From a virus: DNA of 59,252 bases. Position 1 is the stretch's first letter; every line of letters starts with the position of its first letter. Positions 1-59,252 of this stretch are shown piece by piece. The notes beneath the pieces are model-generated. The model was given only the letters and a program-made list of their open reading frames with translations, did not search any database and had not been told where the DNA came from. Location of the stretch: the IMG/VR virus record IMGVR_UViG_3300042975_000012. The stretch is one strand, 5' to 3'. Made by a program: the position numbers and the translations under genes.

Positions 1-211
1 AAATCTAATTTCCCTTCTTTGCTTTTCTTAAGCGTCTCTTCAAGAGCCTGCGAGCGCCGACTTAGCTCATAGACCTCACCTTTGAACCGCTCTTTGTAAT
101 CAGAACTCAGAATAAGCGGAACAATAGTCTTCCAATCGGTTGGATAAGCCATAATAGATTCCTTTCAATCTAAAATATAAACTCAAAAATGCCCTCCGGA
201 GGAAAAAATAG
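1..211. repeat. Terminal overlap copy 1, identical to 59042..59252 (circularly closing contig or short direct terminal repeat)
   Basis: Both ends compared base by base, 211/211 identical. 1..152 (-) merely duplicates the 5' part of CDS 58936..59193. Unique length 59041 bp. Confidence 0.95.
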
Positions 212-338
212 GAGCGCCGCGATGCATGACCCCATGTGATTTTTTCGGACCCCTCCCCCCCATATCAAATATGAGAATGAAATTCGGAATGAGGGAGTCT
301 GAGACCATCACATAGAGTCATAATGGGTATATATTTAA

Positions 339-590
339 TTATTTAATTTCAACTTTGGTATAGAGACCAAGCACATTCATATCAATTATCTCATCGATTG
401 CTCGTTGAATCTCTTTATCATTCTCAATTTCACTAAGTTCATCACTTGTGTTTGAGATTCTATCTAAGTAACTACAAGTATTGTAACCTTTAATCACTGT
501 ATCAAATGTGTTCCATTCATCGAACTGTGTTATAGGATTATAAGGATTGTCAACTGTAGTAAGAGCATAACTTGTCATGATGTTAATCAC
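339..590 (-). CDS. Hypothetical small acidic protein (83 aa)
   Basis: ORF on the coding strand between the RNAP-like gene and the packaging module. No motif recognised. Weak RBS, so the start may be M1 or M5. Confidence 0.5.
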   Translation of the reverse strand: MINIMTSYALTTVDNPYNPITQFDEWNTFDTVIKGYNTCSYLDRISNTSDELSEIENDKEIQRAIDEIIDMNVLGLYTKVEIK

Positions 591-932
591 TTACTGTATC
601 AAACATAGTGATTGATACTAATAGTTTGCATACTAACAACCAACAATCATATAGCAATATTAATAGTAACAATAAAGCTGTAGTAAATCAATAGTAAAAT
701 AAAGCTATATGTTATGTAGTTAGTAATGAATAGTAGTATAAGATAGTATGCATGGAACCATATAGGAACTATCATAGTACATAGATACTAAATAGGAATA
801 GTTGGTATACTGTTCCATGCATACTAAGTAGGAGTATCATACTATAACCATGATACGACAATAGAATGGTGGCTAATAAGTATCTCGATTATAGTGTTGG
901 GTATTATTAACTGGATAGTATAGTAGTACTAT
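591..932. other. 342-bp non-coding A+T-rich region saturated with TAGTA/ATACTA words
   Basis: No ORF on either strand. Stops in all frames. Lies between the RNAP-like gene and the last gene before the packaging module. Confidence 0.7.
744..826. repeat. Perfect 15-bp inverted repeat tagtatgcatggaac / gttccatgcatacta with 53-bp spacer
   Basis: Arms at 744..758 and 812..826 read directly and are exact reverse complements. Confidence 0.9.
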
Positions 933-3869
933 CTAATCATTGATACGGGCTATAGTTGATGCACTAACCTCCAACATGTCAGCGATGTCCGCCTGAGTAT
1001 AACCATTAGCCAACATAGACTTAGCTCTGGCTATCTTAGCATCACTCAGTCCTTGAGACTGATGGGGCATGGATAGTTCAGTAAGCTTATCTACATTAGC
1101 ATTGGCTACTATCTCTTTCATCATGTTGTTTGTAATAGCACCCGCCTGTATTGCTTCCCATTCAAGAGGGGTAATAGGATTATCTTTAGACCCTATATCT
1201 CTCTTAGATGCCCCTACATCTACACGAGCCTGGGCTAGGCATTGACCACGAAGTTTGCTCTTATGCTCACTATCCATGTTCTTGTTAGCCTCTAACTTTG
1301 TTTTATATACGGCATACCCGAGTGACTGTGCCTGCCGTTCAAGGGGCTTCTTGGAATAGGCCACCTTAATCTTAGCCCGTAGGCTTTCCACCTGGGGGGC
1401 ATACTTCTTAGCAGACTGGGGGGAGTATGTTAACTTAAGGGTGGGGTCTATCATAGCGAGACGGGCCTCGTTACCTAGAGCCTTTAACTTATTAGCATGC
1501 TCGGCATAGATGTTCTCTATAGGATAGTTTCCTTTAGAGATGAGGGTACGAGCATCTGTTGCTTCAGCCATCTTAGAGGACTTAGTCATACGTGTTATAG
1601 TACGTCCAGTCTTCTCCATAATAACTCTACCAGTCTTAGGGTTAATACGATCTGTCTTACGAAGCTCATCATAGGTAGAACCAGTATTACGATAGATGTA
1701 ACGTCCAGTCTTGGGATCTATAGGACCAACTGTCTTATAGTAGATCTTCTTACCAGTACGAGAATCTATCTTACCATCTGTCTCATTAACTTTCTGCAAT
1801 CGACGTTCAGGAATGAGGACCTGAGATTTTGCTTTAGAGATAAGAGTAGATGAACCATGCTTTGTTTTACCATTGGCACCAAGTCCATTATCCTGATACT
1901 CATTCTGAAGACTCTTGATATTAAGTTCAGTCTTAGCTCTACGATAATCAAGATTATGCTTGACCGCATCAATAACAACCATAGAATACTTAGTAGCTCG
2001 AGTTAGTTCCTCGGGACTGGCACCCTTGATTGTCATATCAGTAATAAGATTAGACGCGATACCCATTTCTTTCTGTTTAAACTTATCACCCATTGGTTTA
2101 GCTTTATAAACAGAAACTTTCTTTCCAGTCTTATCGGTTGTGTGACCGATAATAGGATTCGGATATGCATCTGATGGGTCAAAGTTCTTCAGTCCAGGTA
2201 GAGCAGGAGCAGTACGAAGGCCACGGTTGCCACCTTTGTTTGGAACTACAACTACAGAGTCACCATCGAAATCAGCACCAGAAAGCCGCTCAGCCACCTT
2301 ATGATTAATCCCCACCATATCTTTAGGATTCTTACCAACAGCTGCTATAGCAGGCTTAAACGTGTTATTAACAGTAAGTGTAGGAATCTCAAAGATACCA
2401 CCATGTGGGTAGCGAATAAGATTAACTACTTCACCATTCTGATAACCGGGTGCATATATTTCATTCTCCTTCATAGTGGGGAATGGAAGAATAACACGCT
2501 GACTTTGTCTTGGTAGAGCAGCAGCTTTCAAATGCACGGCATCCGAATCACAAGAATTTGAGAAGTTCTCTAACAATTTCTTTTTGATAACAGGATTTGT
2601 TAGTGAATTTATCTCATCAAATTGTGCACGCTTAATATCATAAGCTAATCCCAACTGACGTTTAGCTAAGACACTAGACTGTTTAGACAATACCTGTGAT
2701 GATATAGCTCGATGCCAATCACCCCAAGTACCTTCATCATTCACCTTATTCACTACAGCAAGATGGTCTTTACCATTCTTATCTTTGTAATGATATTGAC
2801 CGCCAGCCATGATAGTCGCACCGAATGGATTAGACATATCAATATCGCCAGCATCAGTCTTCTTCATAGGCTTGAGAACAGAACTATCTTTTCCACCAAG
2901 CATAGGAGTACCCTTATGCTTATTGGTATTGAATATAACATCGACACCAGGTGGGAAGTCAGCAGGGTCACCATACATGGCCATACCCTTAAGATAGTGG
3001 GTACCATCAACACCGATGCGAACCTGAGCATAATGGGATTTACCAAGTGATACATCGGCAACACCTGGTCTAATCTCCATTACACCATCTTTAGCTACGC
3101 CACCTTCTTCTGCATATCGAACTGATATACGCTTTGAAGATAAAGAAGTAGGAGGTTCAGCAGCCCAATAATCACCAGTACCATCTCTTTTATTAGTATG
3201 ACCGGGCAATGATATTTCATCTTGATGAGATATAACATCCTTATATGTAGTATCTGGTGGAGCAAGGACCTTTCGAGTGATAAACTTTCCAGGATTACCA
3301 AGTTCGGGAACCTTAACATAATGAACCGTATAACCTTGGTCCTTGAGCATGGTAATGGCTGAACTTAACTTGGTCGAAGATATCCCATATCCAACTTCAG
3401 TACCTTTACCGATGTCCAAATATGTTTTGGAATCGACATCAGCTTTGACTGCATCAACAGTCTTAGTGAGCTTGGCTTGCCTATCCTTATCATAAGGGAG
3501 CAGCATGTTGCGAACTGTACCACCAGAGACATTAAGTTGTTCAGCAATATTGTCAACCGAATATCCTTTAGCTTTCAGCTTAAGAACTTGATCGCGATTA
3601 TATTGCATCATATAATCTTTGCCAATAGTGGTGTTGTCCCGCAAATATGCGATAGGAACATCAAAATGTTCAGCTATTTGTTTCTCACTAAGACCCGATT
3701 TTTTCAAATCCTGAATCTGTTTATAAACGCCAGTATAATGTTGCGCAGCATCTTCACCAGACATCCAAGGAAATCTTCCAGAATGTGGAATAAGTCCTTC
3801 ATGCGGGCGCCCGGAATGTGCGATATAGTCATCTGACTCGTCTATCATATATAATTCGTCAGAAGTCAT
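933..3869 (-). CDS. Single-polypeptide two-barrel RNA polymerase candidate (YonO-like) with N-terminal and C-terminal HTH modules
   Basis: aa 484-545 VNLIRYPHGG...GINHKVAERLSGADFDGDSVVVVP matches the beta-prime catalytic DPBB (LNRAPTLHR...LHPLVxxAYNADFDGDQMAVHVP); DFDGD is encoded at 2259..2273. aa 284-320 GVDGTHYLKGMAMYGDPADFPPGVDVIFNTN resembles the beta DPBB (GRHGNKGV...EDMP...VDIVLNPL). HTH-like segments at aa 58-80, 101-123 and 955-977. ATG at 3869 has RBS AAGGA. Confidence 0.6.
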   Translation of the reverse strand: MTSDELYMIDESDDYIAHSGRPHEGLIPHSGRFPWMSGEDAAQHYTGVYKQIQDLKKSGLSEKQIAEHFDVPIAYLRDNTTIGKDYMMQYNRDQVLKLKAKGYSVDNIAEQLNVSGGTVRNMLLPYDKDRQAKLTKTVDAVKADVDSKTYLDIGKGTEVGYGISSTKLSSAITMLKDQGYTVHYVKVPELGNPGKFITRKVLAPPDTTYKDVISHQDEISLPGHTNKRDGTGDYWAAEPPTSLSSKRISVRYAEEGGVAKDGVMEIRPGVADVSLGKSHYAQVRIGVDGTHYLKGMAMYGDPADFPPGVDVIFNTNKHKGTPMLGGKDSSVLKPMKKTDAGDIDMSNPFGATIMAGGQYHYKDKNGKDHLAVVNKVNDEGTWGDWHRAISSQVLSKQSSVLAKRQLGLAYDIKRAQFDEINSLTNPVIKKKLLENFSNSCDSDAVHLKAAALPRQSQRVILPFPTMKENEIYAPGYQNGEVVNLIRYPHGGIFEIPTLTVNNTFKPAIAAVGKNPKDMVGINHKVAERLSGADFDGDSVVVVPNKGGNRGLRTAPALPGLKNFDPSDAYPNPIIGHTTDKTGKKVSVYKAKPMGDKFKQKEMGIASNLITDMTIKGASPEELTRATKYSMVVIDAVKHNLDYRRAKTELNIKSLQNEYQDNGLGANGKTKHGSSTLISKAKSQVLIPERRLQKVNETDGKIDSRTGKKIYYKTVGPIDPKTGRYIYRNTGSTYDELRKTDRINPKTGRVIMEKTGRTITRMTKSSKMAEATDARTLISKGNYPIENIYAEHANKLKALGNEARLAMIDPTLKLTYSPQSAKKYAPQVESLRAKIKVAYSKKPLERQAQSLGYAVYKTKLEANKNMDSEHKSKLRGQCLAQARVDVGASKRDIGSKDNPITPLEWEAIQAGAITNNMMKEIVANANVDKLTELSMPHQSQGLSDAKIARAKSMLANGYTQADIADMLEVSASTIARIND

Positions 3870-3886
3870 CAAGTATCCTTATGTAG

Positions 3887-4468
3887 TTATAAATCCAAAC
3901 CTTGGGTTGCTCGGATTTCTCGAATAAGTTTATCTTTAGAAATAATAGAGTCCATAAGATGTGCAATCTGGTCAACCGTAGGATGTTCTTCGCGAATCTG
4001 ATTGAACTGATAGATCCGAGTTGTGAATTTAAGAGCTCCCGGCTTAATATGGTATTCAAGACAGAACAATGCAGAGTAGATATACAGTTGCTCCATATGA
4101 CCATTAATCTTCAAACCGGTCTTTAAGTCCATAACAAGTAAATCATGTCGTTCAGGAATATAACGAATAGCATCTGCTGCACCAAAACAATATTCGGAAT
4201 AGAATAAGGTTACCTCCGATGCACAATCATAACGAAGTGAATCATTGACAAACATATTCAATGTCTGTTTTGTATTTGGTAACTTCTGACCCATCTTAAT
4301 AAGCATGGATGCTAGCTCATGTTGTTTGGTTCCATATTCCTTAGCTGCTTCTGAGTTGTACCAATCATAAAAGACAGCATCGTCCTTACCAGCCCATGTA
4401 TACTTACTAGGCGATAATATAGAATGTTTACCAGAAAGTTGCCCATGATAGTTAAATTCAAAAACCAT
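3887..4468 (-). CDS. PD-(D/E)XK nuclease, RecB/Cas4-like exonuclease
   Basis: Motifs GAADAI, VMDLKTG (D-x-K) and EQLYIYS (QxxxY). ATG at 4468 overlaps the upstream TGA. Confidence 0.55.
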   Translation of the reverse strand: MVFEFNYHGQLSGKHSILSPSKYTWAGKDDAVFYDWYNSEAAKEYGTKQHELASMLIKMGQKLPNTKQTLNMFVNDSLRYDCASEVTLFYSEYCFGAADAIRYIPERHDLLVMDLKTGLKINGHMEQLYIYSALFCLEYHIKPGALKFTTRIYQFNQIREEHPTVDQIAHLMDSIISKDKLIREIRATQGLDL

Positions 4469-4779
4469 CACAACACACCCTTATGATCAAAGTAATTACG
4501 AAGATCCATCAAGACTTGAGCTTCATTCTCTGGGTATATGAAAGATGCAAAAGCTCCAGTATCTTTAAAATGTTGAATATACCAATCCTGATTTGGTTGA
4601 TGGGGATCAGATGAGCTACGCTTCGCTTCGAGCATTGCAAAATATGGACCGACATAAATACTCAAGTCTGGAATGCCCTGAATATAATTAGGATCATTCT
4701 TTTCGACAAGACAATTTGGTATTAAATCCTCAATTCGTTCTATCAAATTCATTTGATAGTCGTTTTCAAGTCGAGCCAC
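4468..4779 (-). CDS. VRR-NUC-type nuclease (103 aa)
   Basis: GIPDLSIY...AMLEAKR is a PD...ExK signature with a downstream Q. GTG start with RBS AAAGGAA. Confidence 0.5.
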   Translation of the reverse strand: MARLENDYQMNLIERIEDLIPNCLVEKNDPNYIQGIPDLSIYVGPYFAMLEAKRSSSDPHQPNQDWYIQHFKDTGAFASFIYPENEAQVLMDLRNYFDHKGVL

Positions 4780-4813
4780 TTTTAGGTTCCTTTCGAAAAA
4801 ATGACAAATAAAG

Positions 4814-4850
4814 AGGGAGATGTGTGTTGTTTAAAACGGCGCATCTCCCT
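4814..4850 (-). terminator. Hairpin AGGGAGATG/CATCTCCCT plus T-rich tail directly downstream of a motif-A promoter
   Basis: 9-bp perfect arms at 4814..4822 and 4842..4850. The RC strand continues CTTTATTTGTCATTTTTT. Confidence 0.5.
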
Positions 4851-4854
4851 TTCT

Positions 4855-4879
4855 CTCTATTATACCCCATGTAATTTTT
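4855..4879 (-). promoter_or_regulatory. Motif A promoter-like element
   Basis: RC reads AAAAATTACATGGGGTATAATAGAG. Confidence 0.5.
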
Positions 4880-4884
4880 AGCGA

Positions 4885-4899
4885 ATATAGTGACTTTTT
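4885..4899 (-). promoter_or_regulatory. Motif B (AAAAAGTCACTATAT)
   Basis: RC reads AAAAAGTCACTATAT. One of 9-10 copies. Confidence 0.4.
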
Positions 4900-4910
4900 G
4901 AAAAAGGCTA

Positions 4911-5729
4911 TTATGCTGTTTTTTCGGGAAAAGCATCAGATTTCTTCATACGATAAATATGAAGTCCGTCCAATGTCTCATGTTTGTTATCAGCTAGTAC
5001 TGCATATACACGACTTGTACTAACATTAAAATGCTTGGCCAGTTCCATAGGTGAATAGAATATATCTTGTGTTTCTAAACAGACAATGACTGTATCTGCA
5101 TTATCGTTTGCTTCTTTCAAATATACGGTTCCTGGTTCGGGTTGATAAAGATTTGAGAATTTAAGATTCTGATGATTATCATCTCGGTATCCTATAGTTC
5201 TACTTGGATCATAAAAATAGAATGCTCCAAGAACCAAAGCAGCAACTTGAATAGCTTTACGAGTATTATCAATCTTTACATCAACATATGGAATATCTGG
5301 TTTTCTGGTAACATTATATAAAAATCGATGTTGCTCATCGTCCCATACATGACCATAATTGCTAATGTAATATCGAGGATACATAATATTTCGATATACC
5401 ATCTTTTTGAACTTCTCATCAGAAGCTCGTTTGTGAGTATCCAAATATTGATCTCCACTTTGTCCACTAATTTTGAACCAGTAGTTCTTTGGATTAATGG
5501 CAATACTATAGCCTTTTGCCGAACGAGCTCGTACCATGCCTTTATGAGGTCCTGAGGATATGACTGGGCATAGACCTTTGGCTCGACTATTGTATATGCC
5601 TTTGTTGAAGACACGGTACTTGTTACTTACCAGATATCCAGGTAAGATATCGTTTACATCGAGGTCGAGGAAGACTTCATCTTCCATACGTACTTCTGCA
5701 ATATCATCTAATACACTTGAATCATACAT
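4911..5729 (-). CDS. Free-standing homing-endonuclease-like protein (NUMOD4-type N-terminus, HNH/AP2-like middle, C-terminal HTH)
   Basis: YISNYGHVWD and LVSNKYRVFN (NUMOD4-like), GYRDDNHQNLKFSNL, C-terminal ELAKHFNVSTSRVYAVL. RBS AAAGGAG. Confidence 0.5.
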   Translation of the reverse strand: MYDSSVLDDIAEVRMEDEVFLDLDVNDILPGYLVSNKYRVFNKGIYNSRAKGLCPVISSGPHKGMVRARSAKGYSIAINPKNYWFKISGQSGDQYLDTHKRASDEKFKKMVYRNIMYPRYYISNYGHVWDDEQHRFLYNVTRKPDIPYVDVKIDNTRKAIQVAALVLGAFYFYDPSRTIGYRDDNHQNLKFSNLYQPEPGTVYLKEANDNADTVIVCLETQDIFYSPMELAKHFNVSTSRVYAVLADNKHETLDGLHIYRMKKSDAFPEKTA

Positions 5730-5784
5730 AATATGCTCCTTTTCTAGTATGATTTATACTACTTTTTGCTATAGGTATTAAGCG

Positions 5785-5838
5785 AAAATATAGTCCTTTT
5801 CAAAAAGTCACTATATTACGCCCACTTTTGTGGTCAAT
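5785..5838. promoter_or_regulatory. Back-to-back motif-B pair (imperfect minus copy, perfect plus copy) followed by a GCCCACTTTTGTGGTCA box
   Basis: aatatagtcctttt/caaaaagtcactatatt is a near-palindrome. The plus-oriented copy at 5803..5817 is opposite to all coding. Confidence 0.45.
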
Positions 5839-5960
5839 TTCAAAAACTTTTTATATGTGTTAAAACCCTATATATATTATTTTACTTAATAATTCTGTAA
5901 GTTTATAAAAAGGGGGTAATTTCTGGCCAAACTGGGCCTAAAAGGCCGTTTTTTGGCTCT

Positions 5961-6039
5961 AAAAGAGTATACTTGCGAGAGGAGTATACTTGCGAGAGCC
6001 CTTCTCGCAACTGTACTCTTCTCGCAAGTATACTCTTTT
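5961..6039. repeat. 79-bp composite palindrome: two direct copies of GAGTATACTTGCGAGA facing two inverted copies
   Basis: aaaagagtatacttgcgaga ggagtatacttgcgaga gccc ttctcgcaactgtactc ttctcgcaagtatactctttt. Candidate origin or operator. Confidence 0.85.
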
Positions 6040-6075
6040 AGCACCTTTTTTGACCATTTTAGTCTACAAAAAATT

Positions 6076-6112
6076 AAAAAGTCACTATATTTTGCCCACC
6101 TTTCTGGCCACT
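6076..6112 (+). promoter_or_regulatory. Second plus-oriented motif B plus GCCCACCTTTCTGGCCA box
   Basis: ttaaaaagtcactatattttgcccacctttctggcca is a direct repeat of the 5801..5838 unit. Confidence 0.45.
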
Positions 6113-6145
6113 TTTGCTCTAAATTGTATGTCCTTTCAACACAAA

Positions 6146-6170
6146 AATATAGGACTTTGTAAATCCTATA
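6146..6170. terminator. Bidirectional intrinsic terminator
   Basis: atatagga-ctttgtaaa-tcctatat, 8-bp stem flanked by an A-run upstream and a T8 run downstream. Confidence 0.7.
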
Positions 6171-6186
6171 TTTTTTTTCAAATCAA

Positions 6187-6477
6187 TTAGTTAGTTATTT
6201 CCAAGTAAGAGTTAATCTGAACGTATCTCACGAACTCACAACACTTTGCCATACCTTGCTTAATATAATTGATATCGTCTTCACTCACTAATGGATATAA
6301 ATCTAAAATCGTTTGACATTCGTTTACAGTCTTCTTGAATTCTTCAAGAATTCTAAAATACGTCTGCTTCGACGATTCAGCGATTTTATCACTACTGATT
6401 ACAGCCAACACCAATTCATTATTCCTTGTATTCAAAGTGTCCATAGTCTTGATAAGGTCCTGAATAGTTTCTTCCAT
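6187..6477 (-). CDS. Hypothetical protein (96 aa)
   Basis: The track ORF starts MKGIIM. The first ATG lies inside the conserved leader CTATGAAAGGAATTATCATG, so the real start is the second ATG at 6477. Confidence 0.6.
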   Translation of the reverse strand: MEETIQDLIKTMDTLNTRNNELVLAVISSDKIAESSKQTYFRILEEFKKTVNECQTILDLYPLVSEDDINYIKQGMAKCCEFVRYVQINSYLEITN

Positions 6478-6499
6478 GATAATTCCTTTCATAGTTATT

Positions 6500-6523
6500 C
6501 TTCATTATATACTATGTAAAAAA
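6500..6523 (-). promoter_or_regulatory. Motif A promoter-like element
   Basis: RC reads TTTTTTACATAGTATATAATGAAG, then the leader and RBS of 6187..6477. Confidence 0.6.
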
Positions 6524-6547
6524 TAAAGAACAACTATGAAATATTGG

Positions 6548-6640
6548 TCAGTATGCAACCATTCCAATTAATATAGACCCGGTTATGAGTGCTATATCTT
6601 TCCATGGAATTTCAGATTTTTCTTCTTTCTGGTCATCCAT
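6548..6640 (-). CDS. Small membrane peptide (30 aa)
   Basis: RBS AAAGGAGAATACT then ATG. MDDQKEEKSEIPWKDIALITGSILIGMVAY has a C-terminal TM. The longer track ORF runs through the promoter and hairpin. Confidence 0.4.
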   Translation of the reverse strand: MDDQKEEKSEIPWKDIALITGSILIGMVAY

Positions 6641-6662
6641 AGTATTCTCCTTTCTAAAAAAA

Positions 6663-6710
6663 AAGAAGTCTATACACATCGTACAGTCACGATGTCCCAT
6701 AAACTTCTTC
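6663..6710 (-). ncRNA. Leader hairpin cassette without twin repeats (outer stem plus inner ACATCGT/ACGATGT stem) followed by a T9 run
   Basis: The outer 5' arm is the GAAGAAGT of motif A. The inner 7-bp stem is perfect. Confidence 0.4.
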
Positions 6711-6729
6711 ATTATACAACATGTAAAAA
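6707..6729 (-). promoter_or_regulatory. Motif A promoter-like element
   Basis: RC reads TTTTTACATGTTGTATAATGAAG. Confidence 0.55.
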
Positions 6730-6775
6730 TGTATACTCGCTCATCCAAAAAGGGCCCTCACATGCCTCTGAGAAG

Positions 6776-6878
6776 CACATAAAGGGCCCTTAGAGCGACT
6801 TTTAGGGTAACTACGATAGATTATTCATGTTTACTATTTGAGGTCCTTACAACGAAACCTCGTATCTAGTAACTTTTT
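6776..6878 (-). repeat. Dispersed ~105-bp non-coding repeat, copy 1 (partner 10014..10118)
   Basis: Shared blocks cacataaagggcccttagagcgacttttagg, gatagattattcat and aacctcgtatctagtRactttt. Confidence 0.8.
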
Positions 6879-6879
6879 C

Positions 6880-7725
6880 CTAAAAATTAGGATTATCCTT
6901 GATTTCTTCATAATCGAATTTGTCTTCACAGTTATCATCGAGCTTTTTCAAATATACATCAGCGATAGGCATAGCTTTCTCTACAATATCATCAGACATA
7001 GTATCGACAACCACATCTATGAGATTTACAAGCATTGCCTTCAACGATTTACGGGCTTCAGCATTATCATAGGGATGTTTATTTTCGAGAACCCTTTCCG
7101 GATATCGTTCGATAGCATGGATAGTAAAAGAATCATGCTCGTTAAAAACCAAATCAAACGCAACGCGATTAGTACTATACAGTTTTTTGAAATATGCCAG
7201 ATATTCAGGGGCCTGTTTCTTTGCAGCGTTCTTTGCATCAACGAAATGTGTATAGTCATTATAATATTTCTTAAATGCTAGAGATACCACACTCCATTCA
7301 CAGTTTTTGTTGCAATATCGCATATTGATTTCACTCTTATATACGCCATCTCCGCAGTAAATGACGTTAGGTTCAGCTTTAATATCACGTTCCTGAATAG
7401 AGTCCACAGGCTCCGAACTTTCATAGCTGTTTTTAGTATCAATAAAATCTAAAGCCTGTTGAATTATTGTTTGTGGCGATTGCAGTGTAGTGTATTGGTT
7501 CGATATCATAAATTGTGGAGCTCGTCTATAAATTGCTATGGTATAGTGATCTTCAAACTTGATAACCGGACTGATATAATAATTTCTATAAGTAATAAAG
7601 AAATTTCTAAAATACTCTTTGTTGATGTTAATCCACTGTCTCGAATCTATCAATGCAATCGACTTTGATGTACGATTGCTAATATCTCTAAAATACTTAC
7701 AATCCGAAGCCATATTGTCTTTCAT
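6880..7725 (-). CDS. Hypothetical protein (281 aa)
   Basis: Long ORF on the coding strand. No motif recognised. Confidence 0.6.
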   Translation of the reverse strand: MKDNMASDCKYFRDISNRTSKSIALIDSRQWININKEYFRNFFITYRNYYISPVIKFEDHYTIAIYRRAPQFMISNQYTTLQSPQTIIQQALDFIDTKNSYESSEPVDSIQERDIKAEPNVIYCGDGVYKSEINMRYCNKNCEWSVVSLAFKKYYNDYTHFVDAKNAAKKQAPEYLAYFKKLYSTNRVAFDLVFNEHDSFTIHAIERYPERVLENKHPYDNAEARKSLKAMLVNLIDVVVDTMSDDIVEKAMPIADVYLKKLDDNCEDKFDYEEIKDNPNF

Positions 7726-7782
7726 TATATACTCCTCTATGATATCAATATGCTGTATGATGCGATTCGTAACAAAACATTA

Positions 7783-7956
7783 TTACAAACCCTTTTTATA
7801 TATGTTATTCTGCAAATCTATAAGCTGGGCTGTTGATACACTCATAAAGCCAATACCAAATCCAGAAGCGACGATTGTTGATAAACCATATGATTTATCT
7901 GACTTTTCGCTTGATTTTTCTTCAGAGTCCTGAGTATCAAAAATACCGGTATCCAT
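7783..7956 (-). CDS. Small hypothetical protein (57 aa), below the ORF-track cutoff
   Basis: RBS AAGGAAGACT then ATG at 7956. Acidic N-terminus, hydrophobic GFGIGFMSV segment. Translated by hand. Confidence 0.35.
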   Translation of the reverse strand: MDTGIFDTQDSEEKSSEKSDKSYGLSTIVASGFGIGFMSVSTAQLIDLQNNIYKKGL

Positions 7957-7977
7957 AGTCTTCCTTATATAAAAGAA

Positions 7978-8172
7978 TCAACGTTTAATTTTTCTAAAAA
8001 CCAATGCTATCATTTCTGAAATCATAGTCCATATAACAATGATAATATTAACGAGTAGTGTTATTACAAAAATCAAGATTGGTGCTATAACCTTAACTGC
8101 TAGATATACGAATAGTATACCAACATCATATATGTTCCTTTCTGATTGAAAAATATCTTTATTATTGTGCAA
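7978..8172 (-). CDS. Small membrane protein (about 64 aa, start uncertain)
   Basis: Strongly hydrophobic ORF. The annotated TTG start lies inside the upstream terminator tail, so the true start is unclear. Confidence 0.3.
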   Translation of the reverse strand: MHNNKDIFQSERNIYDVGILFVYLAVKVIAPILIFVITLLVNIIIVIWTMISEMIALVFRKIKR

Positions 8173-8177
8173 AACAA

Positions 8178-8196
8178 GAAGGCCATGTAGACCTTC
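8178..8196 (-). terminator. Intrinsic terminator with conserved CTACATGG apex
   Basis: RC reads GAAGGTCTACATGGCCTTC followed by TTGTTTT. Confidence 0.6.
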
Positions 8197-8213
8197 CTGT
8201 TTTCGATAGATTA

Positions 8214-8498
8214 CTAGTTTATTCTTATCAAATGACTTGTTGTCATATCTTCCTCTGATATGGCAATGGAACCTCCAGACAACTCCACCATAAGATTGAT
8301 AAGATCAGCAACCTTATTATAGATTTCAATGTCTTCAGAACTCGCCTCAACATAGAAGACCTTCCTTATATCGGAAGGCATCCATGAATTGGTGAATGCG
8401 TCAACAGCTCTATTATAAGCTTCTGCGTTCTCAATGGATAGCGGAATATGGATGTCGGTACCACACCATGAATACATCGGTTGTACTTTTTTGGTCAT
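8214..8498 (-). CDS. Hypothetical protein (94 aa)
   Basis: The MKGIIM artefact is removed. Real ATG at 8498 after the AAAGGAATTATC leader. Confidence 0.6.
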   Translation of the reverse strand: MTKKVQPMYSWCGTDIHIPLSIENAEAYNRAVDAFTNSWMPSDIRKVFYVEASSEDIEIYNKVADLINLMVELSGGSIAISEEDMTTSHLIRIN

Positions 8499-8517
8499 GA
8501 TAATTCCTTTCATAGTT

Positions 8518-8540
8518 CTTCATTATACACCATGTAAATA
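8518..8540 (-). promoter_or_regulatory. Motif A promoter-like element
   Basis: RC reads TATTTACATGGTGTATAATGAAG. Confidence 0.55.
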
Positions 8541-8577
8541 TTACAATAACCATCGAGTACGGATCTCTAATATAATT

Positions 8578-8913
8578 CTACTCAGTGGTTAGATTGACAA
8601 TCTCATCAACAATAGTAGAACTGAGTCGTTCCTCACTCAATTTTCCATATCGAGCGATATTATAATCCATCTTACTATTTGAGAATGTGATCTCCCACAT
8701 ATATGTATCCCTTGGATTATCCTCTGCAACTAGAACCTTCCAACTTCCCAATACATATGCCGAGTTTATAACAAAGAAAGAGTTTAGATTCATATGCTCT
8801 TGAACGTGTGTTCCATATGAATCCTCAACCACGAAAGATGGCTGAATATTGAGAATATAGTCTCTATAGGCCAACTCGATTGCCAGATTCTCTTTAATAT
8901 CATTTTGCTTCAT
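8578..8913 (-). CDS. Hypothetical protein (111 aa)
   Basis: ORF on the coding strand with RBS AAAGGATATAATA then ATG. Confidence 0.6.
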   Translation of the reverse strand: MKQNDIKENLAIELAYRDYILNIQPSFVVEDSYGTHVQEHMNLNSFFVINSAYVLGSWKVLVAEDNPRDTYMWEITFSNSKMDYNIARYGKLSEERLSSTIVDEIVNLTTE

Positions 8914-8933
8914 TATTATATCCTTTTATTGTT

Positions 8934-8958
8934 CTTCATTATGTATCATATGAATATT
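8934..8958 (-). promoter_or_regulatory. Degenerate motif A
   Basis: RC reads AATATTCATATGATACATAATGAAG. Confidence 0.35.
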
Positions 8959-8985
8959 CTATATTCCTCACTCACAAAAGGCCCC

Positions 8986-9363
8986 TCAGATGCGTTTGAA
9001 ATGTAGTCCTCCGGCATCTGGTTTGATACCATTTATCTGCTGTGATATGGTTGAAGAACTCAGATCAAGTGCTTCTGCTGCTTTGTTCTGTGATGAATAT
9101 ACGTCTCCTGTTTCCAGGCACTGTACCACCCATGAAGGCGGTCCCTGACGACTGGATTCAACGGTATAGTTCAATACACCATTATTGATGGCGGGACTAG
9201 CAACGTTTTGGCTACCCATATCGATATCACCCATGGATATGCGGTCATCAATAGTGTTTTTACCAAGAATATAAGCACAAACACCAACTGCTACAACTAC
9301 TCCAGCTCCAATATACCACCACTTATATTGCTTCCAATGCTTCTTTATGGGTTCCTTGTCCAT
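8986..9363 (-). CDS. Membrane-anchored NUMOD1-like HTH protein, paralog 1 of 5
   Basis: Basic N-terminus, TM WWYIGAGVVVAVGVCAYILG, C-terminus VVQCLETGDVYSSQNKAAEALDLSSSTISQQINGIKPDAGGLHF. Confidence 0.6.
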   Translation of the reverse strand: MDKEPIKKHWKQYKWWYIGAGVVVAVGVCAYILGKNTIDDRISMGDIDMGSQNVASPAINNGVLNYTVESSRQGPPSWVVQCLETGDVYSSQNKAAEALDLSSSTISQQINGIKPDAGGLHFKRI

Positions 9364-9392
9364 GATGATTCCTTTCTAAAAAAAAAAAAAAA

Positions 9393-9471
9393 GAAGCAGA
9401 GTTTTTCTTAAGTCCGCGCAATGCTAGGCTTAACAAGTCCGCGCAATGCCAGGCTTGATTGTCTCGGCTTC
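9393..9471 (-). ncRNA. Twin-repeat hairpin cassette E7b (putative structured RNA or attenuator)
   Basis: Outer arms gaagcagag/ctcggcttc. 22-nt direct repeats aagtccgcgcaatgcYaggctt at 9410..9431 and 9435..9456. The RC strand ends in a T14 run (9378..9392). Confidence 0.4.
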
Positions 9472-9491
9472 ATTATAAAAAGATCTCCTCT

Positions 9492-9544
9492 CAAGTACGT
9501 ATTAGCACAAATACTTGACAAGTGCGTATTAGCACAAACACTTG
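9492..9544 (-). ncRNA. Twin hairpins E7a: two adjacent 26-nt stem-loops with identical loops
   Basis: caagtA-cgtattagcacaaa-Tacttg and caagtG-cgtattagcacaaa-Cacttg. The only two differences between the copies are compensatory. Confidence 0.5.
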
Positions 9545-9549
9545 ATAAT

Positions 9550-9575
9550 CCTTTCACTATAGACTATGTATTTTT
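9550..9575 (-). promoter_or_regulatory. Motif A variant (-10 TATAGT)
   Basis: RC reads AAAAATACATAGTCTATAGTGAAAGG. Confidence 0.45.
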
Positions 9576-9970
9576 TACGCAGCCATACAAATGCGCTCAA
9601 AATGGAGACCTCCAGCATTATCTCTTAATCCGTTAAGAGTTTTAGATATATCGTTTGGTGAAACATTAAGCGCCTCTGCTGCTTTACTCTGTGACGAGAA
9701 TACCTCACCCGTTTCAAGACAGCGAACCACCCACGAAGGCGGTCCTTGTCTGTCGGCCTCGACAGTGTAGTTGAGAGTGCCAAGATTGACCATTTGCTGG
9801 GGATCGTGGTTATCATTGCCAACACTCATATCAACCTTGATGTTTGGCGTCTTTTGTCTAGTTAATACATATACTCCAACACCTACTACGACTCCAACCA
9901 CAACTCCTACTCCAACAGTAATATAGGTCTGCTTATACTTCTCCCAATGTATTTTGATTTTCTCGTTCAT
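9575..9970 (-). CDS. Membrane-anchored NUMOD1-like HTH protein, paralog 2 of 5
   Basis: TM ITVGVGVVVGVVVGVGVYVL. C-terminus VVRCLETGEVFSSQSKAAEALNVSPNDISKTLNGLRDNAGGLHF. Confidence 0.6.
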   Translation of the reverse strand: MNEKIKIHWEKYKQTYITVGVGVVVGVVVGVGVYVLTRQKTPNIKVDMSVGNDNHDPQQMVNLGTLNYTVEADRQGPPSWVVRCLETGEVFSSQSKAAEALNVSPNDISKTLNGLRDNAGGLHFERICMAA

Positions 9971-10013
9971 AATATTCCTTTCATTAAATAACCTCTAGAA
10001 TGCCCCTCAGACG

Positions 10014-10118
10014 CACATAAAGGGCCCTTAGAGCGACTTTTAGGATACCTGTGATAGATTATTCATATGTGCGTTCTAAGAGCCTTAGAACACAACCTCG
10101 TATCTAGTGACTTTTCAC
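10014..10118 (-). repeat. Dispersed ~105-bp non-coding repeat, copy 2 (partner 6776..6878)
   Basis: Same conserved blocks as copy 1. Contains the motif-B-like AAAAGTCACTAGATAC on the RC strand. Confidence 0.8.
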
Positions 10119-10191
10119 TAAATATACTCGGTTTTCGATCAAAAGCTCGACTCAATCAATACTCATAAGCGTTCCTTTCCATATAACAACA

Positions 10192-10725
10192 TCACTCAAA
10201 TATGCGAATCCATTTCGAGCTATTGAGATTCGTAGTCACTGTTGTTGCAAAATCATCAGGCCATGTATGATCGCTTTGCGCTTTCACACATTTTGCCATC
10301 AACTGTCCTTTATCATTGAATGCAGAATATACATGGTAGCCATGATCCGTGTAGATTCGAGATATACAAGTCGTTCCCAAATGGTTACCCGCCATTAAGA
10401 AGAATGCCATTTTGTCCATATCATTGGTTGGTATACATACCGTTTCGAATATATCCTGATCAATGGCATTATACACACTCCAAGTACCTATAGTTGCCGA
10501 TAGGCTCCGACGATGCTTGTCCGCATAATCAGGACTATCCAATGATGGCATCGGTCCAAAATAAATAGTATTGAAGGGTGGCTCATTCCTCTTGAATATA
10601 GTAGGATTATTAGTAATGGTCTCTGACAGAACATGCATAACATTTTGAATAATCATAGATACAGGTATATTTGTCGTCCTGCTAATTCGTTGAGAGAGTT
10701 CATTTGAATATGACAGTTTGGTCAT
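10192..10725 (-). CDS. Hypothetical protein (177 aa)
   Basis: ORF on the coding strand with RBS AAAGGAACAATT then ATG. Confidence 0.6.
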   Translation of the reverse strand: MTKLSYSNELSQRISRTTNIPVSMIIQNVMHVLSETITNNPTIFKRNEPPFNTIYFGPMPSLDSPDYADKHRRSLSATIGTWSVYNAIDQDIFETVCIPTNDMDKMAFFLMAGNHLGTTCISRIYTDHGYHVYSAFNDKGQLMAKCVKAQSDHTWPDDFATTVTTNLNSSKWIRIFE

Positions 10726-10737
10726 AATTGTTCCTTT

Positions 10738-10953
10738 CTATACTTCTAAAATAGTTTTCCATACACCATAATATACATCGGTATCTATAGAAAATGTAGC
10801 GGTCTCCTGACATTTCCTACAGGATACTGTTGCTTCGCTGTAGACGTTATCTATCTTATACATATCGATAATATGAATACTAGCATGTGGGTGATTGCAA
10901 GGCAGTTGCTGCTTTGCTTTGGTGTATAGTGTTTTTTCACAATCGTTCATCAT
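10738..10953 (-). CDS. Small Cys-rich protein (71 aa)
   Basis: C..H and CRKC pairs. ATGA overlap with the upstream gene. Confidence 0.5.
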   Translation of the reverse strand: MMNDCEKTLYTKAKQQLPCNHPHASIHIIDMYKIDNVYSEATVSCRKCQETATFSIDTDVYYGVWKTILEV

Positions 10954-11294
10954 ATTCTTAACTTCCCTGATACGTTAGTGTATTGACCGAATGGATTTTT
11001 ATTGTCTTTATCATTAATAGAATCAACACGTTTATTCCAAATATCAATCGCATTGTCGAGTATTTCATAAACGGTATATAGTTTACTATACTCATTATTA
11101 ATAGTAAGACAACCGTTTTCACATGCTAGTGTAATATCAACAATATCAACAGTAGCATCATTCCATGGTTGGTCTCTGGTAGATAGATCAAAATTATATA
11201 TTGGTACTTCATGACAATATGGACATGGATGCATCCTATGTATGAGTTCATTCAGAGGATTAAAACGTTTTGGTGTATGGTCTTCGTGCTCCAT
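10950..11294 (-). CDS. Lar-family-like zinc-ribbon protein (possible restriction alleviation)
   Basis: HPCPYCH ... CENGC ... AIDIWNKR matches the CPxC/CxxC/WNxR layout of Lar proteins. Real start is ATG 11294 behind AAAGGAGTTTATT; the track ORF extends upstream through a leader. Confidence 0.4.
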   Translation of the reverse strand: MEHEDHTPKRFNPLNELIHRMHPCPYCHEVPIYNFDLSTRDQPWNDATVDIVDITLACENGCLTINNEYSKLYTVYEILDNAIDIWNKRVDSINDKDNKNPFGQYTNVSGKLRI

Positions 11295-11406
11295 AATAAA
11301 CTCCTTTATATTTGGATATAACCCTTGACATGGAATTTCATAGTCTTTAATGTATCTATTGTTCCATTTTGTTGTTTGTTCATATCGTGTTCCTTTCACA
11401 AAAAAT

Positions 11407-11431
11407 ATAAAGCGCCATGTAGACGCTTTAT
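11407..11431 (-). terminator. Intrinsic terminator with CTACATGG apex
   Basis: RC reads ATAAAGCGTCTACATGGCGCTTTAT then ATTTTTT, running directly into the next RBS with no promoter between. Confidence 0.65.
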
Positions 11432-11645
11432 AGGTAATACTTACTTAAAAGTTTCTGGGAATTTCCCATATTTGCTATAATACTTCAGGAGTTTACGTCC
11501 TTGATACCTAAGCTTTGCATTTACCATCTATTCCTTGGTTTGATTCAAAGGATGTTCTGCATGTGCAATGTCCTTGCATATAAAGATGAACTTCTTGATA
11601 ATATTAGTTTCAGGCATGATAGTTCCTTTCAAAATTTACTTCTAT

Positions 11646-11669
11646 ATCATTATATAGTATGCAGTTTTT
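11646..11669 (-). promoter_or_regulatory. Motif A variant
   Basis: RC reads AAAAACTGCATACTATATAATGAT. Confidence 0.4.
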
Positions 11670-11682
11670 GAAAAAAAGAGAG

Positions 11683-11775
11683 GAAGAAGTTGTATAGTTT
11701 TTAAATCCTAAAGTTAGCCCAATTACTCACCATAGGTCACGAGCCTAATTACTCGTTTTTCTATACAACTTCTTC
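11683..11775 (-). ncRNA. Twin-repeat hairpin cassette E3
   Basis: Perfect 15-bp outer arms gaagaagttgtatag/ctatacaacttcttc. Repeats agccYaattactc at 11716..11728 and 11742..11754. Inner ccta/tagg pairing. T-run on the RC strand. Confidence 0.45.
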
Positions 11776-11795
11776 ATTATATGACATGTAAAAAA
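11772..11795 (-). promoter_or_regulatory. Motif A promoter-like element
   Basis: RC reads TTTTTTACATGTCATATAATGAAG. Confidence 0.55.
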
Positions 11796-11799
11796 TGTA

Positions 11800-11892
11800 T
11801 CACGAACAACTTGCACCAGTAATGTAGTATTCTTTATATGTATGTAAATGCTTCTTAATCTTATCAAGATTAGTTTGGTTGTTGTCATCCAT
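11800..11892 (-). CDS. Mini-ORF (30 aa)
   Basis: Motif B, then RBS GAGGAGTAATT, then ATG. MDDNNQTNLDKIKKHLHTYKEYYITGASCS, translated by hand. Confidence 0.3.
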   Translation of the reverse strand: MDDNNQTNLDKIKKHLHTYKEYYITGASCS

Positions 11893-11907
11893 AATTACTC
11901 CTCAATA

Positions 11908-11922
11908 ATATAGTGACTTTTT
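11908..11922 (-). promoter_or_regulatory. Motif B
   Basis: RC reads AAAAAGTCACTATAT, 17 nt before the ATG. Confidence 0.4.
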
Positions 11923-11928
11923 ATAAAA

Positions 11929-11953
11929 ATAAAGCGCCATGTAGACGCTTTAT
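11929..11953 (-). terminator. Intrinsic terminator with CTACATGG apex
   Basis: Identical sequence to 11407..11431. Confidence 0.65.
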
Positions 11954-11956
11954 CTT

Positions 11957-12190
11957 TTACTTAACTCGTTCAGTTATACCATTCTTCATAACTTGGTGTT
12001 CTCCAGTTTTAGTATTCACTAGATGATATGCACCCCCATCATCTACGTAGTCCTTAGTATTTTGCAGTGTATCATTGCTTCCTGCGAATGACAGCAGAAA
12101 ACCGATACAAGCAATAGCCCCAATACCGCATATAGTGTGGATGATTATCTTTACTAGTGAATCTTTTAGAGATTTCTTTGCCTTAGACAT
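11957..12190 (-). CDS. Small membrane protein (77 aa)
   Basis: TM IIIHTICGIGAIACIGFLLSFAG. RBS GAAAGGATTATC. Confidence 0.55.
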   Translation of the reverse strand: MSKAKKSLKDSLVKIIIHTICGIGAIACIGFLLSFAGSNDTLQNTKDYVDDGGAYHLVNTKTGEHQVMKNGITERVK

Positions 12191-12209
12191 GATAATCCTT
12201 TCTTAGTTG

Positions 12210-12233
12210 TTTCACTATACACCATGTAAAAAA
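12210..12233 (-). promoter_or_regulatory. Motif A variant (-10 TATAGT)
   Basis: RC reads TTTTTTACATGGTGTATAGTGAAA. Confidence 0.5.
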
Positions 12234-12257
12234 TAGAGCGCCATGTAGACGCTCTAT
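12233..12257 (-). terminator. Intrinsic terminator with CTACATGG apex
   Basis: RC reads ATAGAGCGTCTACATGGCGCTCTAT then TTTTTT. Confidence 0.65.
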
Positions 12258-12263
12258 AGTTTA

Positions 12264-12545
12264 TTAGTCTTCAGAAACAATATTATCTGAAATACGATTT
12301 ATCATATAGTCTTGATAGTCATCAACAAGTCCTTTATCGTTAAGAAATTCGTTAAAATCATTTATTTTTTCCTGCAATGATATATTATTCAACGTTAATC
12401 CGACTGCTGCTCCTGCGACAATTACACTTGGAATTGAAACTGCTGCAACAACAATAGTCTTTTTGTTTCTAGTATACCAATCAGAAATTTTAGATTTGAT
12501 CGATTTCTTATCTTCAACGACTGTAAATTCAATATTTTCCGACAT
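12264..12545 (-). CDS. Single-pass membrane protein (93 aa), paralog of 29251..29550
   Basis: Shared layout: basic segment, TM, then L..GL.DDY..Y.I..I. Confidence 0.55.
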   Translation of the reverse strand: MSENIEFTVVEDKKSIKSKISDWYTRNKKTIVVAAVSIPSVIVAGAAVGLTLNNISLQEKINDFNEFLNDKGLVDDYQDYMINRISDNIVSED

Positions 12546-12571
12546 GATAGATTCCTTTCATTAATCTATTA

Positions 12572-12595
12572 CTTCATTATAGCGTATGTAAAAAA
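12572..12595 (-). promoter_or_regulatory. Motif A promoter-like element
   Basis: RC reads TTTTTTACATACGCTATAATGAAG. Confidence 0.55.
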
Positions 12596-12610
12596 TATAC
12601 TGAGTGAAAA

Positions 12611-12635
12611 ATAGAGGACCATGTAGATCCTCTAT
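12611..12635 (-). terminator. Intrinsic terminator with CTACATGG apex
   Basis: RC reads ATAGAGGATCTACATGGTCCTCTAT then TTTT. Confidence 0.65.
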
Positions 12636-12662
12636 TTGTTAATTACTACTCTTGTCGTTATG

Positions 12663-12953
12663 TCATCCCAGTTTTGGAATAAAGCCAAACGCTTTTGTTC
12701 CGATAACGTTCTCCTTTTCGAAGTTCATAATAGTGCCAATAGCCATCAATGTTCCTGCAACACTTACCGATTTGATAGTGAGTTCTTTCAAGAAAGCTCT
12801 TTTATCTGCTTTCAATTTATAATACTTCATTATCTGATCAGTAATTCGTGCATACTCATCTGAGTCTGTTGGTTTCGTATCTAGTTCTTCGAACAGACGT
12901 TCGATTTCGTGATCAACGAACGATTGCTTTGTTCCAATATTAGGTAATTTCAT
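12663..12953 (-). CDS. Hypothetical protein (96 aa) with C-terminal hydrophobic segment
   Basis: Real start is MKLPNIG behind the conserved leader CTATGAAAGGAACATT. Confidence 0.55.
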   Translation of the reverse strand: MKLPNIGTKQSFVDHEIERLFEELDTKPTDSDEYARITDQIMKYYKLKADKRAFLKELTIKSVSVAGTLMAIGTIMNFEKENVIGTKAFGFIPKLG

Positions 12954-12971
12954 AATGTTCCTTTCATAGTT

Positions 12972-12994
12972 GTTCATTATAGCCGATGTAAAAA
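12972..12994 (-). promoter_or_regulatory. Motif A promoter-like element
   Basis: RC reads TTTTTACATCGGCTATAATGAAC. Confidence 0.5.
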
Positions 12995-13021
12995 TTATTC
13001 ATAATGTACAACCTACAAATA

Positions 13022-13390
13022 TCACGTTCTTAGCTTATGGAAATATACGAACAACTCTAGTTCTGCAATCATATCCTTGATATTTCCAGTTCGAAGTTCA
13101 CTCCAAATATTGCCAAGACCCAGCCAATCATTATCTTCAAGAAGTTTAAGCCCCGATTGGATCTGTGAAACATGAGTTACTAAATATGATGTCATTTCCA
13201 GATTGAGATGCTCGGCATACCACAATGCTTTCTTCAGATCTGTTTCAGGATACTCCTTATTCTGCCATCGATACAAATACTTAACCATACTACCAGTTGT
13301 GAAATCCATATATTTAGTAATTTCATAACACTCAATCGGTCCATCAGTATAGTGTGAAGGATGGTTTACGATGTCATTGACCTCCGACAT
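13022..13390 (-). CDS. DUF3310-like phage protein
   Basis: HPSHYTDGPIECYEI...GSMVKYLYRWQNK...DLKKALWYAEHL matches the DUF3310 signature recalled from memory. Confidence 0.5.
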   Translation of the reverse strand: MSEVNDIVNHPSHYTDGPIECYEITKYMDFTTGSMVKYLYRWQNKEYPETDLKKALWYAEHLNLEMTSYLVTHVSQIQSGLKLLEDNDWLGLGNIWSELRTGNIKDMIAELELFVYFHKLRT

Positions 13391-13498
13391 GTCATACTCC
13401 TTAGTGTAGTTTTCTAAACAGTAGATATAGCAAATTCAATCCACCTGTGCATACAGTTAATAGTAGATCGATTAAAAATCGTCCTAATCCATAATGTT

Positions 13499-13909
13499 TC
13501 ATAGTGTATTCTCCTTATTCATGAGATTTTGTATTTCTTCAACACTCATTGGTCGCATGAAAATATGCATGACTTTGAAATATCGATGAAGTTTCTTGGA
13601 ACTCTTGAGTCCATCTTTCTCATTAATAACCTGTTTAAGGAAATGATGTAATACAGCTTCGCCAATTTTCCCACCACGGATTTTTTGCTTAAGCGTATAT
13701 CGAGTAAGTTGCATAGATTCCTGTGGCGTATCAGTACGGTCTTTGATAATACCAATAACTACTCCAATAAATAGCATCAAAGCCGCTACACCGATAATAA
13801 ACAGCGATATACTACTATGCATGATTGCATATGCGAACATAACCACTACTCCAATGATATCAATGAACATCAGCGATATAAGTTCTATAAATCGGTCTTT
13901 ATTATACAT
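13499..13909 (-). CDS. Membrane protein (136 aa, two TM segments)
   Basis: Hydrophobic N-terminal half. TAATG overlap with the upstream gene. Confidence 0.55.
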   Translation of the reverse strand: MYNKDRFIELISLMFIDIIGVVVMFAYAIMHSSISLFIIGVAALMLFIGVVIGIIKDRTDTPQESMQLTRYTLKQKIRGGKIGEAVLHHFLKQVINEKDGLKSSKKLHRYFKVMHIFMRPMSVEEIQNLMNKENTL

Positions 13910-14100
13910 TATTGTTCCTTTTCTTGTATATATTGCTGCAAATATGTCAGATTTGAGGCAACAGTATTAATTAGATTCTCAGAATCCTTAAGTCGACGTT
14001 TCTCAAATACATCTGATGTATCGCCTTGTGCATCTCGTAATGCTTGTTTAAGGTTCATGACTTTCAGTTGAAGTTGTGATATAGTATTAAATGTAATCAT
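13909..14100 (-). CDS. Hypothetical coiled-coil protein (63 aa)
   Basis: ATG at 14100 overlaps the end of 14087..14371. The longer track ORF would overlap by 62 nt. Confidence 0.45.
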   Translation of the reverse strand: MITFNTISQLQLKVMNLKQALRDAQGDTSDVFEKRRLKDSENLINTVASNLTYLQQYIQEKEQ

Positions 14101-14371
14101 CGCCAAAAGTCTTTCTGATAAGCGTACGGATACTTCTATGAGATTCATGATTGTTAGCTCGCAGTTTCACGCTAGTCCATACTGCGTCGGAAACCGTTCG
14201 TGAATAATATGGTTTAATGTACTTCTTCGTCTTTCTATTACGAATAAGACCTATTGGATTTATCTCATAGTTTTCGAAATCTTCGATGACTCGCCATTCT
14301 CGATTATCATGATGTGCCATCAATTCCAAATATACATCTTTATCCACATTAAGTATCTGTTTGATCTTCAT
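14087..14371 (-). CDS. NUMOD4-only protein (homing-endonuclease DNA-binding module without nuclease)
   Basis: WRVIEDFENYEINPIGLIRNRKTKKYIKP. Confidence 0.4.
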   Translation of the reverse strand: MKIKQILNVDKDVYLELMAHHDNREWRVIEDFENYEINPIGLIRNRKTKKYIKPYYSRTVSDAVWTSVKLRANNHESHRSIRTLIRKTFGDDYI

Positions 14372-14694
14372 TGTACTCTCTCAGTGCTTAATTGAAGGAT
14401 CTTATGTTGACTCTTCAGATATACATGATAAAGTGTCGCGCTGTTGTACCTTATACTATAATGAACAATGTAGAATTCTCCATTATCCATTTGAAAAGAA
14501 AAAGACATAGCTTCTTTGGGCTTATCGTCGAGCATATAATCTTCAAATATATAATTGACATGACACTCGAATTGCGGATAAAAACTAATTAGTTGACGAA
14601 GTAGTGTATCTCTACGTTCTGTCTCTTTCTTTTCCCGCCATTCAGTTCGGTATAGACTTCTGTCTAATAATATGCTAGTCGGTCGAATCGCCAT
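14368..14694 (-). CDS. Hypothetical protein (108 aa)
   Basis: ORF translationally coupled to its neighbours. Confidence 0.55.
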   Translation of the reverse strand: MAIRPTSILLDRSLYRTEWREKKETERRDTLLRQLISFYPQFECHVNYIFEDYMLDDKPKEAMSFSFQMDNGEFYIVHYSIRYNSATLYHVYLKSQHKILQLSTERVQ

Positions 14695-14966
14695 TATAAA
14701 TCCTCCGGTGTATAAACTTCAGTCTTCATAACTTCAGTGACTGTAAATATATCATGTCTTTTGTTGTATTCAACGGATATAGCACGATTCTCGTAATCGA
14801 ATCGTGAATCATACTCTTTATAAACAATGAGCCATGCATTATCGTCAGTATTGAAAACTCGAACGTTATACATGTCCTTACAGAACTGTTGTTTATCAAG
14901 ATAATGGTGATGTGGATTATGGTTGCATAGATACTGATATGCTGCTTCAAGAATCAATACGTCCAT
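14694..14966 (-). CDS. Hypothetical protein (90 aa), tandem paralog of 14947..15273
   Basis: MDVLILEAAYQYL.../MDDLVLAAVYSYM... and shared ...LFTVQEI/IFTVTEV... Confidence 0.55.
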   Translation of the reverse strand: MDVLILEAAYQYLCNHNPHHHYLDKQQFCKDMYNVRVFNTDDNAWLIVYKEYDSRFDYENRAISVEYNKRHDIFTVTEVMKTEVYTPEDL

Positions 14967-15273
14967 GGTCTCTTCCTTCGGTATAATCTTCTATAAGTTC
15001 GGCTGTTGAATAAGTAGTTGATGGTAGAATTTCCTGAACTGTGAACAAGTCATTGTTCATATGAGAAAGATAAGTCACACAGAAAGTTCTAATAACGCCA
15101 TTCTGAGATCCTACGACTTCATAGTCATTGTAGAAACATAACCATTCATCATGGTCTATTTCTCGAATTTTTACCACTTGCTTGAAATAATCAAATGGCA
15201 CATCTCGAGAATATCCATAATTATCACTACTATTCATATAACTATAAACAGCAGCCAATACCAAGTCATCCAT
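14947..15273 (-). CDS. Hypothetical protein (108 aa), tandem paralog of 14694..14966
   Basis: See partner. RBS AAAGGAACAAATT. Confidence 0.55.
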   Translation of the reverse strand: MDDLVLAAVYSYMNSSDNYGYSRDVPFDYFKQVVKIREIDHDEWLCFYNDYEVVGSQNGVIRTFCVTYLSHMNNDLFTVQEILPSTTYSTAELIEDYTEGRDHGRIDS

Positions 15274-15289
15274 AATTTGTTCCTTTACA

Positions 15290-15304
15290 ATATAGTGACT
15301 TTTT
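15290..15304 (-). promoter_or_regulatory. Motif B
   Basis: RC reads AAAAAGTCACTATAT within TTTACAA...TTGTAAA flanks. Confidence 0.4.
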
Positions 15305-15317
15305 TGTAAAAAATAAA

Positions 15318-15412
15318 GAAGAAGTTGTAATGAATTTTATCCATTATCTCGCATACAATCACGCAAGATAAATCTCGCATACAATCACGCGATTTTTCAT
15401 TACAACTTCTTC
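15318..15412 (-). ncRNA. Twin-repeat hairpin cassette E1
   Basis: Perfect 17-bp outer arms gaagaagttgtaatgaa/ttcattacaacttcttc. 19-nt repeats atctcgcatacaatcacgc at 15346..15364 and 15372..15390. Inner ttatc/gataa pairing. RC tail TTTATTTTTT. Confidence 0.5.
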
Positions 15413-15432
15413 ATTATATGACATGTAAAAAA
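15409..15432 (-). promoter_or_regulatory. Motif A promoter-like element
   Basis: RC reads TTTTTTACATGTCATATAATGAAG. Confidence 0.55.
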
Positions 15433-15436
15433 TGTA

Positions 15437-15856
15437 CTAATTTCTCGAACCAAGGCCTATAATTTCAAAATGTTGACCTAGATAATCTGGTTTCGTTCCA
15501 TTGATAACTTTCGACAAATTAGCTCTGCTTACACCAAGATCTTCCGCAGCAGAACTAATACTATCCCAGATTTCACCCGTTTCAATGCATCGAACTATCT
15601 TAGATAGATGCCCTTGAAAATTGTTTTGGGTAATAGTTGAATTATTAATTATTGGAGAATTAGATATTGACTTTGCTTTAACGATCAGTTCTTGACCTGT
15701 ATCAGCAACATCAATCTTCTTTCCTATAATAATTCCAACTCCTATACTCAATGCAATCACTCCTGCTGAAATATAAACAGTCTTATACTGGTCGAAGTGG
15801 TCTCTAATTCTATCAAGTACAGAATCATACTCGTCTTCATCATTATTTTCAAACAT
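15437..15856 (-). CDS. Membrane-anchored NUMOD1-like HTH protein, paralog 3 of 5
   Basis: Acidic N-terminus, TM ISAGVIALSIGVGIIIG, C-terminus IVRCIETGEIWDSISSAAEDLGVSRANLSKVINGTKPDYLGQHF. Confidence 0.6.
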   Translation of the reverse strand: MFENNDEDEYDSVLDRIRDHFDQYKTVYISAGVIALSIGVGIIIGKKIDVADTGQELIVKAKSISNSPIINNSTITQNNFQGHLSKIVRCIETGEIWDSISSAAEDLGVSRANLSKVINGTKPDYLGQHFEIIGLGSRN

Positions 15857-15871
15857 AATTGTTCCTTTACA

Positions 15872-15886
15872 ATATAGTGACTTTTT
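15872..15886 (-). promoter_or_regulatory. Motif B
   Basis: RC reads AAAAAGTCACTATAT. Confidence 0.4.
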
Positions 15887-15899
15887 TGTAAAAAATAAA

Positions 15900-15980
15900 G
15901 AAGAAGTAGTAAATCCTAAGTCTCCCGCAATCGGGAAAAATAGGTAGCGTCCGCAATCGGATACAGTTTACTACTTCTTC
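15900..15980 (-). ncRNA. Twin-repeat hairpin cassette E2
   Basis: Perfect 14-bp outer arms gaagaagtagtaaa/tttactacttcttc. Repeats ccgcaatcgg at 15925..15934 and 15951..15960, each a mini-hairpin. Inner ccta/tagg pairing. Confidence 0.5.
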
Positions 15981-16000
15981 ATTATAGCGCATGTAAAAAA
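15977..16000 (-). promoter_or_regulatory. Motif A promoter-like element
   Basis: RC reads TTTTTTACATGCGCTATAATGAAG. Confidence 0.55.
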
Positions 16001-16004
16001 TGTA

Positions 16005-16412
16005 TTATTGTCGAGAGCCTACACCTAAGACTTCGAAATGCATTCCACCAGCGCTTTCACTATGTCCATTTATTACTTTTGAAATATCACTAGCTTTGAC
16101 ATCTAAGTCTTCTGCTGCTTCTCGAATACTAGGCCAGATTTCACCCGTTTCAATGCATCGAACTATCTTAGATAGATGCCCTTGAAAATTATTCTGAATC
16201 AAACTTCCGTTGTTGATAATAGCTTCTGTTGAATTGGATATAACATTTGTAGGAAGGTCGTGTGTATCAATCTTCTTTCCTATAATAATTCCAACTCCTA
16301 TACTCAATGCAATCACTCCTGCCGAAATATAAACAGTCTTATACTGGTCGAAGTGATCTTTGACTCTATCCAGTATAGAATCATACTCATCATCGTTATC
16401 ATTGTCAAACAT
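16005..16412 (-). CDS. Membrane-anchored NUMOD1-like HTH protein, paralog 4 of 5
   Basis: Real start is MFDNDNDDEY at 16412 behind AAAGGAACAATT. The N-terminal 50 aa are nearly identical to paralog 3. Confidence 0.6.
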   Translation of the reverse strand: MFDNDNDDEYDSILDRVKDHFDQYKTVYISAGVIALSIGVGIIIGKKIDTHDLPTNVISNSTEAIINNGSLIQNNFQGHLSKIVRCIETGEIWPSIREAAEDLDVKASDISKVINGHSESAGGMHFEVLGVGSRQ

Positions 16413-16427
16413 AATTGTTCCTTTACA

Positions 16428-16442
16428 ATATAGTGACTTTTT
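16428..16442 (-). promoter_or_regulatory. Motif B
   Basis: RC reads AAAAAGTCACTATAT. Confidence 0.4.
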
Positions 16443-16451
16443 GTAAAAAGT

Positions 16452-16472
16452 AAAGCACCATGTAGTGCTTTT
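16452..16472 (-). terminator. Intrinsic terminator with CTACATGG apex, about 75 nt downstream of a motif A
   Basis: RC reads AAAAGCACTACATGGTGCTTT then ACTTTTT. Confidence 0.6.
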
Positions 16473-16520
16473 AAATGTCCTCAATTGCTGTTAAGCGTCG
16501 GAGGGCAACCTTCCTATCTT

Positions 16521-16545
16521 CTTCATTATACAGTATGTAAAATTT
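16521..16545 (-). promoter_or_regulatory. Motif A promoter-like element
   Basis: RC reads AAATTTTACATACTGTATAATGAAG. Confidence 0.5.
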
Positions 16546-16548
16546 TTA

Positions 16549-16842
16549 CTATCGCCATGTGATGATATTATTATGTATCCGTTGGATATCGGAATCAGTC
16601 CATTCTGATAATTCGACATCATCCATCCAAGGATATGCAGACTTCAGTAACTCTGGAATATGACGCGTTGTCTTTTTACCGTCGATAACTATCATAACGA
16701 ATGGACCTTTTTTATTACGCCCTCGTGTATACATGGTCAACCGACGAACATCATGTTGTTTTGTTTCTGAATATACATTGCCATCCATATCGATGGTATA
16801 TCCGAAGCATTCCGGAATTGCTGCTGAATGTTCATATGACAT
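16549..16842 (-). CDS. NUMOD4-like small protein (97 aa)
   Basis: IPECFGYTIDMDGNVYS. TAATG overlap with the helicase gene. Confidence 0.4.
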   Translation of the reverse strand: MSYEHSAAIPECFGYTIDMDGNVYSETKQHDVRRLTMYTRGRNKKGPFVMIVIDGKKTTRHIPELLKSAYPWMDDVELSEWTDSDIQRIHNNIITWR

Positions 16843-18071
16843 TACTTCTCCTTAAATGTTATATCTTGTTTTCTAAGCCATAGTTTTTCATTGAACTTCT
16901 TCTTACCGGATATGGATTTGGCAATAGCTCGGTCAATTGGAGCTTTGCTTACTAATCGGAAATAGTATAGATCTATAAATGTTGTATTCATTCTATCTAT
17001 ACGTCCACAAGCCTGTTCCATAATCTTATATGAATAGTTCAACGAATAGAATATGACAGTATCGGTTGTAATACAATTCCATCCTTCGGCCCCTGCTGTA
17101 TACTGAACCAAGTATACCCATTTATCACCATCTAGGATAGGTTCGTGCTTCTCTCCATTCCATTCTGAATATGGAAAGCGAAGTCGTCGCATAAGGTCTC
17201 GTAATGCATTCAGCTCAAAGGTATAGTTATAGAATATGATGACTTTGTTGTGTTGCTTGAGTATAGTTGCAATGGCTTCTGTTCTGGATGTATCAGTATC
17301 TACTACTTTACGAAGGCCAGCCATAAGTCCAGAAACATTCTTATATGGTTTATTATTCCAAATATCAAACCGTTTCTTGCGAATGATATCGTATGTTGCC
17401 TTATCATAGTCAACTGGAATATCACATGTTATACGATTCGTATGTCGTGGAACTTTCATAGTTATTACAAGATGATCGATATAGAAGTCGAGAATGTTAG
17501 TATCAATATACCGTTCTATGACAGGATAGCGTATAGCTCGTCGATAGACAATATGATGCCATTCGAAGTCTGACTTGTTCTTGTAGAGATTGTTGGCGAT
17601 CATCACCGACATGTAGTCAGAATATGTATCGCCTGGTGTCGCTGATAACAGAATCCACGAATTTCCCTCCCGGGCAATTTTTATGAATGCTTTTGACCAA
17701 ACTCCATATCCAACAACTCGCTGTTCATCAAATATGAAGCATGAGTTCTTAATGTTCTCATATTTCTTTATATTATTCCAACTATCAACTGTCACATGGA
17801 CTTTTGTATGATCGTAGACGAAGGGAATGAGTTCTTCTTCCCAATCTAAAGTGTCACGTTTACGGACAGTCGTAATAATATAGAGGTCTTTGGGTGTCTT
17901 CATACAAACCGATTTGTGTGACTCATTGATAGGAACCGTACCTCCACCAATATAGTGATACCACCATAAAAGGGACGTACGGCTCTTACCACTTCCAACA
18001 CCACCAACAAGAATGTTACCAGATTTAATAGTCCGTGCGGCTTTAAGTTGTTCTGTGCTGAAATTAACCAT
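16842..18071 (-). CDS. Superfamily-2 DNA helicase
   Basis: Walker A GGVGSGKSRT, Walker B FIFDEQR, motif III SATPGD, motif VI QACGRIDR. Confidence 0.7.
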   Translation of the reverse strand: MVNFSTEQLKAARTIKSGNILVGGVGSGKSRTSLLWWYHYIGGGTVPINESHKSVCMKTPKDLYIITTVRKRDTLDWEEELIPFVYDHTKVHVTVDSWNNIKKYENIKNSCFIFDEQRVVGYGVWSKAFIKIAREGNSWILLSATPGDTYSDYMSVMIANNLYKNKSDFEWHHIVYRRAIRYPVIERYIDTNILDFYIDHLVITMKVPRHTNRITCDIPVDYDKATYDIIRKKRFDIWNNKPYKNVSGLMAGLRKVVDTDTSRTEAIATILKQHNKVIIFYNYTFELNALRDLMRRLRFPYSEWNGEKHEPILDGDKWVYLVQYTAGAEGWNCITTDTVIFYSLNYSYKIMEQACGRIDRMNTTFIDLYYFRLVSKAPIDRAIAKSISGKKKFNEKLWLRKQDITFKEK

Positions 18072-18250
18072 TAGGCAATATATAACCTATACTCATCGGG
18101 GTTTGTGTATTCGAATACGTATTTATTCAATACCCCTTTATCTACGGTAATGAATAATGAATTCTCTGTACGAGTTTCGATTCTAATACAGTTCGCAGCA
18201 AGGATCGGATAGATCTTTTCGAATACGGAAATAAGCTCATCGTGTGACAT
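18071..18250 (-). CDS. Small hypothetical protein (59 aa), just below the track cutoff
   Basis: ATG at 18250 and TAATG overlap with the helicase start. Fills an otherwise 182-bp gap. Translated by hand. Confidence 0.4.
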   Translation of the reverse strand: MSHDELISVFEKIYPILAANCIRIETRTENSLFITVDKGVLNKYVFEYTNPDEYRLYIA

Positions 18251-18253
18251 GCT

Positions 18254-18781
18254 TTAGTCCTTAATAAAAGTGCTCAACTCATCTTGTTGCCAAGATTCTG
18301 TAGGGCCTGTCTGGTGGTTATAGTGAGAATGAAGTCTAGGATCGCCATATACTACTTCACTTGGTGATTCAAGACGTTCGAAGGATAGCTGACCTATAGC
18401 CATTCCTTGGTGTAAATAGATATTAGTATTAGAAAGATTTTTTATTTCTAGAGTAATAGTTCCTTCGAACCCTGGATCGATGAATCCTGCGGTAACATGT
18501 GTCATAAGACCAAGTCGTCCAAGAGAAGACTTTCCCTCAAATCGACAGCACAAATATGCAGGGATTCGGACCTGCTCTACTGTTGAGCAAATCATAAAAT
18601 CCCCGGGCCAGAGTTTATATCTATTCCCGAGCTCTCCTTCAGCTTTACCACACTCATTCATCATAATAAAGCCACTGGCAAGATGCACATCATAGCTTGC
18701 CGGCTGAACGCAATCTACATTATATGGCTGAATAAGTTGGTCGTCTTCACACAGTTTTTTAATGTTCTGATATGGTAACAT
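18254..18781 (-). CDS. dcd: dCTP deaminase / dUTPase-superfamily enzyme
   Basis: QPASYDVHL ... GRLGLMTHVTAGFIDPGFEGTITLEIKN. Start at ATG 18781 behind AAGAAAGAGTAAT. Confidence 0.65.
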   Translation of the reverse strand: MLPYQNIKKLCEDDQLIQPYNVDCVQPASYDVHLASGFIMMNECGKAEGELGNRYKLWPGDFMICSTVEQVRIPAYLCCRFEGKSSLGRLGLMTHVTAGFIDPGFEGTITLEIKNLSNTNIYLHQGMAIGQLSFERLESPSEVVYGDPRLHSHYNHQTGPTESWQQDELSTFIKD

Positions 18782-18782
18782 A

Positions 18783-18965
18783 TTACTCTTTCTTAGAGCG
18801 CTGATAATCAATATTTTTTAAGGGTACAGATACAGTAAGAGCATCGATGTTAATCTTTTGAATAGATTGCCCAAAATCTATGAAGTTTTTTGCTACACCA
18901 CGAAGGGCATGCTGTAGTCCAACTACTGTTTCGATTTCGTATTCCAACAATATAGTAATCTCCAA
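18783..18965 (-). CDS. Hypothetical small protein (60 aa, TTG start, uncertain)
   Basis: ORF only. Non-ATG start and weak RBS. Confidence 0.3.
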   Translation of the reverse strand: MEITILLEYEIETVVGLQHALRGVAKNFIDFGQSIQKINIDALTVSVPLKNIDYQRSKKE

Positions 18966-19041
18966 TCCAATGGGGCCCCAGAATATAATCCAGAGCCCCT
19001 AATAGAATGTTATAGATTATAAGAGAATATCGTAGAATATA

Positions 19042-19593
19042 CTAGTCTAGTCCAACAAGACCATTATCCTGACGCTTCTTGATCTGTTCGAATTCAATAG
19101 TATCCATATGACCGGAATCACCCATATTTGCATACTTCTCTTCCAGATTACTTACCAGAACGTGGAAATATGCAAGTTCGAGCTTTGCTGCAACACCCTC
19201 AGTCTTATTGGGCATCAGCCAGTGATAGGTTCGAACATCTACATCAGCTTTTACAATACGAGCTCCATCAAGGGTTGCAACATTCGACTCCGTGATAGGG
19301 ATGGTCTTTCCATTGCGAACCTCGAAGATCTTCGGGTCAAATTGCGGATACTTGTCATTCCAACTAAAGCTGACCTTCAGCGTATACAGCGGTGGTTCAC
19401 CTTCATTCTTCGAAGGATGCTCTTTAACATTAAACCCGGCTTCTTCTGCCTGCTTGCGTTGGTCATCATTCAGTGTGATGTTGAAATATCGAGAACCTTC
19501 AGGGGCGTACATCGTCTTCGCACCTGAGAAGTTGCTCCAAATGGTCTCGACATTCTCGAAAGTCAGTGTCTTTTCGTCAAATCCGTTTGCCAT
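19042..19593 (-). CDS. Putative single-stranded DNA-binding protein (T7 gp2.5 / DUF2815-like)
   Basis: Position next to the replicase, beta-rich OB-like sequence and acidic C-terminal tail. Weak, from memory only. Confidence 0.35.
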   Translation of the reverse strand: MANGFDEKTLTFENVETIWSNFSGAKTMYAPEGSRYFNITLNDDQRKQAEEAGFNVKEHPSKNEGEPPLYTLKVSFSWNDKYPQFDPKIFEVRNGKTIPITESNVATLDGARIVKADVDVRTYHWLMPNKTEGVAAKLELAYFHVLVSNLEEKYANMGDSGHMDTIEFEQIKKRQDNGLVGLD

Positions 19594-19605
19594 AATATTG
19601 TTCCT

Positions 19606-22600
19606 TTACATAAATTGTTTGAGGGCTTGCTGTGCAGCAGTATCCTCAGTTGATGTTTTGCTATTAATGAAGTCATAAACTGTTTCCAGATTACAATTCT
19701 TCATATTATCTTGGATTGCCTGTTTTGCATCATCTGCCAATGAATCAAAATACGTCAAGTCAACAGCATCAATAGCACCGACACTTTTGACAACTTCTGC
19801 TTCATTCCAAATATAACCTTTGGTCCCAGATAGATAGTTGAACTTACCATCTCGTTTCGTCATCAGGTCTCCGCCAGTATGAGTATCCATAACTGGAACG
19901 AAGTTTCCTTCCTTTCCAACGAATCGAATCGGCTTTCCATCTTTGCAAATATAGACTGGTGTCTGGGCAGACTTATGTTGAAGCAAATCATCAAAGCTAT
20001 AGTCTTCATGAGAAAATAGAGTCTTGAAGACATATGGCTCTTGGAATTGCTTGCCTGTTGCAGACCATCGTACTGAATCATCTGAACTCTGTCGCATACC
20101 ATCGTCGCCAAGAGCAAGTTTAGAAATATAAACTGCTTTATTAACGATGCACATACGGTCATACACAGCCTCGAGTTCAAAATCATAACCATACTGATGG
20201 CCATAGTCAATGATAAACTGCGCAATCTTCGGGTCTGCATTTGCGACCTTGATTGAATCGGTCTTAATATGGACTACAGTATAGCCCATCGCTTCAACCT
20301 TTTCTGTCAGATCCATCATAAACAAAGCACCACGCTTTGCTACAATATTGTCTACATTTCGAGGATCACGAGCCTTATTGGGGAATCGAGCAGCAGTCAA
20401 TCCATAAATGGAATTGATTACTGTCTTCAAAGCTCCAACCAAGTCTTTTCGAATATCATTCCAATCTGGTGCATTGACAAACTTCATCAATTCACCATTA
20501 AGAATGGTCTTCAATTTTTCTGTATCATTGTGTTTTGCTGCAATACGAGCCTCCTTGATTTCTGCAAATCGCTTGGTGTATTTATCACCAAATAGATTCA
20601 AATTAATCAGGGATGAGGGATGCATACTGGCAATATCGAACAATCCGACATTGAAATATGTTCCTTCATTGACATATACTCGACCGCCTTCGCCAACAAC
20701 TTCACCTCGATATGTCGACACTCCCTTCTTGAATTCGTAACCCGGGAACATCTCCGAGAGGTCCGTGTATACGAATTGTTTTTGAGGAGCAGGATCATCA
20801 CCAAATATGAACGCTGTCGATAAGGTGTTCGTGGTATCATTGACAGTCTTTCCAGTAATATCCGCTAGAATCTGTCGCGCTTTGAAGTCGCCTTGCGTAG
20901 CATTCCATACAGCTTCGGTTGCCTGTACATCATTGCAGCAATAGTCGGTTACCTCTGTCCAATATTGTTTCGGTAAATCTTCGTCCCATGGGTATTGGTT
21001 TTCAACATGATGAATATCAAGTTTGAATTCCCACTTCTTCAGCGACATCTTGTTTCCTGCGGAACAATAATCATAGATATCTGTGTATGACAGATTATAT
21101 GCTTGTCCAAAGAAGCAATCTCTATCTTTGGTCTTGCTTGAATTGATAATTCGTTGCGACAACTCATAGAGACCTTTATTCGAATACCCCTGAGTCCACG
21201 CATACATAATATGATTATCGTATCTACGATTATTGAAACCTACAAGTTTGTAGTTGAATAGACGCTGCACTTCTTCCGGTTTGGGATTGATCATCCTAAC
21301 ACAATCAGGCAAACCTTGCTTTTTATAGCAGACGATGAATACATTCGGAAAGACCTCTACGTCGAAAAACACTATAGAATCTTCAGACTCTTTTTGCGCT
21401 TTCTCTGCTTCAATCATATCTCGTGATTTAAACTTCATATTGGTAACCATACTCAGGCAATATGGAGCTTGGTGCGTACTTCCTGTAGCAAAACTAATCA
21501 CATCGCGCTTCATATCAGATACATCATACGATACATCCGAATCGAATGCCTCATCCAATACTGTACAGATAAAACTAATATTGGGTGTTGTGTTAGGCCA
21601 AATCTCTTTCCTGAAAGCTTTGGCAATCAGATTACGAATATGCCGCTCATCTTTAATTTCTTTGTCAGATATCATTTCCTTTTCTTTCACCGGAAGTATT
21701 CCTTCTGGCATATTAGCGATAGGAATATCATTGCACTTAGTAAGTTTCCTACGAAGTGCAGCGTTTCCCCTATACACTTTTATCTCAACATCAGGTTTGA
21801 CTAGATGTGCGAGTAGAGCTGGATCACCATCATACCAATATGCAAGATGGACACCCGAACCTGATTTGCTATACTCGCCATTAGTCTTCAGATATTTTGA
21901 TGCCTCGCGAAGATTAAGAGTCAGATCTTTCTCACCACTTGAGTTCTTAATATCAAAATCCAATATGATGAGATTCTCTGGAACTTTCACATAGTGAAGT
22001 TGTCGTGTATCCAAGTCTAATAGTTTGGTAGTTACTCGATCCCATCGAATTCTAGGATATCCATCGGCATTGGTAAGCTGTGCAGGTTGGTTTGCCATGA
22101 CTTGGTCAAATATGGATTCCTGTTCAGTGAATTTCAACCAATCAGGAATGGTATCCTTCTCTACAATGACTTTGTCTTTATTCATAGCGAACTCTGCAAA
22201 TTTCTCATATCGGAATCCTTCATAATAGTTTCGAAGACGCTCACCATCAATCATCGTTCGCTTATAGAAGTTTTCGAAATATGACTTGAGTTCATCTTGG
22301 AAATATCCACGATTGCCTTTGTACTGATAGTTACCTGAATCACAGAAAGTCTGGTACATGTCCCAAACTTCAGCAAGAGTAACACCATCTTTGGTAAGAA
22401 AATAATCATAATTCTCACTGAGGAAGTTATAAATAAGATTAGTTTTCTCTTCCATTTGGATAGCTACATAATCAGCATATAGGTTCTCACCATAAGTATT
22501 GTATACGTCTATACAACGCTTGGCAATGGACCCATATTCGAAGGCAGTTTGGTTTATGAGTTCTTTATACTTAGTATAAGGAATCTTATTACCAGTTGGA

Positions 22601-23517
22601 TGAATATCAATAAGTCGACGACGCATACCACTTCGTGAATCTGTAAATTTCACAGGTTTATTCGTTCCCATGAACAACATGGTTCGGAATCGTATAGGAT
22701 ATCCAGATTTATACTTCTCATTCATCTGAATAGTCTCATGTGAAATAATCGAATTCAGTAATGTATTGTCTTCGATCCGTGACAAGTCACCATCCTGTTG
22801 AATAGCTACCAATGGGTTGCTCTTCAGTATCTCCAATGCAAACTGATTTGAAGAATTAGCTAGATTCTTCGCATTGAATACTGAAGTGTATCCATTGAAT
22901 AGCTTTTCAATCAAGTCCATAATTGTAGATTTACCAGTACCGGGATCACCATAAAAGACAAAGAACTTGTCGATGTATGCTGAATCGCCAACAAATATAG
23001 ACCCTATTGCCCATTCAATCTTCAGACGTTCGTCTTCGGAATATAGTGTCGACAAGAGTTGATCCCAAGATGGAATAGCATCGTCTTCCAAATTATAACT
23101 TAGTTTATGGGATGCCAGATCTTTTTCCGTCGTCACTTGGTCTTTGTAGGTGATTCGTTTGTCCAAGTCTTCGAAATTATCATCAAGCTGCTTGGTGTAA
23201 ATATTAAAATCATTCAGCAGATGAGTCTTCGCCGAAGCCATGGATTTTACAATAGCTAATGCTCCATCTTTATCCTTCGCTTCGAAGTCTAATTTGAAAT
23301 CCCACAATGCAGCATCGACCAGTCGAACCACATCATATTTATCAGTAGACCAAAGTCCTGACTTCTCATCATATACAGCATAGAACACTCCACCTTTGAC
23401 CATAAGGTCCGTCGCTCGTTTGTTTATGAAGTCTGGATAGATCTCATATTCATAACCTTCCGCACGAAGAGGACTCTTAGTGGAAAGTCTAGACTTTTTA
23501 ATATCAAAGAAATCCAA
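19606..23517 (-). CDS. Replicase fusion: D5_N/SF3 helicase, AEP primase-polymerase and family-B DNA polymerase with 3'-5' exonuclease
   Basis: Walker A GDPGTGKST (aa 189-197). AEP motifs ILDFDI (518-523) and SGSGVHLAYW (552-561). Exo I FFDVEV (717-722), Exo II FNNRRYD, Exo III YCCNDV. Pol A DIASMHPSS (961), Pol B KTVINSIYG (1031), Pol C HIKTDS (1083). TTG start behind AGAAAGGAACAGTC. Confidence 0.75.
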   Translation of the reverse strand: MDFFDIKKSRLSTKSPLRAEGYEYEIYPDFINKRATDLMVKGGVFYAVYDEKSGLWSTDKYDVVRLVDAALWDFKLDFEAKDKDGALAIVKSMASAKTHLLNDFNIYTKQLDDNFEDLDKRITYKDQVTTEKDLASHKLSYNLEDDAIPSWDQLLSTLYSEDERLKIEWAIGSIFVGDSAYIDKFFVFYGDPGTGKSTIMDLIEKLFNGYTSVFNAKNLANSSNQFALEILKSNPLVAIQQDGDLSRIEDNTLLNSIISHETIQMNEKYKSGYPIRFRTMLFMGTNKPVKFTDSRSGMRRRLIDIHPTGNKIPYTKYKELINQTAFEYGSIAKRCIDVYNTYGENLYADYVAIQMEEKTNLIYNFLSENYDYFLTKDGVTLAEVWDMYQTFCDSGNYQYKGNRGYFQDELKSYFENFYKRTMIDGERLRNYYEGFRYEKFAEFAMNKDKVIVEKDTIPDWLKFTEQESIFDQVMANQPAQLTNADGYPRIRWDRVTTKLLDLDTRQLHYVKVPENLIILDFDIKNSSGEKDLTLNLREASKYLKTNGEYSKSGSGVHLAYWYDGDPALLAHLVKPDVEIKVYRGNAALRRKLTKCNDIPIANMPEGILPVKEKEMISDKEIKDERHIRNLIAKAFRKEIWPNTTPNISFICTVLDEAFDSDVSYDVSDMKRDVISFATGSTHQAPYCLSMVTNMKFKSRDMIEAEKAQKESEDSIVFFDVEVFPNVFIVCYKKQGLPDCVRMINPKPEEVQRLFNYKLVGFNNRRYDNHIMYAWTQGYSNKGLYELSQRIINSSKTKDRDCFFGQAYNLSYTDIYDYCSAGNKMSLKKWEFKLDIHHVENQYPWDEDLPKQYWTEVTDYCCNDVQATEAVWNATQGDFKARQILADITGKTVNDTTNTLSTAFIFGDDPAPQKQFVYTDLSEMFPGYEFKKGVSTYRGEVVGEGGRVYVNEGTYFNVGLFDIASMHPSSLINLNLFGDKYTKRFAEIKEARIAAKHNDTEKLKTILNGELMKFVNAPDWNDIRKDLVGALKTVINSIYGLTAARFPNKARDPRNVDNIVAKRGALFMMDLTEKVEAMGYTVVHIKTDSIKVANADPKIAQFIIDYGHQYGYDFELEAVYDRMCIVNKAVYISKLALGDDGMRQSSDDSVRWSATGKQFQEPYVFKTLFSHEDYSFDDLLQHKSAQTPVYICKDGKPIRFVGKEGNFVPVMDTHTGGDLMTKRDGKFNYLSGTKGYIWNEAEVVKSVGAIDAVDLTYFDSLADDAKQAIQDNMKNCNLETVYDFINSKTSTEDTAAQQALKQFM

Positions 23518-23529
23518 GACTGTTCCTTT

Positions 23530-24051
23530 CTAGGACTCCTGTAGAATATAGGAAGCCATTTGGTCCCATAGTTCCATTTTAGTTCGGTCATGGCCATAGA
23601 TGGTGACTGGGAATAGACTCCCACTACCGGAATATGGATTGTAATTATGATTGAGTACATCATGAATCGTCTGTCTTACGACATATTGAGTATTAGGATA
23701 TTGAGACATGAACTCGTCTGTAAAATCCATAAACCCAAGATTATCAATCAAATCCCAGAAGAAGGGTCGAATATCATCTACTTCATGATCGAGAAGAGAT
23801 TGGTATTCTATCGTCTGGGATAAGATAATGATAAGTTCGAATACAGAAAATATAGGAGGCACTGTATCAGCATCTCGTGGGCATTCAGAAATGAATTCCT
23901 CTTGCAACCGCTGAATATCACCTTCTCTATTAGCATCCATAGTAATATCGTATGTAAAGGGGATACTGAATAGTATATCCATGAGACTCAAATATGAATT
24001 ATCGATTCTGTCTACTTTGTCATATAGCCACCTGAAATATGTTACGTTCAT
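23530..24051 (-). CDS. Hypothetical protein (173 aa)
   Basis: ORF on the coding strand. Confidence 0.55.
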   Translation of the reverse strand: MNVTYFRWLYDKVDRIDNSYLSLMDILFSIPFTYDITMDANREGDIQRLQEEFISECPRDADTVPPIFSVFELIIILSQTIEYQSLLDHEVDDIRPFFWDLIDNLGFMDFTDEFMSQYPNTQYVVRQTIHDVLNHNYNPYSGSGSLFPVTIYGHDRTKMELWDQMASYILQES

Positions 24052-24073
24052 ATAGCAATTACTATTCCTTATA

Positions 24074-24865
24074 TTATGCTAACGAATCTCCATATGTACA
24101 GGGCTTATATGAAATTTCGTAGTCGGTCATCAATCGTTCATTACGAACATAGATAATAGGCATTTCCTCCGAAATATAATTCAGGAATTCACTACCTACA
24201 ATTTTTTCGTAATTTTTCCTGCCCAGGAAGGGTGCATTACTCTCATCGGCAAGAACCTTGTCTTTAGCATACCAGCTATATGATAGCTTACTGTAGAGAT
24301 CATCTTCTTCATCAAAGAAGCTGTCATCTATCAAGTAAGGATCCACATTACTGGTTTCGTCTTCTTCTGTCACTTCAATATCCTCCTCGGATTCATCAGA
24401 CTCAGATCCATCAGACTCATATTCGTCGTCATGAACAACCACGTAATCTTTTTTCTCCTGAATAGGTATCTCAGTAACAGATGTGTCAGTTAATGTGTTT
24501 TGTTGATAGTCTTGAATATGCTCAAGCAATGTAGGAACATCAAGACCTTCTTTGTACATCATACTGATATATGCTTGTTCCTTACTCTTAAGCTCTTCAT
24601 ATTGAGTATGAATTTCTTCATATTTTTCTTGATAGTATCTGCGAGCCTTTGCCTCTTGCTTAGTAAGTTCAAGAGCATCTGACTCAACAGTCGCTACGTC
24701 TTTTCTGTTGTCCTGGTAATACGCCTTCATCTTGGCGATCTCTTCTTCAGCTTTATCTTGAGCTTTCTGTTCGAAGAAATTCTTTCCGATGAAAATACCA
24801 CCAGCGACACCAAAGGCCGCAGCAACCAATCCGGTTCCTACGGCCACTAGTGTTGTGTTTGCCAT
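24074..24865 (-). CDS. Membrane-anchored coiled-coil protein with acidic central tract (263 aa)
   Basis: N-terminal TM LVAVGTGLVAAAFGVAGGIFIG. DESEEDIEVTEEDE tract. Confidence 0.55.
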   Translation of the reverse strand: MANTTLVAVGTGLVAAAFGVAGGIFIGKNFFEQKAQDKAEEEIAKMKAYYQDNRKDVATVESDALELTKQEAKARRYYQEKYEEIHTQYEELKSKEQAYISMMYKEGLDVPTLLEHIQDYQQNTLTDTSVTEIPIQEKKDYVVVHDDEYESDGSESDESEEDIEVTEEDETSNVDPYLIDDSFFDEEDDLYSKLSYSWYAKDKVLADESNAPFLGRKNYEKIVGSEFLNYISEEMPIIYVRNERLMTDYEISYKPCTYGDSLA

Positions 24866-24868
24866 AAC

Positions 24869-25810
24869 TTAGTCCTTTGGCAGTCCATTGATGATAACAC
24901 CATCAACGTTGGGATCAATATAAATAGCAGCAGTATCAACGGTATCCAAATCAGACGTTACATTGATAGAGGGACGAAGCGTGATGTATCCGTCACCTTC
25001 AGGATCATCTTCAGTAGGCTTATACAGCCAACCAACGACGGCACCGGTTGAAGTATCTGCAAATCCAAGTGCATGATAGACCTGATTAAGGAAGACGTGC
25101 CCTTCAGTACGAAGCTTCTGGTTGTAGTAGTTCTCAACACCCTGAATGAAGGACATATTGTACTCATGATCATCATCCGAATAATTGGCGTTGGAAGAAT
25201 CAAACCACCGTGCATATACTGCTACAGGGGCATCCTTATCTACAACCTTAGTGGCTTCCTTCTTACCGGTTTCCTCATTCTTGATCTTCTCAGAACGAGC
25301 ACCCATGTAAATATCATTTTCTTTCTCTTCGCCCATAGACTTCTTGACACGAGAACGATATTCTTTGAAGGACTGATCAATTGCCGTATATGCTGCTGCA
25401 AGTGCAGCGTTGCGTTCTACAGAAATCTGCTGTCCTTTAATAGAACAGAAAACACCAATACCCATAGCCACTACTGCGGGCCAATACGTCTTAGCAAAAC
25501 CAACACCAGCAAGCATATAAAAATGCATTTTATCGTTAGTCGCATCTCTATCCGTATATGATGTCTTAGCTCCGTCAGGATATACAATGTTGAAGTCCTT
25601 GTCACGGAGCTTAATGCATTCTTGAATGCTCTCCAGATTCTCATCAAGCCTATCCTTGACATGGATAGCCTTTGGTGTTTCCTTGACTGCAAGAACCGTA
25701 CTGGCGATACTTGCTGCAATGCCCACACCGGTGAGAATTTGTGGTGCATTTTCCTTGAGTACGAAGCCTACCTTTGAGGCTGTCGCTACTACTGTTTCCT
25801 TGATACTCAT
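24869..25810 (-). CDS. Membrane protein (313 aa), paralog of 27613..28392
   Basis: Shared N-terminus ...APQILTGVGIAASIASTVLAVKETPKA vs ...LPVILTGVGVVGVVVTPVLAYKARPKV, and shared C-terminal ...LNxxYxxLGx...G...GW. Confidence 0.55.
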   Translation of the reverse strand: MSIKETVVATASKVGFVLKENAPQILTGVGIAASIASTVLAVKETPKAIHVKDRLDENLESIQECIKLRDKDFNIVYPDGAKTSYTDRDATNDKMHFYMLAGVGFAKTYWPAVVAMGIGVFCSIKGQQISVERNAALAAAYTAIDQSFKEYRSRVKKSMGEEKENDIYMGARSEKIKNEETGKKEATKVVDKDAPVAVYARWFDSSNANYSDDDHEYNMSFIQGVENYYNQKLRTEGHVFLNQVYHALGFADTSTGAVVGWLYKPTEDDPEGDGYITLRPSINVTSDLDTVDTAAIYIDPNVDGVIINGLPKD

Positions 25811-26019
25811 TGTTGTTCCTTTTCTGTTACATCGTTTGTCATATCGTAACTAAACTTATCTTCAGTAGGATTTCCGCTGAAGTTCTTAATATTACCATTT
25901 GAAATTAATGCCATAACCATTTGTCTAGAAATATCGCACTCATAATAATCTTTGAGTAGTTTACTAATACCAGTATCTGATAGACGTCTAGCAAATGCTT
26001 TGTCTTGTGCTTTACCCAT
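25807..26019 (-). CDS. Hypothetical protein (70 aa)
   Basis: ORF with ATGA coupling to the downstream gene. Confidence 0.5.
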   Translation of the reverse strand: MGKAQDKAFARRLSDTGISKLLKDYYECDISRQMVMALISNGNIKNFSGNPTEDKFSYDMTNDVTEKEQQ

Positions 26020-26032
26020 AAGAATATCCTTT

Positions 26033-26737
26033 CTAGCGATTCATTCCTGTGACGTTCAAAGGAATAGGTTGTGGCATGATAATAACATACGTTCCGTGAC
26101 TAGGACGTATCTTCATATCTCGAAGTTCTCCTGCATCAGTCCAGCCCCATTTATGGTCTTGATATTCGGTGTCGACCCCGATAAGACCATAGTAGTCTGC
26201 AACAGATACACTTCCTTCTTGATCGACTTGCGCCTGTAGCATGTCCATGACACGTTCGGCATCGACACGTTCTGCAAATTCAAATTCAGAGAATTTGAAC
26301 GCTTCGCGTTCTTGTCTAGATATAGTCTTGTTAACCGTTTGACTGGTTGCCGAATTGGGCCGTCCTGAATATGCAGAGGAGTATGCAGTATGACCTCCAC
26401 CTGTATATCCAGGACGGTAACCAATTCGTGAACGAGGCGAGTCGTTCCATAACAGGCGACTCATGCCAGTATCGATAAAGTCATAGACGAAATCTTTAAG
26501 ACGAGGTTTAACTACCTCATTCGTAAGACCTTTGCCTATCTCGAGAATGTCAGCTCTGAAGACCTTTGCTTTGTTCTTCTTCACAACTTTCCCGGTAACC
26601 ACTTTTTCGACAGGAGTTTTCTCTTCGCTCGGAGTCTCATTCGGCTTTTGTGATTCAGTTGGACGCGCATAATTAGTCTTGCGAGTCGTATCTGAATTTG
26701 ATTGAATATTGTCAAGGTCAAGCCTATGCTCTGCCAT
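26033..26737 (-). CDS. Hypothetical protein (234 aa)
   Basis: ORF on the coding strand. Confidence 0.55.
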   Translation of the reverse strand: MAEHRLDLDNIQSNSDTTRKTNYARPTESQKPNETPSEEKTPVEKVVTGKVVKKNKAKVFRADILEIGKGLTNEVVKPRLKDFVYDFIDTGMSRLLWNDSPRSRIGYRPGYTGGGHTAYSSAYSGRPNSATSQTVNKTISRQEREAFKFSEFEFAERVDAERVMDMLQAQVDQEGSVSVADYYGLIGVDTEYQDHKWGWTDAGELRDMKIRPSHGTYVIIMPQPIPLNVTGMNR

Positions 26738-26753
26738 GAGTCACCTTTTTGTG

Positions 26754-27269
26754 TTAGTTGTTTTCGTTCTTTGCTTTCAAATATGCTTCATAATCGGGAT
26801 CAGTAATGGTCGACACAGGATTCATCGAACCAGTATCAGATGCACTCTTCTCGAATCCCCGACGGACATTTTCCGGAACCACACCAAGGATAAATGTATT
26901 CAATGAATCCGGATTCTTGAAGAGTTCGGAAGTCAAAGCCTCCATCTCACCATTACCTCGGAAAATACCACGATAGTCAGGAGTCTTTACCAAAGCGTCT
27001 TCCATACGACGACCATATGCCGCAGAAATAAGACTGTCGATCGCTAGCATGGAACGCACAACCCTACTACTAGTCGTGCTCTCGATATCATCGAGACCCT
27101 TAATATCATCGGGTCGAGACGGCATATCACCCATACCCCTCAGTCCCGCCATGAATTCCTGATCGAGGAGGAGCTTGCCCCACTCATGCTCATTCAGACC
27201 AAAATACTCGGTCTTGGATTCCTGCATACCAGTGAAGATATTCTTGTAGTTGATGGTCTTCTTAATCAT
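26754..27269 (-). CDS. Hypothetical protein (171 aa)
   Basis: ORF on the coding strand. Confidence 0.55.
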   Translation of the reverse strand: MIKKTINYKNIFTGMQESKTEYFGLNEHEWGKLLLDQEFMAGLRGMGDMPSRPDDIKGLDDIESTTSSRVVRSMLAIDSLISAAYGRRMEDALVKTPDYRGIFRGNGEMEALTSELFKNPDSLNTFILGVVPENVRRGFEKSASDTGSMNPVSTITDPDYEAYLKAKNENN

Positions 27270-27300
27270 TATTATTCCTATCTATTTGTTATTATCAAAA

Positions 27301-27327
27301 TTTAGAGGACCGTGTAGGCCCTCTAAA
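27301..27327 (-). terminator. Intrinsic terminator with CTACACGG apex
   Basis: RC reads TTTAGAGGGCCTACACGGTCCTCTAAA then TTTTG. Confidence 0.6.
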
Positions 27328-27338
27328 TATAACTTAAA

Positions 27339-27536
27339 TTACTCTTCAGATTGCTCTGAATCTTTTTCTGCTTTACCTGCGGCGCGATCCAAATTGGTTA
27401 CGTCCTTCTTTGACAGATGCTTCAGTGTCACAGTTTCATGGCCAAATGCTTTGTCCATATACTTCTTTGATACCGAACCAGCTGCAAGACTGACTACACC
27501 AACGCTTACGCCGATAGCTAATGCTCCAAAATCCAT
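27339..27536 (-). CDS. Small membrane protein (65 aa)
   Basis: N-terminal TM FGALAIGVSVGVVSLAAG. Confidence 0.5.
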   Translation of the reverse strand: MDFGALAIGVSVGVVSLAAGSVSKKYMDKAFGHETVTLKHLSKKDVTNLDRAAGKAEKDSEQSEE

Positions 27537-27561
27537 TGTTACTCCTTTATAGTAGTTTGTG

Positions 27562-27586
27562 GTTCACTATAGCGCATGTAATTTTT
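27562..27586 (-). promoter_or_regulatory. Motif A variant embedded in an 11-bp-arm hairpin (ggttcactata/tatagtgaacc)
   Basis: RC reads AAAAATTACATGCGCTATAGTGAAC. Arms at 27561..27571 and 27590..27600. Confidence 0.45.
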
Positions 27587-27612
27587 GTACTATAGTGAAC
27601 CATCTAAATATA

Positions 27613-28392
27613 CTACAATCTATTCTCTGACTTGGGCAGGGTATTAAACTCCACCATGACCGCAGGTTTGACGTCTTCAGTAAGTATGCTGGAATATGAT
27701 ACTTGAAGCAACTTATCAGTCGTCCATCCGATATCATCACCAACGCCGATTGGCGCTAATCCCAGATAGTAATAGAAGTTGTTCAACGAACACCAACCAT
27801 CGCTATTAACCTCAAAGTTGACTTTATTCACTGCTGCATCAACTTTGTTCTGCGTCGATTTGAATTCCCTACTGGTATACCAATCAAAGAACCGCTCTTC
27901 ATCATCATCAGACCGAATATGATGCTTCTTATGTGGTTCGGGATTTTCTTCCTTCACCTTTTCTGCTACTTCTTCATCGATCTTAGCCCGTTGGTCCTTA
28001 TCAGGAACCACCTGATCTAGATGCTTTTTATATTCAGAAATAGCCGTTGTAGCAGTGCCATAGGCAGCCAAGAGTGCAGCCTTCTGCATACTAGAAGATA
28101 CATGTGCACCGATAATAGCACCTACAGTAATAACTCCTGAGATAGCCACGGGTGCCCATTTAGTCCACGTATATTTAATATATACAACCTTCTCCTTTGC
28201 TGGACTTTCAGCATTGGCGAAAGCTTCAATATATTCTTCTGAATTTTGAATAGCCTCGACTTTTGGTCGTGCCTTATATGCCAGAACTGGTGTGACCACA
28301 ACACCGACAACACCAACACCAGTTAATATAACTGGCAGGTGGTCGACTAAGGTTTTACCAATTTTATCTGTGACATCTTGTGTAGATGGCAT
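27613..28392 (-). CDS. Membrane protein (259 aa), paralog of 24869..25810
   Basis: See partner. Confidence 0.55.
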   Translation of the reverse strand: MPSTQDVTDKIGKTLVDHLPVILTGVGVVGVVVTPVLAYKARPKVEAIQNSEEYIEAFANAESPAKEKVVYIKYTWTKWAPVAISGVITVGAIIGAHVSSSMQKAALLAAYGTATTAISEYKKHLDQVVPDKDQRAKIDEEVAEKVKEENPEPHKKHHIRSDDDEERFFDWYTSREFKSTQNKVDAAVNKVNFEVNSDGWCSLNNFYYYLGLAPIGVGDDIGWTTDKLLQVSYSSILTEDVKPAVMVEFNTLPKSENRL

Positions 28393-28463
28393 ACTATTTC
28401 CTTTCGTGAAATTTAATGAAGATATGTATTTTGGGAATTAAACATCAACGCCCATTTCTACTT

Positions 28464-28488
28464 CTTCATTATAAGGTATGTATTTTTT
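28464..28488 (-). promoter_or_regulatory. Motif A promoter-like element
   Basis: RC reads AAAAAATACATACCTTATAATGAAG. Confidence 0.5.
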
Positions 28489-28496
28489 GTATTTTT

Positions 28497-28811
28497 TCAG
28501 ATTTTGATATGCTCATGATGACCAATATGGTCATAAATATCAACTGACGTTTTGGGATCTACGCCATAGTAGGTAAAGGTCACCACATATATTCGGTCAT
28601 CGCCAACAATATTGGTATTCAATAACGCTTTGACTTCATCACGAATATAACCCAAGAACTCAATACGAATATTCTCGATAGCGACATTCTTAACTGCTGA
28701 AGATAGAAGTTTATTTTCTTCGAATTCTTTGAGTAATAATTCTTTGACAACAACTTCGGGTGTTTTACCTTGTACCGGATTACTGTATGAATCATATATA
28801 TTAAATACCAT
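28497..28811 (-). CDS. Hypothetical protein (104 aa)
   Basis: Start MVFNIYD at 28811, with TAATG overlap with the upstream gene. Confidence 0.55.
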   Translation of the reverse strand: MVFNIYDSYSNPVQGKTPEVVVKELLLKEFEENKLLSSAVKNVAIENIRIEFLGYIRDEVKALLNTNIVGDDRIYVVTFTYYGVDPKTSVDIYDHIGHHEHIKI

Positions 28812-29056
28812 TATTCTTGTCCTTTGATATTGCAATCTATATAATTGTCAACTACATGACAATTATATAGAGTCTCAGATTTGTCCTTGTAACTAAATTT
28901 CTCACCGGGCGCATATACTCGAGAGTAATATACTTCATCGTAGTCGTGCGCTTTGCTAGTATACAGGAAAAGTAGGGTGACAGTTGCTAGCAACAAAACA
29001 ACCCATGTAACTACAATAGTAATGGCAAGCCCCATATATTTTTTTGTTGGTTTCAT
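28811..29056 (-). CDS. Small N-terminally anchored membrane protein, paralog of 29667..29912
   Basis: ...ITIVVTWVVLLLATVTLLFLY..DYDEVYYSRVYAPGEKFSYK...YNCHV...DCNIKG vs the partner. MKGIIM artefact removed. Confidence 0.55.
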   Translation of the reverse strand: MKPTKKYMGLAITIVVTWVVLLLATVTLLFLYTSKAHDYDEVYYSRVYAPGEKFSYKDKSETLYNCHVVDNYIDCNIKGQE

Positions 29057-29088
29057 GATTATTCCTTTCAAATCATTTGTGAAAATAT

Positions 29089-29178
29089 GAAGAACTAGTA
29101 TTTATTAATCCTAAATCACGCTGACTCACGCAAGATAGGTAACACGCTGACTCACGCATATCTAAATATTAGTTCTTC
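29089..29178 (-). ncRNA. Twin-repeat hairpin cassette E4
   Basis: 16-bp outer arms gaagaactagtattta/taaatattagttcttc (1 mismatch). 16-nt repeats cacgctgactcacgca at 29117..29132 and 29143..29158. Inner ccta/tagg pairing. Confidence 0.45.
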
Positions 29179-29199
29179 ATTATAAGACATGTAATTTTT
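29175..29199 (-). promoter_or_regulatory. Motif A promoter-like element
   Basis: RC reads AAAAATTACATGTCTTATAATGAAG. Confidence 0.55.
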
Positions 29200-29220
29200 G
29201 CAATTTTACAAAGGCGAAAT

Positions 29221-29245
29221 ATACAGGACCGTGTAGGTCCTGTAT
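29221..29245 (-). terminator. Intrinsic terminator with CTACACGG apex
   Basis: RC reads ATACAGGACCTACACGGTCCTGTAT then ATTTCGCC; weak T tail. Confidence 0.5.
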
Positions 29246-29250
29246 ATCTT

Positions 29251-29550
29251 TTAAAAAGTCTTTACATCTTTTAGTTCCGTATTGATTTTATCAATAACAT
29301 ACTTACGATAATCATCTTCAAGACCTGTATTCAGAATAAAATCTTTTACGGAATCATATTGCACTTTTGTATTAATATAATGAGATCCAGCCATAATTGC
29401 TCCAACTGTTCCAGCGGTCACTATTACGCATAGTGCTGTTGCTTCAGCTGTTACTTTTATGGATTGTTCATTAGTTTTATACCAAGTTGCAAATTTATTC
29501 TTAAAAGATACTTTTTCTTTTTGATCTTCAATTTGAGTATTGTCAGTCAT
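29251..29550 (-). CDS. Single-pass membrane protein (99 aa), paralog of 12264..12545
   Basis: MKGNIM leader artefact removed. See partner. Confidence 0.55.
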   Translation of the reverse strand: MTDNTQIEDQKEKVSFKNKFATWYKTNEQSIKVTAEATALCVIVTAGTVGAIMAGSHYINTKVQYDSVKDFILNTGLEDDYRKYVIDKINTELKDVKTF

Positions 29551-29585
29551 GATATTTCCTTTCATAGAAATTTATAATGATAGTA

Positions 29586-29609
29586 CTTCATTATAAGGTA
29601 TGTAATTTC
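29586..29609 (-). promoter_or_regulatory. Motif A promoter-like element
   Basis: RC reads GAAATTACATACCTTATAATGAAG. Confidence 0.5.
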
Positions 29610-29666
29610 TATAGTTATCGATATCAATATTGAGGACTATGGGATTATCCGAATATAGTATTCGTA

Positions 29667-29912
29667 TTAACGACTAGTACCTTTCATATTGCAATCAAGG
29701 TTTTCTTTGGTGACTGTACAGTTAAACAAAGTGTCTGCACCATTTCGAAAGCTGAACTTCTCACCAGGTTCATATGTACGATGGTAATATACCGAATCAT
29801 AATCATTACTTTTATCTAAATATAGGTATGCCAGCGTAGCGGTTGAGCCAAGCAGTACAATCCATGTTACGATGAGAGTGATTGCCGTAGTGATATATTT
29901 ATTGTTTTTCAT
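29667..29912 (-). CDS. Small N-terminally anchored membrane protein, paralog of 28811..29056
   Basis: See partner. Confidence 0.55.
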   Translation of the reverse strand: MKNNKYITTAITLIVTWIVLLGSTATLAYLYLDKSNDYDSVYYHRTYEPGEKFSFRNGADTLFNCTVTKENLDCNMKGTSR

Positions 29913-29988
29913 CTTTATTTCTGCCTTTCAATATTACAAATGACATGATCTTCAGTTACTTTACTAATATATTATATGTAAAAATAAT

Positions 29989-30077
29989 GAAGAACTAGTA
30001 AAAGATATCCTTAAAATGCATTAATACGCATAATAAGGGGAAGCGTTAATACGCTTGGTCCCAATTACTAGTTCTTC
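29989..30077 (-). ncRNA. Twin-repeat hairpin cassette E5
   Basis: Perfect 13-bp outer arms gaagaactagtaa/ttactagttcttc. Repeats gcRttaatacgc at 30018..30029 and 30043..30054. Inner cctta/taagg pairing. Confidence 0.5.
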
Positions 30078-30097
30078 ATTATAGAATATGTAAAAAA
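30074..30097 (-). promoter_or_regulatory. Motif A promoter-like element
   Basis: RC reads TTTTTTACATATTCTATAATGAAG. Confidence 0.55.
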
Positions 30098-30101
30098 TAA
30101 T

Positions 30102-30201
30102 GAAGAATTAGTAATTCCTAAAATATCCTCAAAATACGTCTGAGACGCGTTATGAGGGGGGGCGTCTGAGACGCGCGGTCCTAAAGGATTACTAATTCTT
30201 C
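30102..30201 (-). ncRNA. Twin-repeat hairpin cassette E6 (directly upstream of E5 in transcription order)
   Basis: 17-bp outer arms gaagaattagtaattcct/aggattactaattcttc (1 bulge). Palindromic repeats cgtctgagacgcg at 30137..30149 and 30163..30175. Inner cctca/tgagg pairing. Confidence 0.5.
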
Positions 30202-30222
30202 ATTATAAGACATGTAATTTTT
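30198..30222 (-). promoter_or_regulatory. Motif A promoter-like element
   Basis: RC reads AAAAATTACATGTCTTATAATGAAG. Confidence 0.55.
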
Positions 30223-30226
30223 GTAC

Positions 30227-30637
30227 TCAGCCTGATGTAAGACCCAAAGCTTTGAAGTGTAATCCATTAGTACTTTCTTTGTGTCCGTTTATAACTTTGG
30301 ATATATTATTAATAGGAATACCCAAATCTTCAGCTGCCTCAGTTATGCTAGACCAAATTTGACCCGTTTCAATACATTGTACAATCTTTCGCTGTCGACC
30401 AGTAAAAGTATTATTTATTATGGTCGAATTATCTCCCGAAACCGTAAAGATTTTAATTTTAGACTCAACGTTATCTTCGACGTTAATTGTTGGGATGGTT
30501 TTTTGATGTTCATTCAAATGAAAATAGATGCCAATACCAACAATAACTATGGCACCGATACTCAAGCAATAATCTTTCCAATGCTCTTGAAAATGAGTCG
30601 TAACTTTATCTATAGTTGTTTCTGTTTTCTCATCCAT
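30227..30637 (-). CDS. Membrane-anchored NUMOD1-like HTH protein, paralog 5 of 5
   Basis: TM LSIGAIVIVGIGIYF. C-terminus IVQCIETGQIWSSITEAAEDLGIPINNISKVINGHKESTNGLHF. MKGIIM artefact removed. Confidence 0.6.
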   Translation of the reverse strand: MDEKTETTIDKVTTHFQEHWKDYCLSIGAIVIVGIGIYFHLNEHQKTIPTINVEDNVESKIKIFTVSGDNSTIINNTFTGRQRKIVQCIETGQIWSSITEAAEDLGIPINNISKVINGHKESTNGLHFKALGLTSG

Positions 30638-30668
30638 AATAATTCCTTTCAATATAATAGATAAAAAA

Positions 30669-30752
30669 AAGAAGATGTTGTAAGGAGTGACGAACTCTTA
30701 CAACAGCGGTTTCGTTTAGGAAACTACATTCGCATCACACTGTTATCTTCTT
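30669..30752 (-). ncRNA. Leader hairpin cassette E8 (two different inner hairpins, no twin repeat) followed by a T8 run
   Basis: Outer aagaagat/atcttctt. Inner gttgtaag/cttacaac (8 bp) and gtttc/gaaac. Confidence 0.4.
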
Positions 30753-30774
30753 CATTATAGAGTATGTATTTTTT
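30750..30774 (-). promoter_or_regulatory. Motif A promoter-like element
   Basis: RC reads AAAAAATACATACTCTATAATGAAG. Confidence 0.55.
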
Positions 30775-30797
30775 GTACTTTTGTAGCAAACAAAAAA

Positions 30798-30820
30798 TGA
30801 AGTGCTTTGTAAACACTTCA
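30798..30820 (-). terminator. Intrinsic terminator (loop TTTACAAAG shared with 6146..6170)
   Basis: tgaagtg-ctttgtaaa-cacttca. The RC strand is followed by TTTTTTG. Confidence 0.6.
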
Positions 30821-30871
30821 CTTTCTCTTAATATTACTATTAAGAATCACATATTATTACACAAATAATAT

Positions 30872-31066
30872 TCAAGACACCTTTCGTAACAAACTCACGA
30901 TCTGATGTGTACATGCAGCATGCCCAACATTATAGCCTAGGGTAAACGTAACGATTCCTACTACACCTAAGATTTTAAATGCTAGTTTGCGGTCTGCTCT
31001 TTTATTCACATCGTTGAGTTCATCTTCAAAAAAGAAATCTTTCGATTCATTTGTATGATTATCCAT
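30872..31066 (-). CDS. Small membrane protein (64 aa)
   Basis: MKGIIM artefact removed. C-terminal TM FKILGVVGIVTFTLGYNVG. Confidence 0.55.
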   Translation of the reverse strand: MDNHTNESKDFFFEDELNDVNKRADRKLAFKILGVVGIVTFTLGYNVGHAACTHQIVSLLRKVS

Positions 31067-31092
31067 GATAATTCCTTTCATAGTTGATACTA

Positions 31093-31116
31093 TTTCATTA
31101 TAGGGTATGTAAAAAA
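31093..31116 (-). promoter_or_regulatory. Motif A promoter-like element
   Basis: RC reads TTTTTTACATACCCTATAATGAAA. Confidence 0.5.
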
Positions 31117-31118
31117 TA

Positions 31119-31147
31119 AAAGGCTATGTAATTTCTACATAGCCCTT
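31119..31147 (-). terminator. Intrinsic terminator after the lysis-proximal small genes
   Basis: aaggctatgta-atttc-tacatagcc(c)tt, 11-bp stem with T-rich tail on the RC strand. Confidence 0.55.
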
Positions 31148-31152
31148 TATTC

Positions 31153-31383
31153 TTATTCTTCAGTTTTATCTACTACAGTAAATGTAATAACAGACTCTTT
31201 GACAATATCTTCTGGAGCTATAGGAGACATAAGATGAATATATTTTTCTCCATTTTCAGTCTTCTTTATCTCCATGACACCATACGTCTTTCGACGACGA
31301 TGTCGTTCCATAAGCATCTGTATGATAGCAATGAATATACATACACCTATCAACATGCCAATAGCGAACCGGATATCAATCAT
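31153..31383 (-). CDS. Small membrane protein (76 aa)
   Basis: N-terminal TM FAIGMLIGVCIFIAIIQMLM. Confidence 0.55.
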   Translation of the reverse strand: MIDIRFAIGMLIGVCIFIAIIQMLMERHRRRKTYGVMEIKKTENGEKYIHLMSPIAPEDIVKESVITFTVVDKTEE

Positions 31384-31405
31384 AGGGTGTTCCTTTCAAT
31401 TGCTA

Positions 31406-31534
31406 CTACCATATAAATAATAGTAGACAGATAACGAGTGTCATCAGGAATGTATCAAGACCGACTAGGCATACAAAAACCCAATCTGTACCAAACGATA
31501 GTCTATTCTTAGTATGTTGTGGTTTATACGTCAT
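31406..31534 (-). CDS. Small membrane peptide (42 aa), below the track cutoff
   Basis: ATGA overlap with the holin stop. C-terminal TM LMTLVICLLLFIW. Translated by hand. Confidence 0.35.
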   Translation of the reverse strand: MTYKPQHTKNRLSFGTDWVFVCLVGLDTFLMTLVICLLLFIW

Positions 31535-31860
31535 TCTGCTGGTACCTCAGGCTTGGTAGGTGTGTCTACCCGTCCGATATTGAGAAGCGAATCCAACCAC
31601 TTATCAGTAATCCCAACTGCCCGGAATGCTGCATAAAATGTTTGTACGCCACCAATCACGGCAAATACAACAGTGACTGCATCTCCCGGAGATTCGGGAA
31701 TACCTCCAATAAAGCCACTGATAATACCTGCTACAACACTAACAATAATGCTGACGATACGTGCTGTATTGCCACTCATGGCCTTTGTCTTAATAGCTTG
31801 AACCAAAAATGGAATAAGTACAGCGGAAATAACAGCTGCCGCTGCTTGAATAACAGTCAT
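31531..31860 (-). CDS. Holin (multi-TM, 109 aa)
   Basis: Three hydrophobic segments. Lies immediately downstream of the endolysin and membrane-protein genes. Confidence 0.6.
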   Translation of the reverse strand: MTVIQAAAAVISAVLIPFLVQAIKTKAMSGNTARIVSIIVSVVAGIISGFIGGIPESPGDAVTVVFAVIGGVQTFYAAFRAVGITDKWLDSLLNIGRVDTPTKPEVPAE

Positions 31861-32352
31861 CTACTTCTCCTTTTCTTCTTTCTTTACTACGTGAACTACT
31901 TCAGGACGATAGTCCCAGTCATTATTTTCCAATCGATGTCCATAGTTTTCGGTGAGCTGATTAAGGCGCACGCGGCCACTTCCGTTTCCACCAGCCTTGA
32001 TATATTGATCACCAACATCAAGTAGATGCTCATGATGTTCACGGCTTCTAGGATCGAGAAATAGTTCGGCACGCCAATCAGCTAGCCGAATACTATCGAC
32101 GGCTGTAATGGATTTTTCCAGTAGTTCTTTAATTTCTTTCTCCATGGATCTAAAGGTCTCATGTTCAAGTGCAGCTTTATCAAAAAGCTCTTGATATTCT
32201 TGTAGTTTCTTCTTATTGGACTCAATATCATCTCCGGTACGTTTGACCATCAATGTCATGAGACCTGTAACAATAATAGTTACCGAAACCAATACGACGA
32301 TGATAACATCGGCCCACCACGGAATACTCTCTGGTAAATCTGGAAAATTCAT
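31861..32352 (-). CDS. N-terminally anchored membrane protein in the lysis cassette (163 aa)
   Basis: TM WWADVIIVVLVSVTIIVTGLMTLMV then a coiled-coil. Sits between lysin and holin. Confidence 0.5.
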   Translation of the reverse strand: MNFPDLPESIPWWADVIIVVLVSVTIIVTGLMTLMVKRTGDDIESNKKKLQEYQELFDKAALEHETFRSMEKEIKELLEKSITAVDSIRLADWRAELFLDPRSREHHEHLLDVGDQYIKAGGNGSGRVRLNQLTENYGHRLENNDWDYRPEVVHVVKKEEKEK

Positions 32353-32367
32353 TACCCATCTTTCCGA

Positions 32368-33408
32368 TTAAAAAGGATTAGATGGTGCGATCTTGATCTG
32401 AAGACGATCCATTGGTTCGCCAAGCATTCCAGCAAAATCATCGAAACCATCAACGGAATTACCATCATCACATGCTACATCGAGCCATCCGGAACGAGCA
32501 GTCGTCTGCGAACGGTAATATGCTTGCTGGAATCCCTCACCATTAGGTGTAGTATAATACAGCTGAACACCATCAATAGCTCGTCCGGGGATACCGGCAC
32601 AACCGTTTACAGTATCGTTCCTATCACCCTTAGTGACCCAATCCTCCCAGTCACCTCCGAGAATATGAGCACGATATTTGAGCGAACCATGATCTACCTT
32701 CGCATAGAACAGGTCATGCTGACCATTTGGCGTTCCAGCAAAGCCATCTTCGCCACCACCGAAGTTCGTAACTTCGTTATTCCAAGGCCCATTGAGGTCT
32801 CGCAAGGCATAGCGAACAGTAGCCGTCGTCACTGGTCCTGCGGGCTTAGCCACTGGTGCAGGCGCAGGCGCACTCGGCGTTGCTACTTCCGGAGCCTTGC
32901 CACTCTGCATAGCATCATACCACGCCTGTGCACGGGCCATATACTGGTCCCGCTGACTACCCTCAATAGATGCCGGGCATGCCGTAGACGTGAAATGACT
33001 ATGTGGGAAGACATTAACCATCCATGTCGGACGGCCGAGGCCATAGTACTTGCAGATAGCGGCAGTCAGATGTGCACCATTTTCAAGTGTCGCATCAGAA
33101 ATACGCCAAGGACTGTTTGACACATCGGCATGTTCAATGGCGATGGAAGTCGTATTGGCATCCCAATCGCCCGAGTTCCAAGACGTATCCCAGTCATTGA
33201 CCAGTTGACCAATACGACCGTTGACATCAACCTGATACTGTGCCGAAGCCTCTCTAGACTGCCAGACATTGAAGCAATCCTGAATCGAGAGGTTGCCTCC
33301 GTTATGGTGGAGGATTACCTTATTGATCTCGGCACCACCTCGACCTGGTGTGAAATGCACGCCGATGATCTTGTTTTCGTCAGCTTGTAGCTGTTCCCAA
33401 TTTTCCAT
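32368..33408 (-). CDS. Endolysin: N-acetylmuramoyl-L-alanine amidase (amidase_2/PGRP-like) with three C-terminal ChW-type repeats
   Basis: N-terminus VILHHNGG...IEHA...HSHFTSTACP (Zn-amidase layout), Ala/Pro linker, then three repeats of Y(R/A)..(x)..W..(W)V..G....G..G..(I/M)D.(L/V)Q(I/L). Confidence 0.7.
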   Translation of the reverse strand: MENWEQLQADENKIIGVHFTPGRGGAEINKVILHHNGGNLSIQDCFNVWQSREASAQYQVDVNGRIGQLVNDWDTSWNSGDWDANTTSIAIEHADVSNSPWRISDATLENGAHLTAAICKYYGLGRPTWMVNVFPHSHFTSTACPASIEGSQRDQYMARAQAWYDAMQSGKAPEVATPSAPAPAPVAKPAGPVTTATVRYALRDLNGPWNNEVTNFGGGEDGFAGTPNGQHDLFYAKVDHGSLKYRAHILGGDWEDWVTKGDRNDTVNGCAGIPGRAIDGVQLYYTTPNGEGFQQAYYRSQTTARSGWLDVACDDGNSVDGFDDFAGMLGEPMDRLQIKIAPSNPF

Positions 33409-33432
33409 AATAAATTCCTTGCGATTTTGACG

Positions 33433-33726
33433 TTAATTGCCTTGAGTAGGATCCGTGGTAGTAGGTTTCGTCGGATCATTGGACTTCTAGGTGATAATGG
33501 AATCAAGTCCTGGAAGATCCAATAGGTTAACCTGCTTGTCCAGTTGTGTGGTGAGATCCGTGAAGATCACATGTGTGGAGTCCTTAGTGCTATACACGGC
33601 CTTGAGATTATAAGGACGGATACACCAGGTCTCAAGATCGCCATTACGGTTGTCAAATACGAATCACAGCCGTAACAGCTCGTACACCATAGTTCCCGGT
33701 ACCGGGCGTAGATCTAATTGTGCCAT
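33433..33726 (-). pseudogene. Small late ORF interrupted in frame by TGA (33664..33666) and TAG (33487..33489)
   Basis: RBS AAAGGAATAATA then ATG at 33726. MAQLDLRPVPGTMVYELLRL * FVFDNRNGDLETWCIRPYNLKAVYSTKDSTHVIFTDLTTQLDKQVNLLDLPGLDSIIT * KSNDPTKPTTTDPTQGN *, codon by codon by hand. Confidence 0.5.
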
Positions 33727-33840
33727 TATTATTCCTTTGTAGATTTAGCAGTGCAACTAGCAAAATATTCCTTTCTGATGGTGCCTAGCGAACCGTCCGA
33801 CGTTCCCATTCGACTTTTTCGTATCCGTAGTTCATGGTGG

Positions 33841-36009
33841 TTACATGGCGAATATGCGGAAATACCGTCCTAATGGCTTCTTCGGATAGAAGAGGGACCA
33901 CTTGCCATCGTTTTGGGAGAATAATTCAGGTTTAGTGCCGTAATCGCGTGAGTAGAGTTGCGCGGCAAGATCGACTCTACTGTCATCCACATACACCATC
34001 TGCGAGGAAACCATGTTACCAATGCCTGTCGATGGCATGGGAAAGTTCATCGACCAGGAGTCCATGAGCGTGCCGTCTGTCCTCTTGGCGAGCATGTCGA
34101 GGTGGTATTCCTTGCCGACACCGTTGGTGCGCACGTACGTTTCGACAAGATACCATCCGCGTATCATACTGAAATTGAATGTTCCTTCCAGATAACCGGG
34201 TCCACTGTTAGATACGCCGGACCAACTGTTTTCCCAGTTGAACACGCATCTTTTCTTCGACCTTAAATCATAATAGTTAGAATATATTTCAGCTGCATCT
34301 CCGGTAATTGGGTCAACCTGATAGATGTCTTTCGCCACAATATCAACGCGGTAATCACCATTGGGGTTTACATAGGCCTTCACGGCGGCATAGTTGCCAT
34401 TGGCTGTTCCGTCGATAGCCATGAGTGAGGCCATCTGCCCATCTTTACCTGAGTGCACGTCGACTCTTGCAGCATTTTTGCCGATTATCCCCTTGTCCAT
34501 GTTCGATGCTAAGGTACCACTACTGCCATCACCGTTATCAAACGAGGCGAGTTGAATGCTTGCCCCCGAGGGAGTTTTGGAGTCAGTAACTCCAGAAGTG
34601 ACTATTGTGCCCGTATATTTCGTGCCGGTCCGTGTTCCATGCGTACCACCAATAAATGGGGACTTGTCAGAAGAGTGGCTTTCGAACGCCACATACCCGT
34701 CAACGTCGACATACTGCGGGTCATCAATGTTGTTGTAGTCATTATCGATTATGACTCGTGAAACAGACGGGTCGCCTGAATAGAATTTTCCGATCATCGC
34801 GACGTTACCGGTCGTGGCATCTATTTCAAAAGTCATCGAGCCATTGGCATCATATCCCTTGATTCCGGAACTGTCCATTTTCACTCGAGCACCACTAGAG
34901 GCAGTCTGGAACAGTCCTGATGTAACGATTGCAGCAGCCACGCTACTCACGTCCAGCTTGTCTCCGGTAATGGTTTTCGCAGCGATAATCTCATTTGCCA
35001 TGAGAACGTAGTCAACGAACGCACTACCGTTCCACATTTGGATTCCCGTGACCTGCTTCGAACTGTTCAACTGGAACCATAGGTCACCAGGCACAAGTCC
35101 ATTATGTTCTGGTTCACTGCTTGCGGGGAATATTTTGTTCTTCCCATCAGCAGTGGTCTGTGCGTTTTTTGCGGCTGCTTGAGCCTTATCTAAGGCGGTA
35201 GCCAGTACCGAAGCTCCAGCAGGTGCATACATGGTTGTGGCTATGGATGACAAGGCTACCGAGAACGCCCAAATACCAGCTCCACCAAGAGCGTTGGAAT
35301 ACATTACATCGACGATATGATTTCCCTTGGCGAAGGATATGGTTACCGGATCATTCTTAGTATATTGGGCACACTCGAAGACATTAACGCCATCGACATA
35401 GATGCGGGATCCATCATCATGAGAATACGTAAATGTCCATGTTGTATCTGCACTGAATGATACTAAAGTCCTGATTAAACCGTAACTGTAATTAACCGCT
35501 TTTGTGAGAATGTCACCAGTACCATCGTCCTGATACTTCGTGTATGAAGCTGCTAATGGTGCTATCAGCGAATATGATGGGAGCGTCTGGACGCTCGAGC
35601 CATTCGCCGCAGGAAATATAGCACAGAGCCAACTATTTGGTTTAGTCGTATCTAACAAAGAGGGAAGAGCTGCAAATATGGCCCGATTAGCAGATGTCTG
35701 TGCATTATTAGCCGTATCATAAGCACTAGTGGCTTTATTATACGCTGCCTTTGCCGCTTCATAGTTGCTCGATTTAGATGGAGTGCTCCAGTCAAATGAT
35801 CCATCGCTGAATACCGTAAGGAATGATATATATACAGTATTTGATGAATTATATGTAGGCTCGGCATTAGTCCAGCCTCCAGTTGGTGGATTCGTTGTTG
35901 GTGTTGCCGGAGCACTTGCCGTATTCGACTGAGTAATGTAATACGGTAATACCATTGCCACATCGTTTAATGTTGCGACTGTGACATCATCGCGTGCCTT
36001 TACTACCAT
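33841..36009 (-). CDS. Tail fibre / receptor-binding protein with PA14-like carbohydrate-binding segment
   Basis: N-terminal P.GGW...P......Y motif shared with neighbouring tail genes. TWTFTYSHDDGSRIYVDGVNVFE resembles PA14. Position distal to Tal. Confidence 0.55.
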   Translation of the reverse strand: MVVKARDDVTVATLNDVAMVLPYYITQSNTASAPATPTTNPPTGGWTNAEPTYNSSNTVYISFLTVFSDGSFDWSTPSKSSNYEAAKAAYNKATSAYDTANNAQTSANRAIFAALPSLLDTTKPNSWLCAIFPAANGSSVQTLPSYSLIAPLAASYTKYQDDGTGDILTKAVNYSYGLIRTLVSFSADTTWTFTYSHDDGSRIYVDGVNVFECAQYTKNDPVTISFAKGNHIVDVMYSNALGGAGIWAFSVALSSIATTMYAPAGASVLATALDKAQAAAKNAQTTADGKNKIFPASSEPEHNGLVPGDLWFQLNSSKQVTGIQMWNGSAFVDYVLMANEIIAAKTITGDKLDVSSVAAAIVTSGLFQTASSGARVKMDSSGIKGYDANGSMTFEIDATTGNVAMIGKFYSGDPSVSRVIIDNDYNNIDDPQYVDVDGYVAFESHSSDKSPFIGGTHGTRTGTKYTGTIVTSGVTDSKTPSGASIQLASFDNGDGSSGTLASNMDKGIIGKNAARVDVHSGKDGQMASLMAIDGTANGNYAAVKAYVNPNGDYRVDIVAKDIYQVDPITGDAAEIYSNYYDLRSKKRCVFNWENSWSGVSNSGPGYLEGTFNFSMIRGWYLVETYVRTNGVGKEYHLDMLAKRTDGTLMDSWSMNFPMPSTGIGNMVSSQMVYVDDSRVDLAAQLYSRDYGTKPELFSQNDGKWSLFYPKKPLGRYFRIFAM

Positions 36010-36015
36010 AAAATA

Positions 36016-37041
36016 TCAAGCCTCCAATTGTGCAGTATACGTTGCCTTGTCCGTAACATCCCCAGAATCAATGGTCAGGGTCGCTCCAGAAGAGACTGAA
36101 GTTGTTCCACCATCGCGATACCACTTAATGGTTCCCAAAGCCGTAATTTGAGCGGCTGTAAGTTCACTACCGGAACGATATACATGCGCTGTGAGAACCG
36201 TCTGAATTGCCGAATTCTTAAATATCAGACCATTAGAACTAGTGATGGCCATGGTTATGGCATCAGCACCATCATTACCATTTCGGCCAACAGAATATGA
36301 AGTATACGTTGTGTTATCAGTATACGTATGAATCGTTCTAGTCCACAGCCACTGTCCCTCAGGAACCGATGGAATGGTTGAACTCCATGTTCCAGTCGGA
36401 ACGGTCGATCCGGATGCTCCGGCCTGATAGGTAATAACACTATTGCTTATACCCTTACCGTTATTTCCGGCATCGCCTTTAGCCCCCATTTGGCCTACGG
36501 AATATGCGGTCGAACTGGAGCCATCAGTATACGAGATTACAGTACGAGTCCACAGATACTGTCCTCCGGAAACGGAAGGTATGGATGTACCCCAAGCTCC
36601 TGTAGGAGTGGTCGTACCAGAGGAGCTTGCCTGATAAGTAATGTTATTTCCGCTAATACCTTTACCAGCATTACCAGTGGTTCCGGTAAAGGCAATTCCA
36701 ATGGAGAATGTCTTATGCAGAATAATATCAGAACCAATGTGAACTGGAATATCAATATTGGCAGCGGACACAAACGATGTGGTTGCAGTAAATGTCAATG
36801 TCGGAGAGATGGCATTTGTATCTTTAGTAACCGTGATGCCCGTAGGAAGTGTGATTTCGGACAAGGTTACCGAGCAGGCAATGGGATTAGCGCCCTGCAT
36901 AGCCACGATAGTAGTCGTCGTATTTCCAGCCTTGGCCGTTGTAGTAGTACCGGGAAATACATACGCCTCTGACGTTAGAATGACACTATAGGCATCGGTT
37001 ACATCGACAATAGTTACTTGATCTGCTGTTATTTGAGCCAT
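36016..37041 (-). CDS. Tail fibre/baseplate protein with two tandem ~62-aa repeats
   Basis: GKGIS.N.ITYQA..SG.T.PTG.W...IPSV..GQ.LWTRT...YTD....T.YSVG occurs twice. Confidence 0.5.
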   Translation of the reverse strand: MAQITADQVTIVDVTDAYSVILTSEAYVFPGTTTTAKAGNTTTTIVAMQGANPIACSVTLSEITLPTGITVTKDTNAISPTLTFTATTSFVSAANIDIPVHIGSDIILHKTFSIGIAFTGTTGNAGKGISGNNITYQASSSGTTTPTGAWGTSIPSVSGGQYLWTRTVISYTDGSSSTAYSVGQMGAKGDAGNNGKGISNSVITYQAGASGSTVPTGTWSSTIPSVPEGQWLWTRTIHTYTDNTTYTSYSVGRNGNDGADAITMAITSSNGLIFKNSAIQTVLTAHVYRSGSELTAAQITALGTIKWYRDGGTTSVSSGATLTIDSGDVTDKATYTAQLEA

Positions 37042-37054
37042 GATTTAATCCCTT

Positions 37055-38776
37055 TCACCCCTCTAAATTACATTGAAATACGGTTTTTGTATCTACATCG
37101 CTAGGGGTAATAGTTAATGTAAATCCAGAATTTGATAATTTGGAATCATCCAACGCTATGGTAAGAAAATCCTCATCATCCGGTCCTTTATAAGACCATT
37201 GAAGATATGCTCCAGAACCAAAGACATTCTTCAAAACATTCGAATCAGTTATAATATTTGGACCATAAAATACAGTAACTGTCAGTATGGTCGAAATCTC
37301 ATTGTTCTTGAATACAAGTCCTCTGGAACTGTCTATACGCATTACAGATGCGCTGTTTCCAGTCAGCATGACAGGATCGCTTATAGAGCTTATTCCATCG
37401 CCATACTGTGTAGTGACTCGTTGCCAAATATACATTCCAGCTAGAAGACTTGGCCTAGTAATAGACCAGCCATCTTCAGGAGGATCTGTCATTGAAAGAC
37501 TGGAAGCATACTCATAAATAGTACTGACTATTGCTTTACTACTCAAGTCCTTGACATTGGCATCTATGGATGCAGTCTTGTCGATAGCGGAATTGATCGA
37601 GTTGTTAAGACTCTTCAAATATCCTGACTGCTGTCCAGTCAGAGTATCGTATGAAGTTCCAAGAGTATACTCGGTACGTGACGGATCAGTCAAGTTCACA
37701 TCTACTGCCGTGACCATCAGATATTCGTCAACGCCATGGGGCTTTGAACGAATACGAACTGCCTGACCGACATTCAGGTGATGATATTCTGACATATATA
37801 GAGAAAGATCCACTGCTTTAACGGTAATGGTTAGAGACGGTGAAATAAGCTTGAGCAGAGCCGGAACCGCACGCTGTAGCAATGTCGCGGCGTCTTTAGT
37901 GTTGGAGTCGTCCCATATATATTCGCGATATCCATAACGAGCTCTCGCTGATTCACTATAAATGATATCGCCATACTTGACTATGTCGCTATTATACTGC
38001 GTTACACCATCGGGAAGCGAAGATATAGTAGTCGGAGGAATCTTCACATCAGAAGGTTCATTCTCCAAACGATCACGAGCTCCACCTTTGGGATACAGCG
38101 CGGTGTACTGGTCTTTTGTATCAACAACCTTGGTGAAATCAGTAAGGTTCTCTCCAAAATCTATAATCTGGTCATTCATATCATGAACATCGGCATACAG
38201 ATTAAGAGTCTTGGTACCTTTGTTCTCATAGGTCAATGTCAGATATGCGCCATACTTATCTAGGATCTCGCTTTTCAACTCGGCAAAGGTCGTTGCCGTA
38301 GAGTCTGAATCACGAAACCTATAATTCTCAAAATATGATCCCTGATTTACTCCTACCTTGAAGTCCTTTCGGGAATCCATTACATGAGCATTATGCTGAT
38401 CTATAAGCCACTGAAAATACTGGGAGCCATCAGTCGGAGCTACAATGCTTCCATTCTCTGACACCGTGGAATATGGTCGAATATGAGTATCACTCAAAAA
38501 ATCAAGCGCACTGACACAGGATATCTTATGGAAACGATTGAAGTCCTCGGTTATGGAGTCTATTACTCCCTCAAAGATCTTTTCATCATTAGAATACAGA
38601 TAGACTGTATCAGCGCGTTCGGCCAAGATGCTATACAGCGGATGTTTTATTGATATCGTGAAGTCCAGATATGATGGAACATTCACAGACTGCTGTGACA
38701 TTGAGGCATCCATAATCCTTTCGTCGTCGCTGTATGCATCGAACAATATCTTATCGCCATATAGCATCTTGTACAT
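37055..38776 (-). CDS. Tail-associated lysin-like / tail tip protein (Tal, prophage tail endopeptidase family-like)
   Basis: Size and position after Dit. The N-terminal region resembles the siphovirus Tal N-domain. C-terminus has the GW...P....YIWQR..T.YGDG motif. Confidence 0.5.
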   Translation of the reverse strand: MYKMLYGDKILFDAYSDDERIMDASMSQQSVNVPSYLDFTISIKHPLYSILAERADTVYLYSNDEKIFEGVIDSITEDFNRFHKISCVSALDFLSDTHIRPYSTVSENGSIVAPTDGSQYFQWLIDQHNAHVMDSRKDFKVGVNQGSYFENYRFRDSDSTATTFAELKSEILDKYGAYLTLTYENKGTKTLNLYADVHDMNDQIIDFGENLTDFTKVVDTKDQYTALYPKGGARDRLENEPSDVKIPPTTISSLPDGVTQYNSDIVKYGDIIYSESARARYGYREYIWDDSNTKDAATLLQRAVPALLKLISPSLTITVKAVDLSLYMSEYHHLNVGQAVRIRSKPHGVDEYLMVTAVDVNLTDPSRTEYTLGTSYDTLTGQQSGYLKSLNNSINSAIDKTASIDANVKDLSSKAIVSTIYEYASSLSMTDPPEDGWSITRPSLLAGMYIWQRVTTQYGDGISSISDPVMLTGNSASVMRIDSSRGLVFKNNEISTILTVTVFYGPNIITDSNVLKNVFGSGAYLQWSYKGPDDEDFLTIALDDSKLSNSGFTLTITPSDVDTKTVFQCNLEG

Positions 38777-38779
38777 GAG

Positions 38780-39235
38780 TTACTTCCACCTACCTATTAC
38801 ATAGCATCCGACCCAAGGATTCATATCGTGATTGTCCCAATCAACAATGAATATTCGAGCTGGTATAGATGTTGAAGCCGTCGTAACTGTTGAAATATAA
38901 GAGCCACGATATGCCATTTGGTTATCACCATTAAAGGTGAATGACTCAAACGGATGCTGAACAAAGTTAAACGGGAATGCCGGAAGCTGAATGTCAGGGC
39001 TTCGATATGATCCATCCGGAAGTTTCCAATTCATCTTCAAAAGACCACAGTTATGGTCAGCGATAGTGCATTCTGCCCTACCGGACTTCCACTTTGTATA
39101 ATACCATTCTCCAGCTGTACCTTGTGCAACTACATAATCAACACCAAGGGTATCAAGCTTTGCAAAGTTGTCATTAATTATCTTCGGAGATACATAATCA
39201 CTCTCGTTGATAATATCCAATCCAAGATTTCCCAT
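38780..39235 (-). CDS. Baseplate-associated hypothetical protein (151 aa)
   Basis: ORF between Dit and Tal. N-terminal IINDNFAKLD motif is common in fibre-associated proteins. Confidence 0.45.
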   Translation of the reverse strand: MGNLGLDIINESDYVSPKIINDNFAKLDTLGVDYVVAQGTAGEWYYTKWKSGRAECTIADHNCGLLKMNWKLPDGSYRSPDIQLPAFPFNFVQHPFESFTFNGDNQMAYRGSYISTVTTASTSIPARIFIVDWDNHDMNPWVGCYVIGRWK

Positions 39236-40150
39236 TTATAGATCCTTCCAATCATACTGAAATATAACACTAGTCTCTGGGACAGTATTAACTCGAAAAT
39301 CAATTTCCGTCCATTTTGTTGTGGCCAAATCAGTCCAGCGTTTGGTTGTCATTAGTTCTTTCCATGATCTCGGAGCATTTGGTGTGTCATAGTTGAGTCG
39401 CTGAATATCATCCCAGCGTTTATTTTTGGCATCACCCCAAGTCATAGCCAAAGTCGTTCCTTCTGCAAGTTCGGACCATACAACACTATTCAGTTCATAA
39501 CTGTTTATATAAATATTGTTATAGCCTTCTTCGAACAGCACATCATTAAGCCTATAGGATCCACCACCAAAACGAGTTACCTTATTATTGAATTGAACAC
39601 TGCATGGACGTGTGCATTCGATAACGGGATGCACCTTCTTGCGACCGGAGGGAAGTCGGAACATCTTACCACCGGTAGCATTCAAACGGAAAGTCATTCT
39701 ACCCTTGGATTTATAAGGATCGGCATCCACTTTTATCTTGAAGGAGCCAAGGATCCCGGATGAATATGCCTCATGAGAGTTTTCCTCTATGGTAAACCGT
39801 CCATGATATATATATCCGGGATCCATGGTAAGTCTATAATCGAAGGCTCTGCCATGAATATAGTTACTTACCTCAGTCTTTCGCTCTTCGAATGTGCGCT
39901 CATCCTCCAAATCAGGAACCACCATAGTGAATTCCTGATTTCGATTCTTGTAGGCAGTATCACCCATAAGGGCTTCCGTCAGATCAATATTGCCATCACC
40001 ACCGGGGATATCAACCGAATAAGTCTTTGGCTCCGGTGGATCAAGCGTATACCCATCCAATAGAATAAGCTGGAAGCGGACAGTCAGATCCACTTCAGTT
40101 CCATCTTTTATCAGGATAATCCGATTATCCGGATAATTAGGATAACTCAT
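39236..40150 (-). CDS. Distal tail protein (Dit)
   Basis: About 300 aa, immediately after the tape measure with a 4-nt overlap. Confidence 0.55.
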   Translation of the reverse strand: MSYPNYPDNRIILIKDGTEVDLTVRFQLILLDGYTLDPPEPKTYSVDIPGGDGNIDLTEALMGDTAYKNRNQEFTMVVPDLEDERTFEERKTEVSNYIHGRAFDYRLTMDPGYIYHGRFTIEENSHEAYSSGILGSFKIKVDADPYKSKGRMTFRLNATGGKMFRLPSGRKKVHPVIECTRPCSVQFNNKVTRFGGGSYRLNDVLFEEGYNNIYINSYELNSVVWSELAEGTTLAMTWGDAKNKRWDDIQRLNYDTPNAPRSWKELMTTKRWTDLATTKWTEIDFRVNTVPETSVIFQYDWKDL

Positions 40151-43100
40151 CTGACTTCTCCCCTTCTGCTAAATGTTCCGAGTTTCTGATTCATGGGCTT
40201 TGCCAATTTACTAGCCACCTTGTCGCCATCCATATAGACACCAAGTTCCTGATTCTCGATGGCCTTTTGGTACTCAGCCATATTGTCATTAAGAGAATCC
40301 AATTTAGATATCATTCGAGAATTCGTATCAACCATTTGGTTCTGATAACTGGCTAGAGCTGTAACTCGAGGATCAACATACTTGACATCAGGAATAGAAA
40401 TATGGCCCTTCAACAAAGACACTCCACTATTTGCCATCATACTGCTAATAGAATTAGTATCCCTCTTGAATCCGGTCATATCATATATCGGAGAAACAGT
40501 AGGACTCATAGAAGTTCCGCTGTTCTTCATAGCGTCTTTCAATGAACCCAGAGCTTGTTCACCCATGGTAGTTGCGGCATCTGTCACCAAACCGATTGAT
40601 TCGGTTTCACCATTAGCCATGCCTTCGCCAACAAAGTGTCCGATTTTGAAGGCTTTCTTCGATGGCGAATGTTCGTCGGTTGCTGCCTTGGCAGCGGCTA
40701 TGGCTTGAGCACCCATACTAGCAGCAGCACTGATTGCAGCATTACTACCTGCTGAAATACCATTGGCGAAGCCTTCCGCAACATACTGTCCTGCATCAAA
40801 GAATCCTCCATAGTATCCTCGCAATTCCGAAACTGCCCCAGCAAGATGCTGAGTAGCAGCTCCAGCGAGATTGCCACCACCAGTACGCACACCATTAACA
40901 AGGTTATCCATAAGAGCCTTGCCATGTGCATAATACTGGCTATTGTAGGATGCAATAGTCTGCAATGCATTACCCAGAGCTGATTGTATTCCAGTATTCA
41001 TGGGAAGCAGAGCAAGCGGTATACTCAGAGCAAACTGAAGCACCACCATCTGTAGACCTTGGAATGCATTACGTATACCACTCGAACCAGATACTACAGC
41101 TGCCTGTGCAGAAAACATTTGACTAGTGATACCGAAACTCATCATAACCATTGCCAGGGGAATCATAGCAGAATAGACATTAACCATCGCGGCTGTCTGT
41201 CCAAGAGATGCAACTATAGCACTTCCGCCAGCCATAACGGCCGCTGCTGCTAGCGAGAACTCAACGAAGATATTGGCACCCATACCTGAGAAACCTACAG
41301 AAATAGAAGTCTTCAGGTTTTGCGCTGCAATACTCAATTGAACTGATACTGAATTAAGGATAGTGATAAGGCTGGTAAATACTGAAGACAGATTGACTGT
41401 AGCATTGCCAACAGCGATTGTCATCGCGTTTATTCCTAAATCTCCGGCAGAAGATATAGAGGCCTTAAAGGACCCCAATACCGAACCATCAATACTCGCT
41501 AGTGTAGAAACAAAGGTTTTGAGTTTCTCTACTCCTGCATTTGCAGTATCCAATGACCACCAAGCAATAGTACTAAGACCCGCCATAACAGTTCTTAGTG
41601 TCGTTGTAATCGTAGTAAGAGCTGGCATATTCTGTGTATTCAAACTACCAAGACTATTGTAGTCTGTGACAAAGGTTTTGAGCTTAGCCATAGGTCCTGC
41701 GGTATCAATACCAGACAATCCAGCCAGACTACTGGCAATTTTACGCAAACCTTCAGACAAAGTCGTAGCCGAAGCTCCAAAACTCTTTCCGACTTCGAAT
41801 CCACTAACAGCATTCTTAAGACTGGAAAGATCGTTCGATATCGTAGTGACTCCCTGAACATTAGCCCATTGTGCTACAGCAGTCGCCAAGCTTTTAAGCG
41901 GCGATACAATAGTCGATATAGCCGATCCAGCAGCACCAAGAGTTCCGAAACCTTCTACACCAGACTTTATTGCTGTAAGCCCGGAACGCAAAGAATCCGG
42001 AACAGTTATTGCCGACCATGCCGAGACAGAAGTTGCGAGACTAGCTAAGGGCTGTACAATGCTAGTCATTGCTCCACCAGAAGTTACACCAGCAAATTCC
42101 TTCACACCACCTGCAATATCTGTCAGACTAGACTTGAGACCATTCGGTACAGAAACACCATTCCACTTCTGAATAGCGCCAGCCAAAGAACCTAGTGGTC
42201 CAACGATCGAGTCAAGATTTCCACCAGTAAGGAACTGACCTTGGAATGCAGCGACACCGTTTTTAATGTCCCATAGACCTTGTTTGAAGTTAGCTGGTAC
42301 AGAAACACCATTCCACTTCTGAATAGCGCCAGCCAAAGAACCTAGTGGTCCAACGATCGAGTCAAGATTTCCACCAGTAAGGAACTGACCTTGGAATGCA
42401 GCGACTCCATTCTTAATGTCCCATAGACCTTGTTTGAAGTTAGCTGGTACAGAAACACCATTCCACTTCTGAATAGCGCCAGCCAAAGAACCTAGTGGTC
42501 CAACGATCGAGTCAATGTTTCCGCCAGTAAGGAACTGACCTTGGAATGCAGCGACTCCATTCTTAATGTCCCACAGACCTTGCTTGAAGTTAGCTGGTAC
42601 AGAAACACCATTCCACTTCTGAATAGCGCCAGCCAAAGAACCTAATGGTCCAACGATCGAGTCAATGTTTCCGCCAGTAAGGAACTGACCTTGGAATGCA
42701 GCAACACCATTCTTAATGTCCCACATACCTTGCTTGAAGTTAGCTGGTACAGAAACACCATTCCACTTCTTAATAGCGCCAGCCAAAGAACCTAGTGGTC
42801 CAACGATCGAGTCAATGTTTCCGCCAGTAAAGAACTGACCTTGGAATGCAGCAACACCGTTTTTAATGTCCCATAGACCTTGTTTAAGACCGGCAGGGAT
42901 AGTGACTGTAGACCATTTCTTCAGCGCATCTGCTAGTTCACCCAATGGCCCAACAATATTACCAAGGTTCCATCCAGATGTAAATTGTAAACTAAAAGCA
43001 CCAATACCATCTTTAACATCGTAAAGAGTCTGCTTAAAACCATCGGGAATGGAGATATTGGTCCACTTTTTCAGTGCTTCTGGGAGTTGAGTAAGAGGCC

Positions 43101-46100
43101 CAACGATATTACCTAGGTTAAAACCAGAAGTAAATTGAAGGTTAAAGGCTCCCATAGCATCACTGATACCCTTAAGCTTATCCTTAAGTCCATCAGGAAT
43201 CTTGACATTCTGCCATTTTGACAATGCATCAGGAAGTTTACTAATAGGATCAACAATGTTGTTGAGATTGAAGCCAGAAGTAAATTGCATACTGAATGCG
43301 CCAATGCCATCCTTCAGATCCCATAGTCCTTGCTTAAGACCAGCAGGGAATTTAACGCCATTCCACTTGGAAAGAGCGGAAGAAAGGTCGCCTATAGGTC
43401 CTACAATATTATTTAGGTTCATGCCCGAAGTGAATTGCAGAAGGAATGGTTGTATTCCTTCCGCAAGATCATTCAGACCCTTCTTAAGACCTGAAGGGAA
43501 TTTTACACCTTCCCATTTCTTCACAGAATCAGCAAGTTTTCCTACAGCAGGTGCTGCAACTGCAAGACTATCAGATCCCAAACCGGTGAAGAGGAAGTGA
43601 CGAAGACCACTAGCAAGATCTGAGAGCGACTTCTTAAGTTCACCCGGAACTTTAACTTTAGACCACTTCTGAATTGAATCAGCAAGTGTACCAAGAGGTT
43701 CTGCAACCTTAGCAATGGATAGGGAACCTATAATACTAAGAGTATTCAGGAATGTACCGCCTGCGATGACAGCAAGTGCCCCACCCATTGCAGTGAGACC
43801 TTTCTTAATATCATCCCAAGAATAGGAAGCGAAATCACCAAGTGCATCTGCAAGTTTGCTAAGAGACTGAACCGATAGCAAGATAGATGCTGCACCGACC
43901 AGCCCTAATACATTAGTAAGATAACCAAGAACACCAGATACAACACCAAGTTCCAAAAGTGCGGCACCAATACCAACAAGACCTTTTTCAATTTCATCCC
44001 AAGAAAGTTTACCTACAACTTTCAAAGCATCAGCTATTTGAGCAAGAGATTGAACAGCAATAAAAATCGAAGCTGCACCGAGAAGACCACTCATACCCGA
44101 GAGCTTTCCAAGCGCACCAGAGACAATTCCCATTTCAGCAAGTACGCCACCAAGACCGACAAGTCCCGACTTAATACTATCCCATGAAATCTTTCCTACA
44201 ATAGTAAGAGCACTTCCGATATCAGCAAGCGATTGCGATACTATAAATAAGTCAACAGAAGCTAATAATGACTTAAATCCAGAGACCTTACCAAGAAGTT
44301 TCATAACTAGGGTCATTTCGATCATAACACCACCGAAAGCAACAAGACCTTGTCCAATTTCATCCCAAGATAACTTAGCAACGGTTTGTAATGCGGCACC
44401 AATCTTTTCAAGAGTAGATGCAACAATAACCATACTTACTGCACCAGCTAATCCATTTAATCCATCAACTTTAGAAAGACTCTTCAGTACAGATTTCATA
44501 ATACCTAGAGTTGTTACAACTCCGGTTAATCCTTTACCAATTTCTTCCCAAGATAGTTTTGCTACTTCGAGTAGCGCATCACCAATCTTGCTAAGAGTTT
44601 GTGCCATTATGACCATACTTAAGGCACCGGCAAGATTAGAGAAACCATTATTCTTTGCTAGACTCTTCATGGCCAAAGTCATTGTAGTAAGAGCACCAAC
44701 AATTCCAGCCAAGCCTTTTTCTATACTATCCCATGACAACATAGACACCTGTGTAAGCGCTTTACCTATGCTAGTCAATGTTTGCGCAAGAATAAGCATG
44801 GAAATTGAACCTACTAGAGACTGTGTTCCGTTATTCTTCGCCAAACTTTTCATAACGAGTGCCATCGTACCCATGACGCCGATGATTCCAACCAGACCTT
44901 TTTCTATACCATCCCAAGAAAGAGCTGAAAGTTGAACCATAACATTGCCAAGTTTTACCAAGCTATAGGCCATGGCAAGCATAGCAAAACTAGTAGTTAA
45001 TCCAACCCGTGTACCACTCATAAGTTTCAGTACAGCACCAAGGGATATCATCATCCCGATTGCACCAGAAAGACCCTTGCCGATTCCTTCCCACGACAAA
45101 GAAGCAAGAGTAGAAAGAGCCGACGAGAGCATCTGAATAGCCTTTGCCAAGGCAATGAGCATGACGCCAGACTTAAGAGAAGAAACAACAAGATCGGTCC
45201 TGGTCAAGAACTTAGCAAGTGAACCAATGAGTACCTTGATAGCTATAAGACCTTTAGCTATACCTTGAATATCAAGTTCTGCTATCTTCTTCATGGCATC
45301 TGCAAGTTTATTGATAGCTGTTGCAAGCAATAATAGGGTAATACCTGCTTGAATAAGACCCTTACCACTAAATCCTGTGAGAATAGCGGTAATAGATTTC
45401 AGCCCTTTAGATAGCATTCCAAACATTGCAGCCATAGCGACAAGCGATGTCACTGTCTTTTGAATATCTATCTCAGATATAGTTTTTAATGAATAAGCAA
45501 GAATACCAATGGCACCGGCTATCATCAATAAAGTACCAGCTTTGATACCTTGTGTGAAAGCCTTCAATGAATCTGATACTTCATTGAGAATTGTCTTAAA
45601 TATAGAAGCAGATTTCTTAGCGTCTTCTAGAGTCTCTTTTCCACCAGTGAACAGGTCTTTGACTTTATCAACAATACCACCGACATTCTTAATGAGGTCA
45701 TATACTTTCTTAAGGATGGCAAGGACTCCACCTCCGGCTGCAACTTTAAACACATCACCCAAAGAGATAGATACATTAGACCCTATCCAACTGAAAGCCT
45801 TAGTGACTACATTCTTAATAGTTCCTAATGCGGCACCAATTTTCTCTCCAGCGGTAGAAATAGCATGTTCGAGTACGGTAAGAAAATCAAATGATCCAGC
45901 ACTCTTGGCCAATTGCGAAACAAAATCAGAAACGGCACTAGTAATATGTTTAATAATACCAATTATTGGTGAAAGGCTTCCAAAACCTTTAGTAATACCC
46001 GTTCCAAACGCACGAACAACCTCTGTTACAGTACGAATTACTTTACCAACAATTTGAAGAGCTGAGATAAAGAGGTCTATAGATTTTACCGAAGAGGGAA

Positions 46101-47529
46101 TGACATGCGGCATGAGTTTCGAGAATACATAAGAAATAGCATCTCTGACCAATCCCAATGGAGACAGAATATCAGCTACAGCAGTACGAAGACGATGCAT
46201 TTGGTCAGAACTTAGAGTAATAGCCTTGACAAAATCATGAAAACCTTTAGTAAGATTGAACAATTGCTGTGAGGTAATGGCTGGGAATATATCATGGAAG
46301 CCTTCTTTGAGTGGCGTCAAATATGACAACACCATTGAAATAGAGTCAGTAAGTGATCCGAAGAGCTCTTTACGGCCTCCTAAATCACCCCAACCCTTAA
46401 TGATATCATTACGAGCATTAGCTGAATCACTCACTAACTTACCAAGAATAAGGCTCAAAGAAGTCCAGGATTCACGAGCTTCTTCGAAATCGCCAAATAT
46501 ATTCTGGAAGGTATTGGTCCAACCCGAACCTACAGCTTCTTTCAACGTGTCCATTAACTGAGAGAACGTCTTGACTTTAGTTGCTGCGTCACCAGCAGTC
46601 TTTGCCATATCGGCAATAGCTTTAGCTTCTTGCTGGGTATAACCCTGACTTACCAAAGATTTAATGGTATTGTTGTAGTCCTGTGCAGAGTCAACAGAAA
46701 GCTGGAACTGATTCAACGTGTCCGTCAATACCTTAGTGGTAAGCCATCCTTCAGACAATGATTCACGGAACGAGCCTTTGGCTGCAATAGCAGCTTTTGC
46801 ACCGGTCTTAAGATGTTCAGAAGTTCGAATCAATGCATTCTGAAATACTTCGCCACCCATACCGGCATTGACAACAGAATTCCAATCCATCAACTTTACA
46901 GTGCCAGAAGCAATCGCCTGTGACAACTGATACATAGCTGTAGAAGCTTGTTGCGAATTTGAACCTGAAACAGCAGCAAGATTAGCAATACCTTTGATAG
47001 ACTCGCTAGAAGTTTTAAGATCGACACCAGCAGCTGTAAAAGTACCAATGTTTTGAGTCATTTCCGTAAAGTTGTAAATAGTTTTATCGGCATAGGTATT
47101 CAAATCGGCTAGAGATGCATTGACATCCTTTATTGTTGAGCCCTTACTTGCAGTATTTGCCAAGATCGTTTGAACAGCATTCATCTGAGTTTCATACTCA
47201 TGGAAGCCATCCATAATAGGTGCAATAGTCAGCGATTTTAGTACTGATGCTCCAGTACTTACAGCTTTACCGGCAATGTTTGAAAGGGCTCCGATAGCAA
47301 CCAATCGCAGAGTATTAAATTTCTCACTAACTTGATTCACTGAATTCTGGATCGATGCAAGATCTACATTTTTAGCTGATTTGCTAACATCATCAAGCCC
47401 AGATTTAGCGTCTTTCATTTGAAGAGTTGAAGATAGTTTTCTTAAAGTAGAAACTACACGATTCGCACCATTCTGAAGGTCGGAATCATTAAGTCCAAGA
47501 CTTATGATTCGGTCATCAAGATTGCTCAT
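40147..47529 (-). CDS. Tape measure protein (2460 aa)
   Basis: Very long Ala/Gly/Ser/Leu-rich ORF between the chaperone pair and Dit, with internal repeat arrays. Confidence 0.9.
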   Translation of the reverse strand: MSNLDDRIISLGLNDSDLQNGANRVVSTLRKLSSTLQMKDAKSGLDDVSKSAKNVDLASIQNSVNQVSEKFNTLRLVAIGALSNIAGKAVSTGASVLKSLTIAPIMDGFHEYETQMNAVQTILANTASKGSTIKDVNASLADLNTYADKTIYNFTEMTQNIGTFTAAGVDLKTSSESIKGIANLAAVSGSNSQQASTAMYQLSQAIASGTVKLMDWNSVVNAGMGGEVFQNALIRTSEHLKTGAKAAIAAKGSFRESLSEGWLTTKVLTDTLNQFQLSVDSAQDYNNTIKSLVSQGYTQQEAKAIADMAKTAGDAATKVKTFSQLMDTLKEAVGSGWTNTFQNIFGDFEEARESWTSLSLILGKLVSDSANARNDIIKGWGDLGGRKELFGSLTDSISMVLSYLTPLKEGFHDIFPAITSQQLFNLTKGFHDFVKAITLSSDQMHRLRTAVADILSPLGLVRDAISYVFSKLMPHVIPSSVKSIDLFISALQIVGKVIRTVTEVVRAFGTGITKGFGSLSPIIGIIKHITSAVSDFVSQLAKSAGSFDFLTVLEHAISTAGEKIGAALGTIKNVVTKAFSWIGSNVSISLGDVFKVAAGGGVLAILKKVYDLIKNVGGIVDKVKDLFTGGKETLEDAKKSASIFKTILNEVSDSLKAFTQGIKAGTLLMIAGAIGILAYSLKTISEIDIQKTVTSLVAMAAMFGMLSKGLKSITAILTGFSGKGLIQAGITLLLLATAINKLADAMKKIAELDIQGIAKGLIAIKVLIGSLAKFLTRTDLVVSSLKSGVMLIALAKAIQMLSSALSTLASLSWEGIGKGLSGAIGMMISLGAVLKLMSGTRVGLTTSFAMLAMAYSLVKLGNVMVQLSALSWDGIEKGLVGIIGVMGTMALVMKSLAKNNGTQSLVGSISMLILAQTLTSIGKALTQVSMLSWDSIEKGLAGIVGALTTMTLAMKSLAKNNGFSNLAGALSMVIMAQTLSKIGDALLEVAKLSWEEIGKGLTGVVTTLGIMKSVLKSLSKVDGLNGLAGAVSMVIVASTLEKIGAALQTVAKLSWDEIGQGLVAFGGVMIEMTLVMKLLGKVSGFKSLLASVDLFIVSQSLADIGSALTIVGKISWDSIKSGLVGLGGVLAEMGIVSGALGKLSGMSGLLGAASIFIAVQSLAQIADALKVVGKLSWDEIEKGLVGIGAALLELGVVSGVLGYLTNVLGLVGAASILLSVQSLSKLADALGDFASYSWDDIKKGLTAMGGALAVIAGGTFLNTLSIIGSLSIAKVAEPLGTLADSIQKWSKVKVPGELKKSLSDLASGLRHFLFTGLGSDSLAVAAPAVGKLADSVKKWEGVKFPSGLKKGLNDLAEGIQPFLLQFTSGMNLNNIVGPIGDLSSALSKWNGVKFPAGLKQGLWDLKDGIGAFSMQFTSGFNLNNIVDPISKLPDALSKWQNVKIPDGLKDKLKGISDAMGAFNLQFTSGFNLGNIVGPLTQLPEALKKWTNISIPDGFKQTLYDVKDGIGAFSLQFTSGWNLGNIVGPLGELADALKKWSTVTIPAGLKQGLWDIKNGVAAFQGQFFTGGNIDSIVGPLGSLAGAIKKWNGVSVPANFKQGMWDIKNGVAAFQGQFLTGGNIDSIVGPLGSLAGAIQKWNGVSVPANFKQGLWDIKNGVAAFQGQFLTGGNIDSIVGPLGSLAGAIQKWNGVSVPANFKQGLWDIKNGVAAFQGQFLTGGNLDSIVGPLGSLAGAIQKWNGVSVPANFKQGLWDIKNGVAAFQGQFLTGGNLDSIVGPLGSLAGAIQKWNGVSVPNGLKSSLTDIAGGVKEFAGVTSGGAMTSIVQPLASLATSVSAWSAITVPDSLRSGLTAIKSGVEGFGTLGAAGSAISTIVSPLKSLATAVAQWANVQGVTTISNDLSSLKNAVSGFEVGKSFGASATTLSEGLRKIASSLAGLSGIDTAGPMAKLKTFVTDYNSLGSLNTQNMPALTTITTTLRTVMAGLSTIAWWSLDTANAGVEKLKTFVSTLASIDGSVLGSFKASISSAGDLGINAMTIAVGNATVNLSSVFTSLITILNSVSVQLSIAAQNLKTSISVGFSGMGANIFVEFSLAAAAVMAGGSAIVASLGQTAAMVNVYSAMIPLAMVMMSFGITSQMFSAQAAVVSGSSGIRNAFQGLQMVVLQFALSIPLALLPMNTGIQSALGNALQTIASYNSQYYAHGKALMDNLVNGVRTGGGNLAGAATQHLAGAVSELRGYYGGFFDAGQYVAEGFANGISAGSNAAISAAASMGAQAIAAAKAATDEHSPSKKAFKIGHFVGEGMANGETESIGLVTDAATTMGEQALGSLKDAMKNSGTSMSPTVSPIYDMTGFKRDTNSISSMMANSGVSLLKGHISIPDVKYVDPRVTALASYQNQMVDTNSRMISKLDSLNDNMAEYQKAIENQELGVYMDGDKVASKLAKPMNQKLGTFSRRGEVR
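41840..43700 (-). repeat. Array of about 13 tandem 150-bp (50-aa) units inside the tape measure gene
   Basis: KW..V..P..LK..L.D...G...F..QF.(S/G)G.N...IVGPL..L..A motif. The KW codons recur every 150 bp from about 41861 to 43661. Confidence 0.75.
42146..42895 (-). repeat. Five near-identical 150-bp tandem copies (core of the 50-aa array)
   Basis: ggtacagaaacaccattccacttc recurs at 42146, 42296, 42446, 42596 and 42746. Adjacent copies differ by about 3 nt. Confidence 0.95.
43750..45130 (-). repeat. Array of about 8 tandem 180-bp (60-aa) hydrophobic units inside the tape measure gene
   Basis: LSW(D/E).I.KGL.G..G......... motif. The SW(D/E) codons recur every 180 bp from 43808 to 45073. Confidence 0.7.
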
Positions 47530-47906
47530 AATGCTCTCAATTCTTTCTCAAGGTCTGATGCTAAAGTATCAAAAAGTGGTTTAATTGAAGGATTAATGTA
47601 ATCATATCCCGGAACATAACCACCAGTTCCTGTGCCGTGGCCATATTGAATGAGAAGTGCTATATGACGACCTTCATTTACATTAGAATTAGTCCAATGA
47701 ATAATGCATGAGCCAATAGATTTTTTTACTTCATAGTTCCAAGAATTAGCGGTCCGACCAGTTCTGGTTGGTGTAGCAGCTTGAAGTAAAGATACCCCTT
47801 TGCTCCCATATTTATTAAGAATAGCGGTATACTTACGCTGTCGGATAGCCATGAGAAACTTTTCGGTCTTGTTAAAATTTCCAGAAACCCGTACTGTGAT
47901 TCCCAC
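47526..47906 (-). CDS. Tail assembly chaperone extension (gpT-like position, -1 frame relative to 47909..48463; may also initiate at GTG)
   Basis: ORF is in the -1 frame of the preceding gene and begins 2 nt after its TAG. ATGA overlap with the tape measure start. Confidence 0.45.
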   Translation of the reverse strand: MGITVRVSGNFNKTEKFLMAIRQRKYTAILNKYGSKGVSLLQAATPTRTGRTANSWNYEVKKSIGSCIIHWTNSNVNEGRHIALLIQYGHGTGTGGYVPGYDYINPSIKPLFDTLASDLEKELRAL

Positions 47907-47908
47907 GT

Positions 47909-48463
47909 CTACCCCTTAGAATTATATTTTGCCAATCGTCGTTCATTCTCTTCACGATAGAAGGTTGCTAGATCTTTCTTAGACATAGTTTGATTATTAT
48001 TACGATTGGCAAAAACTTGAATAAGAGCCAATAACCTAGGTAGTGGCCAAGTTTCACACTCTTTCCAAATATGGAAAGTAATCATATCATAGTACAAGTC
48101 TTCGGAAGTGGTAATAGAAGACTTCGATTTAATATTAGAATTCTTTTTACCAATAGCTGCTCGTAAATCATAGAACTTCTTGGCAGTCATCGGCCGTTCA
48201 ATATACTTAGAAAAATCTTCAAGATTCTTTTGAGACATATACTTAAGATTATCTGGGTCGTAGTCGTTAAGAATGCACTGCTCGATGTAAGATAGTGTCT
48301 GTTCAGAATTAAGATCTGTTGAAAAAAACGGAACTTCCCAAATAGACTCCCATTTTGACAAAGAAAGCAACGAGTGTTCAAGCTTCAAATCACAGATTGG
48401 GATATCGGTGAATCTACTCGTAGCATCATCATACCCTTCTCGATTAATGTGCATAATAAACAT
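47909..48463 (-). CDS. Tail assembly chaperone (gpG-like position)
   Basis: Position between the major tail and tape measure genes. Ends AAG GGG TAG. Confidence 0.45.
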   Translation of the reverse strand: MFIMHINREGYDDATSRFTDIPICDLKLEHSLLSLSKWESIWEVPFFSTDLNSEQTLSYIEQCILNDYDPDNLKYMSQKNLEDFSKYIERPMTAKKFYDLRAAIGKKNSNIKSKSSITTSEDLYYDMITFHIWKECETWPLPRLLALIQVFANRNNNQTMSKKDLATFYREENERRLAKYNSKG

Positions 48464-48538
48464 AATGATCCAATCTGTTTATATAAACGAGAAAGCCCCC
48501 AATCAAGTTGGAGGCTCCCTTGCTCATGTAAACTATTA

Positions 48539-48694
48539 CTACGGTTTTTCAGTAATAGTAAGAGTTAGTGCAGGAGAAGTAACACCATCAACCGTTGCGG
48601 TGATGTTAGTAGTTCCAGCTGCAACACCCGTTACAAGACCAGTACTACTAACTGTAGCCTTACTGGTATCGCTCGAATTCCATGTAGTAGCCAT
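48539..48694 (-). CDS. Stand-alone C-terminal half of a Big_2 Ig-like domain (51 aa)
   Basis: MATTWNSSDTSKATVSSTGLVTGVAAGTTNITATVDGVTSPALTLTITEKP, translated by hand. Matches the W.SS....A.V...G.V..V..G...ITA consensus. Confidence 0.45.
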   Translation of the reverse strand: MATTWNSSDTSKATVSSTGLVTGVAAGTTNITATVDGVTSPALTLTITEKP

Positions 48695-48788
48695 TAGTAA
48701 TTTACCCTACCTTCCAATTGAAGTGTTTTACCTACTGTGAGTTGTGTCGGAACAGTACCACCGTTAGAGGTGGTTATTGAAACCGACT

Positions 48789-49460
48789 TCACACTTTTTT
48801 TACTAGCGTAAGAACCTCATTCGGGAGAGGCAAATATGCAGACTTCTCAGCAGATCCATAAATAGCATTTTCCAGATTAGTCAGATTACATAGTGTCGAA
48901 TCGAAAGTAATAGTAGACAGACTCTTCAAAGGCTTCGTCAAGCCCGGAACAGTGATACCATCAACTGAAACAGGTGTGGTCTTGTATTCCCATGAGAAGG
49001 TGATGGCATCGGGAGAATCGTTTTCGGATTCATACTTCTTTTCTGATGGCGAAGCAGTAGCCCCGTAAATCAGATGAAGTTTATATCCAAAAGCATCATC
49101 CACATCATTGCCCTTTTCTGTACGATAGGCAAGACCAAAGGTACGACGAGATTGCTGTCCGAAACTGACACCCGGAATTACTTCCACGGTACCATCACAA
49201 GCTGCAAACTCCGGAGGATACATATAGGCTTCAATAGTACCACCAAAGGTTTCGGCAGTACGGAAAGAAGCATACTTAATATTGTCAGCATACAGGTCTT
49301 TTGCTTCAGCGCCATCAGGCGAATCAGTAACACCGGTAATACCATTCCAAGCAATACCGGTGTCATACTTTCCGGTATTGCTGATGGGAAACAGAACAGC
49401 CTTAGATGCACCAAGCTCGTATTCACGAGTACCAGTAGCATCAAAAATAAGCTTAGCCAT
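48789..49460 (-). CDS. Major tail (tube) protein
   Basis: 223 aa, position upstream of the chaperones. G.TGVTDSPDGAE..DLYADN.KY motif is typical of siphovirus tube proteins. Confidence 0.65.
   Translation of the reverse strand: MAKLIFDATGTREYELGASKAVLFPISNTGKYDTGIAWNGITGVTDSPDGAEAKDLYADNIKYASFRTAETFGGTIEAYMYPPEFAACDGTVEVIPGVSFGQQSRRTFGLAYRTEKGNDVDDAFGYKLHLIYGATASPSEKKYESENDSPDAITFSWEYKTTPVSVDGITVPGLTKPLKSLSTITFDSTLCNLTNLENAIYGSAEKSAYLPLPNEVLTLVKKV
48795..48801 (-). promoter_or_regulatory. Candidate -1 slippery heptamer A_AAA_AAA at the end of the major tail gene
   Basis: Zero frame GTA AAA AAA GTG TGA. The -1 frame continues SVKSVSITTSNGGTVPTQLTVGKTLQLEGRVNY (N-terminal half of Big_2). Confidence 0.45.
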
Positions 49461-49470
49461 TATTTACTCC

Positions 49471-49779
49471 TTAAAAGTAAACTGTGAAAACTGTATGATA
49501 TACGTTTTCATTAATAAATCTTGTATTGAATTTAGTAAGAGGCATAGATGTCAGTTCATCGATAATCTGTTGATTTGGTGACCTAGTCGTCATATAAGTA
49601 ACTGAATATCTATGCTTAAGCCTATAGGTGACGTTATCAGCATTAAGTTTCTGAATATCGTCAAGATGATATACAACACAAGGGTATTGAATAGTAGAAC
49701 CAGCAGATGGTTGGTAGTAGACCTTGTCAGTCCCCAGTATAGTGACCAACTTCTGATGAAGTTTCTCCCGAGTAGCCAT
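49471..49779 (-). CDS. Head-tail joining / tail completion protein (102 aa)
   Basis: Position between the capsid and tube genes only. Confidence 0.35.
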   Translation of the reverse strand: MATREKLHQKLVTILGTDKVYYQPSAGSTIQYPCVVYHLDDIQKLNADNVTYRLKHRYSVTYMTTRSPNQQIIDELTSMPLTKFNTRFINENVYHTVFTVYF

Positions 49780-50092
49780 TCCACCTACTTCCTACTTCTA
49801 ATATCAAACGATGCTCCTTGACCTCAAGAGATGTCACAGTCCAAGCAACGTTAGACCATCGAACATACCGAATTTCAGTATAATGATCTTGAACATAAGC
49901 ATCCATAAGAATCGAAATCTGGTGATTCAACTTAATATCCACATTAGGGGTTTCTGTAGAATTCACCAGATTTCGAGACTTACGTATGATATCACCATAG
50001 GAAGCATGTTCGGTATAAACAGGTTCGTGTATTCCAATTTCTGGTTCGTCGTACCCAGTAAGGTATCCGACGTTGCCGTAGAACTTTGTCAT
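49727..50092 (-). CDS. Head-tail joining protein (121 aa; start could be 50101 or 50143)
   Basis: Position. ATG 50092 follows TAGGAGAAATGTTTAGT. Confidence 0.35.
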   Translation of the reverse strand: MTKFYGNVGYLTGYDEPEIGIHEPVYTEHASYGDIIRKSRNLVNSTETPNVDIKLNHQISILMDAYVQDHYTEIRYVRWSNVAWTVTSLEVKEHRLILEVGSRWNGYSGETSSEVGHYTGD

Positions 50093-50246
50093 ACTAAACA
50101 TTTCTCCTATTTTGATGGTTTCTATAATAATGTCAGAAACCAAAGAATGGAGCTCTATTGAACTTGAGTCTTGAGCTGTAGAGTCTTTCCAACTTCAAGA
50201 GTCGCCGGAGCAACGCCGCCATCAGAGGCGGTTATTGACACCGACG

Positions 50247-52334
50247 TTACGCTTTTGGGAGTTCAAGCGTCATAACACCCTTGAGCTTCGTCTCGGCACC
50301 AGACATGCGGCCTTCCATCAGATACTTATGCTGATTGAAGTCAATGTCGAATTGATTGAAACTGGTAATGTTGCCACCCTTATCGGTACCAACATTGTAA
50401 TCTGCAAGATTCGTAACGAAGCCAAACAGCGGCTGGTCCTTCTTCGCATCATTAGTGTTGCCATCGAAGTTCTTACGGACATAGCCATCAAGCTGATCCA
50501 TAGGAATAATTTCCTTAACACCAATAGCATCAGCAAGAGCCGCCATGTTAGGATACAGACGATGACCAATCTTATCACGAGCGGTAAGAATACGGAGAAT
50601 AGTCTTACGACCGACAAACATCGAAGGCGAACCAGTTCCACGCATATCGGACATGCGAACCGTGACGTCGTCAATAAACTTGTTCAACCAAGCGGTCTTG
50701 GTGTCATCGTCATCAGAAGCCTTCGGCAGAGCATCGACCGAAAGTGCAATACGATACGCCTCATTCTCCGAAACCAAAGGACGAATATGAGTCGGATTGA
50801 CCTTATCGGGAGAAGTAGCTTCTCGACCATCACCCAACGTGATTGCCAAACCAATTTCCTGATTCAGCTTAAGACGCATGTTATTCCACAGAGTAGGAAC
50901 AATGTCAAAATTATCGGCCAAGTCGACCAAGTCATCCTGATCGAGTTTCTGCTTCGCATAAATAGTCGTAGGAGTAGTCTCGCGACCCTTAAGATCATAC
51001 CACTGCTCAAACTTCATATTACCAGTCAGGTAACCACGAGCACGAACCTTATCGACATCCTTCTCAGTGAGATCATCGCCGAGATCATAGGACACAGTCT
51101 TGATTCGAGCAAACGGACTCTTGGAAACACCGGCAAGAACAGCCTGTACCCAAGATTCATCCGAATCAACAACCTGCATACCACCAACAAGCTTAGCCTC
51201 GGGGAACAGAAGCTTCAGGCTGCTATAGGTACCAAACCCATACTTGTTAACACCAGTAGGATCTCCTGAAATGGCACCAGTCTTCGCAGTCTTTGCGCCA
51301 TACCCATCACCAGCAATGGAAGAATCGGCAGTATCAAAAGCATGTGCCAACGTCGAATCCGAGTTGTTAGCCACTTCATCAGCAAGCGCCTCCATGAAGT
51401 GGCCCTGGAAAGAACCACGCCGAGCAGCAACGAATGCGTTGTGCATCAAACTATTACGTTCCTGCATGTCGACTCGAGACGTCTCGCCGTTACTCTCAAA
51501 AGCATTGTGTTTCAATGAATTTCCTTCGCTAAAAGCATTCTTGGCCACAAGAATGGTTGGTTCATCATCATCAGAGAAAGCAGAATGCTTGATCTTATCC
51601 TCACCATCCCCATAAGTATCATTAGTATCATTAGTATCATTAGTATCATCTGGCTCTTCATCGAGAGCCATGCCCACTAGGGCATTTACAACTTCACGCT
51701 GCTTATCAGACATGGTATCGAGAACATCCTGAATGGTCTCTTCCTTGCCATCATCTTCGGTTGCCTGGTTATTACCCATTTTAGTATCCTTCACTGCTTT
51801 TTTTGACGGGTTTTCTTTTGTATCTTTTTGCGACGAGATCGCGCTGTCATAAGAATGCTCCAAATATGAATTTTCATCACCGGAATAAATAATGGCAGTA
51901 TCATCAAGCTCTTCATCAAAACCATCGCTATGAGCGATAGCAACATTCATGATAGAAGCTTTAGGATTCGCACCAGCCAAACACAAACTGACTTCACGAA
52001 TTACTCCATGAAGAACTTCATTTCCATGACTCACTAGTTTATTAGCAAAGATGGAAAGTGAAGAATAATCTCCATGGGCAAGTTGTTTTCGAACATTCTT
52101 TGCTCGAGGAGTATCATTAAGATATCCCTCGCATTCAACGCCATCCGGTTTATTATGTAGTACTACATTACCAAGAACATTATCTGGATTATTATGGTCA
52201 TGCATCCACACAAGTGGAACTTTCTGACCATCATTATCCTTAAAGGCATCTTGTCGAATAATTCGACCATCTGCACACTCAACATCATTCTTGGTAGCAT
52301 AGCCAATGAAGTCTGGTTTTATACTTCCTGACAT
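50247..52334 (-). CDS. Prohead protease (HK97/S78-like) fused through an acidic linker to an HK97-fold major capsid protein
   Basis: N-terminus KVPLVWMHDHNNPDNVLG...SLSIFAN...IREVSLCLAGANPKA is the prohead protease signature. Acidic D/E/T/N linker. C-terminal ~330 aa is capsid-like and in the capsid position. Confidence 0.7.
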   Translation of the reverse strand: MSGSIKPDFIGYATKNDVECADGRIIRQDAFKDNDGQKVPLVWMHDHNNPDNVLGNVVLHNKPDGVECEGYLNDTPRAKNVRKQLAHGDYSSLSIFANKLVSHGNEVLHGVIREVSLCLAGANPKASIMNVAIAHSDGFDEELDDTAIIYSGDENSYLEHSYDSAISSQKDTKENPSKKAVKDTKMGNNQATEDDGKEETIQDVLDTMSDKQREVVNALVGMALDEEPDDTNDTNDTNDTYGDGEDKIKHSAFSDDDEPTILVAKNAFSEGNSLKHNAFESNGETSRVDMQERNSLMHNAFVAARRGSFQGHFMEALADEVANNSDSTLAHAFDTADSSIAGDGYGAKTAKTGAISGDPTGVNKYGFGTYSSLKLLFPEAKLVGGMQVVDSDESWVQAVLAGVSKSPFARIKTVSYDLGDDLTEKDVDKVRARGYLTGNMKFEQWYDLKGRETTPTTIYAKQKLDQDDLVDLADNFDIVPTLWNNMRLKLNQEIGLAITLGDGREATSPDKVNPTHIRPLVSENEAYRIALSVDALPKASDDDDTKTAWLNKFIDDVTVRMSDMRGTGSPSMFVGRKTILRILTARDKIGHRLYPNMAALADAIGVKEIIPMDQLDGYVRKNFDGNTNDAKKDQPLFGFVTNLADYNVGTDKGGNITSFNQFDIDFNQHKYLMEGRMSGAETKLKGVMTLELPKA
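50253..50259 (-). promoter_or_regulatory. Candidate -1 slippery heptamer C_CCA_AAA at the end of the capsid gene
   Basis: Zero frame CTC CCA AAA GCG TAA. The -1 frame continues SVTSVSITASDGGVAPATLEVGKTLQLKTQVQ and stops at 50155..50157. Confidence 0.4.
51615..51650 (-). repeat. 9-bp microsatellite (agtatcatt x4) encoding DTN repeats in the protease-capsid linker
   Basis: Read directly. Encodes DDTNDTNDTNDTY. Confidence 0.9.
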
Positions 52335-52382
52335 ATGTCTCCTTAAATTTTTTTTACCATTTTGACATTATTACTAGGAATT

Positions 52383-53657
52383 CTATGCTGGTGTATCCGG
52401 TCCTTCCTCTTTAATTGGAGTAGAAGAATCTTGTGTCTCATCAATGCCATGAGTAGACTTATCTAGAGGCATATTAGGATTGATGAGAGAGTTTGCAGCA
52501 TCGGACTGTACAGCCTTCTTAAGAAGGACAGCACGAGCTTCATTACCAGTAAGAATTTGATTACGAATCATCTTATCAAAGACATCACCAAGGTCCTTGA
52601 TAGATACTAAGGCGAATGGATCTTGGAAGTACTTGATTCGTTGGCCACTATTATAAGCTCGGGTGGTCAAGAATGCAAATTCAAGACCCTGAGTTATAAC
52701 AGACAGAATTGGTTCGATTGTTCGATGCTGATAATTTTGGATGACATCAGTGCTTGCTGAACCATTCATAATTTCAGGAGTGATGCCAAGTTCTGTATAC
52801 AAATTAGTCATCAATGTGGCAACTTGGGGTGCGATAGCATTCCCAAGCGGTCGATTTAACTGAGTAATTTTATCAGAGCTTGAAGCATAAGCAACACCAT
52901 ACTTATTGGAATTAAGTTGGTCTGTAAGAAGTTTTATCTTCTTTCCAGCTTCTCGTTCCAAAGCATCAGAGCGAACATTGAATGGGAACTGCATAATAAT
53001 GTCAAGTTTATTAGCACCGATTGATTCATCATACTGGTCCATTAATGTCAACTTACGAAGAAGTCGTGTTACCGTTGAATTATTCTCATTCATTACTGAA
53101 TAAAAAGGATTCTCAAGTATAGCAACCTTATTCTTAGCGAATACCAAATCTTCGAAATTACCACTTCGATCATTATACAAGTTAAGTCTAACATGCTGTG
53201 GTAGCCATTCAACGATTCTACCAATACGCATAGATTGAATATCAAACGACGATTCGCCGCCGTGAGTATTCACTTCACTGGTAGTATCAATAGGCGCAAT
53301 AGCAACATTTCCTTCATCAAACAAGGAAAGAACTAAATCTTGAATAAAAGCTTGAGATGTCTGATCTACATTAGGACGTAATGTAAGACAACGATTTAAC
53401 GATGATGGAATGTCACCAGAATAATTGTCATACTCATCTAGTTGTACATGTCTGAAATCCTGTATAGCACAATCCAATGCTATACGATTATAGATTGCTG
53501 CAATAATAGACCGCTCACGAGTACTAGCTCGTCCTTCTTGATATGGGGCATAACCAGAAGCCCCATAATCGTAAAAAGAAGAATTAGTGTCAGTCGGCGA
53601 CTTATTTTTGAATGCGTTCCAAGCATTCTTAAGTCTATCGGTTAAAGGTTCTGTCAT
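52383..53657 (-). CDS. Portal protein
   Basis: About 425 aa between TerL-side genes and the protease-capsid gene. ATG 53657 forms an ATGA overlap with the upstream stop; the track start 53681 is a TTG. Confidence 0.65.
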   Translation of the reverse strand: MTEPLTDRLKNAWNAFKNKSPTDTNSSFYDYGASGYAPYQEGRASTRERSIIAAIYNRIALDCAIQDFRHVQLDEYDNYSGDIPSSLNRCLTLRPNVDQTSQAFIQDLVLSLFDEGNVAIAPIDTTSEVNTHGGESSFDIQSMRIGRIVEWLPQHVRLNLYNDRSGNFEDLVFAKNKVAILENPFYSVMNENNSTVTRLLRKLTLMDQYDESIGANKLDIIMQFPFNVRSDALEREAGKKIKLLTDQLNSNKYGVAYASSSDKITQLNRPLGNAIAPQVATLMTNLYTELGITPEIMNGSASTDVIQNYQHRTIEPILSVITQGLEFAFLTTRAYNSGQRIKYFQDPFALVSIKDLGDVFDKMIRNQILTGNEARAVLLKKAVQSDAANSLINPNMPLDKSTHGIDETQDSSTPIKEEGPDTPA

Positions 53658-54205
53658 ACGATACCCTGTTTCTTCAACCAACTAGTAGCTCGTTGCCGAT
53701 TTTGAAAGTTTTTGACAGTACGATAAGCCTGTTGTCCATAAAAAGAGGTTAATTTAGCAGCTCGCTTAGCAGTACGTGCTGCTCCTTGTGGATTATGAAT
53801 TGCATAAGAAGCACCTATAATAGCAGCGGCAGTACCACCTTGAATTGCTGCGGTTTTTAGCCGTCTATTGATGCGATGACGTGTTTCCTTATGCACTTGT
53901 TTCTTGTGCTCTCGGTCTCCTATAGCAATAGCATTAGAATTATCTTGTTTTGCCATAGCTTGGTCATAAGCTTTTTTATACGTTGGTGATCTTTTAGAAC
54001 GAGCAGCTACCTGATTTGTAATTAGTTTACGACGTGTTCCAGCAGTATCGCCATACATAAACTTAGCTTTTTGGGTCTCTTTGGCATCTTTCTTTGCATC
54101 ACGAACGTCTTTTCTACGACCCCACTTCATACCAGGAACACCGAAATGTTCAAGATATTCAGATTCAGTCATAGCAACGAAGTCAGTACCTTCTAGTTCG
54201 TACAT
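53654..54205 (-). CDS. MKWG-family paralog A (183 aa): conserved N-terminal module, very basic middle, hydrophobic C-terminal helix
   Basis: MYELEGTDFVAMTESEYLEHFGVPGMKWGRRK... Confidence 0.6.
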   Translation of the reverse strand: MYELEGTDFVAMTESEYLEHFGVPGMKWGRRKDVRDAKKDAKETQKAKFMYGDTAGTRRKLITNQVAARSKRSPTYKKAYDQAMAKQDNSNAIAIGDREHKKQVHKETRHRINRRLKTAAIQGGTAAAIIGASYAIHNPQGAARTAKRAAKLTSFYGQQAYRTVKNFQNRQRATSWLKKQGIV

Positions 54206-54208
54206 AAG

Positions 54209-54745
54209 TTACCTTCCTATTCCGATAAGAGTAGTATTAATAGTATGACCATATTTCTTGTAACGAGAATAGGCTTTACCGGGAGTGGTATTCATAACAC
54301 CGTGTACAACTTTACCACTCATTCGAGAAGTAAATTGCATACCATTTTTAACTGCTTGTGGGTGTCCCATTAAATAAGAATTTACCTTTAATGCAGCAAG
54401 CCCACCAATTATACGTAAAGCCGATTTAGCTAGGTCTCTATTATTTTCTAAACGTGCTGCTTCTTTTTGAGATACCTGTGCTTTACCATGAAGTTTGCGT
54501 CTAGCATTATACAGGTTAGCATTAGCTTGACGTGATTTACCAAAAGTTGTTTTTCCTACTGTTAAAAGTACATCACTAGCTTTTTTAGCTCGCTTGGCTT
54601 TTTTATAAGCTTTCTTGTTTGCAGAGTGCTCGGCTCGTTCTGCTTTTGACTTTCGTACACCCCACTTCATACCAGGAACACCGAAATGTTCAAGATATTC
54701 AGATTCGGTCATAGCAACGAAGTCAGTACCTTCAAGTTCGTACAT
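54209..54745 (-). CDS. MKWG-family paralog B (178 aa)
   Basis: MYELEGTDFVAMTESEYLEHFGVPGMKWGVRK... The first ~90 nt are about 97% identical to paralog A. Confidence 0.6.
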   Translation of the reverse strand: MYELEGTDFVAMTESEYLEHFGVPGMKWGVRKSKAERAEHSANKKAYKKAKRAKKASDVLLTVGKTTFGKSRQANANLYNARRKLHGKAQVSQKEAARLENNRDLAKSALRIIGGLAALKVNSYLMGHPQAVKNGMQFTSRMSGKVVHGVMNTTPGKAYSRYKKYGHTINTTLIGIGR

Positions 54746-54757
54746 ACAAAATATCCT

Positions 54758-56518
54758 TTAAAAATTTTCACGATGCAGTTTGAATGCAATAAAAGCATCC
54801 ATCATCGCAGAAACGGAATCTATCTTCTGAGAATATCGCTCTTTAGATAGTTTTAAATTACCATTTAAATCTTGTAATGCTACAGAATTACCCATCGTAA
54901 AAGTCATAATATCTTGGTCGAAGACAAGTTTACGTTCTTCGGCAAGATGTTTAAGTTCTCCTAACGGAACGGATTCCGTTTTAGAACCTTGAATAACTTT
55001 CTCAATATCGAAATCACCATTATCAGCAATCCAACGTTTTAGGAACTCAGGAGCATTATAAGGATCATATCCAACACAACGAACATCATACTTAGCTTCA
55101 TTAATAATAAAGTTATCAAGATCTTCGTATACTGTTTCCATATCAAGAATATCAGAATCCATGATAATCATAGAGCCATCTTTGATAAATCCATTATACT
55201 TAAGTCTCATTCCTAAAGGTAACTGATTAAGAGTAAGACTTGTAATGTAAACTCTAGTCTTCACGCCAAAGGTGTTTTCGCCCAAAGGAAACAAAAAAGT
55301 AAACGCGCAAAAGTCATCGCCACGAGATAGATCGACACCCATAGCACATGGCATACCGTCAAAGTTCTGTTCTCTATGAGGAAGTGTTTCTTCATAAGTG
55401 AAGAAATATGTATACCCTTCCATTGGTAAATTAAAACGTTTTGCTAGAATATCATTGCGAGCAGATGGATTATTATTAGCTCGCTTGACGTCGATGGCAT
55501 AAGTATCATAACTTACAGTCTTGCCAAGATTAGGATTAGCCTTGATCCAAAGTTCAGGATGTTTAATCTCTTCTTTATCATCTAACTGATAATACCAGAT
55601 TGAAACTCCGGGATCTTCATACTCACCCTTTAATATATTGGCAAGTTCAAGTTTTATGGTATCACCGACACCATTACGAACAGTGCCTTCAGAAGAAGTT
55701 GCGATTATGAGATAATCATCATTCTCATCGGCACCTTGTTTTTTAGAAGCACCCTGCTCAAGTGCAGAAATAACATCTTCCTTAATATCACCAGATAGCC
55801 ATTCGTCAACTGTCGCCACTTTAAGTCTTAAACCCTGAAGTTTATCGATTCGCATAGGTCGCACTTCAAGCAAAGAGTTTGTTGCAAAATTCTGAACACC
55901 CTTTTTGGTTGAAGCAAGCATCGGTCGATTGTCTCGATTGCCAGTTGTATTATTTAACGAGCCCATAGTCATGAGTTTAAACAAAGGACCGGGAACGCGA
56001 GACAATGCGGTTCTAAATGGTGCCATTACTTCATCTGCTTGATTCATCGTTGGCGCGGTAGTTATTTGGTGTGTTGTTTCGCGATTGATGATTAGTTCAT
56101 AGCCCTGCCATGCATAATCATACATGGACTTAGCTGCACCTCGAGGAATGATAAGATATTGCTTACGAGTAAGTCGTTTCTTGATAAGTTTAATCTCGAT
56201 ATGATATCCACGAGAAGACTCATCAGGAACTGGTACTTCACGTTTGATAAAATAATACCAACCAATAACCTGTTCGGCCCACAACTTAAAAGTAAAAAGC
56301 AAAGTCAAAGGCGAACCATCAGTAAGTACTAATTCACTTTCGCAGAATTTGATCCAACCATTAATGGCTTTGTCATCGTAATAAAAGCGAGGATCAGCGA
56401 TAAGTTTATCGATACGATTCATTTCGAGTTCGATATTTTTACAAACTGGAATTTCACCAGATAGCACAGCATCTCGAAATTGCCCATAATAAATAGGAAC
56501 GGCACTATTACTCAGCAT
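54758..56518 (-). CDS. terL: Terminase large subunit
   Basis: 586 aa. Walker-A-like IIPRGAAKS, Walker-B-like KVATVDEW, nuclease-domain GVDLSRGDD. RBS GGAGGG. Confidence 0.8.
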   Translation of the reverse strand: MLSNSAVPIYYGQFRDAVLSGEIPVCKNIELEMNRIDKLIADPRFYYDDKAINGWIKFCESELVLTDGSPLTLLFTFKLWAEQVIGWYYFIKREVPVPDESSRGYHIEIKLIKKRLTRKQYLIIPRGAAKSMYDYAWQGYELIINRETTHQITTAPTMNQADEVMAPFRTALSRVPGPLFKLMTMGSLNNTTGNRDNRPMLASTKKGVQNFATNSLLEVRPMRIDKLQGLRLKVATVDEWLSGDIKEDVISALEQGASKKQGADENDDYLIIATSSEGTVRNGVGDTIKLELANILKGEYEDPGVSIWYYQLDDKEEIKHPELWIKANPNLGKTVSYDTYAIDVKRANNNPSARNDILAKRFNLPMEGYTYFFTYEETLPHREQNFDGMPCAMGVDLSRGDDFCAFTFLFPLGENTFGVKTRVYITSLTLNQLPLGMRLKYNGFIKDGSMIIMDSDILDMETVYEDLDNFIINEAKYDVRCVGYDPYNAPEFLKRWIADNGDFDIEKVIQGSKTESVPLGELKHLAEERKLVFDQDIMTFTMGNSVALQDLNGNLKLSKERYSQKIDSVSAMMDAFIAFKLHRENF

Positions 56519-56533
56519 TATGAGCTATCCCTC

Positions 56534-56971
56534 CTATAGATGCTTATGACTCCTATGCACTGCTGCTATACCACGAGTTATACCTCGTGCAGCAGTAGAG
56601 AATCCAGTTGCTACACCTTTATCGATATTAGAAGACATATACTTGGCTCCTCGTTGTGCATAAATATTAACAGCTGCTGTAACTGTTGCGGCTAGAAGCA
56701 TTGTAGGAATCTGATATGCTACATTTGAAACAGCACTTCTATGATTTGTTTTGTAATTATTAGATTGGGAAGCGTAATTATTTTCAAGATTCATACGAGT
56801 TGTAGCTCGTTGGAGTTCTTCATTTGAAAGTTCTGATGCTTTCTTCTTTCGAACATTTCGCACAAAGTCAGATTCAGAGTTAGAAGAACGCTTCTTACGT
56901 ACTCCCCACTTCATACCAGGAACACCGAAATGTTCAAGATATTCAGATTCGGTCATAATATTGGAATGCAT
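56534..56971 (-). CDS. MKWG-family paralog C (145 aa; start may be M6 at 56956)
   Basis: MHSNIMTESEYLEHFGVPGMKWGVRKK... Confidence 0.6.
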   Translation of the reverse strand: MHSNIMTESEYLEHFGVPGMKWGVRKKRSSNSESDFVRNVRKKKASELSNEELQRATTRMNLENNYASQSNNYKTNHRSAVSNVAYQIPTMLLAATVTAAVNIYAQRGAKYMSSNIDKGVATGFSTAARGITRGIAAVHRSHKHL

Positions 56972-56989
56972 TATATCATCTTTCCATAC

Positions 56990-57643
56990 TTAATTAGCTA
57001 CATCAGTTGGTAATTCGGGAAAAGTCTGTTCTAAAGCTTCTTCTAAATCATCAGATGGGTCTGACGTTAAATCAGAATGCTCGATATGATCTATGTCATA
57101 CTCCATATTAGTGAGACCACCCCATACATCGTCTTCGGACTCAGCTTTAGTAGCCTCATGTGTAACTTTAAATCCGTTCTTCTCATAAATATGACGTGTA
57201 TCTGGTGAGTTTCCAGGAACTTCTAGTGTAAGTTTTTTGAACCCATTAATTTTACCATAAGTTATTGCTGATTTAAATACAGCTCCTGCATAACCTTTTC
57301 CTCGTTGACTGGGATTAATACCCAACCATACAAGATTGAGTTCGCCATTTCCCACATCTGCAACAGATGTATCGCCAACTTTTTTACCATTATGCGATAT
57401 AGACATATTATGACAACCAAGAAACTTTTTCATCTTCTTATCTGAAAATGAATTAACGAAAGATGCTAGTCGTCCACTACGTTCTTCAGTTACTCTGAGT
57501 TTTTCGCCATGCTTAGTTGTCACTGAAAAATCAGCTAATTTACGATTTCGAATAGTATCATAGCGTTTCTTACGTACGCCCCATTTCATACCCCGAACGC
57601 CGAAGTGTTCCAAGTATTCGCTCTCAGTCATCAAACTAGACAT
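56990..57643 (-). CDS. MKWG-family paralog D fused to a GNAT acetyltransferase domain
   Basis: MSSLMTESEYLEHFGVRGMKWGVRKK... then LGINPSQRGKGYAGAVF...LEVPGNSPDTRHIYEKNGF (GNAT motif A). Start ATG 57643 behind GGAGGCTGAAC. Confidence 0.6.
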   Translation of the reverse strand: MSSLMTESEYLEHFGVRGMKWGVRKKRYDTIRNRKLADFSVTTKHGEKLRVTEERSGRLASFVNSFSDKKMKKFLGCHNMSISHNGKKVGDTSVADVGNGELNLVWLGINPSQRGKGYAGAVFKSAITYGKINGFKKLTLEVPGNSPDTRHIYEKNGFKVTHEATKAESEDDVWGGLTNMEYDIDHIEHSDLTSDPSDDLEEALEQTFPELPTDVAN

Positions 57644-58013
57644 GTTCAGCCTCCGAATCATCTGAAGTAGTGGTGTTTCGAAGTGAACCCTCAGTTAGTA
57701 AGCGCCACTCATACTCTTTAATTTGGTCTTGAAGAGCATTGACTACAAAAGAATTCTGTGGTGGGTCAAATATAAGTCGAACATTCATATAAATGTATGT
57801 TTTAATAGCTTCATAGTCAACCATCTCTGTTGAGAAATCAGACCATTGAGTTTTATCATCTGTAATAGAGAATGCTTTCTCTGGTCCAACACCAAGCTGT
57901 CGAAGTTTAAAGAAGACACTATTGATATGAAGAATGATGTCTTGATCAAATACATCATACTCTGCTGGAAGACCCAGCAATTTTTTAATATCTGTTAAAA
58001 TGCTGTTGTCCAT
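57636..58013 (-). CDS. Head-tail connector / gp6-like DNA packaging protein
   Basis: N-terminal ILTDIKKLLGLPAEYDVFDQDIILHINSVF pattern is typical of gp6-like connectors. Confidence 0.4.
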   Translation of the reverse strand: MDNSILTDIKKLLGLPAEYDVFDQDIILHINSVFFKLRQLGVGPEKAFSITDDKTQWSDFSTEMVDYEAIKTYIYMNVRLIFDPPQNSFVVNALQDQIKEYEWRLLTEGSLRNTTTSDDSEAEHV

Positions 58014-58021
58014 AATAATCC

Positions 58022-58450
58022 TTATGCCCAGATACTAGTGTCTCCAGGATGACGTTCTAAGGTTGGTTGTTGTATGAGTTTCTCATTACCATAGTGAATT
58101 GCTTCATGTGTAATATGACTTACACAAATTAAGAATTCAGGATTAAGAATTGAGGGATCTCTATTAAGAATTTGCTCTTGTGTAATTGGATTCATATGAT
58201 GAATAAAAATCTTATGATAAAGCTCGTGTCCCTCAATCCCTAAATCACAGCCATCATCTCGAAGAATAACCTGTTGACGAACTTGTCGCCATTCAGGAGA
58301 GGTGTAAAAAGATTGATTCAGATATCGACTTCCACCGAAGGTTTCTGAAGCTACTCGACCATTGAGTTGCAAATATTGAAAACGTTCTAAAAAGGTAGAT
58401 AACTTAGAAAGCTCAGTATAGGTCTTCGTTTGGGTTATAGCATTCAACAT
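58022..58450 (-). CDS. HNH endonuclease (packaging-associated)
   Basis: WRQVRQQVILRDDGCDLG...IHHMNPIT...NPEFLICVSHITHEAIH. Adjacent to the terminase genes. Confidence 0.7.
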   Translation of the reverse strand: MLNAITQTKTYTELSKLSTFLERFQYLQLNGRVASETFGGSRYLNQSFYTSPEWRQVRQQVILRDDGCDLGIEGHELYHKIFIHHMNPITQEQILNRDPSILNPEFLICVSHITHEAIHYGNEKLIQQPTLERHPGDTSIWA

Positions 58451-58784
58451 CGCCCTCCACAGCAGATTGAGTTGGTGAATAATCCATTAATGCTTGTTTT
58501 ACATCAGCTACAAGTTTTCCAATATTCTCTTCTTGACCCATGGCAGAAACTTTTGCCGATGCAAGTTCAGATTCTTTCTTAATTCGTTCTGATTCAAGTT
58601 TTGCTCGTTCAGTTCCAAGTTTAAGAAAATGAGAGATAACTAATGGCGAAGCAGTTCCTTCACGCATTTGCTTTTCTGCTACATCCATTGCGAGCGCAGT
58701 CAATTGCTCTTCTCGAGCTTCACTGCTTTTTACAGGTGGAAATCGAGTATCTATCGGTGTATCGAATTTTGCTTTCTTGGGCAA
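58413..58784 (-). CDS. Putative terminase small subunit / packaging accessory protein (TTG start)
   Basis: First gene of the packaging block. MREGTASPLVISHFLKLG..ERAKLE pattern recalled from TerS-like proteins. RBS AAGGAGTAATC. Confidence 0.35.
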   Translation of the reverse strand: MPKKAKFDTPIDTRFPPVKSSEAREEQLTALAMDVAEKQMREGTASPLVISHFLKLGTERAKLESERIKKESELASAKVSAMGQEENIGKLVADVKQALMDYSPTQSAVEGDVECYNPNEDLY

Positions 58785-58804
58785 GATTACTCCTTGACAA
58801 ATCT

Positions 58805-58929
58805 AAACCATCCAGTGCATACAAGAGTGTACAACAATATCAAAGAAGCAAATACCTGAAAGGAACGGAAAGAGTATTTGCTAATGGGGAGTGATAATGT
58901 TGCACACTCGTGTATGCACTGGATGGTTT
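58805..58929 (-). repeat. Long imperfect inverted repeat (31-nt arms, 29/31 paired) enclosing a second 8-bp hairpin, just upstream of the terS-like gene
   Basis: Arms at 58805..58835 and 58899..58929. Inner gcaaatac/gtatttgc at 58848..58855 and 58874..58881. Confidence 0.85.
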
Positions 58930-58935
58930 ATGGTT

Positions 58936-59193
58936 TTACAAAGAAATATCTTCTAACTTTGCACGAAGTTCAAGAACTTCCAAATATTCTTTCATAGACT
59001 TAAGTTGTTTCTCAAGAGCAGCAGTTCCAGACTTCAACTCGAAATCTAATTTCCCTTCTTTGCTTTTCTTAAGCGTCTCTTCAAGAGCCTGCGAGCGCCG
59101 ACTTAGCTCATAGACCTCACCTTTGAACCGCTCTTTGTAATCAGAACTCAGAATAAGCGGAACAATAGTCTTCCAATCGGTTGGATAAGCCAT
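58936..59193 (-). CDS. Hypothetical coiled-coil protein (85 aa)
   Basis: ORF with RBS AAAGGAATCTATT. Its 5' part lies in the terminal overlap. Confidence 0.55.
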   Translation of the reverse strand: MAYPTDWKTIVPLILSSDYKERFKGEVYELSRRSQALEETLKKSKEGKLDFELKSGTAALEKQLKSMKEYLEVLELRAKLEDISL

Positions 59194-59252
59194 AATAGAT
59201 TCCTTTCAATCTAAAATATAAACTCAAAAATGCCCTCCGGAGGAAAAAATAG
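59042..59252. repeat. Terminal overlap copy 2 (identical to 1..211)
   Basis: See copy 1. Confidence 0.95.

Follow-up and report, generated by a model that had tools for sequence, protein, structure and literature searches.

Introduction

The closest described elements are the PeSL cassettes of T4-like phages, short conserved intergenic segments with a strong promoter and a terminator-like stem-loop, which densely populate hyperplastic regions composed of small orphan genes, harbor the ends of indels and insulate gene modules; their promoter is sigma-70-like, with -35 and -10 elements, and the stem-loop lies upstream of it (PMC2839356, PMC4122927). The cassettes described here come from a window of 59,252 nucleotides (the whole stretch of viral DNA that was analysed), and they resemble PeSL cassettes in having a conserved promoter-like motif each and in that indels and replacements end within them. 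They differ from PeSL cassettes as follows: 1) the stem-loop lies behind the promoter and would thus itself be transcribed from it; 2) the promoter lacks a sigma-70 -35 element; 3) the stem encloses a conserved Y domain with two or three identical hairpins; 4) the phage is a siphovirus of the 1706/oengus/actinophage supercluster (its terminase, polymerase and an RdRP-like 979-aa protein, encoded at 933..3872 and represented in Arthrobacter phage Qui by gp246, group it with 1706, FP_oengus and actinophages) and not a T4-like myovirus; and 5) the cassettes are linked to one gene family.

Other known elements share parts of this design. The guanidine-II (mini-ykkC) riboswitch (Rfam RF01068) carries ACGR loops and, in common with other twin-hairpin RNAs and with the present cassettes, has two near-identical small hairpins at short spacing in a 5' leader; the loops in our cassettes, however, are not ACGR but cassette-specific, the hairpins sit inside a terminator-closing helix, and a search of the whole window against Rfam gave no match at the gathering score and, with E allowed up to 10, only chance-level ones. 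Lambda nut/boxB and HK022 put, the latter made of two adjacent stem-loops, are likewise promoter-proximal hairpins in early leaders upstream of terminators, but nut/put sites share their sequence within one phage whereas each cassette here has its own hairpin, and no N-like protein was identified. In ToxI and antiQ, direct RNA repeats of ~35-36 nt are followed by a terminator upstream of a ToxN/AbiQ-type endoribonuclease gene. The tandem direct repeats ahead of a terminator, with copy number changing by slippage, are common to ToxI/antiQ, phage pseudo-ToxI and our cassettes, but here the period is 24-27 nt, the hairpin unit is set in a Y scaffold and no endoribonuclease gene lies downstream. 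With respect to the linked gene, phi29 p16.7 is also an early protein, ~130 aa long, which is anchored in the membrane at its N terminus and has a DNA-binding HTH domain at its C terminus, and the DNA-binding modules of the homing endonucleases I-HmuI and I-TevI (PDB 1u3e, 1i3j) have the same HTH fold; in contrast, our protein has no sequence relation to p16.7 and no nuclease domain. We know of no dedicated neighbouring repeat element for p16.7 or for the I-HmuI/I-TevI modules.

Twin-hairpin cassettes in the window

An earlier note on this DNA had described three twin-repeat cassettes at 29089-30222, two of them in tandem, and their coordinates, repeats and folds confirm this. These three (E4, E5 and E6) are genuine representatives of a hitherto undescribed family of small phage units that run from promoter to terminator. 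All are located on the minus (gene-sense) strand, and each consists of a promoter-like motif (motif A) and a segment of 89-100 nt, closed by P1, a stem of 13-17 bp, and a U-tract, with two near-identical hairpins inside, 25-26 nt apart. The parts of this region and the neighbouring genes are:

30227..30637, minus: gene N3, located directly ahead of E6 and encoding a membrane-anchored HTH protein (TM segment and I-HmuI/NUMOD-like domain)
30202..30222, minus: E6 motif A, promoter-like, AAAAATTACATGTCTTATAAT (motif match)
30102..30201, minus: E6 cassette, predicted RNA with P1, hairpin A, P2 and hairpin B (MFE -38.2 kcal/mol, z = -6.5)
30162..30175, minus: E6 hairpin copy A, CGCGTCTCAGACG, GCGUC-UCA-GACGC (exact 13-nt repeat, period 26)
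30136..30149, minus: E6 hairpin copy B, CGCGTCTCAGACG, within P2 CCUCA/UGAGG at 30123-30157 (fold)
30078..30101, minus: E6 U-tract (AUUAUUUUUU) merging into E5 motif A (TTTTTTACATATTCTATAAT) (sequence)
29989..30077, minus: E5 cassette, predicted RNA (MFE -37.4 kcal/mol, z = -8.4)
30041..30056, minus: E5 hairpin copy A, AAGCGTATTAACGCTT, AAGCGU-AUUA-ACGCUU (fold)
30016..30031, minus: E5 hairpin copy B, ATGCGTATTAATGCAT, AUGCGU-AUUA-AUGCAU, within P2 CCUUA/UAAGG (fold)
29667..29912, minus: 81-aa membrane protein gene, downstream of E5
29179..29199, minus: E4 motif A (motif match)
29089..29178, minus: E4 cassette, predicted RNA (MFE -30.7 kcal/mol, z = -4.5)
29141..29158, minus: E4 hairpin copy A, TGCGTGAGTCAGCGTG (16-nt exact repeat, period 26)
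29115..29132, minus: E4 hairpin copy B, TGCGTGAGTCAGCGTG, within P2 CCUA/UAGG (fold)
28811..29056, minus: paralogous 81-aa membrane protein gene, downstream of E4

The order that had been proposed, promoter, E6, promoter, E5 and gene 29667..29912, with E4 ahead of gene 28811..29056, was borne out, and the two genes are indeed paralogs, their 81-aa products being 55% identical (E = 4e-26). The spacer between E6 and E5 is the E5 promoter motif only (30078-30097), overlapping the U-tract of E6. The flanks said to be common to E5 and E6 (GGGACC/GGACC, a C-rich linker and ATTTTRAGGATAT) are present, but the repeats do not differ completely, as the note had it, since both form a GCGU-loop-ACGC hairpin in which the loop alone differs (AUUA vs. 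CUCAG). Each of the displayed sequences is itself a hairpin with this partly conserved stem (GCGU/ACGC). Between copies A and B of E5, the pair flanking the repeat core changes from A-U to U-A with pairing kept, and the stem of E4 copy B (UUGCGU/GCGUGA) includes three G-U pairs.

Where the note had counted six cassettes in the window, we found eight (E1-E6, X1 and X2), X1 and X2 being the additions. Those outside the region above are:

15900..15980, minus: E3 cassette (CCGAUUGCGG twice), behind TM-HTH gene N1 (16005-16412)
15318..15412, minus: E2 cassette (GCGUGAUUGUAUGCGAGAU twice), behind TM-HTH gene N2 (15437-15856)
11683..11775, minus: E1 cassette, behind a truncated TM-HTH gene remnant (11800-11892)
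9478..9555, minus: X1 cassette, made of two full hairpin units of 27 nt, behind TM-HTH gene N4 (9575-9970)
9393..9471, minus: X2 cassette (AAGCCUrGCAUUGCGCGGACUU twice, U14 tail), in tandem after X1 and ahead of TM-HTH gene N5 (8986-9363)

Relatives of the phage (labelled L below) contain at least seven further cassettes, and the cultured Arthrobacter phage Qui, a soil phage, contains two.

Promoter-like motif and predicted termination

Motif A stands ahead of every cassette. Its consensus (TTTTTTACAT-N4-TATAAT|GAAGAAG) has ~17-20 occurrences, on the gene-sense strand only and upstream of genes, and is conserved in L175, L176 and phage Qui; none was found in the relative FP_oengus. The motif is not a canonical sigma-70 promoter, since a consensus scan found TATAAT but no -35 element at a spacing of 16-18 nt. 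We surmise from the sequence that motif A is an active promoter, with transcription probably starting at the G after TATAAT, and that P1, positioned with its U-tract downstream of this promoter, may act as a terminator. The U-tract is weak in E4 (AUAUUUUC) and missing in cassette C1 of L173. A simple terminator scan called no terminator, owing to the long insert enclosed by P1.

Pairing on the gene-sense strand

All six E cassettes share the same Y fold (z-scores -4.5 to -8.4), which is also found in most of the 16 cassettes analysed, while the MFE folds of X2, L173_C2 and L174_X2 differ and are not of the two-hairpin kind. The P2 change from CCUUA/UAAGG in E5 to CCUCA/UGAGG in E6 that the earlier note had read as compensatory is so, E4 having CCUA/UAGG at this position and other cassettes CUCA/UGAG or UUAUC/GAUAA. 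P1 covaries at three positions (GC/CG/UA, AU/UA and AU/UA), and the hairpin stems display at least seven compensatory double changes, either between copies or between orthologues, as exemplified by CAAGUG/CACUUG, CAAGUA/UACUUG and CAGGUG/CACCUG, by C..G vs. U..A in X2 and by GCGUCG/CGAUGC vs. GCGUCA/UGAUGU in C3; the X1 orthologues in L173, L165 and L174 also show compensatory stem changes. Pairs were counted per sequence because MAFFT aligned the 3' half of the cassettes too poorly for a trustworthy covariance model. Folding was better on the sense strand in 12 of the 16 cassettes, and 45 G-U pairs were counted for the sense strand vs. 15 for the antisense strand. Sense-strand pairing of P1 is interrupted by an A-C mismatch in E4 as well as in E5 of L120. 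Together, the excess of G-U pairs and the compensation seen in P1, in P2 and in the hairpin stems show that pairing has been selected on the gene-sense strand. From these sequence patterns we infer that the family encodes a Y-shaped RNA with two copies of a cassette-specific hairpin, which would add a structured RNA class with clear covariation and no counterpart in Rfam.

Repeat period and concerted change of the two copies

In the window, six direct repeats that are exact over at least 10 nt have a period of 25-27; over all periods of 15-45, 17 repeats were observed vs. 2.25 in dinucleotide shuffles, which is more than chance would give. Across the cassettes, the repeats measure 10-27 nt, the linkers 0-17 nt and the period 24-27 nt, with a 26-nt period in eight of the nine E-type cassettes regardless of hairpin length. 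In X-type cassettes a unit of 24-27 nt is simply duplicated in tandem, and the arms between the conserved outer stems measure 11, 14 and 16 nt. The apical sequence of X1 is present twice in each lineage, as UUUGUGCUAAUACG in the window, UUUACGCUAAUGUG in L173 and GCGCUAAUGCG in L165/L174, so that in three lineages the same lineage-specific substitutions appear on both copies. This is an unusual signature, with both copies kept identical while the family diversifies, and it agrees with a role as specificity element; identity is not always strict, the two hairpins of L173 C1 having different loops.

These features bear on a simpler reading, that the cassettes are no more than promoter/terminator insulators and 5'/3' stabilisers in which the hairpins, arisen by local duplication, are stable filler for the loop of the terminator, with no specific partner. 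The plain duplications of the X type would fit this reading, as would a one-copy E4 variant, other leaders in which the same P1 and U-tract surround unrelated inserts, and the failure of our searches to find targets. We nevertheless regard it as unlikely, given that the linker of E-type cassettes is unrelated to either flank, which argues against a simple recent duplication, that the X1 copies change in concert, and that gut phages and even the Arthrobacter phage retain a twin or triple arrangement, a period of 26 nt and linkage to the HTH gene. The refuting outcome named in the earlier note, that the repeats prove to be simple duplication scars with neither period nor P2 helix conserved in relatives, does not hold, as period and scaffold are conserved in the related genomes L173, L174 and L165 and in phage Qui.

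Gain, loss and exchange among relatives

Comparison with close relatives revealed that indels and replacements end in the cassettes (L110-L123, L166-L168, L173). L111 has a natural one-copy variant of E4, with an exact 26-nt deletion, and L112-L119 are without E4 and two genes; L120 carries E5 alone, without E6, and a T>C change in copy B there renders both copies identical. L166-L168 are without E2 and HTH genes, and L173 has three tandem cassettes as well as an E2 cassette at the E1 locus, replacing E1. Cassettes are gained, lost and swapped at conserved flanks, as in the PeSL cassettes of T4. The concept of mobile promoter/terminator cassettes, developed for T4-like myoviruses, is thereby extended to phages of a very different kind. 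The more distant relatives L169-L171, L175 and L176 have compact early regions or HTH genes and no twin cassettes. A twin-like pair was seen in a leader of L176.

Linkage to a membrane-anchored HTH protein

The protein encoded by N3 matches Pfam PF22083 (31.2 bits vs. a cut-off of 27) and phrog_27818. Its N-terminal half comprises a transmembrane helix and a disordered linker, and the AF2 model of the HTH domain (pLDDT >93) has the fold of double-stranded-DNA binders, with Foldseek matches to 8b6e (sCTP), 1u3e (I-HmuI) and 1i3j (I-TevI). The HTH module alone matches; no HNH, GIY-YIG or LAGLIDADG nuclease domain was found in the protein. A TM-HTH gene or its remnant precedes five of the six cassette loci in the window and cassette groups in L165, L173 and L174 (a truncated remnant in one L173 group), and both cassettes of phage Qui lie behind TM-HTH genes, gp75 and gp172. 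The unexplained but widespread phrog_27818, with its membrane anchor and endonuclease-type HTH, is hereby tied to a specific neighbouring nucleic-acid element. E4 has no adjacent HTH gene, the window holding eight cassettes vs. five HTH genes, and in L175 and L176 an HTH gene is present without a twin cassette behind it. Within the tandem modules N1-E3 and N2-E2, the leader, the TM segment and the start of the HTH domain are ~100% identical, whereas the linker, the HTH helices and the cassette core are ~50% identical. An ATTGCG core is common to E3, X2 and the Qui gp172 cassette.

As the fold is that of a double-stranded-DNA binder, it counts against the reading of RNA hairpins by this protein. 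One may then ask if the twin repeats are double-stranded DNA sites, operators or tethers, of the HTH protein encoded upstream, one site for each paralogue, with the bound protein blocking or tuning transcription across the cassette or tethering phage DNA to the membrane, and with P1 and P2 being a mere leader and terminator. Such sites would account for the identity of the copies, their specificity to a cassette, their concerted change and the constant spacing of 26 bp, and they would sit well with the structural matches, with the adjacency of gene and site in the window, L165, L173, L174 and Qui, with the divergence of HTH helices and repeat core (together with the linker) in N1-E3/N2-E2, and with the common ATTGCG core. 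They leave unexplained why each repeat is a hairpin whose flanks remain complementary despite differences between the copies, why stems depend on G-U pairs (E4 and E2 make poor DNA palindromes), the X-type arm lengths of 11, 14 and 16 nt, and the covariation in P2; in addition, cassettes outnumber HTH genes, and arrays of different cassettes lie behind one HTH gene. On balance, we consider binding at the DNA level doubtful, if somewhat less so than the filler reading above.

Searches for targets and known families

The suggestion that the displayed sequences might match sites elsewhere found no support: neither they nor their complements recur elsewhere in the window with up to two mismatches, the E4 twin had zero matches in IMG/VR, and a 19-mer of E2, searched against 185,579 species genomes (one genome per species), had a single match, with ~4 expected by chance; it lies in GC-rich and apparently coding sequence of a Porphyromonadaceae MAG and looks fortuitous. 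The idea of an sRNA seed or a decoy of host RNA thus stays conjecture. Of the earlier view of a specificity element on a conserved chassis, the chassis stands (motif A, P1, P2/linker CCUAU...UAGGAU, the U-tract and the 26-nt period are conserved, while the hairpins vary and their copies change in concert), but no target was found.

In other searches, megablast and blastn of the region against the phage collection gave no match; scans of IMG/VR with the promoter motif and a gapped cassette pattern retrieved only chance matches or relatives without cassettes; and the pattern promoter...TTCTTC...T-run yielded 41 loci and 0 twin cassettes among JGI metagenome contigs. No tRNA or tmRNA was found in the window, and PADLOC found no toxin or Cas gene among the neighbouring proteins.

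Several known classes were considered and rejected: a tRNA-like element or anticodon-loop mimic (loops of 3-6 nt, CCA end lacking), small ORFs encoded within the cassettes (which show no conservation), integron attC-like sites (no integrase), a retron (no reverse transcriptase), a CsrA sponge (one GGA motif per cassette in most cases), and a type III antitoxin RNA (period of 24-27 nt, no PADLOC toxin in the neighbours). CRISPR repeats are ~28-37 nt long, and a CRISPR mini-array or solitary repeat unit was set aside on account of repeat and linker lengths, with no genome match for the one sequence tested.

We consider it highly improbable that the cassettes are anti-defence decoys or riboregulators, that is, small RNAs mimicking or pairing with host RNAs (antitoxin repeats, CRISPR repeat hairpins or mRNAs), or switching between two-hairpin and rod-like folds to control readthrough. 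Their place within an early region of small accessory genes, their cassette-specific diversification and a weak Acb2/Tad1-like match ~3 kb downstream in L174 are in keeping with such a role, and the identical quasi-palindromes would permit pairing of copy A with copy B, the MFE fold of X2 being of this type; however, there was neither a host or phage match nor a toxin or Cas gene nearby, and the repeats and linkers are unlike those of ToxI (~36 nt) or CRISPR. In addition, conservation of the cassettes in phages of Firmicutes and Actinobacteria favours a phage-encoded partner over a host-specific one.

Proposed function of the cassettes

The best explanation, which we consider somewhat more likely than not, is that these are PeSL-like promoter/terminator cassettes making a Y-shaped RNA, with the twin hairpins as a specificity element for a candidate partner. 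Each cassette would be a small composite regulatory unit of the hyperplastic early region, in which the phage-specific promoter motif (TTTACAT-N4-TATAAT) comes first, followed by a segment of 80-105 nt whose first nucleotides would pair with its last to form P1, and then by a U-rich tract. P1 and the U-tract, resembling an intrinsic terminator, would end transcripts from the cassette's own promoter as well as those from the upstream gene, and this termination would insulate neighbouring gene modules, as PeSL does in T4-like phages. We propose that the conserved flanks serve as recombination points, so that cassettes and their genes may be gained, lost and exchanged. Within P1, the RNA is predicted to fold as a Y, with hairpin A as one arm and the P2 helix capped by hairpin B as the other. 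These hairpins, near-identical within a cassette and different between cassettes, would constitute a specificity element at the RNA level, presenting two ligand copies to a bivalent or dimeric partner. The leading candidate for such a putative, functionally coupled partner is the membrane-anchored HTH protein encoded directly upstream.

More tentatively, and with clearly less confidence than in the explanation above, we speculate that cassette and gene form a two-part module, in which a membrane-anchored HTH protein derived from homing endonucleases would recognise the following promoter-to-terminator unit through its two or three hairpins as cognate ligand, be it RNA, extruded DNA hairpin or duplex DNA. 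At the membrane, such orthogonal, co-diversified pairs might control or position early transcription units, or else the phage DNA. Motif A would, in addition, represent the first defined promoter of the YonO/crAss-type RNA polymerase in this supercluster. With two such modules in phage Qui of Arthrobacter globiformis, which is in culture, questions of function are directly testable.

The design of P1 and U-tract was also seen, with unrelated inserts, in other leaders of the same genome (at 30768, 28482, 16539, 6725 and 4873).

Three clustered cassettes on a common scaffold

Throughout positions 29089-30222 the minus strand is the gene strand, and it carries three units of identical layout, the twin-hairpin cassettes E4, E5 and E6. 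At the head of each is a promoter-like motif, either AAAAATTACATGTCTTATAAT or TTTTTTACATATTCTATAAT, and directly 3' of it lies an 89-100 nt segment closed by the stem P1 (13-17 bp), with a 5' end of GAAGAAyTAGTA and a 3' end that is its reverse complement, followed by an A/U-rich tail (AUUAUUUUUU in E5 and E6, AUAUUUUC in E4). The twin repeats lie inside P1.

Twin repeats of the clustered cassettes
E4: TGCGTGAGTCAGCGTG, two copies, period 26
E5: GCGTATTAAYGC, two copies, period 25
E6: CGCGTCTCAGACG, two copies, period 26

E6 and E5 stand in direct tandem, with the tail of E6 merging into the promoter motif of E5; gene 29667..29912 follows E5 and gene 28811..29056 follows E4, both encoding 81-aa membrane proteins with 55% identity. 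The clustering on a shared scaffold, the tandem order, the paralogy of these genes and the flanks common to E5 and E6 had all been claimed in the earlier note and are borne out here. Its statement that the E5 and E6 repeats differ completely has to be amended, as the stem GCGU/ACGC is common to both and the loop alone differs.

The cassette repeats exceed chance: the window has 17 exact direct repeats (≥10 nt, period 15-45) vs. 2.25 in dinucleotide shuffles, and the six with periods of 25-27 all fall within cassettes. The original observation extends to eight twin cassettes in the window (E1-E6, X1, X2), with more in relatives, including the Arthrobacter phage Qui.

Cassettes elsewhere in the window
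11683-11775, minus: E1
15318-15412, minus: E2
15900-15980, minus: E3
9478-9555, minus: X1, chassis variant
9393-9471, minus: X2, chassis variant

Motif A

The promoter-like motif A (consensus TTTTTTACAT-N4-TATAAT followed by GAAGAAG) occurs ~17-20 times in the window, without exception on the gene strand and each time upstream of genes or cassettes; it takes the form TTTACAT-N4-TATAAT, then GAAGAAG or GAGA, and has no sigma-70 -35 element.

Motif A sites, minus strand (examples)
31111, 30768, 30216, 30092, 29604, 29193, 28482, 16539, 15995
15427, 12990, 12590, 11790, 8536, 6725, 6518, 4873

The motif is conserved between this gut phage and Qui and is also found in L175, L176, L179 and L180. 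In 6 of the 9 cassettes checked, P1 starts at the base immediately 3' of the TATAAT hexamer, which points to this base, a G, as the transcription start. We surmise that motif A may serve as promoter for the phage's own 979-aa YonO/crAss-like RNA polymerase (933..3872, minus); the literature gives no promoter for that enzyme (PMC5467207).

In E4, E5, E6 and both Qui cassettes, complementarity continues into the TATAAT hexamer. In E5, E6 and the Qui gp172 and gp75 cassettes the inverted repeat reaches past P1 as ATAATG ... CATTAT (29983-29988 with 30078-30083 in E5; 30096-30101 with 30202-30207 in E6). The 5' half of this extension would be absent from the RNA if it starts after TATAAT; it might help to terminate transcripts that read in, or it could be a DNA-level feature.

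Membrane-anchored HTH genes beside the cassettes

One or two cassettes lie immediately 3' of four of the five TM-HTH genes, which encode a family of membrane-anchored HTH proteins.

TM-HTH paralogues
30227-30637, minus: N3
16005-16412, minus: N1
15437-15856, minus: N2
9575-9970, minus: N4
8986-9363, minus: N5

Their products (125-139 aa) carry a transmembrane helix at the N-terminus and an I-HmuI/NUMOD-like HTH at the C-terminus, with no nuclease domain. The nearest solved folds to the AlphaFold model (pLDDT >93 over residues 80-135) are 8b6e, a DNA-binding sCTP, and 1u3e and 1i3j, the DNA-binding modules of I-HmuI and I-TevI. At 11800-11892 (minus) a 30-codon TM-HTH remnant (MDDNNQTNLDKIKKHLHTYKEYYITGASCS) leads directly into the E1 promoter; at this locus the relative L173 has a shorter remnant and then E2 instead of E1. 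E4 is the sole cassette locus in the window without a preceding TM-HTH gene or remnant. N1-E3 and N2-E2 (15278-16445, minus) are tandem mosaic modules with sharp switches in nucleotide identity, being ~100% identical in the leader, TM segment and start of the HTH domain and ~50% identical in the linker, HTH helices and cassette core.

Small ORFs resembling fragments of NUMOD4-type homing endonucleases, lacking a nuclease domain, were also seen at 14087-14371 and 16549-16842 (both minus; assigned by eye from translations) and at L165 10213-10527 (PF07463 on record for the protein). Together with the TM-HTH family, these sequences suggest that homing-endonuclease genes in the region have repeatedly been domesticated or have decayed.

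Relatives and a cultured distant carrier

The window phage is a siphovirus with a large primase-polymerase, DUF6353 proteins and the 979-aa RdRP/YonO-like putative RNA polymerase, three protein types that mark a supercluster of Lactococcus 1706, Faecalibacterium FP_oengus and actinophages (bioRxiv 10.1101/842583). Pattern scans of IMG/VR and the JGI metagenome collection found no cassettes there; the cassette-bearing relatives are assemblies found via exact protein look-ups. In the near-identical genomes L110-L119, E5 and E6 are unchanged, and E4 with its two genes is missing in six; L111 (3894-3960), a single Logan assembly, has an E4 with one hairpin through an exact 26-nt deletion, which could be a true variant or an assembly collapse. 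The relative represented by L120 and L173 (~79-86% protein identity) has E5, in which a T>C change renders both copies identical, lacks E6, carries X1 and X2 orthologues, and has three cassettes, C1-C3, all different and each of period 26, in tandem behind a single HTH gene. E3 is kept in L166-L168, with or without the adjoining genes. X1 and X2 orthologues are present in L165 (helicase identity ~67%) and L174, with the order inverted in L174. At the apex of X1, the window has UUUGUGCUAAUACG twice, L173 has UUUACGCUAAUGUG twice, and L165/L174 have UUUGCGCUAAUGCG and UAUGCGCUAAUGCG. In these comparisons, the two copies within a cassette evolve in concert.

The TM-HTH family matches phrog_27818 and was found by tblastn in the Arthrobacter phages Qui and Paella. 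Behind Qui gp172 lie motif A as TTTACAccgcgTATAAT, a P1 of GAGAACCCCUC/GAGGGGUUCUC, and then AUUAUUUUUU; this cassette holds AACGAUCAUUGCGAUAGUU twice at a distance of 26 nt plus a third hairpin, with the loop AUUGC in all three. Behind gp75, a further TM-HTH member, come motif A and then a 17-bp P1 holding GUGAAAAAGAUCGCwCUGACGAUCACAC three times, with flanking stems that are unlike yet paired (UGGUG/CACCA, AGUG/CACU), and a U-tract after P1. Motif A also lies upstream of other Qui genes and of genes in L175 and L176. Motif A, the leader closed by P1 and the arrangement of HTH gene and hairpin array are therefore old in this phage group and no local accident.

Base pairing and the reading of the twin hairpins

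The six E cassettes share one Y fold (P1, hairpin A, and the inner helix P2 topped by hairpin B), with fold energies 4.5-8.4 SD below shuffled sequence; X1 and its orthologues fold as P1 with two adjacent hairpins. Base pairing is under selection, as evidenced by: 1) covariation at three positions of P1; 2) P2 versions CCUA/UAGG, CCUUA/UAAGG, CCUCA/UGAGG, CUCA/UGAG and UUAUC/GAUAA, among which the compensatory change already claimed for E5/E6 (CCUUA/UAAGG vs. CCUCA/UGAGG) is real; 3) at least seven compensatory double changes in hairpin stems, either from copy to copy within a cassette or among orthologues, with X1 variants CAAGUG/CACUUG, CAAGUA/UACUUG and CAGGUG/CACCUG, C..G vs. U..A in X2 and its L173 counterpart X2', GU..AC vs. 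GC..GC in X2', GCGUCG/CGAUGC vs. GCGUCA/UGAUGU in C3, and, in E5, a base pair beside the repeat core that is altered yet still paired. The structured strand is the gene-sense strand, which gives the better fold for 12 of 16 cassettes and has 45 G-U pairs in predicted structures vs. 15 on the antisense strand.

The twin hairpins are alike within a cassette and unlike between cassettes. We postulate that they would be an RNA-level specificity element shown in two copies, an explanation that, taken as a whole, we consider somewhat better than evenly supported; the obvious candidate for a partner is the co-located HTH protein, which diverges along with the cassettes. As this protein folds like binders of duplex DNA, the proposal that the repeats act as DNA operators is a serious rival; it would account for copy identity, specificity, spacing and linkage to the HTH gene but not for P2, the covariation in the hairpins, the bias in G-U pairs or the varying arm lengths, and we regard it as unlikely; E4 and E2 notably are good as RNA hairpins and poor as DNA palindromes. 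That the cassettes are structure only seems improbable to us, and a decoy or switch very improbable. The specificity element on a conserved chassis proposed at the outset is supported in part, as the chassis is indeed conserved and the hairpins vary, whereas its suggested targets are unproven. The searches found no target of the displayed sequences in host or phage; the scan against genomes covered one of these sequences, for exact matches.

No known RNA family matches these elements. The nearest concept is the promoter-early stem-loop (PeSL) cassettes of T4-like phages, conserved promoter and stem-loop units in hyperplastic regions with roles in module insulation and as recombination points (PMC2839356, PMC4122927). 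The chassis described here behaves as they do, but its promoter precedes the stem-loop and is not sigma-70-like, and we view these cassettes as a new, more elaborate version. Their interest lies in an element conserved across distant phages and testable in a cultured one, a rare pattern of concerted evolution, and a tie to an uncharacterised protein family.

Other repeats and leaders in the window and relatives

A second conserved 14-mer, AAAGTCACTATATT, has seven exact copies vs. ~1 match (at most 2 mismatches) in shuffles, mostly 3' of a putative cassette terminator and 5' of the next gene's ribosome-binding site; it could represent a second class of promoter or an operator.

Copies of the 14-mer
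Minus: 4884-4897, 11907-11920, 15289-15302, 15871-15884, 16427-16440
Plus: 5804-5817, 6078-6091

Two copies of the 14-mer in inverted orientation border a repeat region at 5.8-6.1 kb, where a long non-coding stretch holds 17-nt repeats and inverted copies (GAGTATACTTGCGAGAG / CTCTCGCAAGTATACTC; 5940-6060, minus) that could be an origin or regulatory region. Another leader class with the same P1 and U-tract design (window ~30660-30768, minus; L120 5800-6050; L123 382-500) has as its insert two unrelated hairpins, GUUUC-CUAAAC-GAAAC and GUUGUAAG..CUUACAAC; L120 has two diverged tandem copies with a compensatory GUUUC/GAAAC vs. GGUUC/GAACC change. In L174 (15325-15640), the palindrome CATAAATTGTCACCGTGACAATTTATG occurs five times within a 300-nt intergenic region, an array that looks like an operator set.

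What the first reader, a model, noticed from the sequence alone, without database searches (positions are those of the whole stretch)
53654..57643. Four paralogs with a near-invariant N-terminal module, MTESEYLEHFGV(P/R)GMKWG(V/R)RK, bracketing the large terminase gene
The genes are 53654..54205, 54209..54745, 56534..56971 and 56990..57643.

- All four share the first ~25 residues.
- The first three share 55-90 nt at about 97% nucleotide identity (for example 54115..54205 versus 54655..54745, and about 56905..56960). The fourth is more diverged.
- Downstream they differ: lysine/arginine-rich tracts followed by a hydrophobic helix in three of them, and a GNAT domain in the fourth.

Their position inside the head-morphogenesis block, together with a shared N-terminal tag, is reminiscent of capsid-targeting sequences on packaged internal or ejected proteins. 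The basic tracts could bind packaged DNA.

The near-identical direct repeats on both sides of terL are also recombination substrates. Their persistence suggests gene conversion or nucleotide-level selection.
Basis: partly seen in the sequence, partly recalled or inferred. Interest (0 to 1): 0.65.

Follow-up and report, generated by a model that had tools for sequence, protein, structure and literature searches.

The report
Shared tag on phage head-region proteins
Four genes around the DNA-packaging gene of this phage carry the same 20-residue tag (Pfam DUF7211, function unknown), which marks a very large, uncharacterised set of variable proteins that are probably loaded into the virus head and delivered with the DNA.

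Summary
Four minus-strand genes, two on each side of terL, share the core MTESEYLEHFGV(P/R)GMKWG(V/R)RK. All four hit Pfam DUF7211, a 25-residue family of unknown function.

- **Not a local oddity.** The module occurs in at least 40,557 protein clusters. In 106 of 113 fetched loci it lies beside the same head module (connector, terL, portal, protease-capsid fusion), at 0-5 genes per phage between connector and portal.
- **Lineage.** This is the Lactococcus 1706 / Faecalibacterium Oengus / actinophage BI-AM-AU-DJ group.
- **Variable partners.** These include small basic proteins, GNAT, 2H phosphoesterase and a papain-fold glutamine deamidase. Many proteins carry 2-5 modules.
- **Candidate protease sites.** A hydrophobic-x-His-(S/A/N/D) motif sits before internal modules. 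The same motif clusters in the disordered linker of the protease-capsid fusion.
- **Virion evidence.** Phage 1706 ORF7 has two modules and is annotated "structural protein".
- **Recombination.** Three copies are nearly identical in DNA because of recent exchange. Window p1 is a chimera, and close relatives carry one extra paralog, with the junction inside the module.

Best reading (about 0.5): a head-loading and processing tag for ejected cargo. This is inferred and unproven. Selection on the nucleotide sequence itself is not supported.

The parts
56990..57643 (-). p4: DUF7211 module followed by a GNAT acetyltransferase domain and an acidic C-terminal tail containing IEHSD
   Evidence: Pfam DUF7211 at 38.4 bits and Acetyltransf_1 at E 2.8e-7. 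The RBS GGAGG lies 7 nt before the ATG at 57643. Homologous DUF7211-GNAT fusions sit next to terL in Gordonia, Arthrobacter and Streptomyces phages. Weak similarity to SpeG and RimI.
56534..56971 (-). p3: small basic DUF7211 protein directly upstream of terL. It starts MHSN and has a second conserved helical motif, KKxSELSNEELxxxxxRMNLENNY.
   Evidence: Pfam at 41.3 bits. Homologue alignment A3. In the AF2 model the module is disordered and helix 32-75 has pLDDT 80-87. A DUF7211 gene lies directly upstream of terL in 60 of 81 loci. It is in frame with p4 and fused to it in relative L006.
54758..56518 (-). Large terminase, bracketed by the paralogs
   Evidence: TerL_nuclease at E 5.9e-38 and phrog_9 at E 1.7e-102. 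It is 65-67% identical to the TerL of Gordonia, Streptomyces and Faecalibacterium phages.
54209..54745 (-). p2: small basic DUF7211 protein (pI 10.4)
   Evidence: Pfam at 40.6 bits. pI. Relatives share the first 29 residues and then diverge completely.
53654..54205 (-). p1: small basic DUF7211 protein. It is a chimera of the leader and module of one paralog with the body of another.
   Evidence: Pfam at 37.6 bits and a full-length phrog_6291 match. Three-way DNA alignment with L005. Break in collinearity at 54108-54188.
57566..57631 (-). Module copy 4 (22 codons): same peptide, 13-14 synonymous differences from the others
56891..56956 (-). Module copy 3 (22 codons), near-identical DNA to copies 1 and 2
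54647..54712 (-). Module copy 2 (22 codons)
54107..54172 (-). Module copy 1 (22 codons). It contains the recombination junction relative to the three-paralog relatives.
52383..53681 (-). Portal protein. It marks the downstream boundary of the paralog array and is a candidate docking partner.
   Evidence: Phage_portal at E 3.9e-11 and phrog_12. Synteny census.
50247..52334 (-). Prohead protease (S78) fused to an HK97-fold major capsid protein. A candidate docking and processing partner.
   Evidence: Peptidase_S78 and phrog_3270 at E 8.9e-160. Homologues carry PF04586 plus PF05065. AF2 domains: 5-130 and 391-695. Foldseek hits to HK97-fold capsids and encapsulins.
51165..51944 (-). Disordered linker (aa 131-390) of the protease-capsid fusion. 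It holds six hydrophobic-x-His-(S/N/A) motifs (IAHS, LEHS, IKHS, LKHN, LMHN, LAHA) that are candidate maturation cleavage sites.
   Evidence: Motif positions. Enrichment of 181 versus 17, Fisher p 1e-44. Column conservation, with H135 and H331 invariant. pLDDT below 50.
57636..58013 (-). Phage_connect_2 head-tail connector, the upstream boundary of the paralog array
   Evidence: PF24829 at E 2e-36 and phrog_4247 'virion structural protein'

Best explanation
**What the genes are.** The four genes belong to the DUF7211 family. Its defining feature is a roughly 20-residue linear motif, (D/E)(F/Y)L-x-H-(Y/F/H)-G-(V/I)-x-G-(M/Q)-(K/R)-W-G-(V/I)-R-(K/R). The motif is unstructured on its own.

**Where the family sits.** In one widespread siphophage lineage (Lactococcus 1706-like, Oengusvirus, and actinophage clusters BI, AM, AU, AW, DJ, CC and EL) the motif is attached to a changing set of proteins. 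These are encoded between the connector gene and terL, or between terL and the portal gene.

**Proposed mechanism (inferred).**
1. The proteins are made late, together with the head proteins.
2. The module docks them inside the assembling procapsid. The partner would be a conserved head component: the protease domain or linker of the protease-capsid fusion, or the portal.
3. The prohead protease cuts the capsid-fusion linker at hydrophobic-x-His sites. It also separates fused [cargo-module-cargo] polyproteins at the same kind of site about 10 residues upstream of each module. The L-x-H inside the module may itself be a substrate-like element.
4. The three small, very basic proteins (p1-p3) stay with the packaged DNA. 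Enzymes such as the p4 GNAT are carried in the virion and delivered to the next host with the DNA.

**DNA-level identity.** The near identity of three module copies is a by-product of recent homologous recombination or gene conversion between paralogs. The same process adds and removes paralogs.

**Shown here:** family membership, distribution, synteny, partner domains, recombination junction, motif enrichment.

**Inferred:** encapsidation, the docking partner, the cleavage sites, ejection.
For: **Family membership.** All four genes hit DUF7211.

**Size of the family.** A profile of the module finds 40,557 clusters (50% identity) at E<=1e-3. The top hits carry 2-5 modules in proteins of 220-1570 aa.

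**Synteny.**
- In 38 of 39 viral-contig loci and 68 of 74 genome-bin loci, found by the motif alone, the genes lie next to homologues of the same terL, portal, connector and protease-capsid fusion.
- Gene count between connector and portal ranges from 0 to 5.
- Among 50,697 phage genomes the module (187 records) and the protease-capsid fusion (244 records) occur in the same genera. Examples: Gordonia 55/55, Streptomyces 52/54, Rhodococcus 4/4.

**Partner domains.** They are effector-like: GNAT, Gln_amidase 'papain fold toxin 1', 2H/LigT phosphoesterase and CW_7. GNAT and 2H domains are also reported fused to MuF or portal domains in predicted packaged effectors (PMC5512222).

**Candidate protease sites.**
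- Of 348 internal modules, 68 have a hydrophobic-[K/E]-H-[S/D] motif 15-17 residues upstream of GMKWG (96 within 14-19).
- The same motif class occurs 181 times in the 250-residue linker of 37 protease-capsid fusions, against 17 times in their capsid domains (p 1e-44).
- It sits at conserved alignment columns and in a region with pLDDT below 50.

**Fusion and fission.**
- Window p3 starts M-H-S-N.
- In the 97.7%-identical relative L006 a TAA-to-GAA change fuses p4 and p3 across an I-M-H-S junction.
- Both the split and the fused state therefore exist in nature.

**Virion evidence.** Lactococcus phage 1706 ORF7 lies between connector and terL, has two DUF7211 modules (41.8 bits) and is annotated 'structural protein' in the authors' record.

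**Protein properties.** p1-p3 have pI 10.2-10.4. The module is disordered in the AF2 model of p3.

**Recombination.** The chimeric p1 and the 2-versus-3 paralog polymorphism have their junction inside the module. A V/I difference is shared by p2 and p3 within a genome but differs between genomes.
Against: - **No direct evidence of encapsidation.** None exists for the window's proteins or for any close relative. The experimental basis of the 1706 'structural protein' label could not be read: Garneau 2008 is not held.
- **ReqiPepy6.** Its record does not label its DUF7211 genes as virion proteins. The paper could not be read.
- **Cleavage specificity is inferred only.** It rests on motif recurrence. 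Only about 20-28% of internal modules have the His motif at the expected distance (68 of 348 at 15-17 residues, 96 of 348 at 14-19), and others show Q-(S/T/D) instead.
- **The docking partner is unknown.** TerL is the most conserved neighbour and could equally be the partner, which would point to a packaging role rather than a cargo role.
- **Possible membrane proteins.** Some homologues are annotated 'membrane protein', and p1-p3 have moderately hydrophobic segments.
- **Position of the module.** In proteins such as Gordonia Secretariat gp12 and ReqiPepy6 gp013 the enzyme domain lies N-terminal to the module. The module is therefore not simply an N-terminal leader.
Confidence: 0.5

Rival explanations
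1. The module binds the packaging machinery (TerL or the portal clip) rather than loading cargo. On this view the DUF7211 proteins are assembly or packaging accessory factors. The conserved small protein directly upstream of terL (p3 type) would act as a TerS-like or portal-gating cofactor. The paralogs would be variants of that factor, not ejected cargo.
For: - The genes flank terL, and a DUF7211 gene lies directly upstream of terL in 60 of 81 loci.
- TerL is unusually conserved in this lineage, at 65-67% identity across phyla (Koert et al.). That matches the near invariance of the module.
- p3-type proteins form a conserved subfamily with a second helical motif.
- No Pfam TerS domain was found in the window.
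Against: - A separate small protein (58413-58784, phrog_4259) holds the usual terS position. Its homologue is the first gene at the left genome end in RosaAsantewaa and lies beside the HNH gene in all loci.
- The module is attached to GNAT, glutamine deamidase toxin-like, 2H phosphoesterase and cell-wall-binding domains, and occurs up to five times in one protein. That is hard to reconcile with a packaging cofactor.
- Copy number varies from 0 to 5 between related phages.
Confidence: 0.2
2. The module is a short linear motif that targets late-expressed phage proteins to a conserved host component or to the membrane inside the infected cell. Possible roles are lysis timing, superinfection exclusion or host shut-off. 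No virion incorporation would be involved.
For: - p1-p3 have a moderately hydrophobic segment.
- Some homologues are annotated as membrane proteins.
- The partner domains are typical host-modifying enzymes.
- The module is disordered, as expected for a short linear motif.
Against: - The motif is essentially invariant in contigs assigned to Actinobacteria, Firmicutes, Bacteroidota and others. MAG labels are unreliable, but cultured hosts already span two phyla.
- The motif tracks one phage head-module type, not a host clade.
- The genes sit inside the head operon.
- 1706 ORF7 is labelled structural.
- Hydrophobicity is below transmembrane level.
Confidence: 0.12
3. The repeat is maintained at the DNA or RNA level as a recombination hotspot, a regulatory or translational element, or a packaging signal. 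The shared peptide would be incidental.
For: - Three copies are 97-100% identical over 55-88 nt, while the flanks are unrelated.
- A recombination junction lies within the repeat.
Against: - The fourth copy keeps the peptide with 13-14 synonymous changes in 22 codons.
- The peptide is conserved across genomes of very different G+C content, with different codons.
- Within-genome codon identity at identical residues is only 0.52, against 0.37 between genomes. Just 10 of 79 phages have any pair at or above 0.9.
Confidence: 0.03

Closest known systems
Pfam PF23847 (DUF7211), family of unknown function
   Same: All four window proteins score above the gathering threshold. They have the same invariant H, G, G, W and G positions.
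   Different: There is no difference at the sequence level. The family carries no functional annotation, and no paper in the searchable library mentions it or its motif.
Phage T4 capsid targeting sequence (CTS) on internal proteins IPI, IPII and IPIII and on the Alt ADP-ribosyltransferase
   Same: A short shared leader is attached to several otherwise unrelated proteins. These are small, very basic proteins plus a host-modifying enzyme. The logic of prohead loading, protease trimming and injection with the DNA is the same (established knowledge; reviewed in PMC3012670 and PMC7697877, listed).
   Different: - There is no sequence similarity.
- The T4 CTS is about 10 residues, strictly N-terminal, and removed at (L/I)xE by the S77 protease gp21. 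DUF7211 is about 20 residues, often internal and repeated, and belongs to a siphophage lineage with an S78 protease fused to the capsid protein.
- Loading and cleavage are proven for T4 and only inferred here.
MuF / SPP1 gp7-type head proteins fused to polymorphic toxin or effector domains, and phage 'polyvalent proteins' (PMC5576092, PMC5512222)
   Same: A conserved head-association module is joined to variable enzymatic domains, including GNAT and 2H phosphoesterase. The genes lie next to the portal and terminase genes, and the effectors are predicted to be packaged and injected.
   Different: - No MuF domain is present.
- DUF7211 is a short linear motif rather than a folded domain of about 100-300 residues.
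- Several separate paralogs occur per genome rather than one large protein.
- DUF7211 is tied to a different head-module type.
Encapsulin cargo-loading (targeting) peptides
   Same: A short conserved peptide is attached to diverse cargo encoded next to an HK97-fold shell gene. The window's capsid domain structurally matches encapsulin shells as well as phage capsids.
   Different: - Encapsulin peptides are usually C-terminal and have different sequences.
- Encapsulins have no DNA packaging and no protease processing.
- No homology is shown.
Lactococcus phage 1706 ORF7 ('structural protein'), and the DUF7211-GNAT 'acetyltransferase' genes of Gordonia DJ, Arthrobacter AU/AM and Streptomyces BI phages
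   Same: The gene positions match: between connector and terL, or between terL and portal. The module is the same. p4 is 35-49% identical over 80-96% of its length to these acetyltransferases.
   Different: - The window phage has low G+C (39.6%) and no near-DNA relative among deposited phages.
- The bodies of its small paralogs are only distantly related to, or unrelated to, those of the actinophage genes.

Membership tests
Pfam DUF7211 (PF23847) | HMM score at or above the 27-bit gathering threshold | tested here: met
   Scores are 37.6, 40.6, 41.3 and 38.4 bits for p1-p4.
Pfam DUF7211 (PF23847) | Genomic association with the 1706/Oengus/actinophage head module (connector, terL, portal, protease-capsid fusion) | tested here: met
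   The window has this gene order. The same holds in 38 of 39 and 68 of 74 independently retrieved loci.
GNAT acetyltransferases (PF00583) | GNAT domain HMM match above threshold (p4 only) | tested here: met
   31.3 bits against a cut-off of 20.7. The nearest solved relatives are spermidine/diamine N-acetyltransferases at E 7e-6. The substrate is not determinable.
T4-type CTS-bearing internal proteins | Presence in the mature virion and injection with the DNA | not testable with these tools
   The only indirect evidence is the 'structural protein' annotation of 1706 ORF7.
T4-type CTS-bearing internal proteins | Strictly N-terminal leader of about 10 residues, removed by the prohead protease at a defined site | tested here: not met
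   The module is about 20 residues. It is preceded by 4-11 residue leaders and is frequently internal or repeated. Cleavage itself is not testable. The candidate sites are of the hydrophobic-x-His type, not (L/I)xE.
MuF / SPP1 gp7 head protein-effector fusions | Phage_Mu_F (MuF) domain | tested here: not met
   No MuF hit was found in any of the four proteins or in 92 scanned homologues.
MuF / SPP1 gp7 head protein-effector fusions | Conserved module joined to polymorphic enzymatic or toxin domains and encoded beside portal and terminase | tested here: met
   Partner domains are GNAT, Gln_amidase, 2H/LigT, CW_7 and HTH. This is a functional analogy only.
Small terminase subunit (rival for p3) | Match to a TerS family, or the canonical position as the first gene of the packaging operon | tested here: not met
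   p3 has no TerS Pfam, NCBIfam or PHROG hit. Another gene (58413-58784) holds the conserved left-end position beside the HNH gene.
Integral membrane proteins (rival for p1-p3) | A hydrophobic segment of transmembrane strength | tested here: inconclusive
   Maximum 19-residue Kyte-Doolittle score is 1.08-1.26, below the usual value of about 1.6. No dedicated transmembrane predictor was available.

The most novel reading that the evidence does not exclude
DUF7211 would be a general, portable 'load-and-cut' tag for HK97-fold phage capsids.

- It is a roughly 20-residue peptide whose L-x-H half mimics the maturation cleavage sites of the fused protease-capsid protein. Compare FLAH|G before the capsid domain with FL(A/E)H(Y/F)GV in the module.
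- It would dock any attached protein to the protease domains lining the procapsid.
- The same protease would then resolve multi-cargo polyproteins at hydrophobic-x-His sites.
- This would let tens of thousands of phages across several bacterial phyla swap, fuse and split ejected effectors and DNA-coating basic proteins by recombination at the tag.
Probability: 0.3. Interest if true: 0.85.

Novelty: new variant of a known kind. Interest (0 to 1): 0.62.

Why it matters
If the tag does load proteins into the head, several things follow:

- It would be the first defined capsid-targeting signal for a large siphophage lineage. The lineage infects Gram-positive and other hosts and includes dairy Lactococcus phages, gut Faecalibacterium, Lachnospiraceae and Bifidobacterium phages, and several hundred SEA-PHAGES actinophages.
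- It would assign a role to a domain of unknown function present in more than 40,000 protein clusters.
- It would point to a large hidden repertoire of injected effectors: acetyltransferases, glutamine deamidases, 2H phosphoesterases and many unannotated domains. These probably act in the first seconds of infection, for example in counter-defence.
- It would offer a simple handle for loading foreign proteins into phage capsids.
- The candidate P1-His specificity of the fused S78 protease is testable in its own right.

Several members are culturable and genetically tractable, so the question can be tested directly.

Tried and rejected
**Searches that found nothing**
- A near-DNA search of the region against deposited phages gave no match.
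- Full-text searches for 'DUF7211' and for 'GMKWG' inside words gave no relevant paper.
- Sequence and profile searches of the PDB with p3, with the module profile and with the protease-capsid profile gave nothing usable.

**Literature that did not help**
- Searches for virion proteomics in this lineage were unproductive.
- The Arthrobacter and Giantsbane papers describe the protease-capsid fusion but not these paralogs.
- The two papers most likely to hold virion mass-spectrometry data (Garneau 2008 on 1706, Summer 2011 on ReqiPepy6) are not held.
- The actinophage capsid dendrogram paper states that the cleavage sites of large delta domains cannot be predicted.

**Analyses with limited yield**
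- AF2 of p3 gave a low-confidence model (mean pLDDT 58). I did not use it for fold search.
- A strict regular expression for the second p3 motif recovered only 6 of 60 upstream genes. I dropped it as a classifier.
- The first protein-database search was word-limited and returned only 22 hits. The exhaustive representative search was needed.

**Ideas considered and rejected**
- That p4, p3, terL, p2 and p1 sharing one reading frame is meaningful. The frames differ in relative L005, so this is probably chance plus fusion-fission history.
- Misassembly.
- Nucleotide-level selection.

**Not attempted**
- I did not submit artificial peptide-partner fusions to the structure predictor, because only natural window or database sequences are allowed.

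Full report
**1. The observation**

The window is a roughly 59-kb siphophage genome of 39.6% G+C, with essentially all genes on the minus strand. Read on the minus strand, the order in the region is:

- a small conserved protein in the usual terS position (58413-58784);
- an HNH endonuclease (58022-58450);
- a Phage_connect_2 connector (57636-58013);
- p4 (56990-57643), then p3 (56534-56971);
- terL (54758-56518);
- p2 (54209-54745), then p1 (53654-54205);
- the portal (52383-53681);
- a prohead-protease/major-capsid fusion (50247-52334).

All four p genes contain MTESEYLEHFGV(P/R)GMKWG(V/R)RK. The motif follows leaders of 11, 11, 5 and 4 residues.

The direct repeats are as described. There are 88 nt at 98% identity between p1 and p2, about 55 nt identical in p3, and 75% identity in p4. 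p4 carries a GNAT domain. p1-p3 are small and very basic (pI 10.2-10.4), each with one moderately hydrophobic Ala/Gly-rich segment that falls short of transmembrane strength.

**2. What the module is**

All four proteins hit Pfam PF23847 (DUF7211), a 25-position family of unknown function, above threshold. PHROGs places them in unannotated families. One weak match is to a family labelled 'virion structural protein'.

I built a profile from 18 module sequences and searched it exhaustively against 1.84 billion cluster representatives. It finds 40,557 proteins at E<=1e-3. The best hits contain 2-5 modules in proteins of 220-1570 residues.

The module has no counterpart in the PDB. Neither 'DUF7211' nor the motif string appears in any relevant paper of the searchable library. 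In an AF2 model of p3 the module is unstructured (pLDDT 44-54). A second conserved element, KKxSELSNEELxxxxxRMNLENNY, forms a confident helix.

**3. Lineage and synteny**

TerL is 65-67% identical to the terminases of Gordonia (DJ), Streptomyces (BI) and Faecalibacterium (Oengus) phages. This is the inter-phylum supercluster described by Koert et al. (bioRxiv 10.1101/842583), which also includes the Lactococcus 1706-like phages.

The motif is present in genes flanking terL in several members:

| Phage | Modules near terL |
|---|---|
| FP_oengus | 1 |
| Gordonia Secretariat | 5, two of them internal |
| Streptomyces RosaAsantewaa | 1 |
| Bifidobacterium BitterVaud1 | 2 |
| ReqiPepy6 | at least 3 |

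Two censuses retrieved loci by the motif alone:

- **Viral contigs.** 38 of 39 loci carry homologues of the same terL, portal, connector and protease-capsid fusion.
- **Bacterial and archaeal genome bins.** 68 of 74 loci do so. Most exceptions are short contigs, or second clusters elsewhere in the same phage-sized contig.

Among 63 non-redundant loci with a complete connector-to-portal interval, the number of DUF7211 genes is 0 (2 loci), 1 (20), 2 (18), 3 (12), 4 (9) or 5 (2). In 60 of 81 loci one lies directly upstream of terL.

In the 50,697-genome phage collection the protease-capsid fusion (244 records) and the module (187 records, found with a short and insensitive query) occur in the same genera with near-matching counts. 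The window's arrangement is therefore typical of a very widespread lineage. It sits at the high end for copy number.

**4. What is attached to the module**

Scans of 28 long homologues from the loci and 64 top representatives show a recurring set of partners:

- GNAT;
- Gln_amidase ('papain fold toxin 1');
- 2H/LigT phosphoesterase;
- the CW_7 cell-wall-binding repeat;
- HTH;
- many regions with no annotation.

The DUF7211-GNAT architecture of p4 is conserved next to terL in Gordonia, Arthrobacter and Streptomyces phages, at 35-49% identity. The GNAT is only weakly similar to SpeG and RimI, so its substrate is open.

This repertoire overlaps the domains reported fused to MuF or portal domains in predicted packaged effectors and 'polyvalent proteins' (PMC5512222). 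No MuF domain is present here.

**5. Candidate processing sites**

- In multi-module proteins, a hydrophobic-[K/E]-H-[S/D] motif is enriched 15-17 residues upstream of GMKWG. That is about 10 residues before the module's invariant Leu. A Q-(S/T/D) variant appears in others.
- The same motif class recurs 4-8 times in each protease-capsid fusion. All occurrences lie between the protease and capsid domains: 181 in the linkers against 17 in the capsid domains of 37 sequences, Fisher p 1e-44. In the linker, 55% of all His residues sit in this context, against 16% elsewhere.
- The window protein has IAHS, LEHS, IKHS, LKHN, LMHN and LAHA at residues 133-332. The His columns are conserved in 31 diverse homologues, and H135 and H331 are invariant.
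- AF2 with that alignment gives confident protease (5-130) and HK97-fold capsid (391-695) domains. The linker (131-390) has pLDDT below 50 and contains all six motifs.

I infer that these are maturation cleavage sites of the S78 protease. I also infer that polyproteins are cut at equivalent sites upstream of each module.

Three local observations fit this:

- p3 begins M-H-S-N.
- p4 and p3 are in frame, separated by one TAA. In the 97.7%-identical relative L006 that codon is GAA, which gives a 369-residue GNAT-module fusion across an I-M-H-S junction.
- The p4 tail contains IEHSD.

The module's own (F/Y)L(E/A)H resembles the last conserved linker site, FLAH(G/A). It could therefore be substrate-like. 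That step is speculative.

**6. Evidence for virion association**

Lactococcus phage 1706 ORF7 lies between the connector (orf6) and terL (orf8). It has two modules (LQHRGVIGMRWG and LLHKGVKGMKWG; DUF7211 at 41.8 bits). The authors' record annotates it 'structural protein'.

From memory, such labels in that laboratory's records come from mass spectrometry of virions. I could not verify this because the paper is not held. No other proteomic evidence was found.

**7. The DNA-level identity**

- **Recent exchange among three copies.** Over the 54-nt core up to the second-last G, p1-p3 differ by 0-1 nt. Across the full 22-codon module, p4 has 13-14 differences in synonymous codons from the others. 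Downstream DNA is at random identity.
- **Collinearity with relatives.** The window is collinear with relatives L005 and L006 at 97.7-99.2% identity, except that they carry three paralogs (178, 171 and 183 aa) between terL and portal. The two collinear blocks overlap at window 54108-54188.
- **p1 is a chimera.** A three-way alignment shows window p1 has the RBS, leader and module of the 171-aa gene joined to the body of the 183-aa gene. The 183-aa gene's own leader in L005 is different (MYNIPNTDLIAMDESEY). The crossover lies in the last 25 nt or so of the module.
- **Both forms occur in nature.** Two-copy (L008, L009, L011) and three-copy (L005-L007) forms are both seen.
- **Sign of conversion across terL.** A Val/Ile difference in the module is shared by p2 and p3 within a genome but differs between the window and L005. 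That suggests gene conversion across terL.
- **Not a general feature.** Within-genome codon identity at identical residues is 0.52, against 0.37 between genomes. Only 10 of 79 phages have a pair at or above 0.9.

Protein-level selection therefore maintains the module. The high DNA identity in this window is a recent recombination footprint.

**8. Interpretation**

The best-supported model is that DUF7211 is a head-association and processing tag. It brings a polymorphic set of proteins into the procapsid of this lineage. The small basic proteins would stay with the DNA, and enzymes such as the GNAT would be delivered to the next host.

This works like the T4 capsid targeting sequence on internal proteins and Alt. 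It also resembles MuF-effector fusions and encapsulin targeting peptides. It is not homologous to any of them, and it differs in being a longer motif that is often internal and repeated, tied to a protease-capsid fusion.

I put this at about 0.5. The rivals are:

| Rival | Confidence |
|---|---|
| Packaging or assembly cofactor binding TerL or the portal | 0.2 |
| Intracellular or membrane targeting motif without encapsidation | 0.12 |
| DNA-level element | 0.03 |

**9. Novelty and score**

As a sequence family this is already catalogued, so the four genes are ordinary members. The function is uncharacterised.

The combination found here is a new variant of the known theme of virion-packaged effectors. 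That combination comprises strict linkage to one head type, effector-like cargo, polyprotein forms with candidate P1-His protease sites, and tag-mediated gain and loss of paralogs. It is directly testable in culturable phages. Interest: 0.62.

Noticed in passing
window 58804-58842 and 58892-58930: A 39-nt inverted repeat, 92% complementary, with a 49-nt loop. It lies between a crAss001_48-related small gene and the putative terS gene near the genome end. It could be a terminator, an operator or a cos-associated structure.
   Followed up: no
window 58936-59193 (-): An 85-aa protein matching PF21825. This Pfam copy labels it 'crAss001_48 related protein'; the contig gene table calls it 'Sequestin'. 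It sits at the extreme end of the genome and is conserved in relatives L005 and L006.
   Followed up: partly
window 24869-25810 (-) and 27613-28392 (-): A second paralog pair in the same genome. Both proteins are full-length DUF6353 (E 2e-63 and 1e-53).
   Followed up: no
window 933-3872 (-): A 979-aa protein with helix-turn-helix domains at both ends. It matches the description of the lineage's signature 'HTH protein', which Koert et al. proposed to be a YonO/RdRP-like RNA polymerase.
   Followed up: partly
window 19606-23517 (-): A 1303-aa protein with a P4-type primase C-terminal region (DUF5906) and a weak DNA polymerase-like C-terminus. It is probably the primase-polymerase of the replication module.
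   Followed up: no
window 53654-57643 (-): p4, p3, terL, p2 and p1 all lie in the same reading frame, separated by 18, 15, 12 and 3 nt. p4 and p3 are divided by a single TAA, which is GAA in relative L006 and gives a 369-aa fusion there. The frames are not all shared in L005, so the five-gene run may be partly chance.
   Followed up: partly
window about 51621-51659 (-), within the protease-capsid linker: An Asp-Thr-Asn triplet repeat (DTNDTNDTNDT) in the linker. Homologues in close relatives are 695, 698, 688 and 684 aa long, so the linker shows length polymorphism.
   Followed up: no
L052 and L108 (same 58-kb contig CAMVKW010000024.1); L090: Some relatives carry extra clusters of DUF7211 genes 10-20 kb away from the head module, or at least eight DUF7211 genes in one 10-kb stretch. 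The family is therefore not strictly confined to the terL flanks.
   Followed up: no
L002 (Gordonia Secretariat gp12) and L125 (ReqiPepy6 gp013): In these proteins a 2H/LigT phosphoesterase domain lies N-terminal to an internal DUF7211 module, followed by a tail of about 190 residues, directly upstream of terL. This looks like an enzyme fused to a p3-type protein, analogous to the GNAT-p3 fusion in L006.
   Followed up: partly
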